A DNA stretch of 64,000 bases, taken from the IMG/VR virus record IMGVR_UViG_3300042691_027609. One strand, 5' to 3'. A model generated the notes under the pieces. The model did not search any database. It was given only the letters and a program-made list of their open reading frames with translations, and had not been told where the DNA came from. Each line of letters starts with the position of its first letter. Within the stretch, counting starts at the first letter, position 1. Position numbers and translations under genes: made by a program. This document shows positions 1-64,000 of this stretch, piece by piece. The stretch is from a virus.

Positions 1-3000
1 GTCCCCAGCATATATAGTAAAATTAATAAACCAAGTACCGTTTGTTGGTATCGGAGTTGCTCCTACATAGCGTAACCTAAAATAAAAATAATCAAATGAT
101 AAATCAAATTCTCTTTTTATTTCAACTTTCCAATTTGCTTGATTTATGACATCTGCAGGTAAAAAACCAACATATTGTATTCCTCCATCAATAGTTGAAG
201 TTGATTCAATCGCAGGAAATATATCAAACGCTTGTTTTATTGTAGATGATGCAGATATTTGGTGAAGTATCGGCAAGTATTTAAATCCACCTTGATAAAT
301 TTCAAGAGTTGAATTGTTGGACAATCTCTGTATCTCGGGGTCTGCGCTATCGTACTTAAACAAGGATACGTCAATAGTTTCTCCTGATTTGAATACGTTT
401 TGAACTTGGAATATGTTTGTATTCGTTTTAGAGAGATCGACTACCTGATTTTGATCGTTTATCAAATACTTGATTTCTGCGTTCGCTCTATTAGGTAATG
501 TTAAAGATGCGGTACTAATAGTTTTTAAATACGCAAAATTGTATTTTATTTTATCAATAGCAGCAGTATTACCGTAAGACGTATCTCCATCGGTGTAGAA
601 TAGGTATTTACTGCTTTGAGTTTTTGATCCAAAGTATCTTGGTATAGTACTCCTTTGTATATTATAGTTGTAATCCTGTAGTTGTGCGTAAGGCGCATTA
701 GGATCTGAGTATGTACCTATATTATCAACTATGGATCGTGATATTGTTTCATTTATGATAGACATATTCACAGGAATTATTGGATTTGATGAGTAATCAA
801 CATCTAAAAATCTCTGTGATTTTACAGCATTTGAAACGTTTTGAAATATAGGAGACCTAAGTATCGATATTGGTCCTATGCCGTGTCTATAGTTTTCATT
901 AAATTCAACAACGTCTCCGAAATACAAACTTTGAGAAGTACCACTTATTGTTATGCTATTTAAAATAGACGCGTCATTTGATGGATCGTTTTGATTAAAC
1001 TCATAAGATTCCCGTGCTTTTAATTCGCTATTTTGAAATTCTCCCGTATATCTCTCGAATCCAAAAGAACTCGTATACGGGATGTATCCTATAGCTGTAG
1101 AAATACTTTTTTGTGTAGTGGTATCGATAGTGTACGAATTAGCAGCATCCCCTGATATGCTAATCATGTCAATAGATTCGCTAACTTGTTCCACCGAACC
1201 AGAAGGCTCATGTCTAGCGTACTTACTTCTTTCTAAAATGTGAGGTTTTATTATTATACCTGAGGAAATTGTGGCTCTAGCAGGCACAAAATCCCTAATC
1301 ATTTTAAATAGAGAGTTATTATAATACTTAATTAGTCGTATGTATTCCCAGACGTTGTGTTTTTTATTGTACGAAGAAAAATAACTGTCTCTCTGTCTGT
1401 CTAGCGCAGGGTAATTTTGCAGATATTGGTAAGAGGGATCTCCTATTAAATTATCTATGCTAAAATATCCTAATGATGAAGATATATTTTTATTAAGCTG
1501 ATCAGACGGAGAAAAACCCACTTCTATCGCTGTACTATTCAATCTATTATCATCATCATAATATTGTATTGTAGAATAAGGTGATAATACGGATTGGGAC
1601 AACTCTAAACTTTGACTGATAACTGTTATTTTATCATTGTTTAAATCAATTAGTCCGATTTTATCTAGTCTGTCAAATCCCCCAAATTGGTTGATGTTTA
1701 ATATATCACTAGGTATACCGAAACAAGAAATCAGTGCTTTTACTCCTCTTTCAGTTCCTCTTGTTTTAAGTAGATACGGTAAGTTATGGTATAGTCTTTT
1801 ATAAACTTCTTTTTGAACTTGATCGTACGGTAACGTTTCGTAACTAGATGTAACGTAGTTTTTAATTACCTCTGATCCTGTTGGCGGCAATAGAGTACCG
1901 GATTGCCCGATTCCAAAAAGAGTGTAGTACACTTCATCTGATAGATTTGTGTTGGTGTACAATTCTATTCCAAAACTCTTTATCGCGTCTGCGACAACAT
2001 CTAAAGATATACCAGTTTTTGGATTATTTGTTGCATTATACCTATTTGATAAATCTTTATAGTAAACCCAAATATTATCAAAATGCTGACCTATCATGTT
2101 TATAAACGTTGTGTAGGGTGCATTACTTGGGTCGTCTACCAAGTATAAAGGAATAGCGTTAACGAGGTTGTTAACGTTATTTCCATCATACGCAGAAGCT
2201 GAATAGAGTAAAGATGGCGCGTTTATTCCTGATGGTTGAGTATCTGCTGATCCCAACCAATTGATAGCTTGGGAAGAAGTTGCAGAATACAGTTGGTACG
2301 GTTTAGTTGTATTTCTTTTTGGCCACGCAAAAGATTCAGATTTATAATATAGATAGTATTCGTATATATCAAACTTCTCTATTATTTTGTCTATACTGTT
2401 TTGCAACAATCTTACTGACGCTGATGTAACTTGATTATTCCCCGATATCGATTGTTGTTGGGATATTTGACCAGTGTAAGATTCTATAAGTTCAATTTTA
2501 TACTTAAAATTTTCTAATCTTTCTGTAGCACTAGAAAAATGTACAAAGTTAGAAAAATCTGAAAAATCTACATTTATCGAAATTGATTTATCTTCATAGT
2601 ATGATAATAGTTGTTGAATTGATGAAGATACATTAGCTGAGAATAGACTGTTATAGCTATAGTATGGGGTAGTTTGCCCAATTTTTTCTATGAGTTTGAT
2701 ATTATAGTTAGGACCTCTTAACTTATTTTCGTTAAATACGGCCTCTGCTTCAATTTGAATATCAACAGCATAGCTAACAGATTCTGCAACTTTATCAACT
2801 ATCCATAGAGTTGATTTTATATCATAATCGAACGGTAAAGGATCATACAACTTTATTATTATCGCAGGATTTCCATCATCATCTTCTACGTATGCAGCAT
2901 TAACTGCTAATATTAAATTATTAAGTCCAAAATTTAAATAAAAATCTCCGTAATAATTCTTAGATAGTATGTACGATTGGAAAGAATCAAGTCCAGATTT

Positions 3001-3420
3001 CATTGCTGAATCTGTGATGACTTGCGACGATAGTTTTATCTCTCTTCTACTACTAGATATTTCTTTTATCCAATAAACTTGACCTTGTTTTGAATTAAAA
3101 AGTCTTTTAAGAAAATTATATTGTATTGTTACTCGACCCCTATCAAAGCCAGCATCTTTTGCGTCCTGTGCAGGATCTATTACTAATGAAGAATACTTAT
3201 TTGATCCTACGATTGAAGGATCTCCTAATTTATAATTTGTAAAATTATAATTAGAACTAAGTAACTGATTAGATTCATCATATATAAATTGTTCTATGTA
3301 ATCGTTAGAGTCTCCAATTTGGGAATTTATGTAATTCAGAGAAAGTAATACATCGTCTTTCTGAGAATAGTCTGAGGCTTTTATTCCCTCTCCCACATAA
3401 TTTACATTAATTATTTCCAT
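1..3420 (-). CDS. Large baseplate wedge/structural protein (gp7-like position), >1140 aa, truncated by window start
   Basis: Not in ORF track because it has no stop in the window. ATG at 3420 (MEIINVNYVGEG...), in frame with position 1 and open in the parts translated by hand. Contains 'EVYKRLYHNLPYLLKTRGTERGVKALISCFGIP', typical of phage tail-I/gp7-like wedge proteins; follows gp25/gp6. Confidence 0.75.
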   Translation of the reverse strand, partial: MEIINVNYVGEGIKASDYSQKDDVLLSLNYINSQIGDSNDYIEQFIYDESNQLLSSNYNFTNYKLGDPSIVGSNKYSSLVIDPAQDAKDAGFDRGRVTIQYNFLKRLFNSKQGQVYWIKEISSSRREIKLSSQVITDSAMKSGLDSFQSYILSKNYYGDFYLNFGLNNLILAVNAAYVEDDDGNPAIIIKLYDPLPFDYDIKSTLWIVDKVAESVSYAVDIQIEAEAVFNENKLRGPNYNIKLIEKIGQTTPYYSYNSLFSANVSSSIQQLLSYYEDKSISINVDFSDFSNFVHFSSATERLENFKYKIELIESYTGQISQQQSISGNNQVTSASVRLLQNSIDKIIEKFDIYEYYLYYKSESFAWPKRNTTKPYQLYSATSSQAINWLGSADTQPSGINAPSLLYSASAYDGNNVNNLVNAIPLYLVDDPSNAPYTTFINMIGQHFDNIWVYYKDLSNRYNATNNPKTGISLDVVADAIKSFGIELYTNTNLSDEVYYTLFGIGQSGTLLPPTGSEVIKNYVTSSYETLPYDQVQKEVYKRLYHNLPYLLKTRGTERGVKALISCFGIPSDILNINQFGGFDRLDKIGLIDLNNDKITVISQSLELSQSVLSPYSTIQYYDDDNRLNSTAIEVGFSPSDQLNKNISSSLGYFSIDNLIGDPSYQYLQNYPALDRQRDSYFSSYNKKHNVWEYIRLIKYYNNSLFKMIRDFVPARATISSGIIIKPHILERSKYARHEPSGSVEQVSESIDMISISGDAANSYTIDTTTQKSISTAIGYIPYTSSFGFERYTGEFQNSELKARESYEFNQNDPSNDASILNSITISGTSQSLYFGDVVEFNENYRHGIGPISILRSPIFQNVSNAVKSQRFLDVDYSSNPIIPVNMSIINETISRSIVDNIGTYSDPNAPYAQLQDYNYNIQRSTIPRYFGSKTQSSKYLFYTDGDTSYGNTAAIDKIKYNFAYLKTISTASLTLPNRANAEIKYLINDQNQVVDLSKTNTNIFQVQNVFKSGETIDVSLFKYDSADPEIQRLSNNSTLEIYQGGFKYLPILHQISASSTIKQAFDIFPAIESTSTIDGGIQYVGFLPADVINQANWKVEIKREFDLSFDYFYFRLRYVGATPIPTNGTWFINFTIYAGD

Positions 3421-3432
3421 TTAACTCTTTTA

Positions 3433-3771
3433 TTAGTTCGTTATTGAATCAACGGTCAAATACGTTTCGCTTAATTCAATTATTTGTTGTTTTAACGTAT
3501 TGATTTCTTCAATTAAAGCTTGTTTTTCTAAATCTATTACATTAGTACCTAAATATTGACTACTTTGTTCTATAAGAGTAGTATGTGAATATTCTCCTGT
3601 TAATGGTATTGTATAAAATAGTTGGTTATACAACCTAAATAAATCAAATATATCCAATTCAGGAACTGCTAAAGTTGGAGTGTTAACAATTAGCTCGGAA
3701 AAATTTACGTCTATCGCATTAGTGTACGTATTAATGCCTCTAACTTCTTTTAATAGTTTTACTTTTTCCAT
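3433..3771 (-). CDS. Hypothetical virion-associated protein with C-terminal coiled coil
   Basis: 112-aa ORF coupled to the upstream gene (stop/start overlap at 3771) in the baseplate operon. Confidence 0.6.
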   Translation of the reverse strand: MEKVKLLKEVRGINTYTNAIDVNFSELIVNTPTLAVPELDIFDLFRLYNQLFYTIPLTGEYSHTTLIEQSSQYLGTNVIDLEKQALIEEINTLKQQIIELSETYLTVDSITN

Positions 3772-4829
3772 TATCTCGTAATTTTAAAAATATCATCGTT
3801 ATCAACAACAACAGTTTCACCAGAATCTAATATTGTTTTGATTAATATTTTATAATATCTTTCTGGTTCCAACCCAGATATATAAACATTAAAATAGTTT
3901 CCGTTAGAATCACAACTTATCTTTGTGTAATTATCATCAAAATCTATGATTGTATCCTCTGTCTTAACATCTTTTAAACTCCAATATGAACTACTGGGTA
4001 AACATTTGTTTGTCATATACCATGATGATGTAGTAAATGTTCTTGTCGGGAATAAATCTCTAGCAGAGACTCTAAATTGGAATTTATCAGTTTTTGATTT
4101 TATGTTGCTAGGATTATTCGATACGTGAATAACAGATCTATTATCGTTAATCTTTGTTAACGATCCAGTATTATATGCACTATCATCCCATCTTACTTCT
4201 AAGCACGGAGGATATATAGTTGGAGTATCTACACTAAAAAAATTTAATTTTATATAACTACCAGATGCATTTTCTAAAGATGATGAGTGTTTTAGTATGA
4301 ATCCATAGTTGCTACTTCCATTAAACCAATTATTTACTATTGGCGTTACATTAGCACACACGTCTTTTTCGTCTTTATAATCAAAAGATTGAGAACAAAC
4401 AGTAGTCCACGATCCTCCACCAGAAGTTATATAAAAAGATGGATTTGTCCAATTACTAGCAGTAGCTACATATGACGACGTATTATACCAAGAAACTCCA
4501 TTCTTTTTTTCTGGCTCATCAGTAAATTTACCTGTGCCCATTGTCCAATAATCGCTTACTTGATTTACTTCTAATTTATACGGTAAAGATAGGTTTTCTG
4601 CGTTTGATACATACAATTTCAAATAAGCATCCCAAGATCCAGATTTAAGATTTTTTAATTTAGTTATATCATTATCTGAAAATAAAATAAGAGATCTTCT
4701 AATATTGTCACCCGATTTGTTGTCATTCAAAACAGACACTTCTAATATCTCATCTAATCCAGTATTCTTAGTTGGAAAATACGAATATATCGATGCATCA
4801 GCTGTAGGAAATATTTTATATATGGCCAT
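3771..4829 (-). CDS. Baseplate-associated structural protein (DNRLRE-like beta domain)
   Basis: 'IFPTADASIY...NTGLDEILEV...RSLILF...W.MGTG...GGSW...NYGFILK...FFS.DT.TIYPP.LEVRWDD' pattern; directly downstream of gp6-like gene. Confidence 0.6.
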   Translation of the reverse strand: MAIYKIFPTADASIYSYFPTKNTGLDEILEVSVLNDNKSGDNIRRSLILFSDNDITKLKNLKSGSWDAYLKLYVSNAENLSLPYKLEVNQVSDYWTMGTGKFTDEPEKKNGVSWYNTSSYVATASNWTNPSFYITSGGGSWTTVCSQSFDYKDEKDVCANVTPIVNNWFNGSSNYGFILKHSSSLENASGSYIKLNFFSVDTPTIYPPCLEVRWDDSAYNTGSLTKINDNRSVIHVSNNPSNIKSKTDKFQFRVSARDLFPTRTFTTSSWYMTNKCLPSSSYWSLKDVKTEDTIIDFDDNYTKISCDSNGNYFNVYISGLEPERYYKILIKTILDSGETVVVDNDDIFKITR

Positions 4830-4852
4830 TATGAATTTTTATTATAATTATT

Positions 4853-6712
4853 TTAATATGCAACAACTCTACCTCTTATATCTGTATCGGGGTACTTTAT
4901 TTCAAATATTGATGGATCAAGAGATGGATATATAACTCCTTTTAATGTTGCTCCTGGAATATCGTATGCATATTTTGAATATCCATCAGCTTCTCCAACT
5001 TTATTTGTTATATCTACTTTGGTGACCGTTTGAACTCCTTCTACTTGATCTAATATAGAATATACGTTAGACAAAACAATTGGTTGATTTATTTGCCAAT
5101 TTCCTATATTAAAGTAGTTTTTAAGAACAGCTATGCATCTAGCTAATACATCTTGTCCTGAGAAATTGGGATATATAACTATTTCAAAATTACAAGCTAT
5201 GTTGATTATATACGCATTTTTTAAATTAATCGCATCAGTTAGTAGTTTATATTCGTTCAAATACGTTTTAACATTATTTAATAATGCTTGTGAAGGGAAA
5301 TCCAAATTTCCGTTTGAATTGTAACTTAATAAGTACAAACTTATTAGTATCTGATCTTTAGTATAAGCTGATGAGTTTATATAGTTTTTAAATGTTGCAT
5401 CGTCTTTTGTAACAAATACTTTAGAAATTTTTCCAAATTTAGCTGGCATGCTAATAACTCTTGACATGTAATCCTGTTGAGTAACAGCTCTCATTTGAGA
5501 AGGAAATTGCGATAGTATGTTATATCTTAACTCCTCGATTGTTTCTCCATCTCCACCTCCCGCTGCAGGCGAAGGATTGTTAACCACAACCGTATTCACT
5601 CTCGATGGAGATGAAACAGACGTTGATGATATAGATGACACTCTATTTAATTCGTTGGAAAATACATTAGAGTTTGCTCCTCCTCCAGCTAAATATTTTA
5701 CAGTAAGAGTAGTATTTTTAGGAACCAATCCATATGTTTGAGTTACTACAAAATTAGTTGGATCAAAAGCTGTATTCATTAGCGTTAGTGAATCTGTTAA
5801 TCCCAAACTTGCGCTCTGTGGTAACGGTAATATTTGATTATCAGCTTTAGTCGAGTCTATTCCAGATCCAAATTCTATCATCATTGTTCCATTTGATAAA
5901 AATCTAGTTGTGAATCTTCTTGGAACCGACAATTTTTCAATCATGTAAGGAACCTGGTTGTTGAATTGATATAGATCTGGATAATTTGAAGCTATATTAG
6001 CAACAGGGTTTAATATGTAGTCTTGCGCTAGATATGGAACCTCATACCATTTATTACCATCGCTATCAGTGATACTGATTATATCTATGATATTTGAATC
6101 TTGTAAAGTTATTGATGGAAATCTATCAGAATTACCGAAATCGAAAGCGGCTGATTTAACCTGTCCTGATATTGCTTTAACTGTTTTTTTCAATAAAAAA
6201 GTGTCTGGATTATTTCCCGTTAAAGAATACACTGATACTTCCGTGGGATCCATAGATGAGGACATCGTAAAATCTATTTTATCAGGCACGTAAAACGTTA
6301 TAGACGAATCCGTTGCTGGTGTTACTTGCATTCCTTCGGCTATCGTTAAAGCGTATCCAAAATCAGGTAAGTAGTCTGCTCCTGATTGAACTGATAAAAC
6401 TGTTTGATACACGTCTAAATCAACCACAGCTGCGGATGTGACTTTGGGTCTATAACCCAACATATATGCAAGAGTATATAAATTATTTGGCTGTTTTGCG
6501 TATTGTAAAAAACTTTCTTGAATTTGGTTATCTAAGTAATACGATAGTACATCTCCCACATAAGCAGCCATCTCAATAAACATAGTACCTGGTGAAGCTG
6601 CACTAAAATCATTGTATGAATTGGGAAAATAAGATTTTGCGTACTCTATTAAATCTGTTTTAAAAGTAGAAAAATCTTTATTTAAATATTTTATGTCTTT
6701 ATTTTCTGCCAT
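4853..6712 (-). CDS. gp6: Baseplate wedge subunit (T4 gp6 / baseplate J-like)
   Basis: 'YLNKDFSTFKTDLIEYAKSYFP...DFS..SPG.MFIEMAAYVGDVLSYYLD', 'AAGGGDGETIEELR', 'QMRAVTQQDY' are gp6/J hallmarks. Confidence 0.9.
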   Translation of the reverse strand: MAENKDIKYLNKDFSTFKTDLIEYAKSYFPNSYNDFSAASPGTMFIEMAAYVGDVLSYYLDNQIQESFLQYAKQPNNLYTLAYMLGYRPKVTSAAVVDLDVYQTVLSVQSGADYLPDFGYALTIAEGMQVTPATDSSITFYVPDKIDFTMSSSMDPTEVSVYSLTGNNPDTFLLKKTVKAISGQVKSAAFDFGNSDRFPSITLQDSNIIDIISITDSDGNKWYEVPYLAQDYILNPVANIASNYPDLYQFNNQVPYMIEKLSVPRRFTTRFLSNGTMMIEFGSGIDSTKADNQILPLPQSASLGLTDSLTLMNTAFDPTNFVVTQTYGLVPKNTTLTVKYLAGGGANSNVFSNELNRVSSISSTSVSSPSRVNTVVVNNPSPAAGGGDGETIEELRYNILSQFPSQMRAVTQQDYMSRVISMPAKFGKISKVFVTKDDATFKNYINSSAYTKDQILISLYLLSYNSNGNLDFPSQALLNNVKTYLNEYKLLTDAINLKNAYIINIACNFEIVIYPNFSGQDVLARCIAVLKNYFNIGNWQINQPIVLSNVYSILDQVEGVQTVTKVDITNKVGEADGYSKYAYDIPGATLKGVIYPSLDPSIFEIKYPDTDIRGRVVAY

Positions 6713-6717
6713 TTTAT

Positions 6718-7128
6718 TTAATTTTGTATTTGTATACTAACTTCGTCAAACTCACTTGTGCTTAGTATACTATAAGAGAATTGTATGCTAATCTCATTCT
6801 TGTCTGGATTTGCTAGTACATCCACTGATTCGACTTTTACATTAGGAAAAAATTTTTCTAGTTTAGATGTCAATGCTAGTTTAATTTCATCGACAGTTTT
6901 TTGATTTATGTATTCAAATATCTTAGATCGTAATCCTGCACCAAAAGTCGGACTAAACGGTCTTTCTCTTGGATCTGATAATAGATAGTTTATAAGATTG
7001 TATTTTGTTTGTTCTTTGGTCGTATAAACCGTAGTAAATACGCCATTAGATGAAAATGGAATTTTGACACCCACTCCAGTAGATGGTCGCGTATCGACTA
7101 TTGGTATTATTTTTACTCCGTATGCCAT
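6718..7128 (-). CDS. gp25: Baseplate wedge protein gp25-like (sheath initiator)
   Basis: 'QTKYNLINYLLSDPRERPFSPTFGAGLRSKIFE' matches the GPW/gp25 motif; adjacent to gp6. Confidence 0.85.
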   Translation of the reverse strand: MAYGVKIIPIVDTRPSTGVGVKIPFSSNGVFTTVYTTKEQTKYNLINYLLSDPRERPFSPTFGAGLRSKIFEYINQKTVDEIKLALTSKLEKFFPNVKVESVDVLANPDKNEISIQFSYSILSTSEFDEVSIQIQN

Positions 7129-7129
7129 A

Positions 7130-7600
7130 TTACATTACTCCGTTGTTAATCATTTTTTTCATTAAATTAGAATAATCTGGAACTTCGTTGATTTGTACTG
7201 CTTCTAGATTTGAACTTTGTCTCGCTGTAGATAACATGCCATTCACATCACCAACTGATGCTTCTTTTGGTTGGAAAAAAGAAACAGGATTGACATCATC
7301 AGATGTGAAATTGATTGATGCATCTTCGTTATCAATCATATTCATAGCTGTTTCGTTAAGCAAGTCATTCAATGGAGAATTACCGTAGAATGTTGATTGA
7401 ATATTAGACTGAATTCTTTTTTGGTAAGTTTCAGGCGTATTTAACGATAGTGGAATTTGGGATTTTTTTGTCTCTTTTATCACATTTTTAATTCCAGTTT
7501 CTTTATTTATATTTTCTGATAGAAGACGAGGCAATTCTTGCCTTAGGGCTTTTACCACCTCTTCTTTAATTATCTGTCTAAGTATATCTAATTTTGCCAT
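7130..7600 (-). CDS. Hypothetical protein, candidate head-internal protein
   Basis: 156 aa; IIKE/LLSE/VIKE/LLNE motifs; own ATATTTATA promoter motif 4 nt upstream. Confidence 0.6.
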   Translation of the reverse strand: MAKLDILRQIIKEEVVKALRQELPRLLSENINKETGIKNVIKETKKSQIPLSLNTPETYQKRIQSNIQSTFYGNSPLNDLLNETAMNMIDNEDASINFTSDDVNPVSFFQPKEASVGDVNGMLSTARQSSNLEAVQINEVPDYSNLMKKMINNGVM

Positions 7601-7604
7601 ATCT

Positions 7605-7613
7605 TATAAATAT
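7605..7613 (-). promoter_or_regulatory. ATATTTATA putative late promoter
   Basis: Recurrent intergenic motif, 4 nt before ATG 7600. Confidence 0.65.
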
Positions 7614-7627
7614 TATTTTCTATTTTT

Positions 7628-9685
7628 TTATGGGGATGTTTTACTTAATTTAGACAATTCGTTTTCTTTTTGTTTTAACAATTTTACTAAATCGTCTACG
7701 CGTTTTTTGAATATAATAATAACAGGTCTTAAAAGAGGATTCAAAACTGCAGCTGCAATGGTAACCGTTAGTTTTCTTTTTGCTGCGGCTATATCATCTT
7801 TAACTACACCAATTTCTGCTTTTAGTGAATCAATCTTAGATTTTTTAGTAGCTTGAGAATTTGGATCTGATGATCTAAGTTCATTTGCCAATTTTCTTTT
7901 TGCTTTAGCCGTTTCTCTACGCATTCTGCGTCTCAATCTTCTACCGCCCTTTAATTTATTAACGAATCCTTGTAAACCCAATCCAGCAGGTGGATCGCTG
8001 TCTTCATCATCATTATCCTCTTCTATTTCTTCGTCCTCAGTAAAAACGTCTTGTTCTGCAGGTTCATCTGTATCTAAGTAATTAGCAGATTCGTCCATGA
8101 CTGCTAAATATTCACTAGGTATTAAACCAGTTAAGTTTTGTTTTGGCAGCAATAGTTTAACTTCGTCTATAATCACTCTATCATCGGTAGCAAAAGTAGG
8201 CACAGATTTTGCAACTACAATGCCTCTATTATTTAGAGCTATTCCATATCTACGACGTAAATTTATCCCCTCATCAACCACTTCTTCAGTTAAAATTTGA
8301 ATAGTGTATTCACCGATTCGCTTCTTTCTTTTCGAATTATTATTATCATACGTGTTTATATAGTTATTTAAATCATTTATAGTTGATTGTGTATCGGTTA
8401 CTGCTGAATCTATATTTTGTATAGTTTCATTTTTAGATTCTTGTAAATCACAATTCTGTAAATTTATACGTACAACTTGTAAATAATTTAATATTTGGCC
8501 AAATTCAGTAAGTCTTTTTTGACAAAAAAAGTAAACCGCTGATAAAATTCTATTAATTTCATTTAATCTGTCTGTAAAAAAATCGACTTTCTTTTGAAGT
8601 TTAGCGACTGCATCTCCAATAGTAACTGGTTCAGCTGTTGTGGTAAATATCGATGGTATTGGCAGTTTCTTTAAGAACTTAGCTATAACAAAAAGAACTT
8701 TAATTATTATACTAGCTATGCTAATAATAGTTCTAACGATATTGATAGCGGTTAAGAGCGATTTAATTGCTTTGTATGCTACGTTAACGCCTTTTTGAAT
8801 ACTTTTTACAACGCTTTCTATTTTTTTTGGATCGATTAACTTTTGTAGTTTTTGTATTTGCTCAGCTAGTTTACCACCCAAAAAAGTATCTGCAAAGGCA
8901 ATAAGATCTCTCGGTTTATTTAGACCTTGTATCAATATACACGTTGATCTTGTTTTATCTATATAGGATAGTATTTTTTTAAAATCAGGCCCTGTGGGTA
9001 TCCTTCTTATGTCTGTATACTGATCAAAAAAAGTATTTGCGACAGTAAAAAAATTTGTGTAATTAGCTAATTGAGGAAAAGCGTTATTTAATTCCGCGTT
9101 ATTGAATAAATCATCTGTTGTTTCTGTCAAATTTCTAAACTCTTGCACTATTTTTATAACGACGTCTTGAGCCTTACTAACATTTTCAGGATTTTTTGGA
9201 TTTGATATATCGTCAATTGCATTATAATATCCATCTATATACCCCTGTATTCTATACGCTGCGTATTGTAATTTATATTTAGCTCTACCTAATGCTGTAT
9301 CTCTTTCTTTAGTATCATTAGGATTAAATTTTTTACCTCCTGGTACTTGATCGATTAAGTAATTTAGTATATTACACAAATCAATGGACGACATTAACTC
9401 AACTAGTGGTATAAGCCCATATTTTAATGGATTTATTTTTTGTGCTCCTACATCAGTTGGAACTCCTTGTAAGATATCCGTCGTTGTTCTATCAACTTTT
9501 TTTACTATTTTAATAAATTCTGTAGAAAATCGATTTAGTCCAATAGCTGTTGTTCCTGCGACCTGTTGCGTAAGTTTTTTAGACGCTTTAGCGTTAAATC
9601 CCATTAACTGAAATCCCACTTGAAGACTTGCTTCTTCACTTTTAGTTAAAGTGCGAGGAGGTTGCGCTGTTTTTGTGGTTGCCAT
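7628..9685 (-). CDS. Large helical protein with central hydrophobic segment and acidic/basic tail (candidate ejection/membrane-channel protein)
   Basis: 685 aa ORF; hydrophobic stretch 'LLTAINIVRTIISIASIIIKVLFVIAKFL'; immediately downstream of spike genes; function inferred. Confidence 0.55.
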   Translation of the reverse strand: MATTKTAQPPRTLTKSEEASLQVGFQLMGFNAKASKKLTQQVAGTTAIGLNRFSTEFIKIVKKVDRTTTDILQGVPTDVGAQKINPLKYGLIPLVELMSSIDLCNILNYLIDQVPGGKKFNPNDTKERDTALGRAKYKLQYAAYRIQGYIDGYYNAIDDISNPKNPENVSKAQDVVIKIVQEFRNLTETTDDLFNNAELNNAFPQLANYTNFFTVANTFFDQYTDIRRIPTGPDFKKILSYIDKTRSTCILIQGLNKPRDLIAFADTFLGGKLAEQIQKLQKLIDPKKIESVVKSIQKGVNVAYKAIKSLLTAINIVRTIISIASIIIKVLFVIAKFLKKLPIPSIFTTTAEPVTIGDAVAKLQKKVDFFTDRLNEINRILSAVYFFCQKRLTEFGQILNYLQVVRINLQNCDLQESKNETIQNIDSAVTDTQSTINDLNNYINTYDNNNSKRKKRIGEYTIQILTEEVVDEGINLRRRYGIALNNRGIVVAKSVPTFATDDRVIIDEVKLLLPKQNLTGLIPSEYLAVMDESANYLDTDEPAEQDVFTEDEEIEEDNDDEDSDPPAGLGLQGFVNKLKGGRRLRRRMRRETAKAKRKLANELRSSDPNSQATKKSKIDSLKAEIGVVKDDIAAAKRKLTVTIAAAVLNPLLRPVIIIFKKRVDDLVKLLKQKENELSKLSKTSP

Positions 9686-10128
9686 TATCTAGTGAATGTG
9701 TTTTTAGATAGCATAAAATTAGGACCTTGCGTATCGCTAAGTAAACCAACCATTCTTTCGCTCATGTTTCTTAACTCAATGCCTGTTTCTTGAACTATCA
9801 ACCAAGATTTAGCATCTCCCGTTTTTGATACTGCTGATAGTTGTGTACCGCAATAATTTATAGTTGTCAACATTTCAAGTAGTAGGTTTATTAACTTATA
9901 CCCCTTAACTACTGGTTCTCCTCTTAGTACAGCATCATTTCCTAATTCAATAACGTCAGAGTCGATTAGGATCTTTTCTTTTGCATCTATATTAACTGTT
10001 CCGTTAGACGCTATTGCAACCATTTGTTTTCCAAATAAGAATATTCCATCAGATTTAGCGTGTAATACTACTCTATCAGAAGATAGTATTATTTGGTTGT
10101 TTTTATATGGGAATTGAGGATTAAGCAT
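9685..10128 (-). CDS. Baseplate spike C-terminal part (gp5/gpV beta-helix-like)
   Basis: 'QIILSSDRVVLHAKSDGIFLFGKQMVAIASNGTVNIDAKEKILIDSDVIELG...EPVVKG' repeated short beta strands typical of spike C-termini. Confidence 0.6.
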   Translation of the reverse strand: MLNPQFPYKNNQIILSSDRVVLHAKSDGIFLFGKQMVAIASNGTVNIDAKEKILIDSDVIELGNDAVLRGEPVVKGYKLINLLLEMLTTINYCGTQLSAVSKTGDAKSWLIVQETGIELRNMSERMVGLLSDTQGPNFMLSKNTFTR

Positions 10129-11036
10129 TATATATTTAATGATTTATCGTCTTGATCTTTCGCTGATATGAATTCGTTAGATCTCGGAACTTGTTCAGGT
10201 ATTACCACAACATTTACTTTTGGATCAACAGATGTAGATAACTTCCAAGATCTTATTTGAAAAGTGTTTATGTCGTCAATAATTATAGGTTGAGTAGATG
10301 TCATATATATAGATGATCCGTCCTTGTTTATATCTTCCACTGTAGTAGGAGAATTCTTTTCTACGTTAGTGACATATTTTCTTTGCGAATTAACGAAAAT
10401 ACTTATAGGATCACCAGAATTTAATAATTCATTAGATGCCAAAGACCACGGATTTGATGATTTCATAGTTGGCACTGTAGATCCAAATCTAATGGATTGT
10501 CCCCATCGACCTTGAATTATAGTATCACCTTCAAACGGTCTTAGATTTTTTACGTTATCTTTTTCCACGAACGTAGCTCCTACAGGTAGCGATAGATAAC
10601 TAGTATCAGTTTCAGCTCTTGTTGTATCTACTAATTGATTTTTTATATATGCTGCGTATTCTTCCATATTTGGAAAAGGATTCATATGCGCAGAATTAAA
10701 TAAAGAAAACGGGGGAAAGTAAAACAGGTCTTGATTCTGAGATGAATCATTCATATCAGCAGAAGGACCCTGAACCAACAAAACTATTTCATTAATTAGC
10801 GGATATTGTCTAATAAATCCATGGATTGGATAAGCTGGTTTGGTCGTATCAAGTTGACCAGTGGTCATTTTTCCTGAGTATAGTAATTCATATTTTATAG
10901 CACCCAAATCCTTTTCGCTCGTGTAATCAGGATCCACCGTCGAATCATTTATCTTTGGACCTAAAATAACTTTTTTTACCCTCGCTATTAAGAGTTGTTT
11001 GCCTTGTCCCTGAATATTTTTATACGCGTTAAACAT
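10128..11036 (-). CDS. Baseplate spike N-terminal part (gp5 OB-fold-like)
   Basis: 'YPLINEIVLLVQGP...YFPP', 'LRPFEGDTIIQGRWGQSIRFGST' resemble the gp5/gpV N-terminal region; located upstream of gp25/gp6. Confidence 0.6.
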   Translation of the reverse strand: MFNAYKNIQGQGKQLLIARVKKVILGPKINDSTVDPDYTSEKDLGAIKYELLYSGKMTTGQLDTTKPAYPIHGFIRQYPLINEIVLLVQGPSADMNDSSQNQDLFYFPPFSLFNSAHMNPFPNMEEYAAYIKNQLVDTTRAETDTSYLSLPVGATFVEKDNVKNLRPFEGDTIIQGRWGQSIRFGSTVPTMKSSNPWSLASNELLNSGDPISIFVNSQRKYVTNVEKNSPTTVEDINKDGSSIYMTSTQPIIIDDINTFQIRSWKLSTSVDPKVNVVVIPEQVPRSNEFISAKDQDDKSLNI

Positions 11037-11037
11037 T

Positions 11038-11394
11038 TTACTGTTTTAGTTTTTTAGTATCGTCTATTTGTAAAATGTTAACATCTTTAAAAAGTTGAGC
11101 TATATCATTCTCAGATAATATTGACGAATCTGCATCTTGAGATTGACTTTTTTCAGAAGCTTTTTGAAAAATACCGAGTATTTTCATTAAAACTTCATCG
11201 TTTTTTAAACTAGAATCAAAAAAACCTTTTAGAAGAGGCACAATAATGATAGCATCTCCAGGAGAAGATATAAGTTCTGACAACCTAGTTATTTCACGGG
11301 AGATATTCTCGTCTTGGGATTTATGTTTTTCATATATTTCTTTGACGAGATCAGATATTTTTTTGCCATCAAATAATTCCTTATCTAGTTCCAT
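11038..11394 (-). CDS. Conserved-looking helical hypothetical protein (possible terminase small subunit)
   Basis: Start reassigned to ATG 11394 (MELDKELFDG...), 8 nt downstream of an ATATTTATT motif; function speculative. Confidence 0.55.
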   Translation of the reverse strand: MELDKELFDGKKISDLVKEIYEKHKSQDENISREITRLSELISSPGDAIIIVPLLKGFFDSSLKNDEVLMKILGIFQKASEKSQSQDADSSILSENDIAQLFKDVNILQIDDTKKLKQ

Positions 11395-11402
11395 ATCTTT
11401 AG

Positions 11403-11411
11403 AATAAATAT
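11403..11411 (-). promoter_or_regulatory. ATATTTATT putative late promoter (spike/baseplate operon)
   Basis: Recurrent motif, 8 nt before ATG 11394. Confidence 0.65.
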
Positions 11412-11413
11412 TG

Positions 11414-12157
11414 CTAATCAATATTTTCAATATGACTATTGAGTATCTTACGGTATATGATTTTTATTTGCTTTATCACCTTCGTAATTGTAATTGAGTT
11501 TACATCAGTCATTTCTTTTACATATATGAATATAGCTTTTTTATTTGTTATATCAAGTTTGTCTCTCTTTTTAAATATTTCTATGATAGCATCAGCTGTT
11601 TTTATTTCGTCTGCTTTTTCAAAAAGATCAAAAAGATTATCTTCTAAATATTTTACCAGAATATCTATAACGTCTAATCTGTCTATGGGATTTTCGTTGG
11701 GCTGTTCTATTAACTTTGAAATTGTGTTTTCTTCGTTGTGTATCTCTTGAAAATCTATTTTAGAAGTTACCTTTTTGTAATTTTTTTGATTGTATAAGAT
11801 CAGATATCTTTTAACAATTGTCCCAAAATACGAATACGCTTTGCCTTTTGATTGATCGTATAAATCTATTTTTTGTAATAAAAACGATATAACTTCGTAT
11901 TTAAGATCTTCAATATTATCGACGTCTGTATAGTAAAACTTAAACGTATGGATAATATTTTCTGCTAATTTATAAAAAGCATAGTGAATACTTTGATTGT
12001 ATAGTTTATTTTTTTCTTCGTAAGTCTTAGCAGATCTATATTGCAGAATAGCGTTTTCTGTTTCTTCTGTAAAATATACGTTTTTTGTCTTAGGTTTTCT
12101 TTTTCTTGGCTTACCAACTTTGGTTAAACCCAAGTCTAAATTTGTTTCTAATTCCAT
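11414..12157 (-). CDS. Phage sigma factor for late transcription (T4 gp55-like)
   Basis: 'NVYFTEE...AFYKLAENIIHTFKFYY...EDLKYEVISFLLQKIDLYDQSKGKAYSYFGTIVKRYLI' resembles sigma region 2 of gp55 (FD..K...F.Y.T.I). Confidence 0.7.
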   Translation of the reverse strand: MELETNLDLGLTKVGKPRKRKPKTKNVYFTEETENAILQYRSAKTYEEKNKLYNQSIHYAFYKLAENIIHTFKFYYTDVDNIEDLKYEVISFLLQKIDLYDQSKGKAYSYFGTIVKRYLILYNQKNYKKVTSKIDFQEIHNEENTISKLIEQPNENPIDRLDVIDILVKYLEDNLFDLFEKADEIKTADAIIEIFKKRDKLDITNKKAIFIYVKEMTDVNSITITKVIKQIKIIYRKILNSHIENID

Positions 12158-12162
12158 GCTAA

Positions 12163-12435
12163 TTAGTTATTATCTAAATAATCTTTTACCCTTGATTGTA
12201 TTTCTTTTACAGAATCGAAAAGATTGGTTAACTCTGGATCGGATTGTACCCAAATCTTTGCGTCTATTTGCTCTACTGCTTTATTTAGATCTTTAAATGT
12301 GGATAAGATGTTGTTTATAAAATTCGATTGTTTTATTACGGTATTCTCTAACTTTACATTTTTATTATAGAGATTATATATTACCCATGAGAGTATTGTA
12401 ACTACCCAAAGAATTATTGTTATTGTTGTAATCAT
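12163..12435 (-). CDS. Small membrane-anchored coiled-coil protein
   Basis: N-terminal TM helix 'ITIILWVVTILSWVIYNLY' then coiled coil. Confidence 0.65.
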   Translation of the reverse strand: MITTITIILWVVTILSWVIYNLYNKNVKLENTVIKQSNFINNILSTFKDLNKAVEQIDAKIWVQSDPELTNLFDSVKEIQSRVKDYLDNN

Positions 12436-12438
12436 ATA

Positions 12439-13074
12439 TTATTTATTTTGTGTTTCTACTTTTGATGCGAGTAAATCTGCCTGGTGTATGATATATGGTA
12501 GATTAGATCTTATTGCTGTGTCCTCAGAGAACGTTATGTAGTATGGTTTATTACCTTCTTCATATAACCCATCGTGTAACTTTATTGCTAAGAACTCGTT
12601 TTCTGTAACTGGTATGTTGGATCTTTGCAAATAATATAAACTTCTGTCTGCGATTCTCATGTGCGACATTTTTGTGTTTATTTTGTAGTATGCGCCTTGG
12701 TTTTTAATATGCCAATCTGAATCGTTCGGAATGTAAAAAGATTCTCCGTCACATCCTAACTTACCTAGATCGTGATTGATACACGAAAAAACTAATTCTT
12801 CTAAAGTATAATTTTTTTTCTGATCAAATTTATCCCACACTCGATCTAACACAAGTGCAGCTTCAACGACTCTTAAAACATGGTCCAAATATCCACCTGG
12901 GAAACAGTTGTGATGAGATACTTTTGTACTTGCTGGTGCTGTAGCAAGATCATATTCCACTGCATTATAGAATTTGATTAGTTGATCTTTCCGTTCTCCA
13001 GTTATATATTTTTCAATATATGCATAAAACTTTTCCAGATTTTCGCTGATTTGTTCAGCTGTTAATTTTTTCAT
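12439..13074 (-). CDS. HD-domain phosphohydrolase (YhaM/Cbf1-like)
   Basis: 'APASTKVSHHNCFPGGYLDHVLRV...NHDLGK...LHDG...HQADLLAS'. Confidence 0.85.
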   Translation of the reverse strand: MKKLTAEQISENLEKFYAYIEKYITGERKDQLIKFYNAVEYDLATAPASTKVSHHNCFPGGYLDHVLRVVEAALVLDRVWDKFDQKKNYTLEELVFSCINHDLGKLGCDGESFYIPNDSDWHIKNQGAYYKINTKMSHMRIADRSLYYLQRSNIPVTENEFLAIKLHDGLYEEGNKPYYITFSEDTAIRSNLPYIIHQADLLASKVETQNK

Positions 13075-13084
13075 AAACTATTTT

Positions 13085-13402
13085 TTATAAATGTAACAAA
13101 TTCATAACGATATTATGCATATTATTTATCGAGTGAGCATACATTATAAATTGATTATCAACAGTGGTAACCCCTGATAGTTTCTGGTAATCCATTGTTA
13201 ATGATACGATATATTTGTTATCGACAATAGTTATTGGGTATAAATCACACGAGATAATATTTTCTACACTATCGCAAAATTTAGAATTGTTAGAATCATT
13301 GCATGATATATCAATATATACTACCATCGATTCGCGTAACAAATTTTTATATTTTTTGCACTTATCGCAATCGTCAAGACTCAGTATCTGTATCTTCTTC
13401 AT
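13085..13402 (-). CDS. Glutaredoxin/thioredoxin-fold protein
   Basis: N-terminal CDKC (CxxC) after a beta strand; 'YPITIV' cis-Pro motif. Confidence 0.7.
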   Translation of the reverse strand: MKKIQILSLDDCDKCKKYKNLLRESMVVYIDISCNDSNNSKFCDSVENIISCDLYPITIVDNKYIVSLTMDYQKLSGVTTVDNQFIMYAHSINNMHNIVMNLLHL

Positions 13403-13592
13403 CTATTTCTTCATTATATTCAGGATCAAATTTTTCTAGTAATACAGCCCAAAAAGCCTTTTCTTCAGTACTAATATCGTCACTAAACATTGAAAGATAT
13501 GCGTATATTCCATCAAGTTCATTTTCTCCAATTGATAATTCATTCAACGCAGCTAAAAAATCTTTGTTAAAGATGTTGTTTTCCTGTACCAT
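13374..13592 (-). CDS. Small acidic hypothetical protein
   Basis: ATG 13592 (MVQENNIF...) preferred over TTG 13619; highly acidic C-terminus. Confidence 0.55.
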   Translation of the reverse strand: MVQENNIFNKDFLAALNELSIGENELDGIYAYLSMFSDDISTEEKAFWAVLLEKFDPEYNEEIDEEDTDTES

Positions 13593-13957
13593 ATTATTTT
13601 GTTTTTTTGCATATCCCAATTATTAACAGGGTATTATCTTTTTTTTCGGTGACTCCATTTTAATATGTTAGTTTATTTCTATCGCCCTGCGGAAATTACC
13701 CCGTCGTTATTACGATATTCGATAGCTTTTATTTAGCATATTTATTTTTATACCTGACGTATTTGTCTCGCGCCTGGTAGTGCTATACCAATTGATCTAC
13801 GACTCGCTCATGGAATCCCACCAAGCTACGGTATAGAGCTCAATTTTGCACATTAATATATGCAATATTGTATTTTTATTTTTACAAAGAAAATTTTTTT
13901 TCTTAGTACATAGAAAAAAAGCTTCTTTATATAGAATAATTATTGCAAATTTATAGT

Positions 13958-14893
13958 ATGGATAATAGTAAATACATCTTAGGACTACTCGAATCGGTTT
14001 TAGGTAAATCAAAACCCGACAAAAATGGAGCTGATCATATGTTCCATTGTCCGGTGTGCAAACATAAAAAGCCAAAATTAGTGGTAAACATAAAAACAGG
14101 TCAATATAACTGTTGGACTTGTCATCCTCCTACCAAAGGTAAATCTCCTGTTTCATTATTAAAAAAATTGGGAATAAGTGTAGACAAGCAAAAAGAAATG
14201 AAAAGCTATTTCGATGGAGATAAAACCGTTATAGAAAAACCAGATTTTGAATCTGTTGAATTACCAAAAGAATTTGTACCGTTAAGTATAATACCAAAAG
14301 GTATAAACATAGAACATAGACACGCTATAAGTTATCTCAAAAATCGTAAGATAACTGATCACGATATTGTAAAATACAATATTGGATATTGCTCATCGGG
14401 TCGATATAGAAATAGGATTATTGTGCCTTCATATGACAAATCTGGTAAGCTGAATTATTTTATAGCCAGATCATTTGAAAAAGATGCAAGACTTAAATAT
14501 GACGCTCCAAGCTGCTCAAAAACTGACATAATAGGGTTCGAATACTATATAAATTGGAAAATTCCAGTTATTCTGTGCGAAGGTTCTTTTGACGCTATCG
14601 CGATAAAAAGAAATGCTATACCGTTATTTGGAAAAACAATACCAAAAGCCTTAATGCTAAGATTGGCTCAATCTGAAGTTAAGACGGTGTACATCGCATT
14701 AGATAACGATGCGCTAGAGGAAGCCTTAACGTATGCTGAAAATTTAATTAATATGGGAAAAGAAGTCTATCTAATAGAATTAGGAGGAAAAGACCCTTCT
14801 GATCTGGGATTTGAAGCTATGATAAAACTTTTGCACAACGCAAAACAGCTAACATTCGCAGATTTATTTACCAAAAAAATGCAATTAGTATGA
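13958..14893 (+). CDS. DNA primase (Zn finger + TOPRIM)
   Basis: CPVC...CWTC zinc-binding domain; 'YRNRIIVP', 'ILCEGSFDAIA', 'IALDNDA', 'KDPSD' TOPRIM motifs; ATG 13958 preferred. Confidence 0.92.
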   Translation: MDNSKYILGLLESVLGKSKPDKNGADHMFHCPVCKHKKPKLVVNIKTGQYNCWTCHPPTKGKSPVSLLKKLGISVDKQKEMKSYFDGDKTVIEKPDFESVELPKEFVPLSIIPKGINIEHRHAISYLKNRKITDHDIVKYNIGYCSSGRYRNRIIVPSYDKSGKLNYFIARSFEKDARLKYDAPSCSKTDIIGFEYYINWKIPVILCEGSFDAIAIKRNAIPLFGKTIPKALMLRLAQSEVKTVYIALDNDALEEALTYAENLINMGKEVYLIELGGKDPSDLGFEAMIKLLHNAKQLTFADLFTKKMQLV

Positions 14894-15678
14894 TTCAAAA
14901 ATCAAGTAATATCTTTAAAGATAAACGCTTAAAAATGATCGTGGAAACCGATCCTGAACTTAGACAAATCACATTACCAGACGCGAGATACTATCAGAGA
15001 TCTCCTGGGGTTTTCTATCCATCTGTAACAACTATTTTAGGATATTTTCCTAAAGGAGCTTTTTTTGAAACATGGCTAAAAGACACAGGACATAATGCAG
15101 ATATAGTTATGAGAAGAGCTGGCGATGAGGGAAATCAAGTACATCATGCTGCAGAAAAGATCCTCAAAGGAGAAGAAGTAAGGTGGATTGATCACGATGG
15201 ACATGTAAATTATAATACTCATGTGTGGAAAATGATATTAGGGTTTTATGATTTTTGGACAACGTACAAACCAGAACTACTAATGTCTGAAGAATTTATG
15301 TATTCTGATACTCACAAATATTCTGGGACTCTTGATCTATTAGTTAAGTTGAATGGAGAGATATGGGTTATTGATATTAAAACATCTACAATGATTCACA
15401 ATAGTTATTTTTTACAAATGGCAGCATACACTAAAGCGTATGAAGAAACATTTGGTCAAAAAGTAGATAGAACAGGCGTACTGTGGTTAAAGTCAAGTAA
15501 AAGAGGTGCAGATAAAACAGGCAAAAGAATTCAAGGAAACGGATGGGAATTAAAAGAAGGCGATAAACCTATAGACGATTATTTTAAAATGTTTTTACAC
15601 ACATACGAAACGTACAGAATGATGAATCCTGAACAAGAAATAGAAATGCTTACATTACCTAACAGCATTAAGTTATAA
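14890..15678 (+). CDS. PD-(D/E)XK exonuclease (Cas4/lambda-exonuclease-like superfamily)
   Basis: 'YPSVTTIL', 'GNQVH', 'YSGTLDLL...VIDIKTS...LQMAAY'. Confidence 0.85.
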   Translation: MIQKSSNIFKDKRLKMIVETDPELRQITLPDARYYQRSPGVFYPSVTTILGYFPKGAFFETWLKDTGHNADIVMRRAGDEGNQVHHAAEKILKGEEVRWIDHDGHVNYNTHVWKMILGFYDFWTTYKPELLMSEEFMYSDTHKYSGTLDLLVKLNGEIWVIDIKTSTMIHNSYFLQMAAYTKAYEETFGQKVDRTGVLWLKSSKRGADKTGKRIQGNGWELKEGDKPIDDYFKMFLHTYETYRMMNPEQEIEMLTLPNSIKL

Positions 15679-15683
15679 GTCTA

Positions 15684-15692
15684 ATATTTATA
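15684..15692 (+). promoter_or_regulatory. ATATTTATA putative late promoter
   Basis: 3 nt before ATG 15696. Confidence 0.65.
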
Positions 15693-15695
15693 TGT

Positions 15696-16499
15696 ATGAT
15701 ATCGCTAAAATCTCTATTCTTAGAAGAAAAAAATAACAAACCACTAGCTATTTTTATGGCAGGTTCTGCTGGAGCAGGTAAAACATCTTTTAGAAAAGAG
15801 TATATTGACACTATTGGAGATTTTATTGTACTAAATATAGACGATATCTATGAACCTCTTTTACAAAAGTCAGATTTGCCATTGGATTTTAGAAAGTATA
15901 CATCACCAGAACAACTATCAGCAGCGGCTAAAGCAATGGGATCTGCGCAAAAAATGCACAAACAAAGATATGAAAAATCGAAAACAGATTTAAAAGATAT
16001 AATTATTGATGGTACTGGTGCATCTAAAAGAGAGGTGGCAAAGAAAAAACAGGAGCTAGAGTCTTTAGGTTATAAGACTATGATGGTTCTTGTATTTGTT
16101 ACGCCTGATATATCTCTAAGCAGGAATATTAGAAGAGGCGAAGAAGGAGGCAGAACATTAATGCCATCAATAATACTAAGAAGTTGGTCATCTTTATTTG
16201 ATAATATAAAAGATTATGAGAATTTGTTTGGAAAAAATCTTATAGTCTATAAAGCTTACGATGAGACGGATGTAGAGTTCCCAAACTTCGATCCATCAAA
16301 TCCAGAAATAAAAAGAAAATTTTTCGATCCATTTAAAGTACGAGGCAAAGAAAAAACGCCTGAAGAAAAAGCTGAGTCTTTGGCGAAAATAAAAGCTATG
16401 AACGATAAGATATTATCGCAAATTAAAAATATAAACCAATTAAGTTTCGATGATCCACAAACAATAGTAAAAAAGCTAAATAATTTTGTTAATGCGTGA
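15696..16499 (+). CDS. P-loop kinase (zeta-toxin/AAA_33/PNK-like)
   Basis: Walker A 'MAGSAGAGKT', 'LNIDD', Walker B 'IIIDGTG', lid 'SLSRNIRR...GRTL'. Confidence 0.85.
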   Translation: MISLKSLFLEEKNNKPLAIFMAGSAGAGKTSFRKEYIDTIGDFIVLNIDDIYEPLLQKSDLPLDFRKYTSPEQLSAAAKAMGSAQKMHKQRYEKSKTDLKDIIIDGTGASKREVAKKKQELESLGYKTMMVLVFVTPDISLSRNIRRGEEGGRTLMPSIILRSWSSLFDNIKDYENLFGKNLIVYKAYDETDVEFPNFDPSNPEIKRKFFDPFKVRGKEKTPEEKAESLAKIKAMNDKILSQIKNINQLSFDDPQTIVKKLNNFVNA

Positions 16500-17082
16500 T
16501 TATTCACTAATAGGAAAAGAGATCATTGAGGATATACTAAAAGAAGTTAACGAATTAACAGGACCTTGTTTTTATCCCGGAAAATTTAAACCTCCTCATA
16601 AAGGTCATTTTGAAGCCGCTAAATATTTGGCAAATCAACCAAATGTTAATATGGTATATGTTATAATAAGTAACGTATCTAAATTTGGAATAACATCAAA
16701 AGACAGTTTAAAAATATGGCAAGATTATTTATTGTCTGAACCAAATAGTAAAATACGCGTTAAAGAATCAACAGAAGGCACACCAATAAAAGATATATTT
16801 AGGTACATAGAACAGAATCCTGAAGTAAAAACGATATACGTTGGAGCTGCAAAAGAAGAGGCTGAAAATCTTGGATACTTTTCAAAACTTAAAGAAAAAT
16901 ACCCAGAAAAAGTAAAGCAAATAGTTATACCAGATCAATTTGACAGAATAAGCGCAACGCAAATGCGACAAGCTCTAAAAAACGGAGATTTTGAAGCATT
17001 CGCAAAATTTTTACCGGATTCAGCTTATAATAAGGGCATAACTAAAAAAGTTTTTGGTTTACTAACCAAGATAATAAAATGA
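16492..17082 (+). CDS. HIGH-superfamily nucleotidyltransferase (cytidylyltransferase/NMNAT-like)
   Basis: 'YPGKFKPPHKGH' (HxGH) and 'RISATQMR' (ISST-like) motifs; ATG 16492. Confidence 0.85.
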   Translation: MRDYSLIGKEIIEDILKEVNELTGPCFYPGKFKPPHKGHFEAAKYLANQPNVNMVYVIISNVSKFGITSKDSLKIWQDYLLSEPNSKIRVKESTEGTPIKDIFRYIEQNPEVKTIYVGAAKEEAENLGYFSKLKEKYPEKVKQIVIPDQFDRISATQMRQALKNGDFEAFAKFLPDSAYNKGITKKVFGLLTKIIK

Positions 17083-17963
17083 CGCCAGAAGAAAAAACAT
17101 CTATAATAAAAGATTTTTTACTGTTCTGTAAACAGTATTTAAACATCGATAAGCTTCCTAAAATGGTGTTTTTTGATGATGATAAGTGGGCTAAAGAAAA
17201 TACGAGTTTTGGTAAATACGATCCAAGAATCAATACATTATACGTTTATATAGGTAAAAGAAATTTAGCAGATATACTAAGAACACTATCCCACGAATTA
17301 GTTCATCACAAACAAAATGAAGATAGCATGCTTTATATGGGTGCAGGCGGTGATGGAACTAATATCGAAAACGAAGCAAACGCAGTGTCAGGAATGATTA
17401 TGAGAAAATACGGAGCAAAAAACAATATGATATATGAATCTCGTTTACTAGAAATTCTAGAAATGAGCAAACCTACGAGGTTCAATATATTTTGTGACAT
17501 GGATGGAGTCTTATGCGATTTTGAAAAACAGTTCGATCACTACTACGGAGTGTTACCGAGAGAATACGCCAATGAAAAAGGTCCAGAAATACTGAAAAAA
17601 GCTATCGATGATGTTGGAATCAAATATTGGTCAGAGATGCCATGGTTTCCAGGAGCTGAAAAACTATGGGCATACATAGCAGATTATTCTCCGATGATAT
17701 TATCGAGTCCCAGTAAATTCAAATATGCTGAACAAGGTAAATTATTGTGGATTAAAAATAATCTGAATCCCCAACCAAAAGACATCATATTTGAACAAAC
17801 AGGAAACAAGCATATAGTATTAAATAATTACGAACCTAAAAATTCTATACTAATAGATGATTATTATAGAAATACAATTCCATGGAGAGATGCTGGTGGA
17901 ATAGGAATTAGACATACAGATGCAGACAAAACAATTTCAATACTTCAAAAATTTGGTTTATGA
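17079..17963 (+). CDS. Fusion of HEXXH metallopeptidase-like domain and HAD 5'(3')-nucleotidase
   Basis: 'RTLSHELVHHKQ...ENEANA' then linker 'IYESRLLEILE' then 'IFCDMDGVLCDF...ILSSP...GKLLW...ILIDDY..N'. Confidence 0.85.
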   Translation: MTPEEKTSIIKDFLLFCKQYLNIDKLPKMVFFDDDKWAKENTSFGKYDPRINTLYVYIGKRNLADILRTLSHELVHHKQNEDSMLYMGAGGDGTNIENEANAVSGMIMRKYGAKNNMIYESRLLEILEMSKPTRFNIFCDMDGVLCDFEKQFDHYYGVLPREYANEKGPEILKKAIDDVGIKYWSEMPWFPGAEKLWAYIADYSPMILSSPSKFKYAEQGKLLWIKNNLNPQPKDIIFEQTGNKHIVLNNYEPKNSILIDDYYRNTIPWRDAGGIGIRHTDADKTISILQKFGL

Positions 17964-18520
17964 GTTTAAAAAGAGAGTTTAATAAGAGTACGGTACAAAG
18001 AATGCGTAATATAATTACAGGTAACGCAGGAGATCGTACGCAGATACAGTCTGGATATGAGAAGGACATTAAAGATCGTACAGATGGAGAAATCTGGGAA
18101 GAGAACGGAAAAAAGTGGACAATTAAAAATGGAATTAAACAATCTATAACAAAGATAGATAAAATAAAAAACTTGGCTATCATGCCATTATTATGTCCTA
18201 ATTGTAAAAAGCCATTACGCACAGATCAAGTTAATAAAAAAATGTATGCTATACATAAAATGTGTTTAGATTGCGTAGCAGAAATGGAAACAAAAATAAA
18301 ACTAGAGGGCAAATGGGAAGATTATGCTAGTAATATCGTTAATAATAATAAAAATGCTAGTCTTGAAGATTTTGAAATGGCTTTAGAATCGTGGATGAAA
18401 GAAAACAATACATTTGTAACAGAAAATGGAGATATAGAAGATTGGTCAAAAATAGATAAAACTAAAGTTTACAGTGAAATAAAATCGAATATAGAAAAAC
18501 TTAAAAACACTAAAATTTAA
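17960..18520 (+). CDS. Hypothetical protein with Zn-binding motif
   Basis: CPNC...CLDC; coupled to upstream gene. Confidence 0.7.
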   Translation: MSLKREFNKSTVQRMRNIITGNAGDRTQIQSGYEKDIKDRTDGEIWEENGKKWTIKNGIKQSITKIDKIKNLAIMPLLCPNCKKPLRTDQVNKKMYAIHKMCLDCVAEMETKIKLEGKWEDYASNIVNNNKNASLEDFEMALESWMKENNTFVTENGDIEDWSKIDKTKVYSEIKSNIEKLKNTKI

Positions 18521-18521
18521 A

Positions 18522-18530
18522 ATATTTATT
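18522..18530 (+). promoter_or_regulatory. ATATTTATT putative late promoter
   Basis: 8 nt before ATG 18539. Confidence 0.65.
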
Positions 18531-18538
18531 AAAAACAC

Positions 18539-19171
18539 ATGCCTTATTCTATAGATAGAAAAAACAAGTGCGTTTATAAAAAGAAATCAGACGGATCAAG
18601 GGGCGAAAAAGTTGGATGCACAAAAGGAAATTTAAATGACTATATAGCAGCTTTACAAATACATGCAGAAATGAAAACAAACAAAAAGAAACAATTGAAA
18701 GAATCTGAAAATCCAGTTATACCTGGAGCGATAAATCAACTATTCGTTGTCCAAAAACCATATTCAGGTTGTCAATTAACATCATTAGTAAAACCAATAG
18801 ATCCTTTAATGGGTATCGGAGCAGGACATCAACTAGCGCCTGACCAGGTTCACGCTACTTTTGCAGACGAAGATATGGCAAAAGATGTTGCAAACGAATT
18901 ATACGAAGAATACGGAAAAAAACAAAAAGCACTCGAAGAAAAAAAAGGCACTGTTACAGATAAACTAAAAAAAGCCATTGATACTCTTGAAAAGAAGCGT
19001 AAAGAGCACATGGATATGGCTAAAGAAGATCCAAAAAGTGCTTCTAAACACAAAGAGCATATAGCACAAATAATGGATAAAGTAGACGATCTTATGACAA
19101 AACTTGAACAAATAGAAAAGTCTAAAAAACCAGAAGAAAACAAAAAGAAAACCGAAAAAGATAAAAAATAA
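18539..19171 (+). CDS. Hypothetical protein (small basic N-module + coiled-coil domain)
   Basis: 210 aa; promoter motif upstream; internal 'IHAE' and 'QLKES' sites. Confidence 0.7.
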   Translation: MPYSIDRKNKCVYKKKSDGSRGEKVGCTKGNLNDYIAALQIHAEMKTNKKKQLKESENPVIPGAINQLFVVQKPYSGCQLTSLVKPIDPLMGIGAGHQLAPDQVHATFADEDMAKDVANELYEEYGKKQKALEEKKGTVTDKLKKAIDTLEKKRKEHMDMAKEDPKSASKHKEHIAQIMDKVDDLMTKLEQIEKSKKPEENKKKTEKDKK

Positions 19172-19542
19172 TGGAACAATTAACACTTTTTATAGGCACA
19201 TTACTACAGTCTAGAAATCAAGCTCACATATACCATTGGCAAGTTAATGGACCTGGCTCCCATGCTGCACACGGTGCTCTTGGAGACTACTATGAAGGCA
19301 TCATTGGCAAGATTGATGATCTCGTAGAATCTATTCAGGGTAGATACGGGATCATTCGTGGATATAAAATGGCGGCAACATTAAGAGAAGACGATAATTT
19401 TGTCACTTATTTTGAAGCTTTATGCAAATTCGTAGAAACCACTAGAAAACAAATTCCACAAGATAGTTATATTCAAAATCAAGTGGATGAAATAGTATCT
19501 CTAATAGAGACCACTAAATATAAATTGGTTAATTTAAAGTAA
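19171..19542 (+). CDS. Ferritin/Dps-like four-helix-bundle protein
   Basis: 'AHIYHWQV...HAAHGALGDYYE...DDLVESIQG...QNQVDEI...KYKL' matches Dps-like spacing. Confidence 0.75.
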   Translation: MEQLTLFIGTLLQSRNQAHIYHWQVNGPGSHAAHGALGDYYEGIIGKIDDLVESIQGRYGIIRGYKMAATLREDDNFVTYFEALCKFVETTRKQIPQDSYIQNQVDEIVSLIETTKYKLVNLK

Positions 19543-20132
19543 TGAATTGCTGCACTCGCATAAAATTAGACGAAACTGTTAATCGATTATTATTATCAGA
19601 GGGTCTTTTGTATCATTTAGAAAAAGATATTCCACTAAACGAAAACATATATCGCCCGCAATCAGTAAAATATCTTGAACTATTTGAAGAATCAAGAAAA
19701 TTATACGAAGAAGGTAAATTAGATTTAGTAGAAGAGGATAAGTGGTATTTTGATAATACAGATCTCGGTAAATGGGGTAACTATAAAGGTGTTAGAGTGC
19801 CTCTTGATTATCCTATTACGCTTGATTTTTTATTAGAAGTAAAATATAAAAAGAAGAAAAAACAACCAGAATTAAATAAACCCAAACGTGGAGGATCAAA
19901 AAAATTCTACGTTTATGTTCGTAAACCGGGAGGAGGAATTAAAAAAGTTTCTTTCGGCGACACCACAGGATTATCTGCAAAAATAAATAATCCAGAAGCA
20001 AGAAGATCTTTCGCAGCAAGACATAAATGTTCTCAAGCGAAAGATAAAACAACCCCAAGATACTGGAGCTGTAGACTTCCAAGATATGCGAAGCTATTGG
20101 GATTAAAATCGAATTTTTCTGGATTTTGGTAA
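19542..20132 (+). CDS. Two-module protein; C-terminal basic domain seen in T4-like phages
   Basis: N-domain, 'FLLE' junction, then 'KKFYVYV...KKVSFGD...ARRSFAARHKC...RYWSC'. Confidence 0.7.
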   Translation: MNCCTRIKLDETVNRLLLSEGLLYHLEKDIPLNENIYRPQSVKYLELFEESRKLYEEGKLDLVEEDKWYFDNTDLGKWGNYKGVRVPLDYPITLDFLLEVKYKKKKKQPELNKPKRGGSKKFYVYVRKPGGGIKKVSFGDTTGLSAKINNPEARRSFAARHKCSQAKDKTTPRYWSCRLPRYAKLLGLKSNFSGFW

Positions 20133-20142
20133 AATATAATCA

Positions 20143-20364
20143 ATGATAATACCAATCGATAAAGCAAATCATTTTATAGCAGGAACAATCGTATATTGTC
20201 TTGCTATTTTGTTTTTGTCACCTATAGCGGCTTTAGTACCTGTTATAATGGTAGGAGTAGCGAAAGAATTGTATGATTTGTGGTCTGGAAAAGGAACACC
20301 TGATATTAACGATTTTTCATTCACTTTACTAGGAGCAATCCCAGTGTTAATAACTCATCTATGA
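20143..20364 (+). CDS. Small membrane protein (VanZ/YfiM-like; holin candidate)
   Basis: 'DKANHF...GVAKELYD...G...D' with TM helices; upstream of endolysin. Confidence 0.6.
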   Translation: MIIPIDKANHFIAGTIVYCLAILFLSPIAALVPVIMVGVAKELYDLWSGKGTPDINDFSFTLLGAIPVLITHL

Positions 20365-20636
20365 AAATAAAAAGAATAATAGCTTTGCCATTTTTAATAG
20401 GAATACCATTTCCTATATTGTTTGCTAATTGGGATCATCAAGTGTGGTTTACTGTTTTAGCATATATCTTTGCTTTTATTGGAGCTGGTTTAGCGATGGA
20501 TTTTAAAGAGTATAAAATACAACCAAAATTTATCGGAAATGTTCCTGAAGATGGGATAAAACCTGTTATTAACCAAACTTGGATGATATTTTTTATATCG
20601 CTCGTAATCAATTTAACAATAGCTAACTTATTCTAA
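20361..20636 (+). CDS. Small 3-TM membrane protein (holin candidate)
   Basis: Three hydrophobic segments; directly precedes the amidase. Confidence 0.55.
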   Translation: MKIKRIIALPFLIGIPFPILFANWDHQVWFTVLAYIFAFIGAGLAMDFKEYKIQPKFIGNVPEDGIKPVINQTWMIFFISLVINLTIANLF

Positions 20637-20638
20637 CC

Positions 20639-21298
20639 ATGAGATTAACACAAGCATCATTCCCAGCAGGACAATATATAGCTGAAGAACAACCCAAAAA
20701 ACAAATTTATATACATCATACAGCTGGTAACGCTAATCCGCATCAAGTATTTACGTATTGGGCTGGAAATCAAGAGCGTATTGCTACCTGCGTCACCGTA
20801 GGTGGTTTACCTAAAGCAGGAGACAACTGGATAGATGGTGAAGTAGTGCAAGGATTTAGTTCAAAATATTGGGCTTATCACTTAGGTCTTAAAGAATCAA
20901 CATTTCAAAAATTTAATTTACAATATAGATCATTAGACAAAACATCTATTGGCATTGAAATTTGTAATTGGGGACAATTAACTTATACGAATGGAAAATT
21001 TTACAATTATGTTAATAGAGAAGTTCCGGCTAGCGAAGTATGTGAACTATCTACACCTCATAGAGGACACAAATTTTATCACAACTATACTGACGCTCAA
21101 ATCGCCGCAGTAAAAGAGTTATTGATATTATGGAATCAAAAATATGGTATTCCTTTAACGTATTACGCAGATATTTGGGACGTTACGCCAAGAGCTCTTA
21201 AATGCGAATCAGGTGTTTTTACACATAATTCAGTTAGGTATGATAAGGTAGATGTATATCCGCATCCAAAACTTGTCGCGATGCTTCAATCACTATAA
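20639..21298 (+). CDS. N-acetylmuramoyl-L-alanine amidase (Amidase_2) endolysin
   Basis: 'IYIHHTAG', 'WAYHLG', 'SIGIEICN', 'YTDAQI', 'THNSVRYDKVDVYP'. Confidence 0.9.
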   Translation: MRLTQASFPAGQYIAEEQPKKQIYIHHTAGNANPHQVFTYWAGNQERIATCVTVGGLPKAGDNWIDGEVVQGFSSKYWAYHLGLKESTFQKFNLQYRSLDKTSIGIEICNWGQLTYTNGKFYNYVNREVPASEVCELSTPHRGHKFYHNYTDAQIAAVKELLILWNQKYGIPLTYYADIWDVTPRALKCESGVFTHNSVRYDKVDVYPHPKLVAMLQSL

Positions 21299-21607
21299 AT
21301 GAAACTAGCTAATATGAAACTTAAAAATTTATTTGAATTAGTAGGAACTAAAATCATAACTAAACAAACCTCAATAGATCCAAATACAGGAAAAATATCA
21401 TGGGATGTTGAGTATGAACCTGATTTTACTGATGTATTAAACAGTTTTAATACACTAATTGAAGATTTAGATAATACAATAAAAAAACACGGAATTAGAG
21501 ACGCATCAATAATAACTTCATTGAAAGCACTAAGAGCGACAAAATCTGCCCTACTAAAAACATTGCAATCCAAGTATCCAGAATACATAAAAGATTACAA
21601 AAACTAA
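21299..21607 (+). CDS. Hypothetical protein with MKLKNLFE leader
   Basis: ORF; likely start ATG 21314 giving 'MKLKNLFE'. Confidence 0.65.
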   Translation: MKLANMKLKNLFELVGTKIITKQTSIDPNTGKISWDVEYEPDFTDVLNSFNTLIEDLDNTIKKHGIRDASIITSLKALRATKSALLKTLQSKYPEYIKDYKN

Positions 21608-21625
21608 CAATTATATCCCAAACCA

Positions 21626-21886
21626 ATGAGGCCGTATAACGACCTAGAAGTTACAGAAGACTATGTCATAAGAGAGTTTGATCAAAACATTGATCCCATT
21701 GAGTTAATGTGGCATAGAGATCAAGAAGATAGAGTAGTTCAATCCATCACTTCAACAGACTGGCAATTACAATTAGACAATAGTTTACCTATTTCTTTAA
21801 ATAATTCGATATTTATACCAAAGCATTTATGGCATCGAGTAATAAAAGGAAGCAATACACTGAAAATAAAGATAGCAAAACTCTAG
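21626..21886 (+). CDS. Small cupin-like protein
   Basis: 'LMWHRDQEDR...WQLQLD...IFIPKHLWHRVIKG' cupin motifs 1 and 2. Confidence 0.75.
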   Translation: MRPYNDLEVTEDYVIREFDQNIDPIELMWHRDQEDRVVQSITSTDWQLQLDNSLPISLNNSIFIPKHLWHRVIKGSNTLKIKIAKL

Positions 21887-22143
21887 ATTTTCAACTAGTT
21901 TCTCTATTAATCGAAGCAGAAAGAACAAAAGGCGGTGTAAAGGTCAAAGCTGCATATCTAACAAAAGATAAATCAGCGATGAAAAAAGAAATAGATAGAG
22001 TTAAAAAATTGAAGTCAGACGATCCATCTGCATACAATAAATGGGATGCTGATTACGCTGACAAAGATAAAACAAAAAAATACAAAACAAAAAAATCGGC
22101 CGCTACTACAGCATACGAAAAAAGATTTGGTAAGAAAAAATGA
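21829..22143 (+). CDS. Small Lys-rich protein (start uncertain)
   Basis: 'LVSLLIEAE...DDPSAY...KTKKSAATTAYEKRFG'; the only upstream ATG overlaps the cupin gene by 58 nt. Confidence 0.6.
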   Translation: MASSNKRKQYTENKDSKTLDFQLVSLLIEAERTKGGVKVKAAYLTKDKSAMKKEIDRVKKLKSDDPSAYNKWDADYADKDKTKKYKTKKSAATTAYEKRFGKKK

Positions 22144-22421
22144 TAAGTCTACTTAGATTACTTTTAGAGTACGATGACAATGTAGAAAAAGCATTGTCAA
22201 ATAAAGCTAAAGCCACAAAAATATCTAAGACTATACTTAAACAAGTATATGAAAAGGGACTTAGTGCGTGGAAAGGAGGACATAGACCTGGAGTTAGTCA
22301 ACACCAATGGGCTATGGGAAGAGTAAATTCGTTCGTTACTGGAAAAGGTGGATCAAGAAAAGTTGATAAGGAATTATGGAAAAAAGCAAGAAAAAGTAAA
22401 CAGAAAAAATCAAAAAAATGA
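22140..22421 (+). CDS. Small basic protein of a family seen in T4-like phages and giant viruses
   Basis: 'ILKQVYEKGLSAWKGGHRPGVSQHQWAMGRVNSF'; leader MISLLRLLLE. Confidence 0.75.
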   Translation: MISLLRLLLEYDDNVEKALSNKAKATKISKTILKQVYEKGLSAWKGGHRPGVSQHQWAMGRVNSFVTGKGGSRKVDKELWKKARKSKQKKSKK

Positions 22422-22903
22422 TAAAGTTAAAAAATCTATTAAACGAAGTATCATATGATAAATCGGGTTTAGAAAAACCTCATTTAGCAGATAGAAATAA
22501 AGATAAAAAAATCTCTTCTTGGGAAAAAAAGGTGGCTTCAAAAATCGAAAAAAATGTCGATGAGGGAGCTCCTCAAGACGAGTACATGATTGGCACGAAA
22601 AAGTATTCAGTGGGCAGACCCCAACAATATCCAGAAATGTGTCAAGAGTGTGGAACAAAAATGTATGAAGGCGCATGTATGGAGTGCGATTACATGGATC
22701 AATCGTCAGAAATGTCGTCAGATCATGAAGTTGGAATGGCGCAAAATCTACTACAAGATATTATTCGAAACGCACAAGAGTTAATGCAAAAAATAGGAAA
22801 TCAAGAAATAAACCTTCCAGGTTGGATACAAGATCACATATCACAAGCTCAAAACTATATTGATCAAGCCAATGTTGGATATCATACTTTAGGAGAAGAT
22901 TAA
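22418..22903 (+). CDS. Mosaic protein: EF-hand-like loop, Cys4 ribbon, helical module
   Basis: Leader MIKLKNLLNE; DRNKDKKISSWE; CQEC...CMEC; 'DHEVGMA...LPGWIQDHIS'. Confidence 0.7.
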   Translation: MIKLKNLLNEVSYDKSGLEKPHLADRNKDKKISSWEKKVASKIEKNVDEGAPQDEYMIGTKKYSVGRPQQYPEMCQECGTKMYEGACMECDYMDQSSEMSSDHEVGMAQNLLQDIIRNAQELMQKIGNQEINLPGWIQDHISQAQNYIDQANVGYHTLGED

Positions 22904-22916
22904 AATTGACAGCGTA

Positions 22917-24542
22917 ATGCAAATAGACAAATTATTAGAACAACTGCTAATTATCGAAGACGATAAACTTCGTATGGAAAAACCGCCAAAAACTTTTGAG
23001 GATGATCCTATGAATTTTATTTTGAATAAGTATCAGAATCTAAATGAGATTTTGACAGAATTATTGACTGATAATTTTCAAGAATACATCACTGGTATTT
23101 ACATAATCGCACCAAAACCTACTACGTTTAAAATAGTTTTGCATAACGGGCAATACTTCTTTTTAACATATACACAAGAAGCGTATCAAGCAACAATAGC
23201 AGGAAAAAATTATTTCTTAATGACGGTTGGAGAAAAACAAAGAGCGATGTTAGCGATCTCTAGATTGTTAAGATGGGGAAGTCCACTTAAGACAAAAGGT
23301 CCTGAAGGAGCTGAACAAGGTGCAGAGGCTACAGATGCAACAGAAACACCCGCAGAAACTCCGCCAGCAGAAGGAGGAGAAAGTGGAGGCGAAGAAGAAA
23401 CTTTAGCTGAATCGAAAAATATAATAAAAAACCTTTTAGAGGTAGAAGTCAGCGGACAAGAAGCTGAAGTATTGGGCGTTGAATTATGGAACGCGTCGGT
23501 AAACTACAAAAAAGTACCACCAAAATACTCAAAATACGAAAAAGTATTTGACGAGTTACAAAAAATATCATCTAAATACAAAGTAGAAATACAACAGTAT
23601 TCTGGACAAAGAATATCAACAACTGATTTTTGGCAACAAGAAACAGGAAAATCAAAAGACGAACCAAAAACAGATCTAATATCAGTCGATAAAAAGAAAT
23701 TGAGACTTTCAGCAAAAAAAGGTCCTGCTCAAATAATGAGCGGAATAAAAGAAGAATCTAAAGCCACAATCCTTGCAGCCGCTAGGTCTGTTGGACTAGA
23801 TTCAGAAATCAAAAGTAGACTAATGAAAGAGATTGGTAGGTTGGCTGATACTACAAAAACTGAAAAATTAAATACTGGCGAATTAAGAAAAACTGATATT
23901 AAAAATTTAAAATCTAAAGTAAATATACAAGCAAAAAAAGTTTTAAATTCTGCTATTAAAGCTAACGCAGCTTTACAAAAAGATTTAGACGATCTATTCG
24001 TTAAAAATAAAGAATTTAAAAAAGCGTTTGTGTATGAAGCTATGACAGGAACTCAAAAATTTGGCAAAGGATCTCCAGCTGAAGCAAACTACGTAATCGC
24101 ATTTAGTAATGATTTTAATCACGTTAAATTTGAAGACGTATCAAAAATGAGTTCTCCTGTAATCGATAAGATTTCTGATAAAACAAAACTCTCAGTTAGT
24201 TTTAAGTCTACATCGTATAAAATAAAAGGCGAAAAAGCTGGATACAATTTCTTCTCAGTAATAAGACTTGGTCTTGAAGATTTAGTGGAAAAGCAAGACA
24301 AGCTAAACGAAGCAATGAAAAACGCAAATTTGAGTGAAAACGTTGTCATCGACAAAATAAAACAATTTTTGGCTTATTTACAAGATAAGTTTAATAAAGT
24401 GATAGATTATATATCAGAAAGTGTAAAAAAGCTTACTGAGCTTATCCAACAAGGAATTGAAAAAGCTTTAGAATTTCTTGGTATAGAAATACGAACATCT
24501 ATCGATTACACAGGACCAGAAGATTTTTATAGCATAATATAA
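22917..24542 (+). CDS. Multidomain protein with putative PD-(D/E)XK-like nuclease domain
   Basis: N-domain, acidic linker, then 'QEAE...EPKTDLISV...LRLSAKKG' restriction-endonuclease-like spacing. Confidence 0.6.
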   Translation: MQIDKLLEQLLIIEDDKLRMEKPPKTFEDDPMNFILNKYQNLNEILTELLTDNFQEYITGIYIIAPKPTTFKIVLHNGQYFFLTYTQEAYQATIAGKNYFLMTVGEKQRAMLAISRLLRWGSPLKTKGPEGAEQGAEATDATETPAETPPAEGGESGGEEETLAESKNIIKNLLEVEVSGQEAEVLGVELWNASVNYKKVPPKYSKYEKVFDELQKISSKYKVEIQQYSGQRISTTDFWQQETGKSKDEPKTDLISVDKKKLRLSAKKGPAQIMSGIKEESKATILAAARSVGLDSEIKSRLMKEIGRLADTTKTEKLNTGELRKTDIKNLKSKVNIQAKKVLNSAIKANAALQKDLDDLFVKNKEFKKAFVYEAMTGTQKFGKGSPAEANYVIAFSNDFNHVKFEDVSKMSSPVIDKISDKTKLSVSFKSTSYKIKGEKAGYNFFSVIRLGLEDLVEKQDKLNEAMKNANLSENVVIDKIKQFLAYLQDKFNKVIDYISESVKKLTELIQQGIEKALEFLGIEIRTSIDYTGPEDFYSII

Positions 24543-24550
24543 TCAAATAT

Positions 24551-24907
24551 ATGTCATTTAATTTACAAAAATATCTCATAGAAAATAATTTGACCCTAAC
24601 AGGTAAAATAAGACTTCGTGAAGAGGAAGAAGATGCAGAAACTGAACCTTCAAAAGAAGACATGAAATCGACAGAAAAGGATATGAGAGATCTCGATAAA
24701 AATAAAAACCAACTTAAAAATTTACAAGCAAAAGTAAAAGACATAATCTTCAAGTTTACTAAAGATACACCTCAGGGTAAAGTCTTGATAGATGTAACAG
24801 CATATAAAAAAGCAATTGGAGATTTACCTAAAAAAATAAAAGATCTCAAAAAGAAAATTGACGCGGTAGAAAATCCACAAGCAGATGATTCAGAAGATCA
24901 AGACTAA
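24551..24907 (+). CDS. Hypothetical charged coiled-coil protein
   Basis: Leader 'MSFNLQKYLIEN', similar to the start of the 31697 gene. Confidence 0.7.
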   Translation: MSFNLQKYLIENNLTLTGKIRLREEEEDAETEPSKEDMKSTEKDMRDLDKNKNQLKNLQAKVKDIIFKFTKDTPQGKVLIDVTAYKKAIGDLPKKIKDLKKKIDAVENPQADDSEDQD

Positions 24908-24918
24908 TAGAGTAAAAT

Positions 24919-25251
24919 ATGAAAAACATAATAACATATATCGCAATAACAATTGGATTGATTTGTATTGGAATATCAATATATGAACCAAAACCTACTA
25001 TGCCAAGCGAATATAAGAATGCTATAGATTCTCTTACCAAAGCAAACAATGCATTACAACAAAAACAAAGGGAGTTAGATAGCGTAATAGGTAATTATCA
25101 GATACAGATATACGATTTAGATTATAAACTGTCTAATATCAAAGAAAAAACAACTGTCATTAAAGAATATTACCACGAAATAAGCAAACAAACGCAGTCA
25201 TACAATACAACGCAAGTAGACTCATTTTTAAGAAATCGATTTAACTACTAA
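24919..25251 (+). CDS. Inner-membrane-anchored coiled-coil protein (i-spanin-like)
   Basis: N-terminal TM plus periplasmic-type coiled coil. Confidence 0.55.
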   Translation: MKNIITYIAITIGLICIGISIYEPKPTMPSEYKNAIDSLTKANNALQQKQRELDSVIGNYQIQIYDLDYKLSNIKEKTTVIKEYYHEISKQTQSYNTTQVDSFLRNRFNY

Positions 25252-25652
25252 TGAAAAAGCTAATATTCATACTACTCATATCTCCGCTAAAACTAATAGC
25301 GCAAGATACCATACACATACCAGCTCCCGCTGCTAAAGCTATAGTTCAAGAATTAGTCGGTTGCGATAGTGTAAAAGCTATACACGAATTAACAAAAGAA
25401 CAATTGACTGTATTAGAAAAAAAGACTGAAATACAAGACAGCGCAATATCTGGATACAAAGAAAAGATGCGTATGTATAAAGAAATGTTATACAACGAAC
25501 AGGAAAAGTTTGACGTACAAAATAAATGGGTTGACGATCTAAAGAAAGACGTTAGAAAGCTCAGGATATCTAATAAGATATACAAAACCGGTTTTTGGGC
25601 TGGATTATTCATAGGCACTATTGGATACATTTATTTAGCAAAGCCGTTTTAA
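25251..25652 (+). CDS. Secreted coiled-coil protein with C-terminal TM (spanin-like partner)
   Basis: Signal peptide MKKLIFILLISPLKLIA|Q; coiled coil; C-terminal hydrophobic helix; coupled to upstream gene. Confidence 0.55.
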   Translation: MKKLIFILLISPLKLIAQDTIHIPAPAAKAIVQELVGCDSVKAIHELTKEQLTVLEKKTEIQDSAISGYKEKMRMYKEMLYNEQEKFDVQNKWVDDLKKDVRKLRISNKIYKTGFWAGLFIGTIGYIYLAKPF

Positions 25653-25682
25653 AAAACAAAACCTCTTCCCTACCATAAAAAT

Positions 25683-25709
25683 AGCTCAACGTAACAGTTG
25701 GGCTTTTTT
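25683..25709 (+). terminator. Rho-independent terminator
   Basis: AGCTCAAC-gtaaca-GTTGGGCT stem-loop followed by a T-tract. Confidence 0.8.
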
Positions 25710-25711
25710 GT

Positions 25712-25720
25712 ATATTTATA
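25712..25720 (+). promoter_or_regulatory. ATATTTATA putative late promoter (terminase)
   Basis: Directly after a terminator, 3 nt before ATG 25724. Confidence 0.7.
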
Positions 25721-25723
25721 TAC

Positions 25724-27322
25724 ATGAGTGAGCAACAAAATATAAAAGAAAAAATAAAGGAAGAGTTTGTAAAATGTGCTCAAGATCCTGTTTACTTCAT
25801 GAAGAAGTATTACATGATTCAACATCCGCAAAGAGGTCGACAATTGTTCGATCTTTATCCATTTCAGGAAAAAGTTTTACGTCTATTCCAAAAGTATCCC
25901 GACTCAATTATTAATAAATCTAGACAGTTGGGTATATCGACACTTGTTTCTGCATATTCTTTGTGGTTGATGATATTCAATAAGGATAAAAACGTTCTTG
26001 TAATAGCTACCAAACAAGATACCGCAAAAAATATGGTAACTAAAGTAAGATTTGCTTACGATAACCTACCAGTCTGGCTTAGAATAGGAGCTACTGCAAT
26101 TGAAAACAATAGGTTAAGCTTAAGATTGACAAATGGATCTCAGATTAAAGCCGTATCAGCTGCAGGTGACTCTGGTCGTTCTGAAGCTGTGTCGCTGCTT
26201 GTAATCGATGAGGCTGCGTTTATTGACAACATTGAAACTATATACACTGCGGCTAAAATGACTCTTGCTACCGGTGGTGGGTGCATTGCGCTTTCTACTC
26301 CAAATGGTATGGGTAATTGGTTCCATAAGACTTATACAACTGCTCAAAAGCAAGAGAATAATTTTATACCCATATCTTTACCGTGGACCGTCCATCCAGA
26401 AAGAGATCAAGCTTGGAGAGACGAACAAGACGTAGATTTAGGTAAAAGAAACGCTGCACAAGAATGCGATTGCGACTTCTTAAGCTCAGGTAATACAGTT
26501 ATCGAACCAGATATACTTACTTGGTACGAACAAAATATGATATGCGAACCAATTGAGAAAAGAGGTGTTGATAAATCTTATTGGATATGGGAATATCCTG
26601 ATCCTATGAAATATTATGCGGTGATCGCTGACGTTGCTCGAGGTGACGGATCAGATTATTCTGCTTTTCACGTAATAGATATAGATACTATGGCGCAAGT
26701 TGCAGAGTATCAATCTCAGTTGGGAACAAGAGAATACGCAAATGTTTTAATTTCTGCTGCCACCGAATACAATCAAGCGTTACTTGTCGTAGAAAATAAT
26801 AATATTGGATGGGACGTTGTTCAATCGATAGTAGAAAGTGGATACACTAATATGTATTATAGCTTAAGAACAGAGGGAAATTCGGATTTTGTTACATATA
26901 TAAACAAATACGAAAGATCAGATGGACTAGTCCCAGGATTTTCGATGAATCAAAGAACTAGACCACTTGCGATTGAAAGAATGAGAGATTCTATTGAGAA
27001 TAAAGTTGCGATAATAAAATCGCGTAGATTGTTAGAAGAGCTTAGAGTTTTTATTTGGAAAAATAATAAGCAACAAGCAATGAACGGATATAATGACGAT
27101 TTAACATTGTCTTTCGCAATGGGAATGTACTTGAGAGAAACATCTCTTAGGTATAGAAAGACAGCTGAAAGTTTGACATATAGTGCATTAAACAACTATT
27201 CAAGAACGACTAGTGAAATGCCTCTATACAACGCAAACAGTAACATAAATCAAAATCCGTGGGGAATGAACGTAAACAATGCCCAAGGTCAACAATTTGA
27301 AGATCTTAGGTGGCTAATATAA
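25724..27322 (+). CDS. terL: Terminase large subunit (T4 gp17-like)
   Basis: 'LYPFQ', Walker A 'KSRQLGIST', Walker B 'LLVIDEAAF', 'LSTPNG', nuclease 'ADVARGDGSDYS', 'NDDL'. Confidence 0.95.
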   Translation: MSEQQNIKEKIKEEFVKCAQDPVYFMKKYYMIQHPQRGRQLFDLYPFQEKVLRLFQKYPDSIINKSRQLGISTLVSAYSLWLMIFNKDKNVLVIATKQDTAKNMVTKVRFAYDNLPVWLRIGATAIENNRLSLRLTNGSQIKAVSAAGDSGRSEAVSLLVIDEAAFIDNIETIYTAAKMTLATGGGCIALSTPNGMGNWFHKTYTTAQKQENNFIPISLPWTVHPERDQAWRDEQDVDLGKRNAAQECDCDFLSSGNTVIEPDILTWYEQNMICEPIEKRGVDKSYWIWEYPDPMKYYAVIADVARGDGSDYSAFHVIDIDTMAQVAEYQSQLGTREYANVLISAATEYNQALLVVENNNIGWDVVQSIVESGYTNMYYSLRTEGNSDFVTYINKYERSDGLVPGFSMNQRTRPLAIERMRDSIENKVAIIKSRRLLEELRVFIWKNNKQQAMNGYNDDLTLSFAMGMYLRETSLRYRKTAESLTYSALNNYSRTTSEMPLYNANSNINQNPWGMNVNNAQGQQFEDLRWLI

Positions 27323-27331
27323 ATTTAAAAA

Positions 27332-29242
27332 ATGGCAGATCAACAACAACAAAAACAGAATAACTTATTTTCTACATTAAGAAGACTTTTTTCTACCGAC
27401 GTTATTATAAGAAATAATGGAGACGGTGCTCTTAAAGTAGTCGACGTAGATAGAATTCAAAACAATGGTGTTATTCAAACAAACGCTCTTGTAGATAGAT
27501 TTCATAAAATTTATACGACTTCTACCGCGTATGGAGTTAATCTTAACTTAGCACAAAACTACCAATCAGCCAGGATTCAAATTTATGCTGATTATGACGC
27601 TATGGATACAGATGCGATAGTATCTTCGGCTTTAGATATTATAGCTGACGAATGTACGCTTAAAAACGAACAGGGAGAAGTATTACAGATCAGATCTTCT
27701 GATGAAGCAATACAGAAAATACTTTACAACTTATTTTATTCTGTTCTAAATATAGAATTTACTCTTTGGTCATGGATTAGAAATATGTGTAAGTATGGAG
27801 ATTTCTATCTTAAGATGGAGATAGCCGATAAATATGGAGTGTACAATGTGATACCATTTTCTGCTTACAATATAATTAGACAAGAGGGATTCAACCCTAA
27901 CAATCCAAACGAAGTTAGATTCAAATACGATCCACTTGGAGCTCTAGGAACAACCTCAGGATTTAGCTCTGCTTACAACAACGAAGATCCAGGAATCTAT
28001 TTTGATAATTACGAAATGGCTCATTTTAGATTAACTGGAGATGTTAACTATTTACCGTACGGAAGATCTTATCTAGAACCAGGCAGAAAGTTATTTAAGC
28101 AGTACACTCTTATAGAAGATGCGATGCTGATCCATCGTATCACTCGTGCCCCAGAGAGAAGAACATTTTATGTGAATGTAGGAGCAATACCTCCAAACGA
28201 AGTAGAAAATTACATGCAGAGAATGATCAATAAGATGAAAAAAACTCCTCTTATAGATCCTAATACAGGTCAGTACAATCTAAAATACAACCAACAAAAT
28301 CTACTCGAAGATTTCTTTATCCCAGTCCGTGGCAACGATACTACAACAAAGATAGACACTGCAAAAGGTTTGGAATATAATGCTATTGAAGACGTACAGT
28401 ATTTTAGAGAGAAGCTTTTCGCAGCTCTAAAAATACCAAAAGCTTTCATGGGATACGAAAAGGATTTGACTGGTAAAGCCACATTAGCTGCAGAAGATAT
28501 TCGTTTTGCAAGAACAATAGAAAGAATACAGAGAATTATAGTTTCCGAATTAACTAAAGTTGCGCTAGTTCATTTATATGCTCATGGATATACAAACGAA
28601 TCAGCAGCTAATTTTACTCTCTCATTAACGAACCCTTCGATTATTTACGAACAAGAAAGAATCGCACTCTTCAAAGAAAAAGTTGCATTAGCGAAAGACG
28701 CTATGGAAGCAAACTTATTACCTAAAGATTTTATCTACGATAAGATATTCCAATTCTCTGAAGATCAATATGCTGAATTAGAAGATATGATCATTGAAGA
28801 TAAGAAAAAAGGGTTTAGAATAAAACAGATCGAAGAAGAAGGTAACGATCCAGCTGAAACAGGCCAAGTGTTTGGTACGCCTCATCAATTAGCTAGTTTG
28901 TACGGAGGAAAAGGGGATTCACCCGTGGACATTCCAACAGGCTATGATGAAACCGTAGAAAAAGGACCAGGAAGACCTAAAAAATACCAATCAAAAATTG
29001 GCACCGATGCGTCAGCTTTTGGAAGAGATCCTCTTGGTAAAAACGATATGAAATCAGCAACAGATCAAGGAGAAAATGATAAACTAAAGGTTCAATATAA
29101 AGGCGGACCTCTAGCTTACGAAGGCGCAATGGGAGAATATATAAAAAATAAACAAATGCTCGATCAGTTTGGAAGATCAACTAAAATGTACAATCAACCA
29201 AATCTTTTAAGTGAAGACAATATAAAAACTGATCTAGATTAA
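27332..29242 (+). CDS. gp20: Portal protein (T4 gp20-like)
   Basis: 'ALDIIADE', 'EDAMLIHRITRAPERRTFYVNVG', 'LEDFFIPVRG', 'DVQYFREKLFAALKIPK'. Confidence 0.93.
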   Translation: MADQQQQKQNNLFSTLRRLFSTDVIIRNNGDGALKVVDVDRIQNNGVIQTNALVDRFHKIYTTSTAYGVNLNLAQNYQSARIQIYADYDAMDTDAIVSSALDIIADECTLKNEQGEVLQIRSSDEAIQKILYNLFYSVLNIEFTLWSWIRNMCKYGDFYLKMEIADKYGVYNVIPFSAYNIIRQEGFNPNNPNEVRFKYDPLGALGTTSGFSSAYNNEDPGIYFDNYEMAHFRLTGDVNYLPYGRSYLEPGRKLFKQYTLIEDAMLIHRITRAPERRTFYVNVGAIPPNEVENYMQRMINKMKKTPLIDPNTGQYNLKYNQQNLLEDFFIPVRGNDTTTKIDTAKGLEYNAIEDVQYFREKLFAALKIPKAFMGYEKDLTGKATLAAEDIRFARTIERIQRIIVSELTKVALVHLYAHGYTNESAANFTLSLTNPSIIYEQERIALFKEKVALAKDAMEANLLPKDFIYDKIFQFSEDQYAELEDMIIEDKKKGFRIKQIEEEGNDPAETGQVFGTPHQLASLYGGKGDSPVDIPTGYDETVEKGPGRPKKYQSKIGTDASAFGRDPLGKNDMKSATDQGENDKLKVQYKGGPLAYEGAMGEYIKNKQMLDQFGRSTKMYNQPNLLSEDNIKTDLD

Positions 29243-29250
29243 ATAACACT

Positions 29251-29259
29251 ATATTTATA
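29251..29259 (+). promoter_or_regulatory. ATATTTATA putative late promoter
   Basis: Intergenic after portal. Confidence 0.65.
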
Positions 29260-29278
29260 AATAGTATAAAATCTATTC

Positions 29279-30136
29279 ATGGCAGTCAAACATTCTAAAT
29301 ACAGAAATACGGGAGTTCTATTTGAGCTCTTAGTAAGACAAACTACATCAGACTTATTAAATAACAAAGACTCAAAAGCCGTAAAAATACTAAAAAAGTA
29401 TTTTAATAACACTGAATTGGGTAGAGAGTATGGTTTATATAACACTCTTGCAACGAGTAAAAAACTTAGCGAAGCTAAAGCTGAAATACTAATATCTACG
29501 TTAATAGAGCAGTTTAGAAAACTAGATATCGAAAAGATAAATAAGTTAAAATATAATTTAATAAAAGAAATTAAATTAAATTACGATATAGAAGATTTCT
29601 TTAAAGCCAAAATAGATAATTACAAAAATTACGCTTGTTTATATACTATATTTGAATCTCAGTATCATAAATTTATCGATACAAAACAAGTGTTACTCAA
29701 TAAAATAAATTTGTTAGAGTCGCTTAGCGATCAAAGCATAGTAGACAAAAAAGCTCCTCAATCTATAATGGAAGATTTCATGAGAGAGGACAAAGAAGTT
29801 AGATTGTTAGCATACAAAATTCTTGTTGATAAATTCAACGAGAGATACGAAACTCTTAGCGAAACACAAAAAACGATACTGAATAAATACGTTAGTAGCA
29901 TATCAGATACTAAGTCATTGGTGTCTTATCTAAACGAAAAAATCGAAGACGTAAAAACCAAATTAACTAAACTATCAAAATCTACCACTGATAAAGTGAT
30001 GAGAATAAAGTTACAAGAGGTAGTAAAGTTAATAAAGCCGTTGGAAGAAAACAAATCAATAAAAGACGAATCTGTTATTGGCATATTGCAATGTTACGAT
30101 TTAATAGATGAAATCAATGAACAAAAAGATAAATAA
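29279..30136 (+). CDS. Helical head-assembly-region protein
   Basis: 285-aa ORF between portal and protease with its own promoter motif. Confidence 0.7.
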   Translation: MAVKHSKYRNTGVLFELLVRQTTSDLLNNKDSKAVKILKKYFNNTELGREYGLYNTLATSKKLSEAKAEILISTLIEQFRKLDIEKINKLKYNLIKEIKLNYDIEDFFKAKIDNYKNYACLYTIFESQYHKFIDTKQVLLNKINLLESLSDQSIVDKKAPQSIMEDFMREDKEVRLLAYKILVDKFNERYETLSETQKTILNKYVSSISDTKSLVSYLNEKIEDVKTKLTKLSKSTTDKVMRIKLQEVVKLIKPLEENKSIKDESVIGILQCYDLIDEINEQKDK

Positions 30137-31697
30137 AGAGTTCGATATGCACTCAGCAAATCGTAATCTGAGAGCACCCGAAATAACTTTTTCTATAACA
30201 AATCCAAGATTGGACGACATATTTAATATGGAATTTGGTCCGACAGATTATATAGAAAAAGAAGGCGATATATACTATACGTTAACTCCAAATGAATTTG
30301 ATAGGTTCTTAGATTTTGCAATGTCTTCCGGATTTGATGTAGATAGATATGTAAACCAAATAGAAGATTTATCAGAAGAAGGATCAGTTACCGGTGGAGA
30401 AGCTTTTTTGCCATCATTACACGCTAAAAAGAAAAGCACTGTAAAAGAGGGGGAATATCCGTACAGAATAGAAGTCGCAGTAAGCGACGCTCATAAAGCT
30501 TTAGATATAGTTCGATCTGATAGAATGTTTAGTAATAATGTTAGAATATACTCTTCAAATTTTTTCTTATCAGATGATCCAAGCATTATTTCTGAATTGT
30601 TTGATGAATTTGAAAAACAAGGCGTTCAAATGATATCGTATGAAGTGCCTAGTGAAGCATCAGATTTTTACGAAAGCATACTATCAGGATATAAAGAAGT
30701 ACCAGGATTCAGACCTGGTCACACTCCAGACAAAGGCGGGTTTCAGTATAAAGATCTTTGGGGTATGAATGAATCTTATACTCCATCAAAAACCAATGCA
30801 GAAGAATTAGCTCGCGTAGAAGCATTATTATCTCAAGCTCATGTAGATAAAGCATACTCAGTAATGAGTTCTTATGAATTTAGAATTAAAATGCTTAGAT
30901 TACTAGTCGGACTAGAGAAAAAATATGGTATTGCACTACCATTTTTAAAATTTGGTTTGATGGTAGGTGATTATCTTGCTAAATATTTTCCAGGATTCAA
31001 AGGGAAATTTGGTCCATACGCTCAAAATTGGAAATCAGTAAAAGATCATATTGAACAGAATATTCAACAACAAAGTATGAATGAGGACGCATGTTGGTCA
31101 GGATACCAAATGGTTGGTATGAAAGACAAAGGCGGAAGACAAGTTCCCAATTGCGTGCCTGTTAACGAAGAAGAATTAGAAGAGGCGTATATTCCTTCAA
31201 ATATTGAAGAATTCGCTAAAAGAAAAGGTATAATGCCTATAGTTAAACAAGTCTCACGTTGGGCAGAAAAAGCGGGCAAACGTATTGTTGGTGGAACAGC
31301 GATTGGTAAAAATTATAGTACGTTAATCTTAGACTTAACTTACCAAGGCGGAGAAATAAGAATCAACACCGACACAGATGAGATAGAAGTTAAAGGCGAG
31401 GAAGTTTATGACTATAACAGTTTTGTTACTGCGTTAGGTACGTTAAATGAAAACTACGCTCGTTTTAGAAACGAAACCAAAACAAGATCAGGTTCAGAAC
31501 AGTATCATCAAGCTGTGAAGTTAGTGAAGAAAAAAGTACAAGAAATTTCTAAGCTACATAGTTACATGGAGAGAATGCAACAAGAGCTCAGCGAAACTCA
31601 AGACGGACTTAAAAAGAAAAAATACACACAAATGGCTATTGACAAAATCAAAGCTGAAGTAAAAGAACTAAATAATAAAATCAAAAAACTAAAATAA
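30108..31697 (+). CDS. Mosaic multi-module protein (candidate head-internal polyprotein)
   Basis: Unrelated-looking segments separated by LSE/VKE/FYE/MNE/MNE/VNE/LEE/LNE; includes 'CWSGYQMVGMKDKGGRQVPNCVP'; exact start uncertain. Confidence 0.75.
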   Translation: MKSMNKKINKEFDMHSANRNLRAPEITFSITNPRLDDIFNMEFGPTDYIEKEGDIYYTLTPNEFDRFLDFAMSSGFDVDRYVNQIEDLSEEGSVTGGEAFLPSLHAKKKSTVKEGEYPYRIEVAVSDAHKALDIVRSDRMFSNNVRIYSSNFFLSDDPSIISELFDEFEKQGVQMISYEVPSEASDFYESILSGYKEVPGFRPGHTPDKGGFQYKDLWGMNESYTPSKTNAEELARVEALLSQAHVDKAYSVMSSYEFRIKMLRLLVGLEKKYGIALPFLKFGLMVGDYLAKYFPGFKGKFGPYAQNWKSVKDHIEQNIQQQSMNEDACWSGYQMVGMKDKGGRQVPNCVPVNEEELEEAYIPSNIEEFAKRKGIMPIVKQVSRWAEKAGKRIVGGTAIGKNYSTLILDLTYQGGEIRINTDTDEIEVKGEEVYDYNSFVTALGTLNENYARFRNETKTRSGSEQYHQAVKLVKKKVQEISKLHSYMERMQQELSETQDGLKKKKYTQMAIDKIKAEVKELNNKIKKLK

Positions 31698-32098
31698 TGG
31701 ACAATTTTAACATCAAACAGTATTTGTTTGAAAACAATTTAGGACCATTTACCAAACCAGATGGTATTAGCGCTGATCAAGTCATTGATGTCGATGCGAC
31801 TTTAAGAACTATTCAGTCTGCAGTAAGATCTGGAGCGGTAGTAATGGTTGGAGACAAGAAAATTTTTAAGATGCCATTCATAAATTTGGCAACCTTTGAA
31901 GGCGGTGGCAAAGTACAGTTTCCAAGACAAGCTGAGCCTTTAGAAGATATGTTAGCAACTGAAATAACGATTGACGGAAAAACGATCAGTCCAATATATA
32001 AAGATGCTCCACCTCCACCAACAAAACAAGTAGTAAAACCATTCGATACATCAATGTACTCCGATCCAGATTCTATGTACTATAGAGGAGGAGATTAA
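31697..32098 (+). CDS. Hypothetical protein with MDNFNIKQYLFEN leader
   Basis: 133 aa ORF, coupled; leader resembles that of 24551. Confidence 0.7.
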   Translation: MDNFNIKQYLFENNLGPFTKPDGISADQVIDVDATLRTIQSAVRSGAVVMVGDKKIFKMPFINLATFEGGGKVQFPRQAEPLEDMLATEITIDGKTISPIYKDAPPPPTKQVVKPFDTSMYSDPDSMYYRGGD

Positions 32099-32109
32099 AA
32101 AAAATAACA

Positions 32110-32238
32110 ATGGCAAAAGCAAAAGGCTCGACAATAAGCAACAAAATAACTTTCGGTAAGCGTAAAAAAGGTAAAGCTCAAAAAAGTTTTAATAAAAACG
32201 ATCGCAGAGAAAGAAACTATCAAGGACAAGGAAGATAA
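32110..32238 (+). CDS. 42-aa highly basic microprotein ending in YQGQGR
   Basis: Hand translation MAKAKGSTISNKITFGKRKKGKAQKSFNKNDRRERNYQGQGR*; fills the gap with an A-rich leader; below the ORF-track cutoff. Confidence 0.75.
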   Translation: MAKAKGSTISNKITFGKRKKGKAQKSFNKNDRRERNYQGQGR

Positions 32239-32239
32239 C

Positions 32240-32248
32240 ATATTTATT
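32240..32248 (+). promoter_or_regulatory. ATATTTATT putative late promoter
   Basis: 3 nt before ATG 32252. Confidence 0.65.
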
Positions 32249-32251
32249 ATT

Positions 32252-33754
32252 ATGAAAACAATAAGCAAACAATACCAAGACCTATTAGAGGGTAAAATGA
32301 GTAGAGGCAACTTCGTTAGAAACTGCCGTCAACAATTTCCTCAATACATCTCTCCAGTTACGTCCATAGATGATGCTATCAAGATTCTTAAAAGCAAGAG
32401 AATCATAGCAGAATCAATCTCAGAAAACGCGGATTATAAAGATCCATACGTGAAAGGATATATAGATAACGAAAATGGTCGTTCTCTTGATGATTGCCCG
32501 TATGACGAGCGTAGGGCTGCCACATTATGGAAAAATGGTTGGATGGACGCAGAAACTGAAAAACAAATGGATCACGATGAAGAGACGTATAGAAGAGAGA
32601 CAGGTGGATACGGAGATCTATATAAAGAATCGTTGAATGAAGCTGAAGAAAAACCATCGGGTAATTGGGAAAAATCAACCGGTAAAGATCAATATGGTCG
32701 TTTCAAAGATGTAGACAATGTAAATTATACTACATTTTTAAGAGCCGTTGCTTACGAAGTCGGAAAAACTCCTGATATTAGTGATGATATGATGCCTGCT
32801 CTTCTTGAAAAGATAGCTAAGAAAATGAGAAAGGATCCCAATGCATATAGAGAATTGGTGATTGCTAATTATGCTGAAATTGCAAAACAAGACGAATCAT
32901 TGAAGATGGTACCCGTAAAAGGTAAAAATCAAAATGACGAGAACAATATGATGGAAAAAATTAAAGGTCAAGAAACGCCAAAAGCGACTCCATCAAAGAC
33001 AGAAAATAAAAAAGGCAAGCCAGAAGGCGTAAAAGAAATGGGAATCACTCCAAAAAAAGCTAAAGGTATCACAGCAGTAATGGATATGCCGGGTAAAGAA
33101 AAAGTATTAGACTCACTTAAAGAATCATTAAAGAAGAGCTTAAAAGAAGATACTCATTACAAATATAATCGAGGATCCAAAGCAGTAACTCCTGAGGGAG
33201 AAGGAACAGTAGTTGAAGTAATGGGAGGAACAGTTACTGTTGAATTCAAAGACGGTAGACAAAAAGATTACCAAGTAAATACGCTTGATCACTTTGAGAA
33301 AAAAGCTACTGAATCCTTCAGACCTGGTGTAGATCTTGGTGCATCGTTTGAAAAATTCAAATCGTCAATGGCTGATGAATCTAAGTTTGAAGATTTGATT
33401 AAGCAATACGATTGGTATGCTGAAATGAGTGATGACTCTAGAAAGTGGGACGCTCAACAAGAAATGGAAAGAGAACTTAAGAGATTAGCAAAAACAATAG
33501 GAAGCGATATGGCAGCTTCAATTTGGAATCAATATGCACCTAAAAATAGAAAAGTGCAAGCTTCTTATTTTGATATGAGAGAGGGTAAAAAAGACAAATT
33601 CTCTAAACTTAAAGAATTTTTGAAAAAAGCTATTAAAGAGAAAAAAGCCGTTATAGTACCAAAAGGCTCCAATGATCAACAAAAATTAGCTGCATTAGCA
33701 AAAGCGGGTATTAACACTAATCCCGGATCTTCTGCAGAAATAATAGAAAAATAA
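32252..33754 (+). CDS. Mosaic multi-module protein (candidate head-internal polyprotein)
   Basis: Modules bounded by LLE/IAE/ISE/YKE/LNE/LKE/LKE/MRE/IKE; includes an Rmf-like 'Y.KGY...CPY...W.NGW' module and an SH3-like 'TPEGEGTVVEV..TVTVEF' module. Confidence 0.75.
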   Translation: MKTISKQYQDLLEGKMSRGNFVRNCRQQFPQYISPVTSIDDAIKILKSKRIIAESISENADYKDPYVKGYIDNENGRSLDDCPYDERRAATLWKNGWMDAETEKQMDHDEETYRRETGGYGDLYKESLNEAEEKPSGNWEKSTGKDQYGRFKDVDNVNYTTFLRAVAYEVGKTPDISDDMMPALLEKIAKKMRKDPNAYRELVIANYAEIAKQDESLKMVPVKGKNQNDENNMMEKIKGQETPKATPSKTENKKGKPEGVKEMGITPKKAKGITAVMDMPGKEKVLDSLKESLKKSLKEDTHYKYNRGSKAVTPEGEGTVVEVMGGTVTVEFKDGRQKDYQVNTLDHFEKKATESFRPGVDLGASFEKFKSSMADESKFEDLIKQYDWYAEMSDDSRKWDAQQEMERELKRLAKTIGSDMAASIWNQYAPKNRKVQASYFDMREGKKDKFSKLKEFLKKAIKEKKAVIVPKGSNDQQKLAALAKAGINTNPGSSAEIIEK

Positions 33755-33757
33755 TAA

Positions 33758-34396
33758 ATGGATAAACAACTTCTAATAGAGCATAGCCTATTTACTCCGA
33801 CAAAAAAAGCACTTTCAGAAGGCACAAGAAACGGAGTCGGCAACATGATAGTATCAGGTTTGGTACAAGCATGTGATAAACCCAATGCTAATAAAAGAAT
33901 ATATCCTTATGATACTTTAAAGAGGCAGGTTGATTCGTATATGAAAGGACCTATTTCAGAAAATAGAGCATTAGGAGAATTAGATCATCCCGAATCCTCA
34001 GTTATAAACCTTAAAAATGTTTCGCACAATATAATTAAATTGTGGTGGGACGGAAAAAACCTTTTCGGAGACATAGAAATATTGCCAACCCCATCAGGAA
34101 ACATTCTTAAACAACTGTTTGCAAATAATATAACTGTAGGAATATCGTCAAGAGCGATGGGATCAGTTAGTCCAATCGGCGAAGGTTTGGTACAAGTAGA
34201 AGATGACTTAGAGTTAATTTGTTGGGATTTCGTATCTACGCCTTCCACATACGGTGCATACGTAAGACCAATAGGAGGTAATTCAGGACTTCAAGAATCT
34301 TACAATTACGCAACCCAAATAAATAAATACAACAGAGCCAATAGATTGGTATCAGACATAATCTGTACTATGGGCGGATATTGTTGCGTAAATTAA
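33758..34396 (+). CDS. gp21: Prohead core protease (T4 gp21-like)
   Basis: 'NANKRIYP', 'ALGELDHP', 'VSHNI', 'VGISSRAMGS', 'WDFVSTPS'. Confidence 0.93.
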   Translation: MDKQLLIEHSLFTPTKKALSEGTRNGVGNMIVSGLVQACDKPNANKRIYPYDTLKRQVDSYMKGPISENRALGELDHPESSVINLKNVSHNIIKLWWDGKNLFGDIEILPTPSGNILKQLFANNITVGISSRAMGSVSPIGEGLVQVEDDLELICWDFVSTPSTYGAYVRPIGGNSGLQESYNYATQINKYNRANRLVSDIICTMGGYCCVN

Positions 34397-34435
34397 AAAA
34401 TTTTTTACGTATTTTTAGTTTTACGTAAATTTCGT

Positions 34436-34444
34436 ATATTTATT
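34436..34444 (+). promoter_or_regulatory. ATATTTATT putative late promoter (scaffold-MCP)
   Basis: Intergenic, ~93 nt before the scaffold ATG. Confidence 0.7.
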
Positions 34445-34537
34445 GATACGATGCGTTGATATCTATTGCAACGCTAGATATACAAAAAACTATATTGCTT
34501 TCCCCTACAATAAGCAATTAAAATCCACAAAAACAAG

Positions 34538-35593
34538 ATGGAAGACATTTACAAGCAAGCGCTTTTAGACGCTAAAGCAGTACGTGCTAGTGCTATGGCA
34601 AACGCTAAAGCAAGTCTTCAAGAAGCTTTTGAACCAAAAATTCAAGAGATGATTCGTCTTAAACTTTCTGAAGAACTCGACGAAGAGTTAGATGAAGAAA
34701 AAAACATGGAAGAAGCTGATAACATGGAAGAAGCCGACAAAATGGAAGAAGGCGATAACATGGAAGAAGGCAACATGGAAGAAGGCGATATGGACGAAGC
34801 TTCATTAGAAGAAATCTTAGCTGAGCTCGATGAACTAGCAAAACAAGAAGAGGGTTACCAAGAAGAGGGTGACAACATGGAAGAAGGCGATAACATGGAA
34901 GAAGCTGAAGACGAAGACGAATCTGAAGACGAAGAGTCAGAAGAAGAATCAGAAGAAGAGGCAGAAACCGAAGAAGTTGATGACGATACAAAAATTATCG
35001 ATATCACTTTAGGAGATCTTAAAGCCGTACTCCAATCAATTCAAGGTGGCGGAGACATGGAAATGGGCTCCGAGGAAGGATCTGAAGAAACCGCATCTGA
35101 AGAAGGATCTGACGAAGACGTAACTTTGGGTGAAGTTGACTTAGACGAAATCCTAAATAGCCTCCAAGAAGAGAAAGACAAAGAAAAAGAAGACGCGAAG
35201 AAAGAAGGTAAGAAAATGGAAGAGAAGAAAAAGATGGAAGAAGTTAGAACCAATCTTAATAAAGCTAATAAGACTATCGAAGTTTTAAGAGCTGAATTAA
35301 ATGAGGTGAATCTTCTAAACGCTAAACTTCTTTACATGAATAAAATTTTCAAAGCCAAGAATCTTAGCGAATCTCAAAAAGTAAGTGTGGTTTCTGCTCT
35401 TGATAGAGCGTCAAACGTGAAAGAGGCCAAAAACATTTACGAAACACTAAAAGAGAATATTCAACCGAAAAAATCTCAATTAGTAGAATCAAAAGGCTTC
35501 GCCTCAAAACCAGCAGGCGTAGCTCCTAAAAAGCCTATTATGGAATCCGATGCATTCGTTTCCAGATGGCAAAAAATAGCTGGTATCAAATAA
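34538..35593 (+). CDS. Prohead scaffolding protein (gp22-like)
   Basis: Very acidic coiled coil between protease and MCP; C-terminal 'RWQKIAGI'. Confidence 0.85.
   Translation: MEDIYKQALLDAKAVRASAMANAKASLQEAFEPKIQEMIRLKLSEELDEELDEEKNMEEADNMEEADKMEEGDNMEEGNMEEGDMDEASLEEILAELDELAKQEEGYQEEGDNMEEGDNMEEAEDEDESEDEESEEESEEEAETEEVDDDTKIIDITLGDLKAVLQSIQGGGDMEMGSEEGSEETASEEGSDEDVTLGEVDLDEILNSLQEEKDKEKEDAKKEGKKMEEKKKMEEVRTNLNKANKTIEVLRAELNEVNLLNAKLLYMNKIFKAKNLSESQKVSVVSALDRASNVKEAKNIYETLKENIQPKKSQLVESKGFASKPAGVAPKKPIMESDAFVSRWQKIAGIK
34703..34905 (+). repeat. Imperfect 15-18 bp tandem repeats (AACATGGAAGAAG..) encoding NMEE(A/G)D
   Basis: Five to six copies at 34703-34798 and two more at ~34873-34905. 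Confidence 0.85.
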
Positions 35594-35617
35594 TTCAAAA
35601 TAAAAAACATTTAAAAA

Positions 35618-37351
35618 ATGGCAAATTTAGTAAACTCTTTACTTAGCGAGTCAGCAAATTCTGCTTACTCCGACCAGTACAGCGTTGCCAATAAACTTAC
35701 AAAAAAGTGGGCAAAATCTGGTCTGCTTGAAGGTCTCGCTGACCACGATCGCTCTGCGATGGCAGTGATTCTTGAAAATCAAGCAAAACAATTAGTTGTT
35801 GAATCATCCAATACTAACTTCGGTGGTGCAGCCGGTACAGGCGCAACTTTCACAGCTGGTGCTGGTGAACAATGGGCTGGTGTAGCTCTTCCGTTGGTTC
35901 GTAAGATCTTCGGACAAATTGCAGCTAAAGAATTCGTTAGCGTTCAGCCAATGAATCTTCCTGCAGGTCTAGTATTCTTCTTGGACTTCCAATATGGTGG
36001 TGCCAATGGAGTTTCTAATCCTGCTTTCCCTACTAACACTTCTGTTTACGGTGCTCCTTCTACCAACTTTGGTAACGAAGCATCTGGAGGTCTTTATGGT
36101 GGTGGTCAGTTCGGATACTCTCTAAACCTTTTCTCAGCATCTGTATCGTCTTCCAATACACCGGCGATTACCTCAGGTTCTGCTACTTGGGCTGATGTTA
36201 ATTTTGATGCTACTGTATCAGCATCTGTTGTTGCTAGCACAATCACTAGATTGGGTATTCCAACATCTTCTTTGACTTCTGATTGGAATCAATTGGGCGT
36301 ACGCTCTTTTGCTTTATCATCTGCAGCTGGAAATGCAACTCAATTCAATGATAGTAATATTTTGTCAAACTTTACTCAAGTTTCTCAAAGTGCAGCTGGA
36401 ACTTATATCGTATTCTACGTTAATAAAGGTATCGCTTTAGGCGGTGCTAGTAGTGGAACAAATAATAACTATATTGTTAGCTTTAATAAGCAAACTGATT
36501 TTAATTCTCGTGGTGACTTTGAAGATCGTTCAAATACTCCTGCGGTTCCTAATGCGTATAACGCTTCATCTATTGTTATTCCAGAAATCAACGTTGGTAT
36601 GAAGTCTGAGACTATTTCTGCTAAAACTCGTAAGTTAAAAGCACAATGGACTCCAGAATTCGCTCAAGACCTTAATGCTTATCACGCACTTGATGCTGAA
36701 GCTGAATTGACAGGTCTTCTTTCTGAGCACGTTTCTTTAGAAATCGATTTGGAAGTAATGGATATGTTGATTCAAAATGCAGCTACAACTGAATACTGGT
36801 CAGCAAAAGTTGGTGCTACAATCAATGGCGCAACAACTCCAGCAACATACAACGCTGCAACTGCTGCTTCAACTGCGGGTCAATACTACACACAAATGAC
36901 TTGGTTCCAAACTTTGGGTATCAAGCTTCAAAAAGTGTCTAACATTATTCACCAACGTACATTACGCGGTGGCGCTAACTTCATGGTTGTTTCTCCAACT
37001 GTTGCAACTATCTTGGAATCAATTCCTGGATTTGCTGCTGATACAGACGGAGCTGCTGATACAATGAAGTATGCTTTCGGTGTACAGAAGATCGGTGCTC
37101 TTAACAGCCGTTACAAAGTCTATAAGAATCCTTATATGACTGAGAACGTAATCCTTATGGGTTATCGCGGTACAGCATTCCTTGAGTGCGGTGCTGTTTA
37201 CGCTCCTTACGTGCCTTTGATCATGACTCCTCTTGTGTACGATCCTAATACCTTCACTCCAAGAAAAGGTATCATGACTCGTTACGCATTGAAGATGGTT
37301 CGTCCTGAATTCTATGGTCGTGTGATCGTATCCGACACAAACGTTATCTAA
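35618..37351 (+). CDS. gp23: Major capsid protein (T4 gp23-like)
   Basis: 'LENQAK', 'LPLVRK', 'VSVQPMNLPAGLVFFLDF', 'AKTRKLKAQWTPEFAQDLNAYHALDAEAEL', 'YAPYVPL', 'FTPRKGIMTRY'. Confidence 0.96.
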   Translation: MANLVNSLLSESANSAYSDQYSVANKLTKKWAKSGLLEGLADHDRSAMAVILENQAKQLVVESSNTNFGGAAGTGATFTAGAGEQWAGVALPLVRKIFGQIAAKEFVSVQPMNLPAGLVFFLDFQYGGANGVSNPAFPTNTSVYGAPSTNFGNEASGGLYGGGQFGYSLNLFSASVSSSNTPAITSGSATWADVNFDATVSASVVASTITRLGIPTSSLTSDWNQLGVRSFALSSAAGNATQFNDSNILSNFTQVSQSAAGTYIVFYVNKGIALGGASSGTNNNYIVSFNKQTDFNSRGDFEDRSNTPAVPNAYNASSIVIPEINVGMKSETISAKTRKLKAQWTPEFAQDLNAYHALDAEAELTGLLSEHVSLEIDLEVMDMLIQNAATTEYWSAKVGATINGATTPATYNAATAASTAGQYYTQMTWFQTLGIKLQKVSNIIHQRTLRGGANFMVVSPTVATILESIPGFAADTDGAADTMKYAFGVQKIGALNSRYKVYKNPYMTENVILMGYRGTAFLECGAVYAPYVPLIMTPLVYDPNTFTPRKGIMTRYALKMVRPEFYGRVIVSDTNVI

Positions 37352-37375
37352 TTTAGTTAGTTAACATAAAAAGAA

Positions 37376-37402
37376 AGGCCCAACTTCGGTTGGGCTTTTT
37401 TT
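37376..37402 (+). terminator. Rho-independent terminator with C(UUCG)G tetraloop after MCP
   Basis: AGGCCCAAC-TTCG-GTTGGGCTT followed by a T-tract. Confidence 0.9.
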
Positions 37403-37417
37403 ATTCTTGTATGTTCG

Positions 37418-37426
37418 ATATTTATA
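37418..37426 (+). promoter_or_regulatory. ATATTTATA putative late promoter
   Basis: Just after the MCP terminator, before phoH. Confidence 0.7.
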
Positions 37427-37440
37427 TAAAATAAAGTTGT

Positions 37441-38115
37441 ATGACAGAAAATAATTTTACTGAAAAAAGAAAACCAAAAAACCCAATCAAGTTTTTAATT
37501 CAATTAAATGAAGAGCAGAAACAAGCAAAATCGACAGTTTTAAACAGTAAAATATCTGTTATAAGAGGTCAAGCTGGATCTGGAAAATCATTATTAGCAG
37601 CGCAAGTTGCTCTAGACATGTTGTTTAGTAGAGCTGTGGAAAAAATCATCTTAACAAGACCAGCGGTCACTTCTGGAGAAGAAATCGGTTTTTTACCCGG
37701 TTCGAAAGACGATAAATTGGCTCCGTACACGGCAGCCATATATGATAACATGTATCGTCTTTATCGAAAAGAAGCGATAGACAAGCAATTGGTAGATGGT
37801 CACATTGAAGTTATCCCACTAGCATTTATGAGAGGTCGTAACTTAACTAACTGTTGTGTTGTTGTTGATGAAGGTCAAAATATCACACACAGACAAATGG
37901 AATTGTTGCTAGGTAGAATGTGTAACGGATCAAAAATGATTATTTGCGGAGATACTGCACAGATCGATTTAAAAGATAAAAAAATGTCAGGTTTCAATTT
38001 TATATGTACAAATTTTAAAAACATAGAAGGATTTTCAGTGATACAGTTAAAAACAAATCATAGAGATCCTATAGTAGAAAAAATATTAGAAATATATAAA
38101 GAACACTCTGATTAA
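37441..38115 (+). CDS. phoH: PhoH-like ATPase
   Basis: 'GQAGSGKS', 'LTRPAV', 'GFLPG', 'PLAFMRGR', 'VDEGQN', 'GDTAQID'. Confidence 0.92.
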   Translation: MTENNFTEKRKPKNPIKFLIQLNEEQKQAKSTVLNSKISVIRGQAGSGKSLLAAQVALDMLFSRAVEKIILTRPAVTSGEEIGFLPGSKDDKLAPYTAAIYDNMYRLYRKEAIDKQLVDGHIEVIPLAFMRGRNLTNCCVVVDEGQNITHRQMELLLGRMCNGSKMIICGDTAQIDLKDKKMSGFNFICTNFKNIEGFSVIQLKTNHRDPIVEKILEIYKEHSD

Positions 38116-38117
38116 CT

Positions 38118-39284
38118 ATGGCAAATCCACTAATATACAATGGGGATCCCGGTCCAATTTACGGAAATACACCGTTTGGATTTTATGATTTTGATGCGCA
38201 GTTCCAAGCAGACGGTCCAAAAGTAGCTAATTACGTTGCTAGAAAATTGGGATATCCTGTTATGGAAGTAGAATTACAAGATCTAAATATATACGCGTGT
38301 TTTGAAGAAGCTGTTGCGGTATATGCAGAGGAGTTATATCAGTTAGCAATAAAAGATAATTTTATAAATCTATTGGGTTCACCAACAGGATCTTCGTTCA
38401 ATAATCAAGTAATAGTGCCAAGCTTGAATAGCATAATAACTTTAGCTGATGGATATGGTACTGAAGCAGGTGTCGGAGGATATACAGAGTGGTATACTGG
38501 TTCTATAGATCTGGTTAGCGGACAACAAGTATACGATTTGCAAAAATGGGGAATAGATGGCGGATATATATCGACTGGAGATAGAGTTGTAGTAAAAAGA
38601 ATATTTTATGAAAGTACTCCAGCGATAAATCAATACTATGATCCTTACATCGGAGGATCAATAAATTATCAAGGCGCATCAGAAAATTTTGGTTGGGCTA
38701 GTTATTCTCCAGGTTTGAATTTTACGTTATTTCCAGTTTACTGGGACATACAAAGAATTCAACAGATCGAAATGTCTAACCAGGTTAGAAGATCTGCATT
38801 TACATTTGAACTAATAAATAATAAACTTAGAATATTCCCAAGACCAGAAGTCGATGGTGTAAAATTACATTTGCAGTATTCTAAGAAAAACGAGATGTCT
38901 AATGCTCTCGCAAATAGTCCGTATAGTGGTAATACGGGATTGATAACAAATCCATCGAATGTTCCATATAATCAAATAGATTACTGCACCGTCAATGCAC
39001 CAGGAAAACAGTGGATATATGAATTCACATTGGCACTCGCGTCAGAATTACTTGGGTTGATAAGAGGCAAATACACAACTGTACCTATACCTGGAGCTGA
39101 AGCGACTCTAAACGGAGCTGATTTGGTTTCTAAAGGTCGCGATATGCAAGAAAAACTTAGAGAAAAATTAAGAGGCGATTTAACAGAGATGAGCAGGCAA
39201 GCTCAATTAGAGAGAAAAAAATCTGAAAACGATTCAATGGCAGATACGTTAAGTAAAGTACCTTTAATGATATATATAGGATAA
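38118..39284 (+). CDS. Neck/head-tail adaptor (gp13-like)
   Basis: 'ARKLGYPVMEVEL', 'WIYEFTLALASELLGLIRGKY...IPGAEATLNG'. Confidence 0.8.
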   Translation: MANPLIYNGDPGPIYGNTPFGFYDFDAQFQADGPKVANYVARKLGYPVMEVELQDLNIYACFEEAVAVYAEELYQLAIKDNFINLLGSPTGSSFNNQVIVPSLNSIITLADGYGTEAGVGGYTEWYTGSIDLVSGQQVYDLQKWGIDGGYISTGDRVVVKRIFYESTPAINQYYDPYIGGSINYQGASENFGWASYSPGLNFTLFPVYWDIQRIQQIEMSNQVRRSAFTFELINNKLRIFPRPEVDGVKLHLQYSKKNEMSNALANSPYSGNTGLITNPSNVPYNQIDYCTVNAPGKQWIYEFTLALASELLGLIRGKYTTVPIPGAEATLNGADLVSKGRDMQEKLREKLRGDLTEMSRQAQLERKKSENDSMADTLSKVPLMIYIG

Positions 39285-39285
39285 T

Positions 39286-39777
39286 ATGGCGCTATTTGGT
39301 TCAACAAGAGATATTAAAACTTTTAAGGGCATATCTAAAGAGCTTTTGGAGAATGTCATATCCCAACAGTGCGGATATTACAAAATCATGCTTAAAGATA
39401 CACCGAAAAACATATACGGAGAATCATCTCAAAAGTTTTATATCGGACCAGTACTGCTTAATTGCTTGATAGAGCGTGGAGATTTTTCTTTCGAGCAAAG
39501 CGAATTTGGACCCGATTCGAAAAGATCAGTTACGTTTAGATTTTTAAAAGATCACTTAGTGACCGCAAATGTAATTCCTGAAGTCGGTGACGTTGTATTC
39601 TACAATGAGTACTACTATCTAGTAGATAATGTTAATGAGAATCAGCTAATATTGGGTAAAGACCCGGACTACACCTATTCGTCTGGATTAGATAACTTTG
39701 GATCATCATATTCTATTATACTAAATTGTCACTTTGCGTCCCCTGATGCTCTGGGCATACAAAAAGAAAGACTATAA
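39286..39777 (+). CDS. Head closure protein (gp14-like)
   Basis: Position after gp13; 'NIYGES', 'PEVGDVVFY...YYLVD'. Confidence 0.7.
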   Translation: MALFGSTRDIKTFKGISKELLENVISQQCGYYKIMLKDTPKNIYGESSQKFYIGPVLLNCLIERGDFSFEQSEFGPDSKRSVTFRFLKDHLVTANVIPEVGDVVFYNEYYYLVDNVNENQLILGKDPDYTYSSGLDNFGSSYSIILNCHFASPDALGIQKERL

Positions 39778-41027
39778 TGGCAAACAAAATAGTTAGACCA
39801 ACCACTCGACAAGAGTTTATGAATAAACTCGTGGTACCGTATGACTTGCAAATTGGTAATACAAACGAAGTGTATTCCGAGAGGGCCACTATAGGTTTAC
39901 CAGAAAATAATAGATCAAAAGAAATATCTCTTCGAGGAGACGAGGATAAAAATTTTAGCGTTGGAATTAAGGATATAAACGAAGCAATAGATTATTATTT
40001 TAGAAATGTTTTAAAACTTTCGGTAATACAGAACAATACAAGGTTGGCAGTTCCAATAATATATGGAACTCCTGAAAATTGGGCATCAGTACAAGCTGAT
40101 GGATATTATAGAGACGGCGCATCAAAATTAATGGCACCTTTATTCATGTATAAAAGAACAAGTATTGCGCAAAATAGAAACTTAGGAAATAAAGTAGACG
40201 GTAATAAAGCTGCTACTATACAATTGTTTCAAAAAACTTTCAATAAAAAAGACGTATACAATAATTTTAATGCACTAAATAGCAGAGCACCAAAAAAAGA
40301 ATACATAGCAGTAGTTACACCCGATTATGTGACGTTAACCTATTCGTGTATTATTTGGACTCATTTTGTAGAGCAGATGGATAAAATTATCGAATCGCTA
40401 AATTACTCTTCTCGATCTTATTGGGGAGATCCAAATAAGTTTCAATTTTACAGCGATATAAGTAGTTTCGAAGACAGCACAACACTAAACGTTGGAGAAG
40501 ACAGATTGGTTAGAACCAATTTTACTTTAACCCTAAACGGATGGCTAATACCAGATTCATTAAACAAATATTTATCTGCGGTTAACAGACAAATAGGAGT
40601 TTCACAGGTGGTCTTTGGATTAGAAGTAGAGTCAACATCAGAAAGATTCGTTGCGTCAACCAAATCGTCAACAGAGAGAAAACTAACAAATGTCATAACT
40701 ACAGATTCCCAAAATATAGTTGTAAATCAAACATCAAACGTGAGCGCAGAAACTTTAACATATTTGAATACAAATAAACAAGTAACAGGAACTTTTGTGA
40801 ACGCAACTACAGCAACTTTCGCGAATGGTTGGTTGACTGCACCTGCAGGTTTAACAACGGATCAAAATAGCTTTACATTTTTCTGTAACGGTCAACTTGT
40901 AGAAAAAACTGCAGTTGTGAGTTTTACAGAATCCGGAGGAGTGTCTACACTTGTCATTAACGCATCAGCGCTTGGATTCTCTTTTAGTAGTACTGACGAA
41001 ATAATTGCTATAGGTAAATTTAGTTGA
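39777..41027 (+). CDS. Tail terminator/sheath stabiliser (gp15-like) with C-terminal extension
   Basis: 'VPIIYGTPENW', 'PDYVTLTY..IIWT...QMDKIIE', 'FTLTLNGWL'. Confidence 0.7.
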   Translation: MANKIVRPTTRQEFMNKLVVPYDLQIGNTNEVYSERATIGLPENNRSKEISLRGDEDKNFSVGIKDINEAIDYYFRNVLKLSVIQNNTRLAVPIIYGTPENWASVQADGYYRDGASKLMAPLFMYKRTSIAQNRNLGNKVDGNKAATIQLFQKTFNKKDVYNNFNALNSRAPKKEYIAVVTPDYVTLTYSCIIWTHFVEQMDKIIESLNYSSRSYWGDPNKFQFYSDISSFEDSTTLNVGEDRLVRTNFTLTLNGWLIPDSLNKYLSAVNRQIGVSQVVFGLEVESTSERFVASTKSSTERKLTNVITTDSQNIVVNQTSNVSAETLTYLNTNKQVTGTFVNATTATFANGWLTAPAGLTTDQNSFTFFCNGQLVEKTAVVSFTESGGVSTLVINASALGFSFSSTDEIIAIGKFS

Positions 41028-41031
41028 TAAT

Positions 41032-41817
41032 ATGTCGATAATAAACACGAAACAAATAAACAGTCCACTAAATATAACGGGTTCGTTATTTGGAACTTCT
41101 AGTTGGGCAGAATATGTCGTAAACGGTGGATCAGGCGCCGGTTTTCCATACACTGGAAACGCAGTAATATCAGGAAGCTTATTGGTTTCTGGTAGTGGAA
41201 TAACTGTAACAGGATCATTGAGTTCTGCGAATATAACAGGCAGCTTAAGAGGAACAGCAAGTTTCGCAACAACAGCGTCACACGCTTTAAACGGAGGAGT
41301 AACGGCAATAACTGCAGGAACTGGAATAAGCAGAAACGTAGCGACCGGAAACGTAACGATAACTAATACTGCTCCCGATCAAGTTGTATCATTAGGAAGT
41401 GGCACTGGAATTAGCGTATCAGGAACATATCCAAGTTTTACCATAACAAATACTTTGCCCGGAATCGCACCTGATTGGGATGCATACTATAATGTCGCAA
41501 TAGATGATTATTTTAGTGAAGATCTTTTGCAAGACGTGTACGATGTAGTAATAATAAAAGATACTTTCAACAATATAACTTTGGATAGATTAGGTAGAGG
41601 TATATATAGATTAACTTGCGCGCAAGCTATATTTAAAGGAGATGCTACTTTCGTGACAATAACGGTTGGAATGAGGGTGTATGACAACCCAGCAGTGGGT
41701 ATACTCGTACCAAATTCAACTACACAATGTTACGTATATATTATAGATCCAGCAACAAAAAACCCTATTGGAGATGACATATCGCAAACAATGATAGAAA
41801 TTAAGACACACAACTAA
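41032..41817 (+). CDS. Fibre-like virion protein
   Basis: TGS/SGS-rich; 'VTAITAGTGIS' repeats; shares a module with 42186. Confidence 0.7.
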   Translation: MSIINTKQINSPLNITGSLFGTSSWAEYVVNGGSGAGFPYTGNAVISGSLLVSGSGITVTGSLSSANITGSLRGTASFATTASHALNGGVTAITAGTGISRNVATGNVTITNTAPDQVVSLGSGTGISVSGTYPSFTITNTLPGIAPDWDAYYNVAIDDYFSEDLLQDVYDVVIIKDTFNNITLDRLGRGIYRLTCAQAIFKGDATFVTITVGMRVYDNPAVGILVPNSTTQCYVYIIDPATKNPIGDDISQTMIEIKTHN

Positions 41818-41827
41818 ATTGATTATA

Positions 41828-42184
41828 ATGGCAGCAGGAAAATACAACATGACAATTGAACAGGGATCTACGCTAAATCTGCAACTATTGTATAAAGATT
41901 CGAACAACGCTATAATAGATTTATCAGGTTATTCTGCGAAGATGCAGATAAAATCGGATTTTGCTGACAACAGCCCTACTACTTATTTAACGCTGAGTAG
42001 TTCTGTAGGATCTGGATTAACAATAACTCCTGTATCTGGCACGATTGACGTGCTTATACCAGCGGAATCCTCTTCGTTAATGACTTTTGATACAGCGTAT
42101 TACGATTTGGAAATTACGACGGGAAGTATCGTAACAAGAGTTTTGCAAGGCACTGTAAAAATAAGCAAACAAGTAACTACATAA
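41828..42184 (+). CDS. Small beta-rich virion adaptor protein
   Basis: 'YNMTIEQGST...DLSGYSAKMQIK...YDLEI...RVLQG.V' pattern common before phage fibre genes; ATG 41828. Confidence 0.7.
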   Translation: MAAGKYNMTIEQGSTLNLQLLYKDSNNAIIDLSGYSAKMQIKSDFADNSPTTYLTLSSSVGSGLTITPVSGTIDVLIPAESSSLMTFDTAYYDLEITTGSIVTRVLQGTVKISKQVTT

Positions 42185-42185
42185 G

Positions 42186-45100
42186 ATGTCATGTTCAAAT
42201 CCTAACATAGCGAATCAAGCTACATTTGTAGTAACTGTACCGGATAACAACACTATCACGATAACGGATCTATCGAAATATAACGTCGTGACCGCAATAC
42301 AACAAGTGTCGAACGTTATACAGATTAATACACCAGGCCCACAAGGACCGGCTGGAACTAGCAGCTCTACTACTAGTACAGGTAGTTTATTAACAACCGC
42401 ATCAGTTTCACTAAATACAATAACGTTTACTAAAGGAGACGGTAGTACGTTTCCTATTACAGTCAATACCGGTTCGAGTGGAACTAATATTAGTGATTAT
42501 GTAACGACTAGCTCTTTTAATGCTTTTACATCTAGCGTTGTAACTACGAGTTCGTTTAATGCTTTTACATCATCATATAATACATTTAGTGGATCGTATA
42601 ATACGGGATCATTTACAGGATCATTTGTTGGATCATTGCAAGGCACTTCAAGTTGGGCTAATAACGCATCAACTGCATCATATTATGTAGAAATAGATCC
42701 TGTATTTGTAGCAAAATCTGCGTCACTAGCAACAACTGGTTCAAATGCTTTTCTCGGTAATCAAACTATAACAGGTTCGCTAACAGTGTCAGGTTCATCA
42801 ACGTTTACAAATATAGGACCTGCAATTTTTAGTGGCAGTGTATCATCAAACGGTGGATTCACAGGATCACTACAAGGCACTGCTAGCTGGGCACAATCTG
42901 CATCAAACGCTATAAATGCTCAAACTGCATCTGCTATATTAGGAGGATCAATAAACCATGTTCCCTACTTTATAACAAATAACACATTAGCCACTAGCTC
43001 AATATACCAATCAGGTTCTAACACAGTTATTATAAACCAGAATGCGGCTACGTCGACTAATCCAGAGGCACTATATGTTTGGCAACCGAGTAAAACATCA
43101 TTCAATGTAATAAGTGGAAAAGGCGAATTGGATAATTACCTACAGTTAAATATTCAAAATACAGACGTAGGCACTAATGCATCATCAGACGTAGTTGCCA
43201 CATCAAATAACGGTAACGAAAGTACCAATTACATTGACATGGGTATTAACAATGAAAACTACAATAGTGGATTCATTGGAGCTGCTAACGATGCCTATCT
43301 GTATTCGACCGGTAGACACCTACACATAGGAAACGTATCTAATTACCCGGTCCAAATATTTGCAGGAGGCAGTAATACTGATGCGTCTAGAAAATTAGAA
43401 ATACGTCATGATAACCAGCACTCAATGACTGGTTCATTCGATATTAGTGGTAGTTTAAATGTAAGAAATAATTTAACAAGTAGTGGATTACTAACTAACG
43501 GAAATAATACTATATTAGGTAACACTGTAATGAGCGGATCTAGTACAATACAAGGTACTACCACAATGACTGGATCACTTAATATAACAGGAATAACGAC
43601 ACAAATAGGCACTAATACATTAGCAGGCAATACAATATTATCAGGTAGTATTATAATATCAGGATCAACCACAACACCAATAACACCAACAATTAAGATA
43701 TACGGTGATATGGAAACAGACGGTGTGATTAAATTCATGCCTGTATCTAAAAACATAGACACATCAATATCTGCGTCGTATATATTTGTATCAGGATCTA
43801 CAAACGATTTATATTTTAGTCAAAATGGTAACGGATATAATAATGTAACTCGTCTACGTTGGTTAGAAAGTAATTTATATACAGGTTTATTACATGGTGG
43901 TATCATATCGCAAGTAAATTCAAACACATATAGAATAGGAAGCGGTAGTGGTATTATTGTTGATTTGAATGTAACAGTACCTGATGATCCGTATCCTGTA
44001 GTACAATTTTTAGAATGGGGAAATTTAACTAATACTATTGATGCTTTAAGTGGATCATTTGACCAACAATTTGTAGCTATAAATTCATCAAATCAAATAT
44101 ACGCTCAAGGAATACCATACAATAATGGTGATTATAATGATAAAATACCAATAGGTATTGTACTCCATCAGAATAGATCCACAATAAATGGTGTTCAGAC
44201 TTTTCCAGGCGTAGCATATGGATGGAAACAAAGATCATTTGATTTCATTAAAGCATTTGGAGCATTAAAAATATCGGGGTATACCCTATCTCAAAGCGGA
44301 TCTTCTGCTAGAGGCTTATTATTAAGTGGTGGTACATCTTGGGTAGACGGTAGGAATTATACAATAGACCCAACCCAACCTAGCTATATTGAAGAAGCAG
44401 TAGGCACACCAACCTCTAAAATATTTAGATACTATCAATCAGGATCTGATTTCGTTTACAATACAAACGGTGGAGCTGGATTCACAGACATAGACCCAAC
44501 GCAGTATTCAAATGCAGGTACACTATCATCGGTAGATTCAAATAAATGGACAATACAAAGAGTATTTTATTTTCCTAATAGTGCTACAAAGGCATTATTT
44601 ATTTATTATGGAAATGCTCAATATGCAAATGAAGCTGATGCTCTTGCGGCAGTAAACACTGAAATATTTACTGAGGCACCTAATACAGCGGCTAGTGCTA
44701 TTTACATTGGCTATATGTTACTAAGAGATGACGCTGATTTTAATACAGCTGCGTCGTATGAATTTTATGCTGCTGGATTATTTAGAGGAGTTGGTACAGG
44801 AGGATCTGGAGGAGGTGGAGGTGGAGGTGCAACATCATTAGCTGGTTTAACTGATGTACAAATAACATCACCCACTAATGGACAACCATTAGTATATAAT
44901 TCTACTGCAACTAAGTGGGAAAATAACAGTTCGTTAACAGCATCATTACAAGGTACTGCTAGTTGGGCTATAAATGTTGTAAATGGAGGTGGAAATGTTT
45001 TCCCATACACAGGTAGTGCTACAATAACAGGTAGCTTAGTAGTAACAGGATCAACAACATCAACACTAGGATTTACCGGATCATTGTTTGGTACATCATC

Positions 45101-45566
45101 TTGGGCTATTAGCGCATCACAAGCTATAAGCAGTTCATTTACTACATCAGCATCATACGCTACAACAGCTCAAAATGTACTAGGATCAGTTGCGTCTGCT
45201 GATACAGCATCATACTCTACTAACTTTACTGTAGCAAACACTCTAATAATAGACCAAACTTTAACAGATTACCACTTAACAGTAGCCGGTACTACTGGAA
45301 CTTGGGGAATGTTTAGCCAAGCCACAGGATCATACAGATCGGCTCATGCAAAATATACTTTGTATAACGGATCAAATGCAAGAGCAGGCGAATTCGTAAC
45401 AGTGTGGAACGGCACAACTACAACTTATTACGATAATGCTACAACAGATATAGGATCGACGTCTGATCTAGTATTTCAATCGTCTATATTAACAAGTAAC
45501 ATAAAAATAGATGCGGTAGCAGCTTCAGGAGGTTGGACAATTAAAATGTTAGTAACCTATATTTAA
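42186..45566 (+). CDS. Long fibre/whisker protein
   Basis: 1126 aa, S/T/G-rich, GPQGPAG motif, internal repeats (VTTSSFNAFTSS x2; GSLxGTxSWA x4). Confidence 0.8.
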   Translation: MSCSNPNIANQATFVVTVPDNNTITITDLSKYNVVTAIQQVSNVIQINTPGPQGPAGTSSSTTSTGSLLTTASVSLNTITFTKGDGSTFPITVNTGSSGTNISDYVTTSSFNAFTSSVVTTSSFNAFTSSYNTFSGSYNTGSFTGSFVGSLQGTSSWANNASTASYYVEIDPVFVAKSASLATTGSNAFLGNQTITGSLTVSGSSTFTNIGPAIFSGSVSSNGGFTGSLQGTASWAQSASNAINAQTASAILGGSINHVPYFITNNTLATSSIYQSGSNTVIINQNAATSTNPEALYVWQPSKTSFNVISGKGELDNYLQLNIQNTDVGTNASSDVVATSNNGNESTNYIDMGINNENYNSGFIGAANDAYLYSTGRHLHIGNVSNYPVQIFAGGSNTDASRKLEIRHDNQHSMTGSFDISGSLNVRNNLTSSGLLTNGNNTILGNTVMSGSSTIQGTTTMTGSLNITGITTQIGTNTLAGNTILSGSIIISGSTTTPITPTIKIYGDMETDGVIKFMPVSKNIDTSISASYIFVSGSTNDLYFSQNGNGYNNVTRLRWLESNLYTGLLHGGIISQVNSNTYRIGSGSGIIVDLNVTVPDDPYPVVQFLEWGNLTNTIDALSGSFDQQFVAINSSNQIYAQGIPYNNGDYNDKIPIGIVLHQNRSTINGVQTFPGVAYGWKQRSFDFIKAFGALKISGYTLSQSGSSARGLLLSGGTSWVDGRNYTIDPTQPSYIEEAVGTPTSKIFRYYQSGSDFVYNTNGGAGFTDIDPTQYSNAGTLSSVDSNKWTIQRVFYFPNSATKALFIYYGNAQYANEADALAAVNTEIFTEAPNTAASAIYIGYMLLRDDADFNTAASYEFYAAGLFRGVGTGGSGGGGGGGATSLAGLTDVQITSPTNGQPLVYNSTATKWENNSSLTASLQGTASWAINVVNGGGNVFPYTGSATITGSLVVTGSTTSTLGFTGSLFGTSSWAISASQAISSSFTTSASYATTAQNVLGSVASADTASYSTNFTVANTLIIDQTLTDYHLTVAGTTGTWGMFSQATGSYRSAHAKYTLYNGSNARAGEFVTVWNGTTTTYYDNATTDIGSTSDLVFQSSILTSNIKIDAVAASGGWTIKMLVTYI

Positions 45567-45567
45567 T

Positions 45568-45576
45568 ATATTTATA
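45568..45576 (+). promoter_or_regulatory. ATATTTATA putative late promoter
   Basis: Intergenic before 45614. Confidence 0.65.
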
Positions 45577-45613
45577 ACAGAACTATTAGTTGGATAGTGA
45601 AAACTAATGAAAC

Positions 45614-46645
45614 ATGGCAAACGAATTTGTAGCCAAAAATGGCTTAATATCACAAAATAATACTACAGTTAGCGGTTCGCTAACAGTCACGCAAAATATA
45701 ACAAGCTCTAATTTCGCTTTCACATACCTAGATAATGATCGATTTGTTTATAATAACGGAGTATTAAGATACAATACGGGAGAAAATACTGAAGATATAG
45801 TAGTCTACAATCCACCTAAAGCTAACCACCATCTAATAGTCGATGGAGATAATGATTATGTAATACTACAAAGAGAGTCTGGTAATGTCGGTATAGGAAC
45901 ATCAACGCCTAGTGCTAAGTTAGATGTTAGTGGCAGTGTTCTTATAACTGGAGGCGTTGACGTAATAGACAGATTAAAAATATTTGCAGATCAGACTTCA
46001 CCTATGTCGGGATCTTTACAAGTGGGCACAGATAGCACAACAGGTTTTGTATACATTAGACCAAGCGGACTTACTGGTAATTTAACTAGTTCTAAATTAG
46101 AGTTTGTAAATAGAGGATCGAATGGAACATTAGGTGGACTATATAACACAGTCTTAGAAAATTATGAAAGATCCACAAGATTATTAACTGGTCAATACCA
46201 TGGCTACATGTCATTCGGAAGAGTTGATTCTCCGTATATGATGAGTATAATACCCGTTGTAGACACTGCTGGATCTTTGGGTGATATTATGATTGGTACA
46301 CCTATTTATAACACGCCTCCAACGTCATCCGGGTTTAGACTACAAGTAACAGGATCTGGAAATTCGGGTTCTTTTGCAGTAAATAATGTTTTAAAAGTAA
46401 TAGGTACATCAGTTTTAATAACAGGATCATTAAATATATCTCAGGGAATTACAGGTTCATTGAGTGGGTTGGCTACTTCTGCTTCATACGTAGATGGAGA
46501 CATATTTACAGAGACTAATCTAGTGCTGTCTTCATCGTACGCTTTAACAGCATCATACGCGATGAATGGAGGCAGTGGAGGGGGTGGAGGAATAACACAA
46601 GGTCAAGTAGTAGCAATAGCAACAGGATATTCAAACTTATTTTAA
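45614..46645 (+). CDS. Tail fibre-like protein
   Basis: 'GNVGIGTSTPSAKLDVSG' fibre repeat; TGS motifs. Confidence 0.75.
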   Translation: MANEFVAKNGLISQNNTTVSGSLTVTQNITSSNFAFTYLDNDRFVYNNGVLRYNTGENTEDIVVYNPPKANHHLIVDGDNDYVILQRESGNVGIGTSTPSAKLDVSGSVLITGGVDVIDRLKIFADQTSPMSGSLQVGTDSTTGFVYIRPSGLTGNLTSSKLEFVNRGSNGTLGGLYNTVLENYERSTRLLTGQYHGYMSFGRVDSPYMMSIIPVVDTAGSLGDIMIGTPIYNTPPTSSGFRLQVTGSGNSGSFAVNNVLKVIGTSVLITGSLNISQGITGSLSGLATSASYVDGDIFTETNLVLSSSYALTASYAMNGGSGGGGGITQGQVVAIATGYSNLF

Positions 46646-46657
46646 AAATAAAAAACA

Positions 46658-47089
46658 ATGGCACTAAACACAGCACCAATTTATTCAGGGGTTGGAGACA
46701 TACAGTGGACAACTGTATTAACAGCCGTAAACTCATCGTACGATGCAATAACTGCAAATGTAGCAACAGTATTTTCAGCGTCAATATCAGGAAGCTTTGT
46801 ACAGAGAATCAGATTTAAAGCGTCAGGTTCTACAACAGCAACAGCCGCACGTATATTCATAAACAATGGATCACCATCAGGCAGCGCAGAAAATAATGTG
46901 TTGTTTGATGAAATAACGTTACCACTAACAACAGGTACGCAAACAGCAGCAACTGCGGTGTATGAATTATCAATGAATATCGCATTGCCGCCGGCGTATA
47001 GAATATTAGCAACACTCGCAACTGCGCAATCGGTAGGAGGAGGATGGTATGCATCTGCTATAGGAGGATCATATGTAACACCACAATAA
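46658..47089 (+). CDS. Small beta-sandwich virion protein (fibre tip/adaptor)
   Basis: 143 aa, between fibre and Gly-rich genes. Confidence 0.65.
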   Translation: MALNTAPIYSGVGDIQWTTVLTAVNSSYDAITANVATVFSASISGSFVQRIRFKASGSTTATAARIFINNGSPSGSAENNVLFDEITLPLTTGTQTAATAVYELSMNIALPPAYRILATLATAQSVGGGWYASAIGGSYVTPQ

Positions 47090-47100
47090 ATTTAAATATT

Positions 47101-47289
47101 ATGCACTACATTTTAGCAAAAGACGACACAGGCGCACTTCCCGATCCCGAATTTTATTACGTAGTAGAAGACGACTGGCAAGTATTTGTAAAAGCAATTG
47201 ACAAAAATTGCAATGAAATAGGTTTACCAGTAGCATTTCATTTAGTAGACAGATTCGCGCAGCCACCAACTTGTGCACAACAGCCTTAA
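47101..47289 (+). CDS. Small hypothetical protein
   Basis: ATG 47101 (MHYILAKDD...), 62 aa, fills the intergenic gap. Confidence 0.6.
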   Translation: MHYILAKDDTGALPDPEFYYVVEDDWQVFVKAIDKNCNEIGLPVAFHLVDRFAQPPTCAQQP

Positions 47290-47297
47290 ACTAGTTT

Positions 47298-48200
47298 ATG
47301 TTAGATCTTTTTTACATACCATCTAATACCGAAAACACCAAGATCTTTTATGCAAACGGCTCCACAGCTTGGCAAACATGGAACAAACCGCGTAATGCTA
47401 AGTTTATACAAATATTTTGTTTAGGTAGTGGTGGAGGTGGTGGTGGAGGTGGATTAAATGTAGCAGGCACTGCAATCAACGCAGGTGGCGGTGGAGCTTG
47501 CGCAGGATACTCTCGCTGCATATATCCCGCCGCGTTCCTTCCAGATAATTTATACGTACAAGTAGCAGTTGGTGGATCAGGTGGAGCAGGCTCTAATACA
47601 TCGAATAGTAACGGATCTTCAGGTACGGCCGGAGCCATTAGTTATGTGGCAATTCAACCTGCTAATACAGCAATAGGAGTCATCGCGCAATCCACAAATA
47701 CAATAGCAGGAGGAGGTAACGGTAATGGAAATGTAACAGGAGCCGTAGCAGCTTGGACAACAGCAACAAACCCGTTCACAATATTGGGATTAATATTAGC
47801 AACAGCTGGAATAGCTGGACTTGCTCAAAACACGGCTGGTACGACAGCAATAACAAGCAGTATAGTAACACAGGGCGCCGGCGGCGGAAGTAAACCTGCA
47901 AATAATCAAAATGCCGGAGGATCAATATTTAGTGCTAGTGTAGTCTTGACAACACAATTAAATGGCGGAGTAGCCGGTGGTAGCCCCGGTAAAGATGGAT
48001 ACGGAAGTTTAATTCCATTTTGTGGTACAGGTGGATCCGGCGGAGGAGGAAATCTAACAGGAAACGGTGGACGCGGAGGAGATGGTTGGTATGGTTGCGG
48101 CGGAGGAGGCGCAGGATCAGGATTGAGTACAGGAGGATTCAGAGGCGGAAACGGTGGCAGAGGAGGAAATGGTATAGTAATAATAACAACAATATTCTAA
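47298..48200 (+). CDS. Glycine-rich adhesin-like protein, paralogue 1
   Basis: 'WQTWNKPRNAKFIQIFCLGSGGGGGGG ... GCGGGGAG ... GGRGGNGIVIITTI'. Confidence 0.8.
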   Translation: MLDLFYIPSNTENTKIFYANGSTAWQTWNKPRNAKFIQIFCLGSGGGGGGGGLNVAGTAINAGGGGACAGYSRCIYPAAFLPDNLYVQVAVGGSGGAGSNTSNSNGSSGTAGAISYVAIQPANTAIGVIAQSTNTIAGGGNGNGNVTGAVAAWTTATNPFTILGLILATAGIAGLAQNTAGTTAITSSIVTQGAGGGSKPANNQNAGGSIFSASVVLTTQLNGGVAGGSPGKDGYGSLIPFCGTGGSGGGGNLTGNGGRGGDGWYGCGGGGAGSGLSTGGFRGGNGGRGGNGIVIITTIF

Positions 48201-49078
48201 TGTTAGATTTATCATACTTTCAAAATAGTGGTAATGTAAACACACAAACATTTACAAACGCAGGTACGTGGGTAACATGGCAAAAACCACGTGGTGCTAA
48301 ACTTGTAAATATAATGTGTATTGGAAGTGGAGCAGGAGGATCAAATGGTGTATCGTCAAGTCTTAGCGTTAGAGGTACTGGAGGTGGAGGTGGTGGAGGT
48401 GGAGGTATAGTAAGAGCGCAATTTCAAGCATCCATATTGCCTGATTTACTTTATGTATACACTGGAGTAGGGGGAACAGGATCATTGGGTGGCAACCAAA
48501 AAACAACCACTGATCCTGGACAAAATGGTGAAAAATCATTTGTAGCTTTAATACCTAATACAACATCAATCTCAAATATAGTAGTTACATCCGGTAATGT
48601 TAGTGCTAGAGGACCTGTTAGTAATGTTGGAGGAGCGGGAGAAACTATAGCTACAATATCTAACGCTGTATTCCTAAATTTAGGAACTTTTATAGCAGTG
48701 GCTGGTACAGCTGGCACTAATGGTGGAGGTGGTACAGTCGCTGGAACATTAACACCAACACAAATCACAACAGGAGGATCTGGAGGAGGAGGAAACGCAG
48801 GTAGTGGACCATTTGCAGTAGCAGGATTTTACCCAGCATTTGCAACTATTACATCTGTAGCAGGAACAGGTACAAATGGTAGAGATGGAATTATGTTTAA
48901 CAAACCAGTACTAGCATTTATGGGGGGACAAGGCGCAGGAGGTGGAGGTACAGTAGGAGGAAATGGTGGAAATGGATCCTACGGCTGTGGAGGTGGCGGT
49001 GGAGGCGGTTCGCTAAATCTAGGAGGTAACGGTGGCAGAGGAGGAGACGGAATAGTAATTATAACAACAAGTTTTTAG
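48200..49078 (+). CDS. Glycine-rich adhesin-like protein, paralogue 2
   Basis: True start ATG 48200 (MLDLSYFQ..., TAATG overlap); same N- and C-terminal motifs as paralogue 1. Confidence 0.8.
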   Translation: MLDLSYFQNSGNVNTQTFTNAGTWVTWQKPRGAKLVNIMCIGSGAGGSNGVSSSLSVRGTGGGGGGGGGIVRAQFQASILPDLLYVYTGVGGTGSLGGNQKTTTDPGQNGEKSFVALIPNTTSISNIVVTSGNVSARGPVSNVGGAGETIATISNAVFLNLGTFIAVAGTAGTNGGGGTVAGTLTPTQITTGGSGGGGNAGSGPFAVAGFYPAFATITSVAGTGTNGRDGIMFNKPVLAFMGGQGAGGGGTVGGNGGNGSYGCGGGGGGGSLNLGGNGGRGGDGIVIITTSF

Positions 49079-49082
49079 AATA

Positions 49083-49892
49083 ATGCTAGACATATTTAAT
49101 ATACCGAACCAACAAGACAACGTAAAGATATTCTACGCTGCAGGTACAACTGCTTGGCAAACTTGGACTAAACCAAGAAAGTGCAATTTTGTTTGGATAA
49201 TGTGTATAGGAGGAGGAGCAGCGGGTTCTGATGGACTAATTGGGAACAACAGAGGCTCCGGTGGAGGTAGCGGAGCTATAACAAGAGCTCTCTTTCCCGC
49301 ATCCGTTTTACCTGATATTTTATATATTCAACCGGGCCCGGGAGGGAAGACATCATCAGCTGGTGGTAATAGAAGTTTTGTATCAATAACACCAAGTTCA
49401 TCAGTAGCTATGAATATAGTATGTACATCTGGCGCTGCTGCTGCAGCACTAGTTACGGCAGAAACAATAGCTACCGCTACGAATATGGGATTGGTTACTT
49501 TAGGAATCTTTAATTCTGTAGCAGGATTTTCAAATAATGGAGCATACTTAACATTCAGTATATTATCGGGAGGAGGAAACGGTGGAGAAGGTGGATCAAC
49601 TCCAACACCGGGCGTAGGATTTGCTTCTATTAATATAGGGAATAATATAGTTACCCCAAATATTGCCGGTGGCACTGGTACTAACGGAGCCAATGGCGCT
49701 GATGGAGTTTGGAATTGGAAGCCTATGTATGGGTTGGGGGGAGCAGGAGGCGGTCCTAATACTAATGGTATCGGTGGTAAGGGAGGTGATGGAGGATTTG
49801 GTTGCGGTGGAGGAGGCGGCGGTGGCGGAACAATATCAGGCGCTCCCGCAGGACGAGGTGGAGACGGCTTAGTAATAATTGCAACTTTTTAA
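49083..49892 (+). CDS. Glycine-rich adhesin-like protein, paralogue 3
   Basis: 'MLDIFNIP...WQTWTKPRKCNFVWIMCIGGG ... GRGGDGLVIIATF'. Confidence 0.8.
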   Translation: MLDIFNIPNQQDNVKIFYAAGTTAWQTWTKPRKCNFVWIMCIGGGAAGSDGLIGNNRGSGGGSGAITRALFPASVLPDILYIQPGPGGKTSSAGGNRSFVSITPSSSVAMNIVCTSGAAAAALVTAETIATATNMGLVTLGIFNSVAGFSNNGAYLTFSILSGGGNGGEGGSTPTPGVGFASINIGNNIVTPNIAGGTGTNGANGADGVWNWKPMYGLGGAGGGPNTNGIGGKGGDGGFGCGGGGGGGGTISGAPAGRGGDGLVIIATF

Positions 49893-49923
49893 ATCGAAGT
49901 GCATCGTCTAAACTAATTTACGT

Positions 49924-49932
49924 ATATTTATA
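49924..49932 (+). promoter_or_regulatory. ATATTTATA putative late promoter
   Basis: Intergenic before 49947. Confidence 0.65.
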
Positions 49933-49946
49933 AATAAACACAATTT

Positions 49947-50246
49947 ATGACACTGTTTATTATTTGCGTATTAGCTATCATTGCATTGGGAATTTACGTT
50001 ACAGTAAATACAAAACCTGTAAAAAGTCACGCGCCAACAAGCTTGCCACAAGAGCCCGTTATCGAGATTGAACCAGAAACTCCTCCGGGAGAAATAGATC
50101 TTGGTCCAGCAAATCCGCCTAAACACCAACTTCCAATAGATGGTAATTTAGACAACAAACAAAAAACAAACGGACAACAAAAGTCGAAAAGAAAATACAC
50201 AAAAAGAACAGACAAATCAAAAATTAATAAAAAAACAAAACAATAA
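49947..50246 (+). CDS. Membrane-anchored protein with Pro-rich and basic tail
   Basis: N-terminal TM; promoter motif upstream. Confidence 0.6.
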   Translation: MTLFIICVLAIIALGIYVTVNTKPVKSHAPTSLPQEPVIEIEPETPPGEIDLGPANPPKHQLPIDGNLDNKQKTNGQQKSKRKYTKRTDKSKINKKTKQ

Positions 50247-50252
50247 TAGTTT

Positions 50253-50489
50253 ATGGGAAAAATTACTGACGAAGAGTTAAAGAGACTTGAAACGGTTAAG
50301 AATAAAGTCTTAGAAGTTGCATCAATTTTGGGAGAACTAAATTATCAAAAAATAGTTATAGACGATCAAATAGATCAACAAAAAGATAGTATACGTCGTA
50401 TTAAAAAAGAAGAAAGCGACTTATTTGAAGAATTAAAATCGAAATATGGAAACATTTCGATAAATATTCAAACTGGAGAATTTAGTTGA
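50253..50489 (+). CDS. Small coiled-coil protein
   Basis: 78 aa, ends 'LKSKYGNISINIQTGEF'. Confidence 0.7.
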   Translation: MGKITDEELKRLETVKNKVLEVASILGELNYQKIVIDDQIDQQKDSIRRIKKEESDLFEELKSKYGNISINIQTGEFS

Positions 50490-50511
50490 TCTGTTTTTCA
50501 AAAAAATATCG

Positions 50512-50520
50512 GTATTTATT
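50512..50520 (+). promoter_or_regulatory. GTATTTATT putative late promoter (sheath)
   Basis: Intergenic before sheath; first base variant. Confidence 0.6.
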
Positions 50521-50555
50521 ACTAGATATAAAAAACAAATAAATAACTTATAAAC

Positions 50556-52310
50556 ATGGCTGAAACACTAATTTCCCCGGGTATACAATTAAGAGAAAAC
50601 GATCTAAGTCAAATATCTGAGGGTCCAATAGAAGCAGGTGCTGCTTTATTAGGACCTACAGTTTACGGACCGGTCAGCATTCCTACAGTAGTTAGATCAT
50701 ACTCCGACTATAAATCCAAATTCGGAGCGTCTTTCGTTTCTGGAGGTCAAAACTACGAATACTTAACCTCTATCGCTGCGCTAAACTATTTTGAGCAGGG
50801 AGGAACAAGTCTATTAGTAACAAGAGTAGCTTCTGGATCGTATACTGCTGCCACAGCTAGTGTAACAGGATCAGGTGCCGGTAGAACTCCGTTTGTATTA
50901 GAGACTCTATCAGTTGGAACTATCATGAATAACAGCGGATCTGCAATATCAAGTTCTCTTGTGAGTGGATCAAACGCAAACATTCGTTGGGAAATCGCAG
51001 CCGCAAGTTCAGCATCAGGTCAGTTTACTCTTTTAATTAGAAGAGGAGACGATAGCAATCAGAATAAAACTATATTAGAAACGTGGAGTAACTTATCTCT
51101 TGATCCCAACGAAACAAATTATATAGCGTATGTTATTGGTGATCAAGTAGAAACTAGATTGACTGATGAATTTGGAAATGCATATCTAACAACTTCAGGA
51201 TCTTACGTCAATAAATCAAGATACATAAGAGTAAAAGATGTTAATAATCCAACACCGAATTATTTCACATCTGTAGGTACCGCAGATCCACAATATACCG
51301 CTTCAATACCTGCAGTCGGATCAGGATCTTTACATGGTGCGTTTGGTGGAGCAACAGGAGATATTTGGGGAGGATATTCTATTGCTGGAACTGCATTAAA
51401 AATGTTTGAATCAATACCATCAGCAGCAGCAACTCAAACGAACAATATACAGGGTTTGATGCCAGGTAATTACACTGGTCCTATAGGTCTTTTAGAAAAT
51501 AAAGAAGCATACGATTTCAACGTAATATATGCACCTGGTATAAACAACCAAAACGCACCAACTATCGTACAGAGCTTGTTAGAATTGGCTCAAGATAGAG
51601 GAGATTGTATTGCTGTTGTAGATATGGTTGGTTATAACCAAAGCATGACTACTGCGACAACTAATGCCGCATCATACGATAACTCATATGCAGCAACATA
51701 TTTCCCATGGTTAATGGTTAGAAGTAGAGAAACCGGTAAGATGAATTTCGTACCACCTTCTACCATCATACCAGCTATATACGAATATAACGATAAAGTT
51801 GCCGCAGAATGGTTCGCTCCCGCTGGTCTTAACAGAGGAACCCTTGCAACAGTTCTACGCCCAGAAAGAAGATTGAGTTTGGACGAAAGGAACTTCTTAT
51901 ATGCAGGAAAAGTTAACCCTATTGCTGCATTCTCAGGAGTTGGTACAGTTGTTTACGGACAAAAAACTCTTCAAGCCAGAGCAACTGCTCTTGATAGAGT
52001 AAACGTTAGAAGATTGTTGATCTCATTGAAGAGATACATCAGAAGAGTTGCTGAAGATTTGATCTTTGAACCAAATACACAAGTAACACGTAATAAGTTC
52101 TTAAACCAAGTTAATCCATATTTGGAATACGTACAACAGAGACAAGGTCTATACGCTTTCCAAGTAATAATGGACGATAGCAATAACACAGCTGATGTAG
52201 TGGATAGAAACCAATTAGTTGGAGCAATCTACTTACAACCAACTAGAGTTGCAGAATTTATCTATCTTGACTTCAACATTTTACCAACTGGCGCATCATT
52301 TGGAGCGTAA
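50556..52310 (+). CDS. gp18: Tail sheath protein (gp18-like)
   Basis: 'SPGIQLRENDLS', 'WFAPAGLNRG', 'VNPI', 'GQKTLQ...ALDRVNVRRLL', 'FEPN'. Confidence 0.95.
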   Translation: MAETLISPGIQLRENDLSQISEGPIEAGAALLGPTVYGPVSIPTVVRSYSDYKSKFGASFVSGGQNYEYLTSIAALNYFEQGGTSLLVTRVASGSYTAATASVTGSGAGRTPFVLETLSVGTIMNNSGSAISSSLVSGSNANIRWEIAAASSASGQFTLLIRRGDDSNQNKTILETWSNLSLDPNETNYIAYVIGDQVETRLTDEFGNAYLTTSGSYVNKSRYIRVKDVNNPTPNYFTSVGTADPQYTASIPAVGSGSLHGAFGGATGDIWGGYSIAGTALKMFESIPSAAATQTNNIQGLMPGNYTGPIGLLENKEAYDFNVIYAPGINNQNAPTIVQSLLELAQDRGDCIAVVDMVGYNQSMTTATTNAASYDNSYAATYFPWLMVRSRETGKMNFVPPSTIIPAIYEYNDKVAAEWFAPAGLNRGTLATVLRPERRLSLDERNFLYAGKVNPIAAFSGVGTVVYGQKTLQARATALDRVNVRRLLISLKRYIRRVAEDLIFEPNTQVTRNKFLNQVNPYLEYVQQRQGLYAFQVIMDDSNNTADVVDRNQLVGAIYLQPTRVAEFIYLDFNILPTGASFGA

Positions 52311-52329
52311 AAACAGAAAATAAATAAAA

Positions 52330-52695
52330 ATGAACGATAATACAAGAATCAGAATCAAAGTACCAGCGCACTTATACGAAAGCGTAAAAAAGAGGCTGGC
52401 AATAAAAGAAGGCAAATCCGATTTTTCTGGAGGAGCGTATACGCAACCTGTAAAAGAAAAGAAAAACGTCGGTGAAAAACCTAAGTCTGAAATGAAAAAA
52501 GTCGGCACTCCAAAAGAAGAGGGCAAAGAAAAAACCATTGAAGAAAGGTTAGCAACTCTAGAAAACCTAATGAAAGAAATGGTCAAGGAAAAGAAAATGA
52601 TGAAAAAAGAGAGTGAAAAAGATCAAAGTTACGAAGCTGGAAAACAGCGTCCATCTATAGAAGAAAAAGACGAGGACGATAAAGAAGAAGATTAA
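52330..52695 (+). CDS. Charged hypothetical protein between sheath and tube
   Basis: 121 aa K/E-rich; LYE, IKE, VKE sites. Confidence 0.65.
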   Translation: MNDNTRIRIKVPAHLYESVKKRLAIKEGKSDFSGGAYTQPVKEKKNVGEKPKSEMKKVGTPKEEGKEKTIEERLATLENLMKEMVKEKKMMKKESEKDQSYEAGKQRPSIEEKDEDDKEED

Positions 52696-52710
52696 AAACA
52701 CAAAACAGAG

Positions 52711-52719
52711 ATATTTATA
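52711..52719 (+). promoter_or_regulatory. ATATTTATA putative late promoter (tube)
   Basis: Intergenic before tube. Confidence 0.7.
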
Positions 52720-52740
52720 AAAAATTAAAATCGATATAAC

Positions 52741-53226
52741 ATGGCAGTACTTGATCCCAATGAAATAATGTTTACGGCGTTTGAACCTACCGTTGCCAAC
52801 AGGTTCGTGATGTTCGTAGACGGTTTACCTTCATACTTGATCAAAAAAGCGGATGCTCCAGGTATAACAATGAACGAGATCAAATTAGATCACATCAACG
52901 TATACAGAAAGCTCAAAGGTAAAGCAGAGTGGAAAAACATTACACTAACACTACACAATCCAATTTCTCCTTCAGGTCAACAGATCGTTATGGAGTGGGT
53001 AAGACTACACCACGAATCAGTTACCGGTCGTGATGGTTATTCTGACTTCTACAAGAAAGATGTAAGTATGAGTCTATTGGGTCCGGTCGGTGATATCGTA
53101 ACTGAATGGATCATCAAGGGCGCATTTATCACAGAGGCTGGATTTGGTACTTACGATTGGAGTTCCGGCGATCCTGTAGAGATTACAATGACTCTGGGAA
53201 TGGATTATTGCATCCTTAACTACTAA
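52741..53226 (+). CDS. gp19: Tail tube protein (gp19-like)
   Basis: 'FEPTVANRF', 'KGKAEWKNITLTL', 'EW...GRDGYSDFYKKD', 'W.IKGAF'. Confidence 0.9.
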   Translation: MAVLDPNEIMFTAFEPTVANRFVMFVDGLPSYLIKKADAPGITMNEIKLDHINVYRKLKGKAEWKNITLTLHNPISPSGQQIVMEWVRLHHESVTGRDGYSDFYKKDVSMSLLGPVGDIVTEWIIKGAFITEAGFGTYDWSSGDPVEITMTLGMDYCILNY

Positions 53227-53246
53227 TTTTTTCATAACACAACATA

Positions 53247-53280
53247 AAGCCTCCACTGCTTCGGTATTGGAGGTTTTTTT
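53247..53280 (+). terminator. Rho-independent terminator with UUCG loop after tube gene
   Basis: AAGCCTCCAcTGC-TTCG-GTAtTGGAGGTTT followed by a T-tract. Confidence 0.85.
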
Positions 53281-53335
53281 ATGTGAATAAGTGAACACAA
53301 AAAAGATTAATTGTTATAAAAAAATCCGTATCTGT

Positions 53336-53344
53336 ATATTTATA
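53336..53344 (+). promoter_or_regulatory. ATATTTATA putative late promoter
   Basis: After the tube terminator, before the chaperone. Confidence 0.7.
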
Positions 53345-53360
53345 ATAAAATAAATAATTT

Positions 53361-54110
53361 ATGGCAGAGTTAAAAATTCCTACAGAGACTATAGAATTGC
53401 CCTCAAAAGGCTTGGTTTATCCGAAAGACAATCCCCTATCAGAGGGGAAAATAGAAATGAGATACATGACTGCTAAGCACGAAGATATTCTTACGAACGC
53501 TAATTACATGAAGCAAGGCATCGTATTTGATAAGTTGTTGCAGTCTTTGATAGTATCAAAAATAAATTATAACGATTTGGTTATCGGAGACAAGGATGCC
53601 ATATTAGTTGGTGCAAGAATTTTGGGTTATGGAAAAGATTACAAGATAACTTACACGAATCCAAATACAGGAGAAGACGAACCTGTTAACATAGATTTGA
53701 CAGAGATTAAAGAAAAGGATGTAGACTATTCGTTGTTCAATAATCAGAACGAATTTACTTTCGCTTTGCCGTCATCTGGCGATGAGGTCACTTTCAAGTT
53801 AATCACTCACGCTGACGAAAAAAAGATCGATGACGAAATAAAAGCAAATCTAAAACTTAATATATCCAGCAATATTACCTCAAAATTGAAACACAGCATT
53901 ACTGCTGTTAACGGAGATACAAGTTTAAAAACAATTAGAACTTTCGTAGACGAATACTTGTTGTCAACTGACTCAAGAGCATTAAGAGAGTACATGAGAG
54001 AAGTATCACCCGGATTGGATATGAGATTTACATTTGTCGGATCTGATGGCTACATCGAGGAGGGTGTAGAAATACCAATTGGCTTTTCATTTTTTTATCC
54101 CGCAGTCTAA
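53361..54110 (+). CDS. Tail/baseplate-hub assembly chaperone (gp26-like; lambda G analogue)
   Basis: 'IELPSKGLVY', 'MRYMTAKHEDIL', 'DLVIGDKDAILVGARILGYG', 'DSRALREY...PG'; lies between tube and tape measure. Confidence 0.8.
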   Translation: MAELKIPTETIELPSKGLVYPKDNPLSEGKIEMRYMTAKHEDILTNANYMKQGIVFDKLLQSLIVSKINYNDLVIGDKDAILVGARILGYGKDYKITYTNPNTGEDEPVNIDLTEIKEKDVDYSLFNNQNEFTFALPSSGDEVTFKLITHADEKKIDDEIKANLKLNISSNITSKLKHSITAVNGDTSLKTIRTFVDEYLLSTDSRALREYMREVSPGLDMRFTFVGSDGYIEEGVEIPIGFSFFYPAV

Positions 54111-54408
54111 TTATAGAGCAAACATATTTAAGGAAGTCCACGAAATAGTATTTCATGGGAAAGGTGGTTATGACTGGGAAACTGTTTATAACATGCCGAT
54201 ATGGCTAAGACGCTATACGTATAACGAAATTAAAGTATTCTACGAAAAAGAGCGAGAAGAGTACGAAAGAGCGTCGGGCGAAAACACGATTACGTCTAGA
54301 ACAGATCCAAGAAAGATAATAGACAGCGCGCCTAAACAAGTGCAAGCAGTGAACAATCCCTCGTTTGTGAGTAAAATCAAATCTTCTTCGAAGACAAATA
54401 AAAAATAG
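54079..54408 (+). CDS. Second tail chaperone segment (probably expressed by frameshift; lambda T analogue)
   Basis: Overlaps the upstream gene in +1 frame across a T7 run; only a TTG start; 'EIVFHGKGGYDWETVYNMPIWLRRY'. Confidence 0.65.
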   Translation: MAFHFFIPQSNYRANIFKEVHEIVFHGKGGYDWETVYNMPIWLRRYTYNEIKVFYEKEREEYERASGENTITSRTDPRKIIDSAPKQVQAVNNPSFVSKIKSSSKTNKK

Positions 54409-54415
54409 TTCTTTA

Positions 54416-54424
54416 ATATTTATA
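54416..54424 (+). promoter_or_regulatory. ATATTTATA putative late promoter (tape measure)
   Basis: Intergenic before TMP. Confidence 0.7.
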
Positions 54425-54440
54425 AGAAACGATTTTTGTA

Positions 54441-57400
54441 ATGGCAGAAGAAAAAGATAATCCCTCAGAAAATATAGGTAATCAAGAAAAAATCTTAGCT
54501 ACAAAAAAGAAAATTCTCGAACTACACGAGAAAGAAAAGAACTTGCGTAAAGAATTGGACAAAATGTCCAGTAAAACAGTAAAGGATCAACAGGATCAAT
54601 CCAAGCACTTAGAGAAACAAAAAAAACTTCTTGATGAAATTATAAAGCAAAAGAAAACTTTACAAGCTGATTTAAAAGAATCAAACAAACAGCGTAAACA
54701 AGAAGAGGACTCTGTCACTACGGTAAACGATGGTTTAAAACAAACTATCAAATCGCAAGAAAAATTAAACGATTTAAAAGCAAAATCAGGAAACGGAAGA
54801 GAAGAAGTGAATACTATCTTGCAAGCGAATAAAGGTTTGCTCGATCAATTGAAAACTTTGCAAAGTCAACAAAATTTATCTACTGCATACAAAAAACAAA
54901 AGCGTGAAGAGCTAATACAGCAAATAGAGATAAACAAAGAAAAATTATCGGCTTTAGACATAGATAAGCAAGCTCAAAAAGCAATACTAAGAAACCAATC
55001 AAAACAGACACAAGACGTACAAAGACCTGCTCAACCGTCTGCGCCAAAAGCCAAAGAGAGCATTGCTCCGCCAATTCCAGATGCAGGTTCAGAAAAAGCT
55101 GAATCTGCGGCTGCTGCATACGAAAGAAGTTTGTCTGCTGCGAGAGGAATAGTTGAAATGGCAAAAGAAATAGCAAAGCAGGAGGGTTATTATAATGATA
55201 CCCAAAAACAAAATATAAAACTACTAGAAAAATCTATTTCATTGAGAGAAAGCGTGGAAGCTTCTATAGAAGCGGCTATTGAAGAGGGTCGTGATTTAGA
55301 TGACATCGAAAAATCTATATCAAAAAATGTACAGAGTAGAATATTTACACAAAATAGATTAAAAGAACTACAGAGCTCAGGATTGGTTGATGTTAAATCT
55401 GTTTTAGAAAAACAGAAAGCAATCGAAAAGGCGATGAAAGATCAAGAGCTCGCCGAAAGCAAAGTTTCCGAGATCAGAAAGAGACTAATTTCTCAAGGAG
55501 AAACAGATTATGAAGTAATCGAAAAAGCAATAAAAGCAGAACAAATCAAAGCTGACGCCGCAGCATCAGAAGTAGAGCAGTTGAAAAGCAAGATGCATCT
55601 GCACGAAATCGAATACATATCATTAAATAAAGCAGTAGAGGAGTATAACAAAGTAAACGATCTACTTAAAAAACAGCGAGAATACCAAAAAGAGATAAAC
55701 GATAGAATGGGTCTTTTTGGAAAATCTGTAAAAGTTTTAGGTGGCGTATTGGATCATTTTGGAGTTGGAAAATTCCTAAAGATCAACGAAGCGATAGACG
55801 CAATGCGTGAGAAAGCCGCAGCAGGAGGAAGCAAACTAAGCGTTATGTTTACCGGTTTGGGCAACATATTAAAAAATGTCGCTAAATCGCTAATGGATCC
55901 AGTAGCAATCATAACTGGTATAGTTGGATTGTTTACAACCTTGGTAAAAAAAGCAGTAGAATTTCAATCGAAAAACTTTGAAGCAGCTAAAGCACTCGGA
56001 ATGAGCGTTAGCGAAGCCGGAAAATTGAGAGATAGATTCGATCAAATTGCTAACAAAAATGGACAGTTAGCGTTGACGTCTGGACAATTGTTAGAGACGC
56101 AGCAAAAAATGAACGAGCAGTTGGGATTCATGGCTCCTTCTACAGAAGAATTTGCTACACAGACCACGCTGATTATGCGTAGATTCGGCGCTTCCGCAGA
56201 AAGCATGTCAGAACTTCAGTTGTACGCTGCAAAAAGCGGTAAGACTTTGCAAAGCACGTTTGCAACTGTTGTTGGAACTGGTAAAGCTAAAGCTGCGCAA
56301 TTAAAAATAGCGATGACAGAAAAACAGATACTCGATGAAGTGTCTAAAGTCTCGTCTACAGTTTACTCAAACTTTAAAGGAAACGTTCCGGCTTTAGCAG
56401 CAGCAGTAGTTGAAGCCAAAAAAATGGGAATGAGTCTTGATCAAGTTAATAAGATAGGTGATTCTCTATTGGATTTTGAAAGCAGCATGAGCAAAGAGAT
56501 GGAAGCTCAACTTTTGACAGGTAAACAAATAGACATGTCAAAAGCTAGAGAACTTGCTTTAGCGGGAAATACAGCTGGATTGATGAAAGAGCTCAACAAA
56601 CAAATAGGATCCCAAGCACAGTACGAAAAAATGAATGTTATACAAAAACAAGCGTACGCAGAAGCTATAGGTATGAGCAGAGAGGAAATGGATAAGATGT
56701 TTCACGAACAGAAAAAAGCTCAAGAATTAGGGGCACTTGCGAGCGAATCACAGTCAAAACAATATAGTGAATTAGTAAAAAAAGGAAAGAGTCACGCAGA
56801 GATCGCTAAAATAATGGGAGAAGAATCTGCTAACTCTGCACAACAAGCATCTGTGCAAGAGAAGATGGCCACCGCAATGGAAAGAGTCAACGAGATTATT
56901 GGTAAGGCCAGTCAAGCATTCATGCCTCTAATAGAAAAGGTGGTAGCATTCTTGTCAAATACAAAAAACGTAGAAGACATTGTTCACAAAATAGAATCTG
57001 GTGTAAAATCTGTTGGATCGGCATTGATGGAAGCAGGTAGGTTTATAAGAGACAATATGACGCTATTAAAAATATTAGCCGGAATATTTGTAGGGATAAA
57101 AGTCACCATGTTTACGATAAACAAATTGCAAGCTGCCCAGAATCTCGCAAAAAAACTTGGCTTAGGAGTATCAAAGCAGCAATCGACTAAAGATAAAGAG
57201 ATACTTAATACAAAAAAGAAACAGGATCTACAAGAAAAGAAAATAGGTAGATCGAAAAAAGGTAACGTTACAACATCTAAAACCCAAGGAACGGTAGATA
57301 AGGGAACTTTAAACACGACAAGAATACGTAACACAACAGAAAAAGCTATAGGCAGCTCTAAAAAGAAAAACATAGCAACGTCAGTCTTAGAAGGCGGCAA

Positions 57401-57827
57401 AGAAAAGAAAAACGCGGGTCTCAGCATAGTAAGAGCTATTTCATCAGTAACAGCGGGCTCTGGTTGGATGGGTCCATTGGCTCTTGGTGTTGGTATTGCA
57501 GCTGGTACTTATTTATATTCTAAACTATCTAGCGCAGGCGGCGGAGACAGTGGTGGTGGAGATATGGGCGGAGGCGCGGGTTCCGCTGGAGCTCCAGCTG
57601 CTCCCGATAAAGGAATGAATCCAATGAATCAAGCCGCTGAAACACAAAAAGTAGTAAATACAGCTTTGGTTAGAAACGTAAAAGACGTAGACAGACCTAC
57701 TTCTACCAATTTAACTGTTGTGAACAATGTTGATCCTTTCACAGGTAAGAGTCTGGTTAAAGTTATATCTAACGATCCATCATCATATAGCGATAGCTCT
57801 AAAATAGCTGCTACAACTAGATCATAA
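54441..57827 (+). CDS. Tape measure protein
   Basis: 1128 aa helical coiled coil with hydrophobic segments; follows tube and chaperone. Confidence 0.85.
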   Translation: MAEEKDNPSENIGNQEKILATKKKILELHEKEKNLRKELDKMSSKTVKDQQDQSKHLEKQKKLLDEIIKQKKTLQADLKESNKQRKQEEDSVTTVNDGLKQTIKSQEKLNDLKAKSGNGREEVNTILQANKGLLDQLKTLQSQQNLSTAYKKQKREELIQQIEINKEKLSALDIDKQAQKAILRNQSKQTQDVQRPAQPSAPKAKESIAPPIPDAGSEKAESAAAAYERSLSAARGIVEMAKEIAKQEGYYNDTQKQNIKLLEKSISLRESVEASIEAAIEEGRDLDDIEKSISKNVQSRIFTQNRLKELQSSGLVDVKSVLEKQKAIEKAMKDQELAESKVSEIRKRLISQGETDYEVIEKAIKAEQIKADAAASEVEQLKSKMHLHEIEYISLNKAVEEYNKVNDLLKKQREYQKEINDRMGLFGKSVKVLGGVLDHFGVGKFLKINEAIDAMREKAAAGGSKLSVMFTGLGNILKNVAKSLMDPVAIITGIVGLFTTLVKKAVEFQSKNFEAAKALGMSVSEAGKLRDRFDQIANKNGQLALTSGQLLETQQKMNEQLGFMAPSTEEFATQTTLIMRRFGASAESMSELQLYAAKSGKTLQSTFATVVGTGKAKAAQLKIAMTEKQILDEVSKVSSTVYSNFKGNVPALAAAVVEAKKMGMSLDQVNKIGDSLLDFESSMSKEMEAQLLTGKQIDMSKARELALAGNTAGLMKELNKQIGSQAQYEKMNVIQKQAYAEAIGMSREEMDKMFHEQKKAQELGALASESQSKQYSELVKKGKSHAEIAKIMGEESANSAQQASVQEKMATAMERVNEIIGKASQAFMPLIEKVVAFLSNTKNVEDIVHKIESGVKSVGSALMEAGRFIRDNMTLLKILAGIFVGIKVTMFTINKLQAAQNLAKKLGLGVSKQQSTKDKEILNTKKKQDLQEKKIGRSKKGNVTTSKTQGTVDKGTLNTTRIRNTTEKAIGSSKKKNIATSVLEGGKEKKNAGLSIVRAISSVTAGSGWMGPLALGVGIAAGTYLYSKLSSAGGGDSGGGDMGGGAGSAGAPAAPDKGMNPMNQAAETQKVVNTALVRNVKDVDRPTSTNLTVVNNVDPFTGKSLVKVISNDPSSYSDSSKIAATTRS

Positions 57828-57840
57828 AAATAAGCAAAAA

Positions 57841-59670
57841 ATGCCACTAATAACGCTAAAAACTAATTTAAAGAATTTAAAATACGGAAAAGATCGATTG
57901 GGCGGAGGAAGTTCAAATCAACCGTACATGACTTTCCCAATTGACGAGGGATCGACGACTCCTGATCCGTTTAAATCTTTTTATATAGCGAACAGAACAA
58001 CACGAGATTTTCCTGTGCGGGGTGGTGGATTCGTGGAGCAATTGTCTAATGGGTTAGGGAGTCAAACTATAGCTTCGCAAATAGACAAAGAAAGAATACA
58101 AAAGTTTTTACAAGACGGTGAAAGGGGTCCTGCATTTATAAGAAAGCAGATTGGTTTACAACTATCTGGACCAAAGATGCAAACAGCAGAAGTCAATCCA
58201 AACTTTAAGTTAGATGATTTTCCAGGTCTAATTGAAAATACTCGACTTTACAATCGCGGTAGAAATACTTTAACATCAGTGCAATACGCAGGTAACGGTG
58301 TGTTTTTAAACAGGGCCGGTGCACTGCCTTTTAACCCGAAAGAAAAATTCTATGCGGATACTATGAAGCAGGAATTTTTGCCAATTAATGAAGATAAAAT
58401 AGAAAGCATTAACAGATTGTTAATTTTAAGAACTCTAAAGTTAACATCTAGAAATTCTAATCCTATTCAAAATATAAGCGATTTTAGCGTTGTAAACGCA
58501 TTAGGAATTTCTTTAAATAGAAATAATATATTTGAATACTTAGGAGGTCCCGGATCAGTATATGGAGTTGGCTCTACAACAGTTAGAAGATCGTATTACG
58601 ACACATCAGAAGCCGTCAATAAAGAAACGTCAGATGGAGTTATATTAAATAGGTTGACTTTGACATATGACAAAATAATGGAAAAGAAAACTAGTACTTC
58701 TACAGGAATGCAAGAAGTTAGAGGCGATGGTTTTACTGGACCCATTCAATTTCCATCTACCAACAAAAGTGTTAGAAGCGATTACGAAGATTATAGAAAC
58801 AATGAAAATTTTGACGGAGGGTTTGCTGGTAGAAAAAATTCTTCGTGGGAAGTTGATGGAAGAATAGAAAATAGATTTTATGTAAAAAATACTAGAACGG
58901 ACAAAATAAATCGAACAAGTCAATTTGTATTCGATTCAAGTCAATCAGATCCTTGGGAAGTTAAAAAAGAGGACACAGACGATTTAATTAAATTCGTTTT
59001 TGAATGCATAGATAACGATTTGAGTGGAGAAGATGTCGCAATATTTTTTAGAGCACACTTAGGACAGATTACTGATAACCATAAAGCAAGTTGGAATGGC
59101 TTTAAATACATGGGTAGAGGAGAAAACTTTTATACCTATCAAGGCGTTGATCGTACTTTTAGTACCAGTTTTAAGTTAGCAATAGGTTCATACCAAGAAC
59201 TTGGAGTAGTATATAATAAATTAAATTATTTAATTTCCCAGGTATATCCAGATTACAATTTGAATACACAATTTATGAGAGCACCGTTAATGAGATTGAC
59301 TATAGGTGATTATCTATACAGAGCGTACGGATATCTCGAAAGCGTTGACGTATCAGTAGATGATAAAAGTAGTTGGGAAATTACGGACGGTCAACAATTA
59401 CCGCATGTGTTAAATGTTAGTTTTGGGTATAAAATCATAGAGAAAACACTTCCTCAAAGAGGTCAATCAGGCTATAACTTCACTAAATTTATTGGCGAAC
59501 CTTTATTTAAAGACGACCAATCTATCATAGATGCAAGATTTGCTAAGTTAAAACAGAGAGAGAAAGATTTAGCAGACGCAAAAAAACAACGGGAAAATAG
59601 TCAACAAGCATTCAACAGTGCATTAAGAAGCGTAGCAACAAGTATAGCAACAGGAGGACTTTTACGATAA
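57841..59670 (+). CDS. Baseplate tube-initiator-like protein (gp48/gp54-like C-domain)
   Basis: 'FRAHLGQITDNHKASW...YMGRGENFYTYQGVDR..S.SF', 'RAPLMRLTIGD'. Confidence 0.65.
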   Translation: MPLITLKTNLKNLKYGKDRLGGGSSNQPYMTFPIDEGSTTPDPFKSFYIANRTTRDFPVRGGGFVEQLSNGLGSQTIASQIDKERIQKFLQDGERGPAFIRKQIGLQLSGPKMQTAEVNPNFKLDDFPGLIENTRLYNRGRNTLTSVQYAGNGVFLNRAGALPFNPKEKFYADTMKQEFLPINEDKIESINRLLILRTLKLTSRNSNPIQNISDFSVVNALGISLNRNNIFEYLGGPGSVYGVGSTTVRRSYYDTSEAVNKETSDGVILNRLTLTYDKIMEKKTSTSTGMQEVRGDGFTGPIQFPSTNKSVRSDYEDYRNNENFDGGFAGRKNSSWEVDGRIENRFYVKNTRTDKINRTSQFVFDSSQSDPWEVKKEDTDDLIKFVFECIDNDLSGEDVAIFFRAHLGQITDNHKASWNGFKYMGRGENFYTYQGVDRTFSTSFKLAIGSYQELGVVYNKLNYLISQVYPDYNLNTQFMRAPLMRLTIGDYLYRAYGYLESVDVSVDDKSSWEITDGQQLPHVLNVSFGYKIIEKTLPQRGQSGYNFTKFIGEPLFKDDQSIIDARFAKLKQREKDLADAKKQRENSQQAFNSALRSVATSIATGGLLR

Positions 59671-59684
59671 ATAAAAAGTAATAT

Positions 59685-59993
59685 ATGGCATATAGATACG
59701 AAAATATTAAAAAAACCAAGAACACTAGCAATAGTGCAGAGTATTATGTAAACACTATTTATCCTGATGTACCCGTATCTAATAACGATCAATACGTAAT
59801 AACTACTTACGGAGATAGATTGGATTTGTTAGCCTTCGATATATATAAAGATCAAAGCCTTTGGTGGTTAATAGCTTCGGCAAACAATCTGCCAGGAGAC
59901 TCTTTATATCCACCAGTGGGTACTCAATTAAGAATACCGACAAACATACAAGGAGCAATAACACAATACAAAGCTATAAACGGATTAAGATAA
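59685..59993 (+). CDS. LysM-like baseplate protein (gp53/tail X-like)
   Basis: 'GDRLDLLAFDIYKDQSLWWLIASAN...GTQLRIP'. Confidence 0.85.
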   Translation: MAYRYENIKKTKNTSNSAEYYVNTIYPDVPVSNNDQYVITTYGDRLDLLAFDIYKDQSLWWLIASANNLPGDSLYPPVGTQLRIPTNIQGAITQYKAINGLR

Positions 59994-59994
59994 T

Positions 59995-62900
59995 ATGGAA
60001 GGACTTGGAAATAAAATAGGCAACGTAATGGGAGTACCGCTCCCGTATCCCGTTAGACTTCAGTTACAAACGCGATCTGCTAAAAATATGAATATAACGG
60101 GGGATCGTGTTGACGGTTATTATAACTTTGAAAGAGATACGGATAACATAAAGTATTTGCAAAACAAAACTGCTTTCGTTAGACTAATATCGTCTGTCGA
60201 TATCAATGGAGATAGTTTACGAAGTTATAATCAAAAAATGCCGGACGGAGTAAAATTCAAAGATGCCAGTGACCCAGCAAAATACTTTGTGCTTGCAGCA
60301 GGAACTTCTATATATAAAAACGATCAGGGTAATTTTAGATACGAACAAAGAGCCGGCGTTTCAAACGATGGTTTGGGCGCATACGGTAATATAGCATCTT
60401 CAACAGAAGTAAACGATTACGGATATAGACCCATGCCTGGTATAGTGGACGTAAAAATTCAAACGCAAGGTCGATTGGGATCGGTTCGTCAAGCGACTGT
60501 TAATTTTAAAGTTTGGACTAAAGATCAATTGGACATAATAGATGCGCTGTATTTCAAAATGGGATACATGATGTTCTTGGAATGGGGAAACGTAATGTAT
60601 TATGACAATTATGGATCTTTACAACAAATGAGTACGACTATAGATCCATTTGCTCCGAATCTAACAAAAGAGAAATTAAATATCTTAATAGCAACAAAAA
60701 AACAAGAAACATACGGTAATTACGATGCGATGTTAGGTATGTGTACATCGTTTAATTTTGATTTCAATCAAGAGGGCGGATACGATTGTTCAATTAAATT
60801 GATAGGACTCGGTGCATTGGCAGATTCCACAAAAATCAATATAGCCTCAAAAATACCAGATTTAACTGAAAAACAAATAAAAACGTTCTTTAGTTTACTT
60901 AGAAAATACAAAGAAGAAGAACTAAGAAAACAACAAGCAGAAGAAGCTAAAAACAATGCTCCTGCTCCTGAACCTATACCCGTACAAAAAAGCGATATAG
61001 AATATATTACAGCGAATAAATCCGATGTAAACGCAAGTAATGTACAGGATTATGCGATACCTGCATTAAATCAAAAAGAATCTGATCTACCCACTAAAGG
61101 TTCAGTTGTATTAACGGGAGGTACTGCTAATGTCGTTGTGAATAGGGATATCAAAATTCTGATGCCGACTAGTGAAGACGACCTCTATGAAAAATTCATA
61201 ATTAATTTAGACGTATTTAAGCAGTATTCTGCTATTATGAAGAAAGTTTTCACGCTCTCTACTACTGAAGCTTTTTCTGGAAACGGTACATACTACTATA
61301 AAACACAGCTTGGCAATCTTAGAATTATTTGGGATGATGACGGAGATGAATCCACATCCATATTTGTAGACGTATTTTCAACGTTAATAAGTCCAACTAA
61401 TTCTAGATACTATCCGTTTACCATATCTTTTAAATTCATAACTGATCCAGCGGGATTGCTGTATCTTTTAGACACTGCGGGAACTAATAATACTGTTGGT
61501 CGAAGAAAAATAAAAACGTTAAGCGGAACTATTGCGGAAGATGGACAATTTGAAAATCAAATACAAGTAAGTGGTAACGATAATGATGTTAAATGGTTTG
61601 AAACACTAATAGTAGCTATGCTTGAAGATCTAGAGAAACCGAATACTGTACTAGAATCATCATCCATGCTTGTAGCAATAAATGATCAAAATTTCGTGGG
61701 CACTAGATCAGGGAAATCAGCAGCAGGACTTCAAGACATCAATCTTGGTAATAATCGAGGTATTAATTTTTCAGCTCCCACTGGTATATATAACAGCATG
61801 AAAAATAAAAAAGGAGATTCTTATAAAATAACTATTCCAGTATCGTGTAAAGTTCAGGCACTCTTACCCAAAACAGAAAAATTATCTGATGGCTCTACGA
61901 AAGTTTCGTCTGAATTAGCGTGGCAAGATACCTTCGTATCGTGCGATTTTTGTTTCGGACCAGATTCATCAATAGTAAAGGGTGCTGTCGCAGAAAAAGA
62001 AGCCAATAAAGCATTATTATTCAAAGATTTTCAAAATAACTTAACTCTAGCAGAAAAAAATGAGCAAGCAGAAGCAGAAAAGCAAAGACTTGCAGATTTA
62101 AAAGCTGAACAAGATCAACGAAATAAAGAGTTCCAAGAGATGGTCGATAATGCTCTTAAAGAAGAGGGTTATAAGTACGCATCGGGTCTTGAAGTGTTTT
62201 TACGAACCATTCAATTAGATGCACTAAATACTACGATAAGTACAAAAGCTGGCGGATTTGATTTTAGAGAAGTTTCTGTTATAGATCTAGCAAAATCCAA
62301 AGCTGGGGATAAATCTATTTTAGAACAGCTATTCACAAACGGACTATTTTCAGGGCAAATATTAAAATATTATAACGATCCATCAGTGTTTTCTAAAGGT
62401 TTAGAAGTCGACGCCAATAAGAGAGATAGATTATTAGCATTTGCTGCTTACGGATTCAATCATAATATGATGAGTAACGCAGATCCTAAAAAGTTTGTGC
62501 AAGAGTCAGGATTAAAAACGTGCGATTTTAAGGGTATGTTCAAATCTTGGGTTATGCCATACGACATAAATCAAGAAGTAATGACAGGCGTTGATGTCAA
62601 CCATCCCGTATACATAAGACTTGATTTGTTACTGATGGCAATAAATCACATGTGTCTGCTATATGATTCATCAAAAACTGCTGACAATAAGGCTGCAACA
62701 TTCGAAAATCAGTCGCCAATAATTTATGTAGATTTTAATACACACACCAATACGTGCTTGACTTCTCCTTTACAGATGTCTGTGGACATATTAAAATTCA
62801 TGATACAGTTTAGAGCCACAGACGAACAGTATAGATTGCTTTTCAATAAAGAATCGGTAGACGAAAGTAGAATATCATCAGAAGCAAAAAAATTATTAGC

Positions 62901-64000
62901 AGAAGGTAAAACAGAAAAAGAGATTCTAAATAAAATTGGAGAAGTAGTGTCTCAAACGGTACAAAAAGATGTTGCCTCTAAATTAGGAAGCAAGATATTC
63001 AAACCACAATCTCAAGATTTCATTTCGGGATACTTACCAGATTTTAAAGATCCCAATAATACATCAACAGGCGCTTGGCAAGGCAGAATAATGAATGTAC
63101 TAGTTAGCATAGAATATTTGTTGAGTCTGTGTGAAAGTTTTTCTAAAAATGATGATTCTAACGGAGTTTATTTAAAGCAATTTTTGGATCAACTTTTGGC
63201 AGATTTGAATAAAAGTTTAGGAGATATTAACATGTTTAGATTGTCGTACGACGATAAATCCAATTGTATGGTCATTGTTGATGATCAATCTTCACCTCTT
63301 CAAAACGGAGAAAAGTATCCTAGATTTTATGGAACAAATTACGATAAACTTCCTCACGTGGAGTTTGATAAAAATAGCATAGAATTGCCTCTTTACGGAA
63401 GAAAATCAATAGCTAAATCGTTAAGTATCAAAACAGAAGTTAGTACAAAACTGTCTAACATGTTAGCCATATCGGCTAATGCAAAGCAATCTTCTGATGC
63501 GGGTAAAGATGCATCTCCGTTTGGTCAATATAACAAAGATTTTGTCAATAGATACATGAACGAAGCAAGAATAGCTGATGCAGGAAAAACCGACGTAACG
63601 CCTGGCGATATAAAAGCGGCTGAGTCTTTTAACGATTTTGTAGTGAGCATTTTTAGTAGTGATCAACCGTTGATAGATAACATTGATTCTGCTATGAACT
63701 ACTATGTAGAAAGAATGAATGATAAAAAATCAGAAAGATCTGCAACCAGAGCATCTGCAATGATTCCTGTGTCCGTCAACTTCACAACGAATGGAATATC
63801 TGGATTGCACATGGGTCAAGCTTTTACCATTCCAGAACAATTGTTACCCGCTACTTACGAAAGATTTTCAGAAGCAACAGGTAAGAGAGTCGGATTCGTA
63901 GTAGTGGGCATAGACGATACTATATCAAGTAATATATGGGATACGTCAGTTAAAGCTAACATGTTTTTCATGAAAGACGCAATAGATTACTACACTAGTA
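59995..64000 (+). CDS. Large baseplate hub-like protein (gp27/gpD-like position), >1335 aa, truncated by window end
   Basis: Not in ORF track because it has no stop in the window. ATG 59995 (MEGLGNKIG...); 'RPMPGIVDV...GSVRQATVNFKVW..DQLD...LEWG' and near the end 'IPVSVNFTTNGISGLHMGQAF'. Confidence 0.72.
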   Translation, partial: MEGLGNKIGNVMGVPLPYPVRLQLQTRSAKNMNITGDRVDGYYNFERDTDNIKYLQNKTAFVRLISSVDINGDSLRSYNQKMPDGVKFKDASDPAKYFVLAAGTSIYKNDQGNFRYEQRAGVSNDGLGAYGNIASSTEVNDYGYRPMPGIVDVKIQTQGRLGSVRQATVNFKVWTKDQLDIIDALYFKMGYMMFLEWGNVMYYDNYGSLQQMSTTIDPFAPNLTKEKLNILIATKKQETYGNYDAMLGMCTSFNFDFNQEGGYDCSIKLIGLGALADSTKINIASKIPDLTEKQIKTFFSLLRKYKEEELRKQQAEEAKNNAPAPEPIPVQKSDIEYITANKSDVNASNVQDYAIPALNQKESDLPTKGSVVLTGGTANVVVNRDIKILMPTSEDDLYEKFIINLDVFKQYSAIMKKVFTLSTTEAFSGNGTYYYKTQLGNLRIIWDDDGDESTSIFVDVFSTLISPTNSRYYPFTISFKFITDPAGLLYLLDTAGTNNTVGRRKIKTLSGTIAEDGQFENQIQVSGNDNDVKWFETLIVAMLEDLEKPNTVLESSSMLVAINDQNFVGTRSGKSAAGLQDINLGNNRGINFSAPTGIYNSMKNKKGDSYKITIPVSCKVQALLPKTEKLSDGSTKVSSELAWQDTFVSCDFCFGPDSSIVKGAVAEKEANKALLFKDFQNNLTLAEKNEQAEAEKQRLADLKAEQDQRNKEFQEMVDNALKEEGYKYASGLEVFLRTIQLDALNTTISTKAGGFDFREVSVIDLAKSKAGDKSILEQLFTNGLFSGQILKYYNDPSVFSKGLEVDANKRDRLLAFAAYGFNHNMMSNADPKKFVQESGLKTCDFKGMFKSWVMPYDINQEVMTGVDVNHPVYIRLDLLLMAINHMCLLYDSSKTADNKAATFENQSPIIYVDFNTHTNTCLTSPLQMSVDILKFMIQFRATDEQYRLLFNKESVDESRISSEAKKLLAEGKTEKEILNKIGEVVSQTVQKDVASKLGSKIFKPQSQDFISGYLPDFKDPNNTSTGAWQGRIMNVLVSIEYLLSLCESFSKNDDSNGVYLKQFLDQLLADLNKSLGDINMFRLSYDDKSNCMVIVDDQSSPLQNGEKYPRFYGTNYDKLPHVEFDKNSIELPLYGRKSIAKSLSIKTEVSTKLSNMLAISANAKQSSDAGKDASPFGQYNKDFVNRYMNEARIADAGKTDVTPGDIKAAESFNDFVVSIFSSDQPLIDNIDSAMNYYVERMNDKKSERSATRASAMIPVSVNFTTNGISGLHMGQAFTIPEQLLPATYERFSEATGKRVGFVVVGIDDTISSNIWDTSVKANMFFMKDAIDYYTS

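Follow-up and report, generated by a model that had tools for sequence, protein, structure and literature searches.

The window analysed here, 64,000 nucleotides of viral DNA (IMG/VR record IMGVR_UViG_3300042691_027609), comes from an uncultured T4-like myovirus. It includes a T4-type head module in the order TerL, portal, ORF285, ORF529, ORF133, ORF500, S77 protease, acidic scaffold, and gp23-like capsid protein (Table 1). An initial annotation read ORF529 as a cassette array lying between portal and protease, packaged and then cut at putative prohead-protease sites into small independent effectors. The position is right in outline, but ORF529 directly adjoins neither landmark: ORF285 comes before it, and ORF133 and ORF500 after it. 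Translation likely starts at Met4 (position 30117), giving 526 residues, as judged from gene callers and homologues: an identical 526-residue database entry begins at this Met, and the homologues begin MNKK or MDKK.

The presumed cutter, the S77 protease, is 29% identical to T4-type gp21, and its His77 and Ser130 align with gp21 His85 and Ser140, which we take to be the catalytic residues. The V-V-E/S sequence in the major capsid protein is consistent with a predicted counterpart of the gp23 cut, LTE/AEIGG; the BLAST alignment to gp23 has a 15-residue gap at this point, and the register is our own reading.

Both downstream neighbours have ties to the same modules. The amino-terminal part of ORF133 matches P0177, a protein with module F downstream, and ORF500 has separate segments in common with the F-containing proteins P0150, P0162, P0133, and P0112. 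(ORF500 residues 66-102 also match the Pfam RMF family, E=7.2e-8.) Megablast of the head region retrieved nothing beyond pieces of the capsid genes of Flavobacterium phage immuto and Microcystis phage Mel-JY01, and tblastn of ORF529 against cultured phages retrieved module E only, or E together with part of F. In Mel-JY01, protein WWT39308 has the minimal form of this gene family, made up of a leader, the TG-peptide, and a G-like part; in immuto, gp199 and gp200 lie in the equivalent slot.

Table 1. Positions of ORF529, its modules, and the surrounding head genes in the window
Feature	Positions	Strand	Basis or remarks
Portal, T4 gp20-like, upstream landmark of the slot	27332..29242	+	Pfam PF07230, E=2.7e-71
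ORF529, mosaic polyprotein	30108..31697	+	ORF list; 529 aa
Module A, aa 1-90, ends LSE at 90	30108..30377	+	AF2, jackhmmer
Linker peptide, aa 91-114, G-S-V-T-G-G-E-A-F-L-P motif, ends at putative VKE/G cut	30378..30449	+	Disordered, pLDDT 31-36
Module B, aa 115-189, ends at putative FYE/S cut	30450..30674	+	AF2
Module C, aa 190-222, 33-aa unstructured peptide, ends at putative MNE/S cut	30675..30773	+	Low pLDDT
Module D, aa 223-326, helical, ends at putative MNE/D cut	30774..31085	+	AF2
Module E, aa 327-354, with spacer EELEE, aa 355-359	31086..31184	+	PHROG 9737, E=4.9e-10
Module F, aa 360-448, starts A-Y-I-P-S-N, ends at putative LNE/N cut	31185..31451	+	Alpha/beta domain
Module G, aa 449-529, constant C-terminal coiled coil, starts N-Y-A-R-F-R-N-E-T	31452..31694	+	AF2, long helices
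ORF133, small protein, T4-CTS-like leader	31697..32098	+	Leader MDNFNIKQYLFE
ORF500, second mosaic protein, same module pool	32252..33754	+	Leader MKTISKQYQDLLE
Prohead serine protease (Peptidase_S77, T4 gp21 family), presumed cutter	33758..34396	+	PF03420, E=5.4e-23; PHROG 207, E=7.6e-50
Acidic scaffold, proposed docking partner of basic module G	34538..35593	+	Glu/Asp repeats; gp22 position; synteny
Predicted maturation site V-V-E/S, major capsid protein aa 60-62	35795..35803	+	N-terminal gp23 alignment

Modules of ORF529

The hydrophobic-x-Glu sites that prompted the first reading are all present: LSE at residue 90, VKE at 114, FYE at 189, MNE at 222 and again at 326, VNE at 354, LEE at 359, and LNE at 448. 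All eight fall in linkers or at domain edges in the AlphaFold2 model, which depicts well-folded beads with no fixed mutual arrangement (mean pLDDT 77.8, pTM 0.34). Local pLDDT exceeds 90 in five blocks, and the linkers at 90-114, 181-222, and 328-353 are of low confidence. The independent domains anticipated at the outset are thus predicted, and the chain does not fold as one unit.

Modules A and B have the same predicted topology, beta-alpha-beta-beta-alpha-beta, at residues 14-88 (pLDDT 86-95) and 118-180, respectively. Like module F, both are acidic (pI 4.5 for A). Module A was found by jackhmmer in 65 homologues, at times after module F; B is variably present (30 of 251 homologues), and its terminal Glu 189 is kept in 42 of 44. 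The linker between them ends in a motif at 114 that is kept in 32 of 36 homologues, mostly as NPFKE, and its TGxG..P peptide is found also in minimal, 143-residue forms of the gene. Module C carries the motif SGY..FRPGHT.DKGGFQYKDLW, and its end (site 222, kept in 57/62) is the chief insertion point for extra cassettes; insertions in homologues fall exactly between 223 and 227.

Module D is basic (pI 9.3) and helical from 230 to 328, with pLDDT above 90. It also exists as a standalone 107-residue protein, P0151, behind the leader MIKLKDILNE. Module E is a Cys-bracketed mini-module, C-W-x-G-Y...P-N-C, ending in VNE, with a spacer that ends LEE/A. Its bracketing by MNE/DA and VNE is as initially described; the two Cys residues span 329-349, and the 23-residue string quoted in that description runs to 351. 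This module, modelled with low confidence, matches six other PHROGs besides that in Table 1 and 98 phage records, mainly from T4-like cyanophages; in homologues it occupies other positions, and is motif-flanked there too.

Module F is by far the most widespread. A search with the whole of ORF529 gave 2498 cluster representatives (E<0.001), and most of the matches listed fall on residues ~351-445. Modelled alone, F reaches pLDDT 86.8 and pTM 0.76. The motif that separates it from module G, site 448, is kept in 109 of 114 aligned homologues. Module G itself comprises 81 basic residues (pI 10, net charge +11).

Searches for function covered the whole protein and its parts. Pfam, queried with ORF529 and with the seven modules singly, returned nothing but coiled-coil noise on G, and PADLOC returned a coiled-coil match only. 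Foldseek with the full model against PDB and BFVD matched generic ferredoxin-like or RRM pairs to A plus B, along with uncharacterised phage proteins. For module F alone, Foldseek against PDB gave no match below E=0.1, PDB sequences yielded no match to a profile search, no usable feature match came from the ESM Atlas, and the top VIA-align (wide) score was Z 6.7, which is below the tool's meaningful level and indicates no clear known fold. (The C-terminal domain of T4 MotA, Z 5.5, and the FP domain of PI31, Z 5.9, were set aside as models for F because both scores lie below that level.) Pfam, PADLOC, Foldseek, and VIA-align thus assigned a recognisable function to none of the modules.

Exchange of cassettes at the joints

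The 251 homologues display more than 60 architectures, reordered modules among them: F may stand ahead of A, and E between A and C. The modules therefore occur in differing combinations in related phages, as the cassette reading foresaw, and the homologues are not colinear over the full length. Moreover, homology breakpoints coincide with the x-x-E sites. Some 35% lie within two residues of a motif, where the null gives 14.7% (sd 0.7), and the motif flanks both ends of 295 of 509 insertions, where the null gives 40.6 (sd 5.9). Related proteins are counted in both figures, to which the two edges of module F contribute most. The closest relative, L004, provides an example: it is colinear with ORF529, at 65% identity, up to MNE/S, has a different middle, and then is 86% identical in a segment whose alignment starts six residues before LNE/N.

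Modules also travel singly. All 20 full-length proteins that start with module F have a leader ending in hydrophobic-x-Glu directly before F (for example, MKKSELQTIIKE-ELRKVLSE directly before A-Y-V-P), and standalone modules D and E follow similar leaders. To judge from their sequences, these standalone modules sit behind T4-like capsid-targeting leaders. Altogether, more than ten unrelated module families share the same terminal motif, including modules that are absent from ORF529.

A logo of the junctions matches the T4 gp21 rule, L/I-X-E. In 89% of junction columns, position P3 holds a hydrophobic residue (L 45%, I 19%, F 11%, V 10%, M 4%); Glu fills P1 in 91%, against 2% for Asp; P1' is A, N, S, D, or G; and P2, P4, and P5 vary. 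In T4, Asp at P1 blocks gp21 processing (PMC9026906). Because relatives swap modules exactly at the protease cutting motif, the chain probably enters the capsid and is then cut apart.

A constant module in a conserved gene slot

The initial annotation overlooked the constancy of the C-terminal 81 residues, which form the one invariant module of a head gene that is itself conserved. Of the 127 occurrences of module G, 126 are C-terminal, and in all 67 IMG/VR loci examined that have it, the gene occupies the same slot: TerL, portal, ORF285, then the gene ending in G, with the same downstream order wherever the contig extends. The gene spans 143-678 residues, and 246-678 even among phages whose portals are 86-91% identical.

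This is the T4 gp67/gp68 slot, between the portal gene and the prohead protease gene. Similarity of module G to T4 gp68 and gp22 is below detection by hhalign (probability <1%; 0.6% for the G alignment against T4-type gp68, the one of the two slot proteins compared). Composition and layout are similar: in T4-type gp68, too, the C-terminal 80 residues are basic and follow I-N-E/N, as G follows L-N-E/N.

The slot, together with the presence of G in every related locus, invites another account, in which the chain is packaged and cut but serves assembly alone, as an enlarged core or scaffold accessory of the gp67/gp68 kind. Its fragments would be expelled or degraded before or during DNA packaging, and its modules would have no role in the next host. 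Most T4 core-protein fragments do leave the head (PMC9026906), the acidity of modules A, B, and F is like that of scaffold debris, and no module resembles a known effector. Such factors normally are conserved, however, whereas the variable part here ranges from 0 to ~550 residues while portals are near-identical, and the minimal 143-residue forms evidently suffice. Elsewhere in phage genomes the same modules are leader-tagged single proteins, like T4 internal proteins, and folded domains of 9-12 kDa would seem unlikely to pass capsid pores. A pure assembly role is therefore considered unlikely.

What the motif can and cannot say

The motif list by itself proves nothing, since ORF529 has 12 copies of [LIVM]-x-E with 10.9 expected by chance; the count was dropped as evidence. 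Placement and conservation of the motif do exceed chance. From 73 to 96% of aligned homologues retain sites 114, 189, 222, 359, and 448, whereas just 4-35% retain the motifs within folded domains (163, 167, 368, and 520). Sites 326 (9/39) and 354 (40/69) are partly kept, in a region where the alignment is poor. Conserved motifs also lie within the helices of module G, at 479 and 496, so conservation alone cannot tell a cut site from a structural residue.

The chance-level count, the shortness of the motif, and these conserved copies within G are what might favour an ordinary uncut multidomain protein, in which the joint motif would have come along with each module as a preference of linkers or helix caps, or been left behind by recombination. 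This is highly improbable. More than ten unrelated families end in the one motif, which is identical to the leader ends on standalone versions of the same modules and resembles the predicted capsid-protein maturation site. Three residues, the middle one free, offer too little sequence to direct homologous recombination, and a P1 residue that must be Glu, with P2, P4, and P5 free to vary, looks more like the specificity of a protease than like a generic acidic linker.

A proposed cargo polyprotein of the head core

The preferred reading, to which we assign a probability of roughly 0.7, is that ORF529 is a head-core protein of the gp67/gp68 slot grown into a protease-jointed cargo polyprotein. 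Of the original proposal, the cassette array with exchange at linkers stands, its comparative predictions are all borne out, and none of the outcomes named in advance as refuting it was seen; that the chain enters the prohead, that the protease cuts it, and that the pieces act as effectors is what we infer.

The proposed sequence of events is as follows. During prohead assembly, module G would dock the chain onto the very acidic scaffold core. About six small modules, folded domains and short peptides, have accumulated upstream of G. At head maturation, the S77 protease would cut after each module-end Glu, yielding pieces of about 3 to 12 kDa, with predicted masses near 10.6, 2.5, 8.7, 3.7, 11.9, 3.1, 9.9, and 9.7 kDa. 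Pieces D and G, being basic, should then remain with the DNA; the acidic pieces A, B, and F could be kept in the head or expelled. Between related phages, cassettes are gained, lost, and reordered exactly at the hydrophobic-x-Glu joints, an arrangement that works because a module with its own site inserts without disturbing its neighbours.

Relation to known systems

No description of such polyproteins was found in the literature searched. The initial annotation, which called the strategy non-standard in phage annotation, missed that its two elements are established in T4: gp21 makes several fragments from each of gp22, gp67, and gp68, and cargo finds its way by a leader that is later removed (PMC9026906). 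The strategy of ORF529 would extend a known one rather than be foreign to phages.

The T4 internal proteins IPI, IPII, and IPIII, together with Alt, are likewise core-addressed cargo released by an S77 protease after hydrophobic-x-Glu (PMC9026906; PMC12373910). Their cargo set also is hypervariable between relatives, with only the address and the cut motif in common. They differ in that each gene encodes a single cargo after an N-terminal leader of 10 residues, whereas ORF529 has several modules with internal sites. Its constant element is instead the C-terminal basic coiled coil: the first 25 residues contain no leader-type hydrophobic-x-Glu motif, and the earliest one lies at residue 90. (N-terminal leaders ending in the motif do occur in many homologues and on standalone modules.) Moreover, targets are known for T4 Ip1-3 (GmrSD variants), but for none of the ORF529 modules.

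T4 gp67 and gp68 agree with ORF529 in gene position, between the portal gene and the protease gene. They are small, however, at 79 and 141 residues, and contain no folded cassettes; members of the ORF529 family have 143 to 678 residues.

In the giant phages phiKZ, 201phi2-1, and SPN3US, many head proteins are substrates of a gp21-related protease that cleaves after Glu in a three-residue motif, and some propeptides are cut at several sites (PMC10052503). The motif of these phages (A-x-E; for SPN3US, PMC10052503) has Ala, Ser, or Gly at P3, whereas P3 at the ORF529 junctions is hydrophobic, as in T4. Also, at 13 of 14 SPN3US sites the cut takes an N-terminal propeptide off one mature protein; it does not part a string of interchangeable folded modules.

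RNA-virus polyproteins (those of picornaviruses, for example) share the general plan: one frame, several products, a viral protease, and a short joint motif. Those products are essential replication and capsid proteins in fixed order, whereas ORF529 modules are accessory and vary between close relatives. In further contrast, cutting of ORF529 would occur inside the assembled procapsid.

Implications

A broader view can be offered tentatively, and we hold it with well under even confidence: that T4-like phages of aquatic bacteria possess a plug-and-play system of capsid delivery, in which host-takeover or anti-defence factors are carried into the prohead by the constant basic anchor, freed by the head protease, and injected along with the DNA. 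Any small domain with a hydrophobic-x-Glu joint could then enter the gp68-slot gene or follow a leader. If so, the turnover of cassettes between near-identical phages would be the record of an arms race, like that of T4 Ip1-3 with GmrSD, in polyprotein form.

If ORF529 and its relatives are indeed packaged and cut, then capsid-delivered phage proteins would reach well past the few T4 internal proteins, to a large, shuffled pool of small uncharacterised domains that arrive in the host ahead of any phage gene expression. Such a pool would be a natural hunting ground for new anti-defence or host-takeover proteins. The joints, for their part, would offer an easy way of recognising packaged cargo by sequence in metagenomes, and would suggest how several proteins could be loaded together into T4-type capsids.

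A mosaic protein

The initial annotation read ORF529, a 529-residue product, as a string of modules joined at putative prohead-protease sites (hydrophobic-x-Glu, or [LIVM]-x-E, with cleavage after the Glu). This observation is confirmed. All eight of its listed sites exist, with Glu at residues 90, 114, 189, 222, 326, 354, 359, and 448, as does the Cys-bracketed stretch between MNE|DA and VNE: residues 329–349, the 23-residue string originally noted extending to 351. The motif list alone, therefore, is no evidence, because the number of [LIVM]-x-E motifs is ordinary (12 observed; 10.9 expected from composition).

An AlphaFold2 model, built from an alignment of 97 sequences, has mean pLDDT 77.8 and pTM of only 0.34. 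It contains discrete blocks (see the table) and low-confidence linkers at residues 90–114, 181–222, and 328–353. The eight sites all map to linkers or domain edges; the remaining six motifs (163, 167, 368, 479, 496, and 520) are within helices. As modeled, ORF529 is a beads-on-a-string protein rather than a single fold.

A word-indexed search (E≤0.001) found 274 relatives with query coverage of 16%–99%. Exhaustive searching with HMMER recovered 2498 cluster representatives (E<0.001); among the matches listed, most fall on residues ~351–445. BLAST mapping of the first 120 relatives reveals homology blocks that appear and disappear between relatives, with edges near residues 114, 177–187, 223|227, 289–292, 316–327, 352–357, and 439–449. 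Seven modules (A, residues 1–114; B, 115–189; C, 190–222; D, 223–326; E, 327–359; F, 360–448; G, 449–529) were then used in iterative searches against 251 homologues. More than 60 architectures emerged, including A-C-x-G, A-B-C-x-D-x-G, x-F-A-G, A-E-C-D-F-G, and A-C-x-F-D-G: modules are present or absent, at times in changed order. For example, the gene version in L004, the closest syntenic relative (portal 89% identical), is 431 residues long. It is colinear with ORF529 at 65% identity until ...LWGMNE|S, and then has a wholly different middle; beyond it, an HSP starting at residue 440, six residues ahead of LNE|N, shows 86% identity. Between these close relatives, a cassette has thus been cleanly exchanged at two joints.

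A separate metagenomic protein, P0240 (341 residues), carries module F, and its first 96 residues match the C-terminal part of the window major capsid protein (residues 449–552, 39% identity). It may be a genuine fusion or an artefact of gene calling or assembly.

Joints at the putative cleavage motif

The motif is kept at site 114 in 32 of 36 aligned homologues, at 222 in 57 of 62, at 359 in 82 of 94, and at 448 in 109 of 114; at site 189 it is kept in 32 of 44, and the Glu in 42. Motifs 163, 167, 368, and 520 are kept in 1/24, 2/24, 16/100, and 34/96. Of the internal homology breakpoints seen when all sequences were compared with one another, 35% are ≤2 residues from a motif and 59% ≤4 residues, versus 14.7% (sd 0.7) and 24.3% (sd 0.9) after circular shifts of motif positions, and 295 of 509 distinct insertion events have a motif ≤5 residues from both ends, versus 40.6 (sd 5.9) for random equal-length segments; these counts pool kin sequences, are weighted to both edges of F, and represent non-independent events. 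Mosaic homologues, with breakpoints and insertion ends concentrated on the motif, are what the initial annotation had predicted. Homologues also contain modules absent from ORF529, among them a KOW-like small domain and one that starts VFSPEDY, and these too are motif-bracketed; the same ending is common to more than ten unrelated module families.

A logo pooled from five junctions has L (45%), I (19%), F (11%), V (10%), or M (4%) at P3; any residue at P2; Glu (91%) or Asp (2%) at P1; and A, N, S, D, or G at P1'. T4 gp21 cleaves after L/I-X-E, and the IPIII leader is no longer processed when P1 is Asp (PMC9026906). Judged by sequence, the family's junction logo is that of T4 gp21. The window capsid protein has a putative site, V-V-E|S, about where T4 gp23 is cut (LTE|AEIGG); its exact register is our reading, because the BLAST alignment is interrupted there by a gap of 15 residues.

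A head-gene slot

The phage DNA of the window is AT-rich (GC ~0.30–0.44), and a T4-type head module surrounds ORF529.

Head-module genes of the window and predicted blocks of ORF529
Feature	Position	Description
Large terminase	25724–27322	
Portal	27332–29242	gp20-like; PF07230, E=2.7e-71
ORF285	29279–30136	
ORF529	30108–31697	target
ORF133	31697–32098	
ORF500	32252–33754	
Prohead protease	33758–34396	Peptidase_S77; PF03420, E=5.4e-23
Scaffold protein	34538–35593	very acidic
Major capsid protein	35618–37351	gp23-like
PhoH	37441–38115	
ORF529 block	aa 14–88	beta-alpha-beta-beta-alpha-beta; confident (AlphaFold2)
ORF529 block	aa 118–180	beta-alpha-beta-beta-alpha-beta; confident (AlphaFold2)
ORF529 block	aa 225–325	helical; confident (AlphaFold2)
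ORF529 block	aa 362–444	alpha/beta; confident (AlphaFold2)
ORF529 block	aa 450–527	long helices; confidence somewhat lower, block means 57–80 (AlphaFold2)

A T4-type phage has the order portal, gp67, gp68, gp21, gp22, gp23; ORF529 therefore occupies the gp67/gp68 slot. The window protease shares 29% identity with T4-type gp21; its His77 and Ser130, which we take to be catalytic, align with gp21 His85 and Ser140. By capsid gene, the closest cultured relatives are Flavobacterium phage immuto and Microcystis phage Mel-JY01.

Module G, a basic coiled coil (pI 10, net +11), lies at the C-terminus in all but one of its 127 occurrences (126); modules A, B, and F are acidic. An IMG/VR profile scan returned 69 loci, 67 with G. 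All 67 have the order TerL, portal, ORF285, and the G-bearing gene, followed wherever the contig extends by the ORF500-like gene (not detected in three), protease, scaffold, and capsid (not detected in one). The G-bearing gene encodes 143–678 residues; in phages with portals 86%–91% identical to that of the window, it encodes 246, 431, 526, 569, 593, or 678. Minimal forms, such as that in Mel-JY01, comprise a leader, a T-G-x-G...P peptide (counterpart of ORF529 residues 91–114), and G; in immuto, this slot contains a leader-plus-peptide gene. T4-type gp68 likewise is basic (pI 10.1), its C-terminal 80 residues preceded by I-N-E|N. Profile comparison of G with T4-type gp68 and gp22 found no similarity, so the gp68 analogy is one of position and composition only.

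In all 67 loci, and in immuto and Mel-JY01, ORF285 comes after the portal gene. Neither Pfam nor PHROG gave a match for ORF285, which is a conserved head-module gene with no T4 counterpart at that position.

Leader-tagged single modules

Modules also occur singly. Among 23 database proteins that begin with module F, all 20 that start at the module's beginning have A-Y-V-P immediately preceded by a short leader with the motif at its end (for example, MKKSELQTIIKE-ELRKVLSE). P0151 is a standalone D (107 residues; leader MIKLKDILNE), and in P0133 module E immediately follows MAKLTNIVKE. Leaders of this kind resemble the capsid targeting sequence of T4. Similar leaders, short, amphipathic, and ending in hydrophobic-x-Glu (for example, MISLKSLFLE, MISLLRLLLE, MIKLKNLLNE, MSFNLQKYLIE, and MDNFNIKQYLFE), are present on window ORFs within 15696–24907 (at 15696, 22140, 22418, 22917, and 24551) and on ORF133 (31697), ORF500 (32252; MKTISKQYQDLLE), and the protease (33758; MDKQLLIE). 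The overall excess is modest: 25 of 66 window ORFs have the motif at residues 7–20, versus 24% of internal windows.

ORF500, ORF133, and the ORF at 22418 have modules in common with F-containing proteins, indicating one module pool, used singly behind a leader or strung together. Four different F-containing proteins match ORF500 in separate segments, making it a second mosaic chain from this pool. ORF500 residues 66–102 (32447–32557) match Pfam ribosome modulation factor (PF04957, E=7.2e-8, exceeding the curated cut-off).

The Mel-JY01 head module has a gene annotated as ribosomal protein S21 (RpsU; L007 9155–9382) between protease and scaffold genes. Like the RMF-like module of ORF500, this gene is ribosome-related, and its slot is of the same type. 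In the tail/baseplate arm (7130–7600, minus strand), a 156-residue ORF starts with MAKLDILRQIIKE-EVVKALRQELPRLLSE, the same double leader as on metagenomic standalone module-F proteins.

Searches for module functions (Pfam, PADLOC, PDB sequence profiles, Foldseek, VIA-align, and ESM Atlas) found nothing above noise. The Cys mini-module (E) matches seven PHROGs of unknown function (best E=4.9e-10) and is present in 98 phage records, mostly T4-like cyanophages, where it can lie in other proteins. Synechococcus phage S-SSM5 has it twice in tandem in a protein encoded between terminase subunit genes (L001 5326–6531); Methylophilales phage Melnitz-3 has it in a 650-residue protein with a cytidylyltransferase-like N-terminus (L002 4990–6942). 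This C-W-x-[GT]-[YH]...C mini-module also occurs outside head modules.

A model for packaging and release

Literature searches for prior descriptions found no phage head polyproteins of interchangeable modules joined at prohead-protease sites. The leader, the gp21 rule, and multi-fragment core proteins are classical T4 biology: gp22, gp67, and gp68 are cleaved to several fragments (PMC9026906), and internal proteins, targeted via a cleavable leader, are injected and act against restriction (PMC9026906; PMC12373910). Some SPN3US propeptides are cleaved at more than one site, but after A-x-E (PMC10052503).

For the ORF529 pieces, we infer packaging, cleavage, and effector roles. During prohead assembly, G would bind the acidic scaffold core and thereby bring the upstream modules into the prohead; the S77 protease would then cleave after every junction Glu to release them. 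The basic pieces, D and G, should remain with the DNA, and the acidic A, B, and F would be either retained and injected, or lost.
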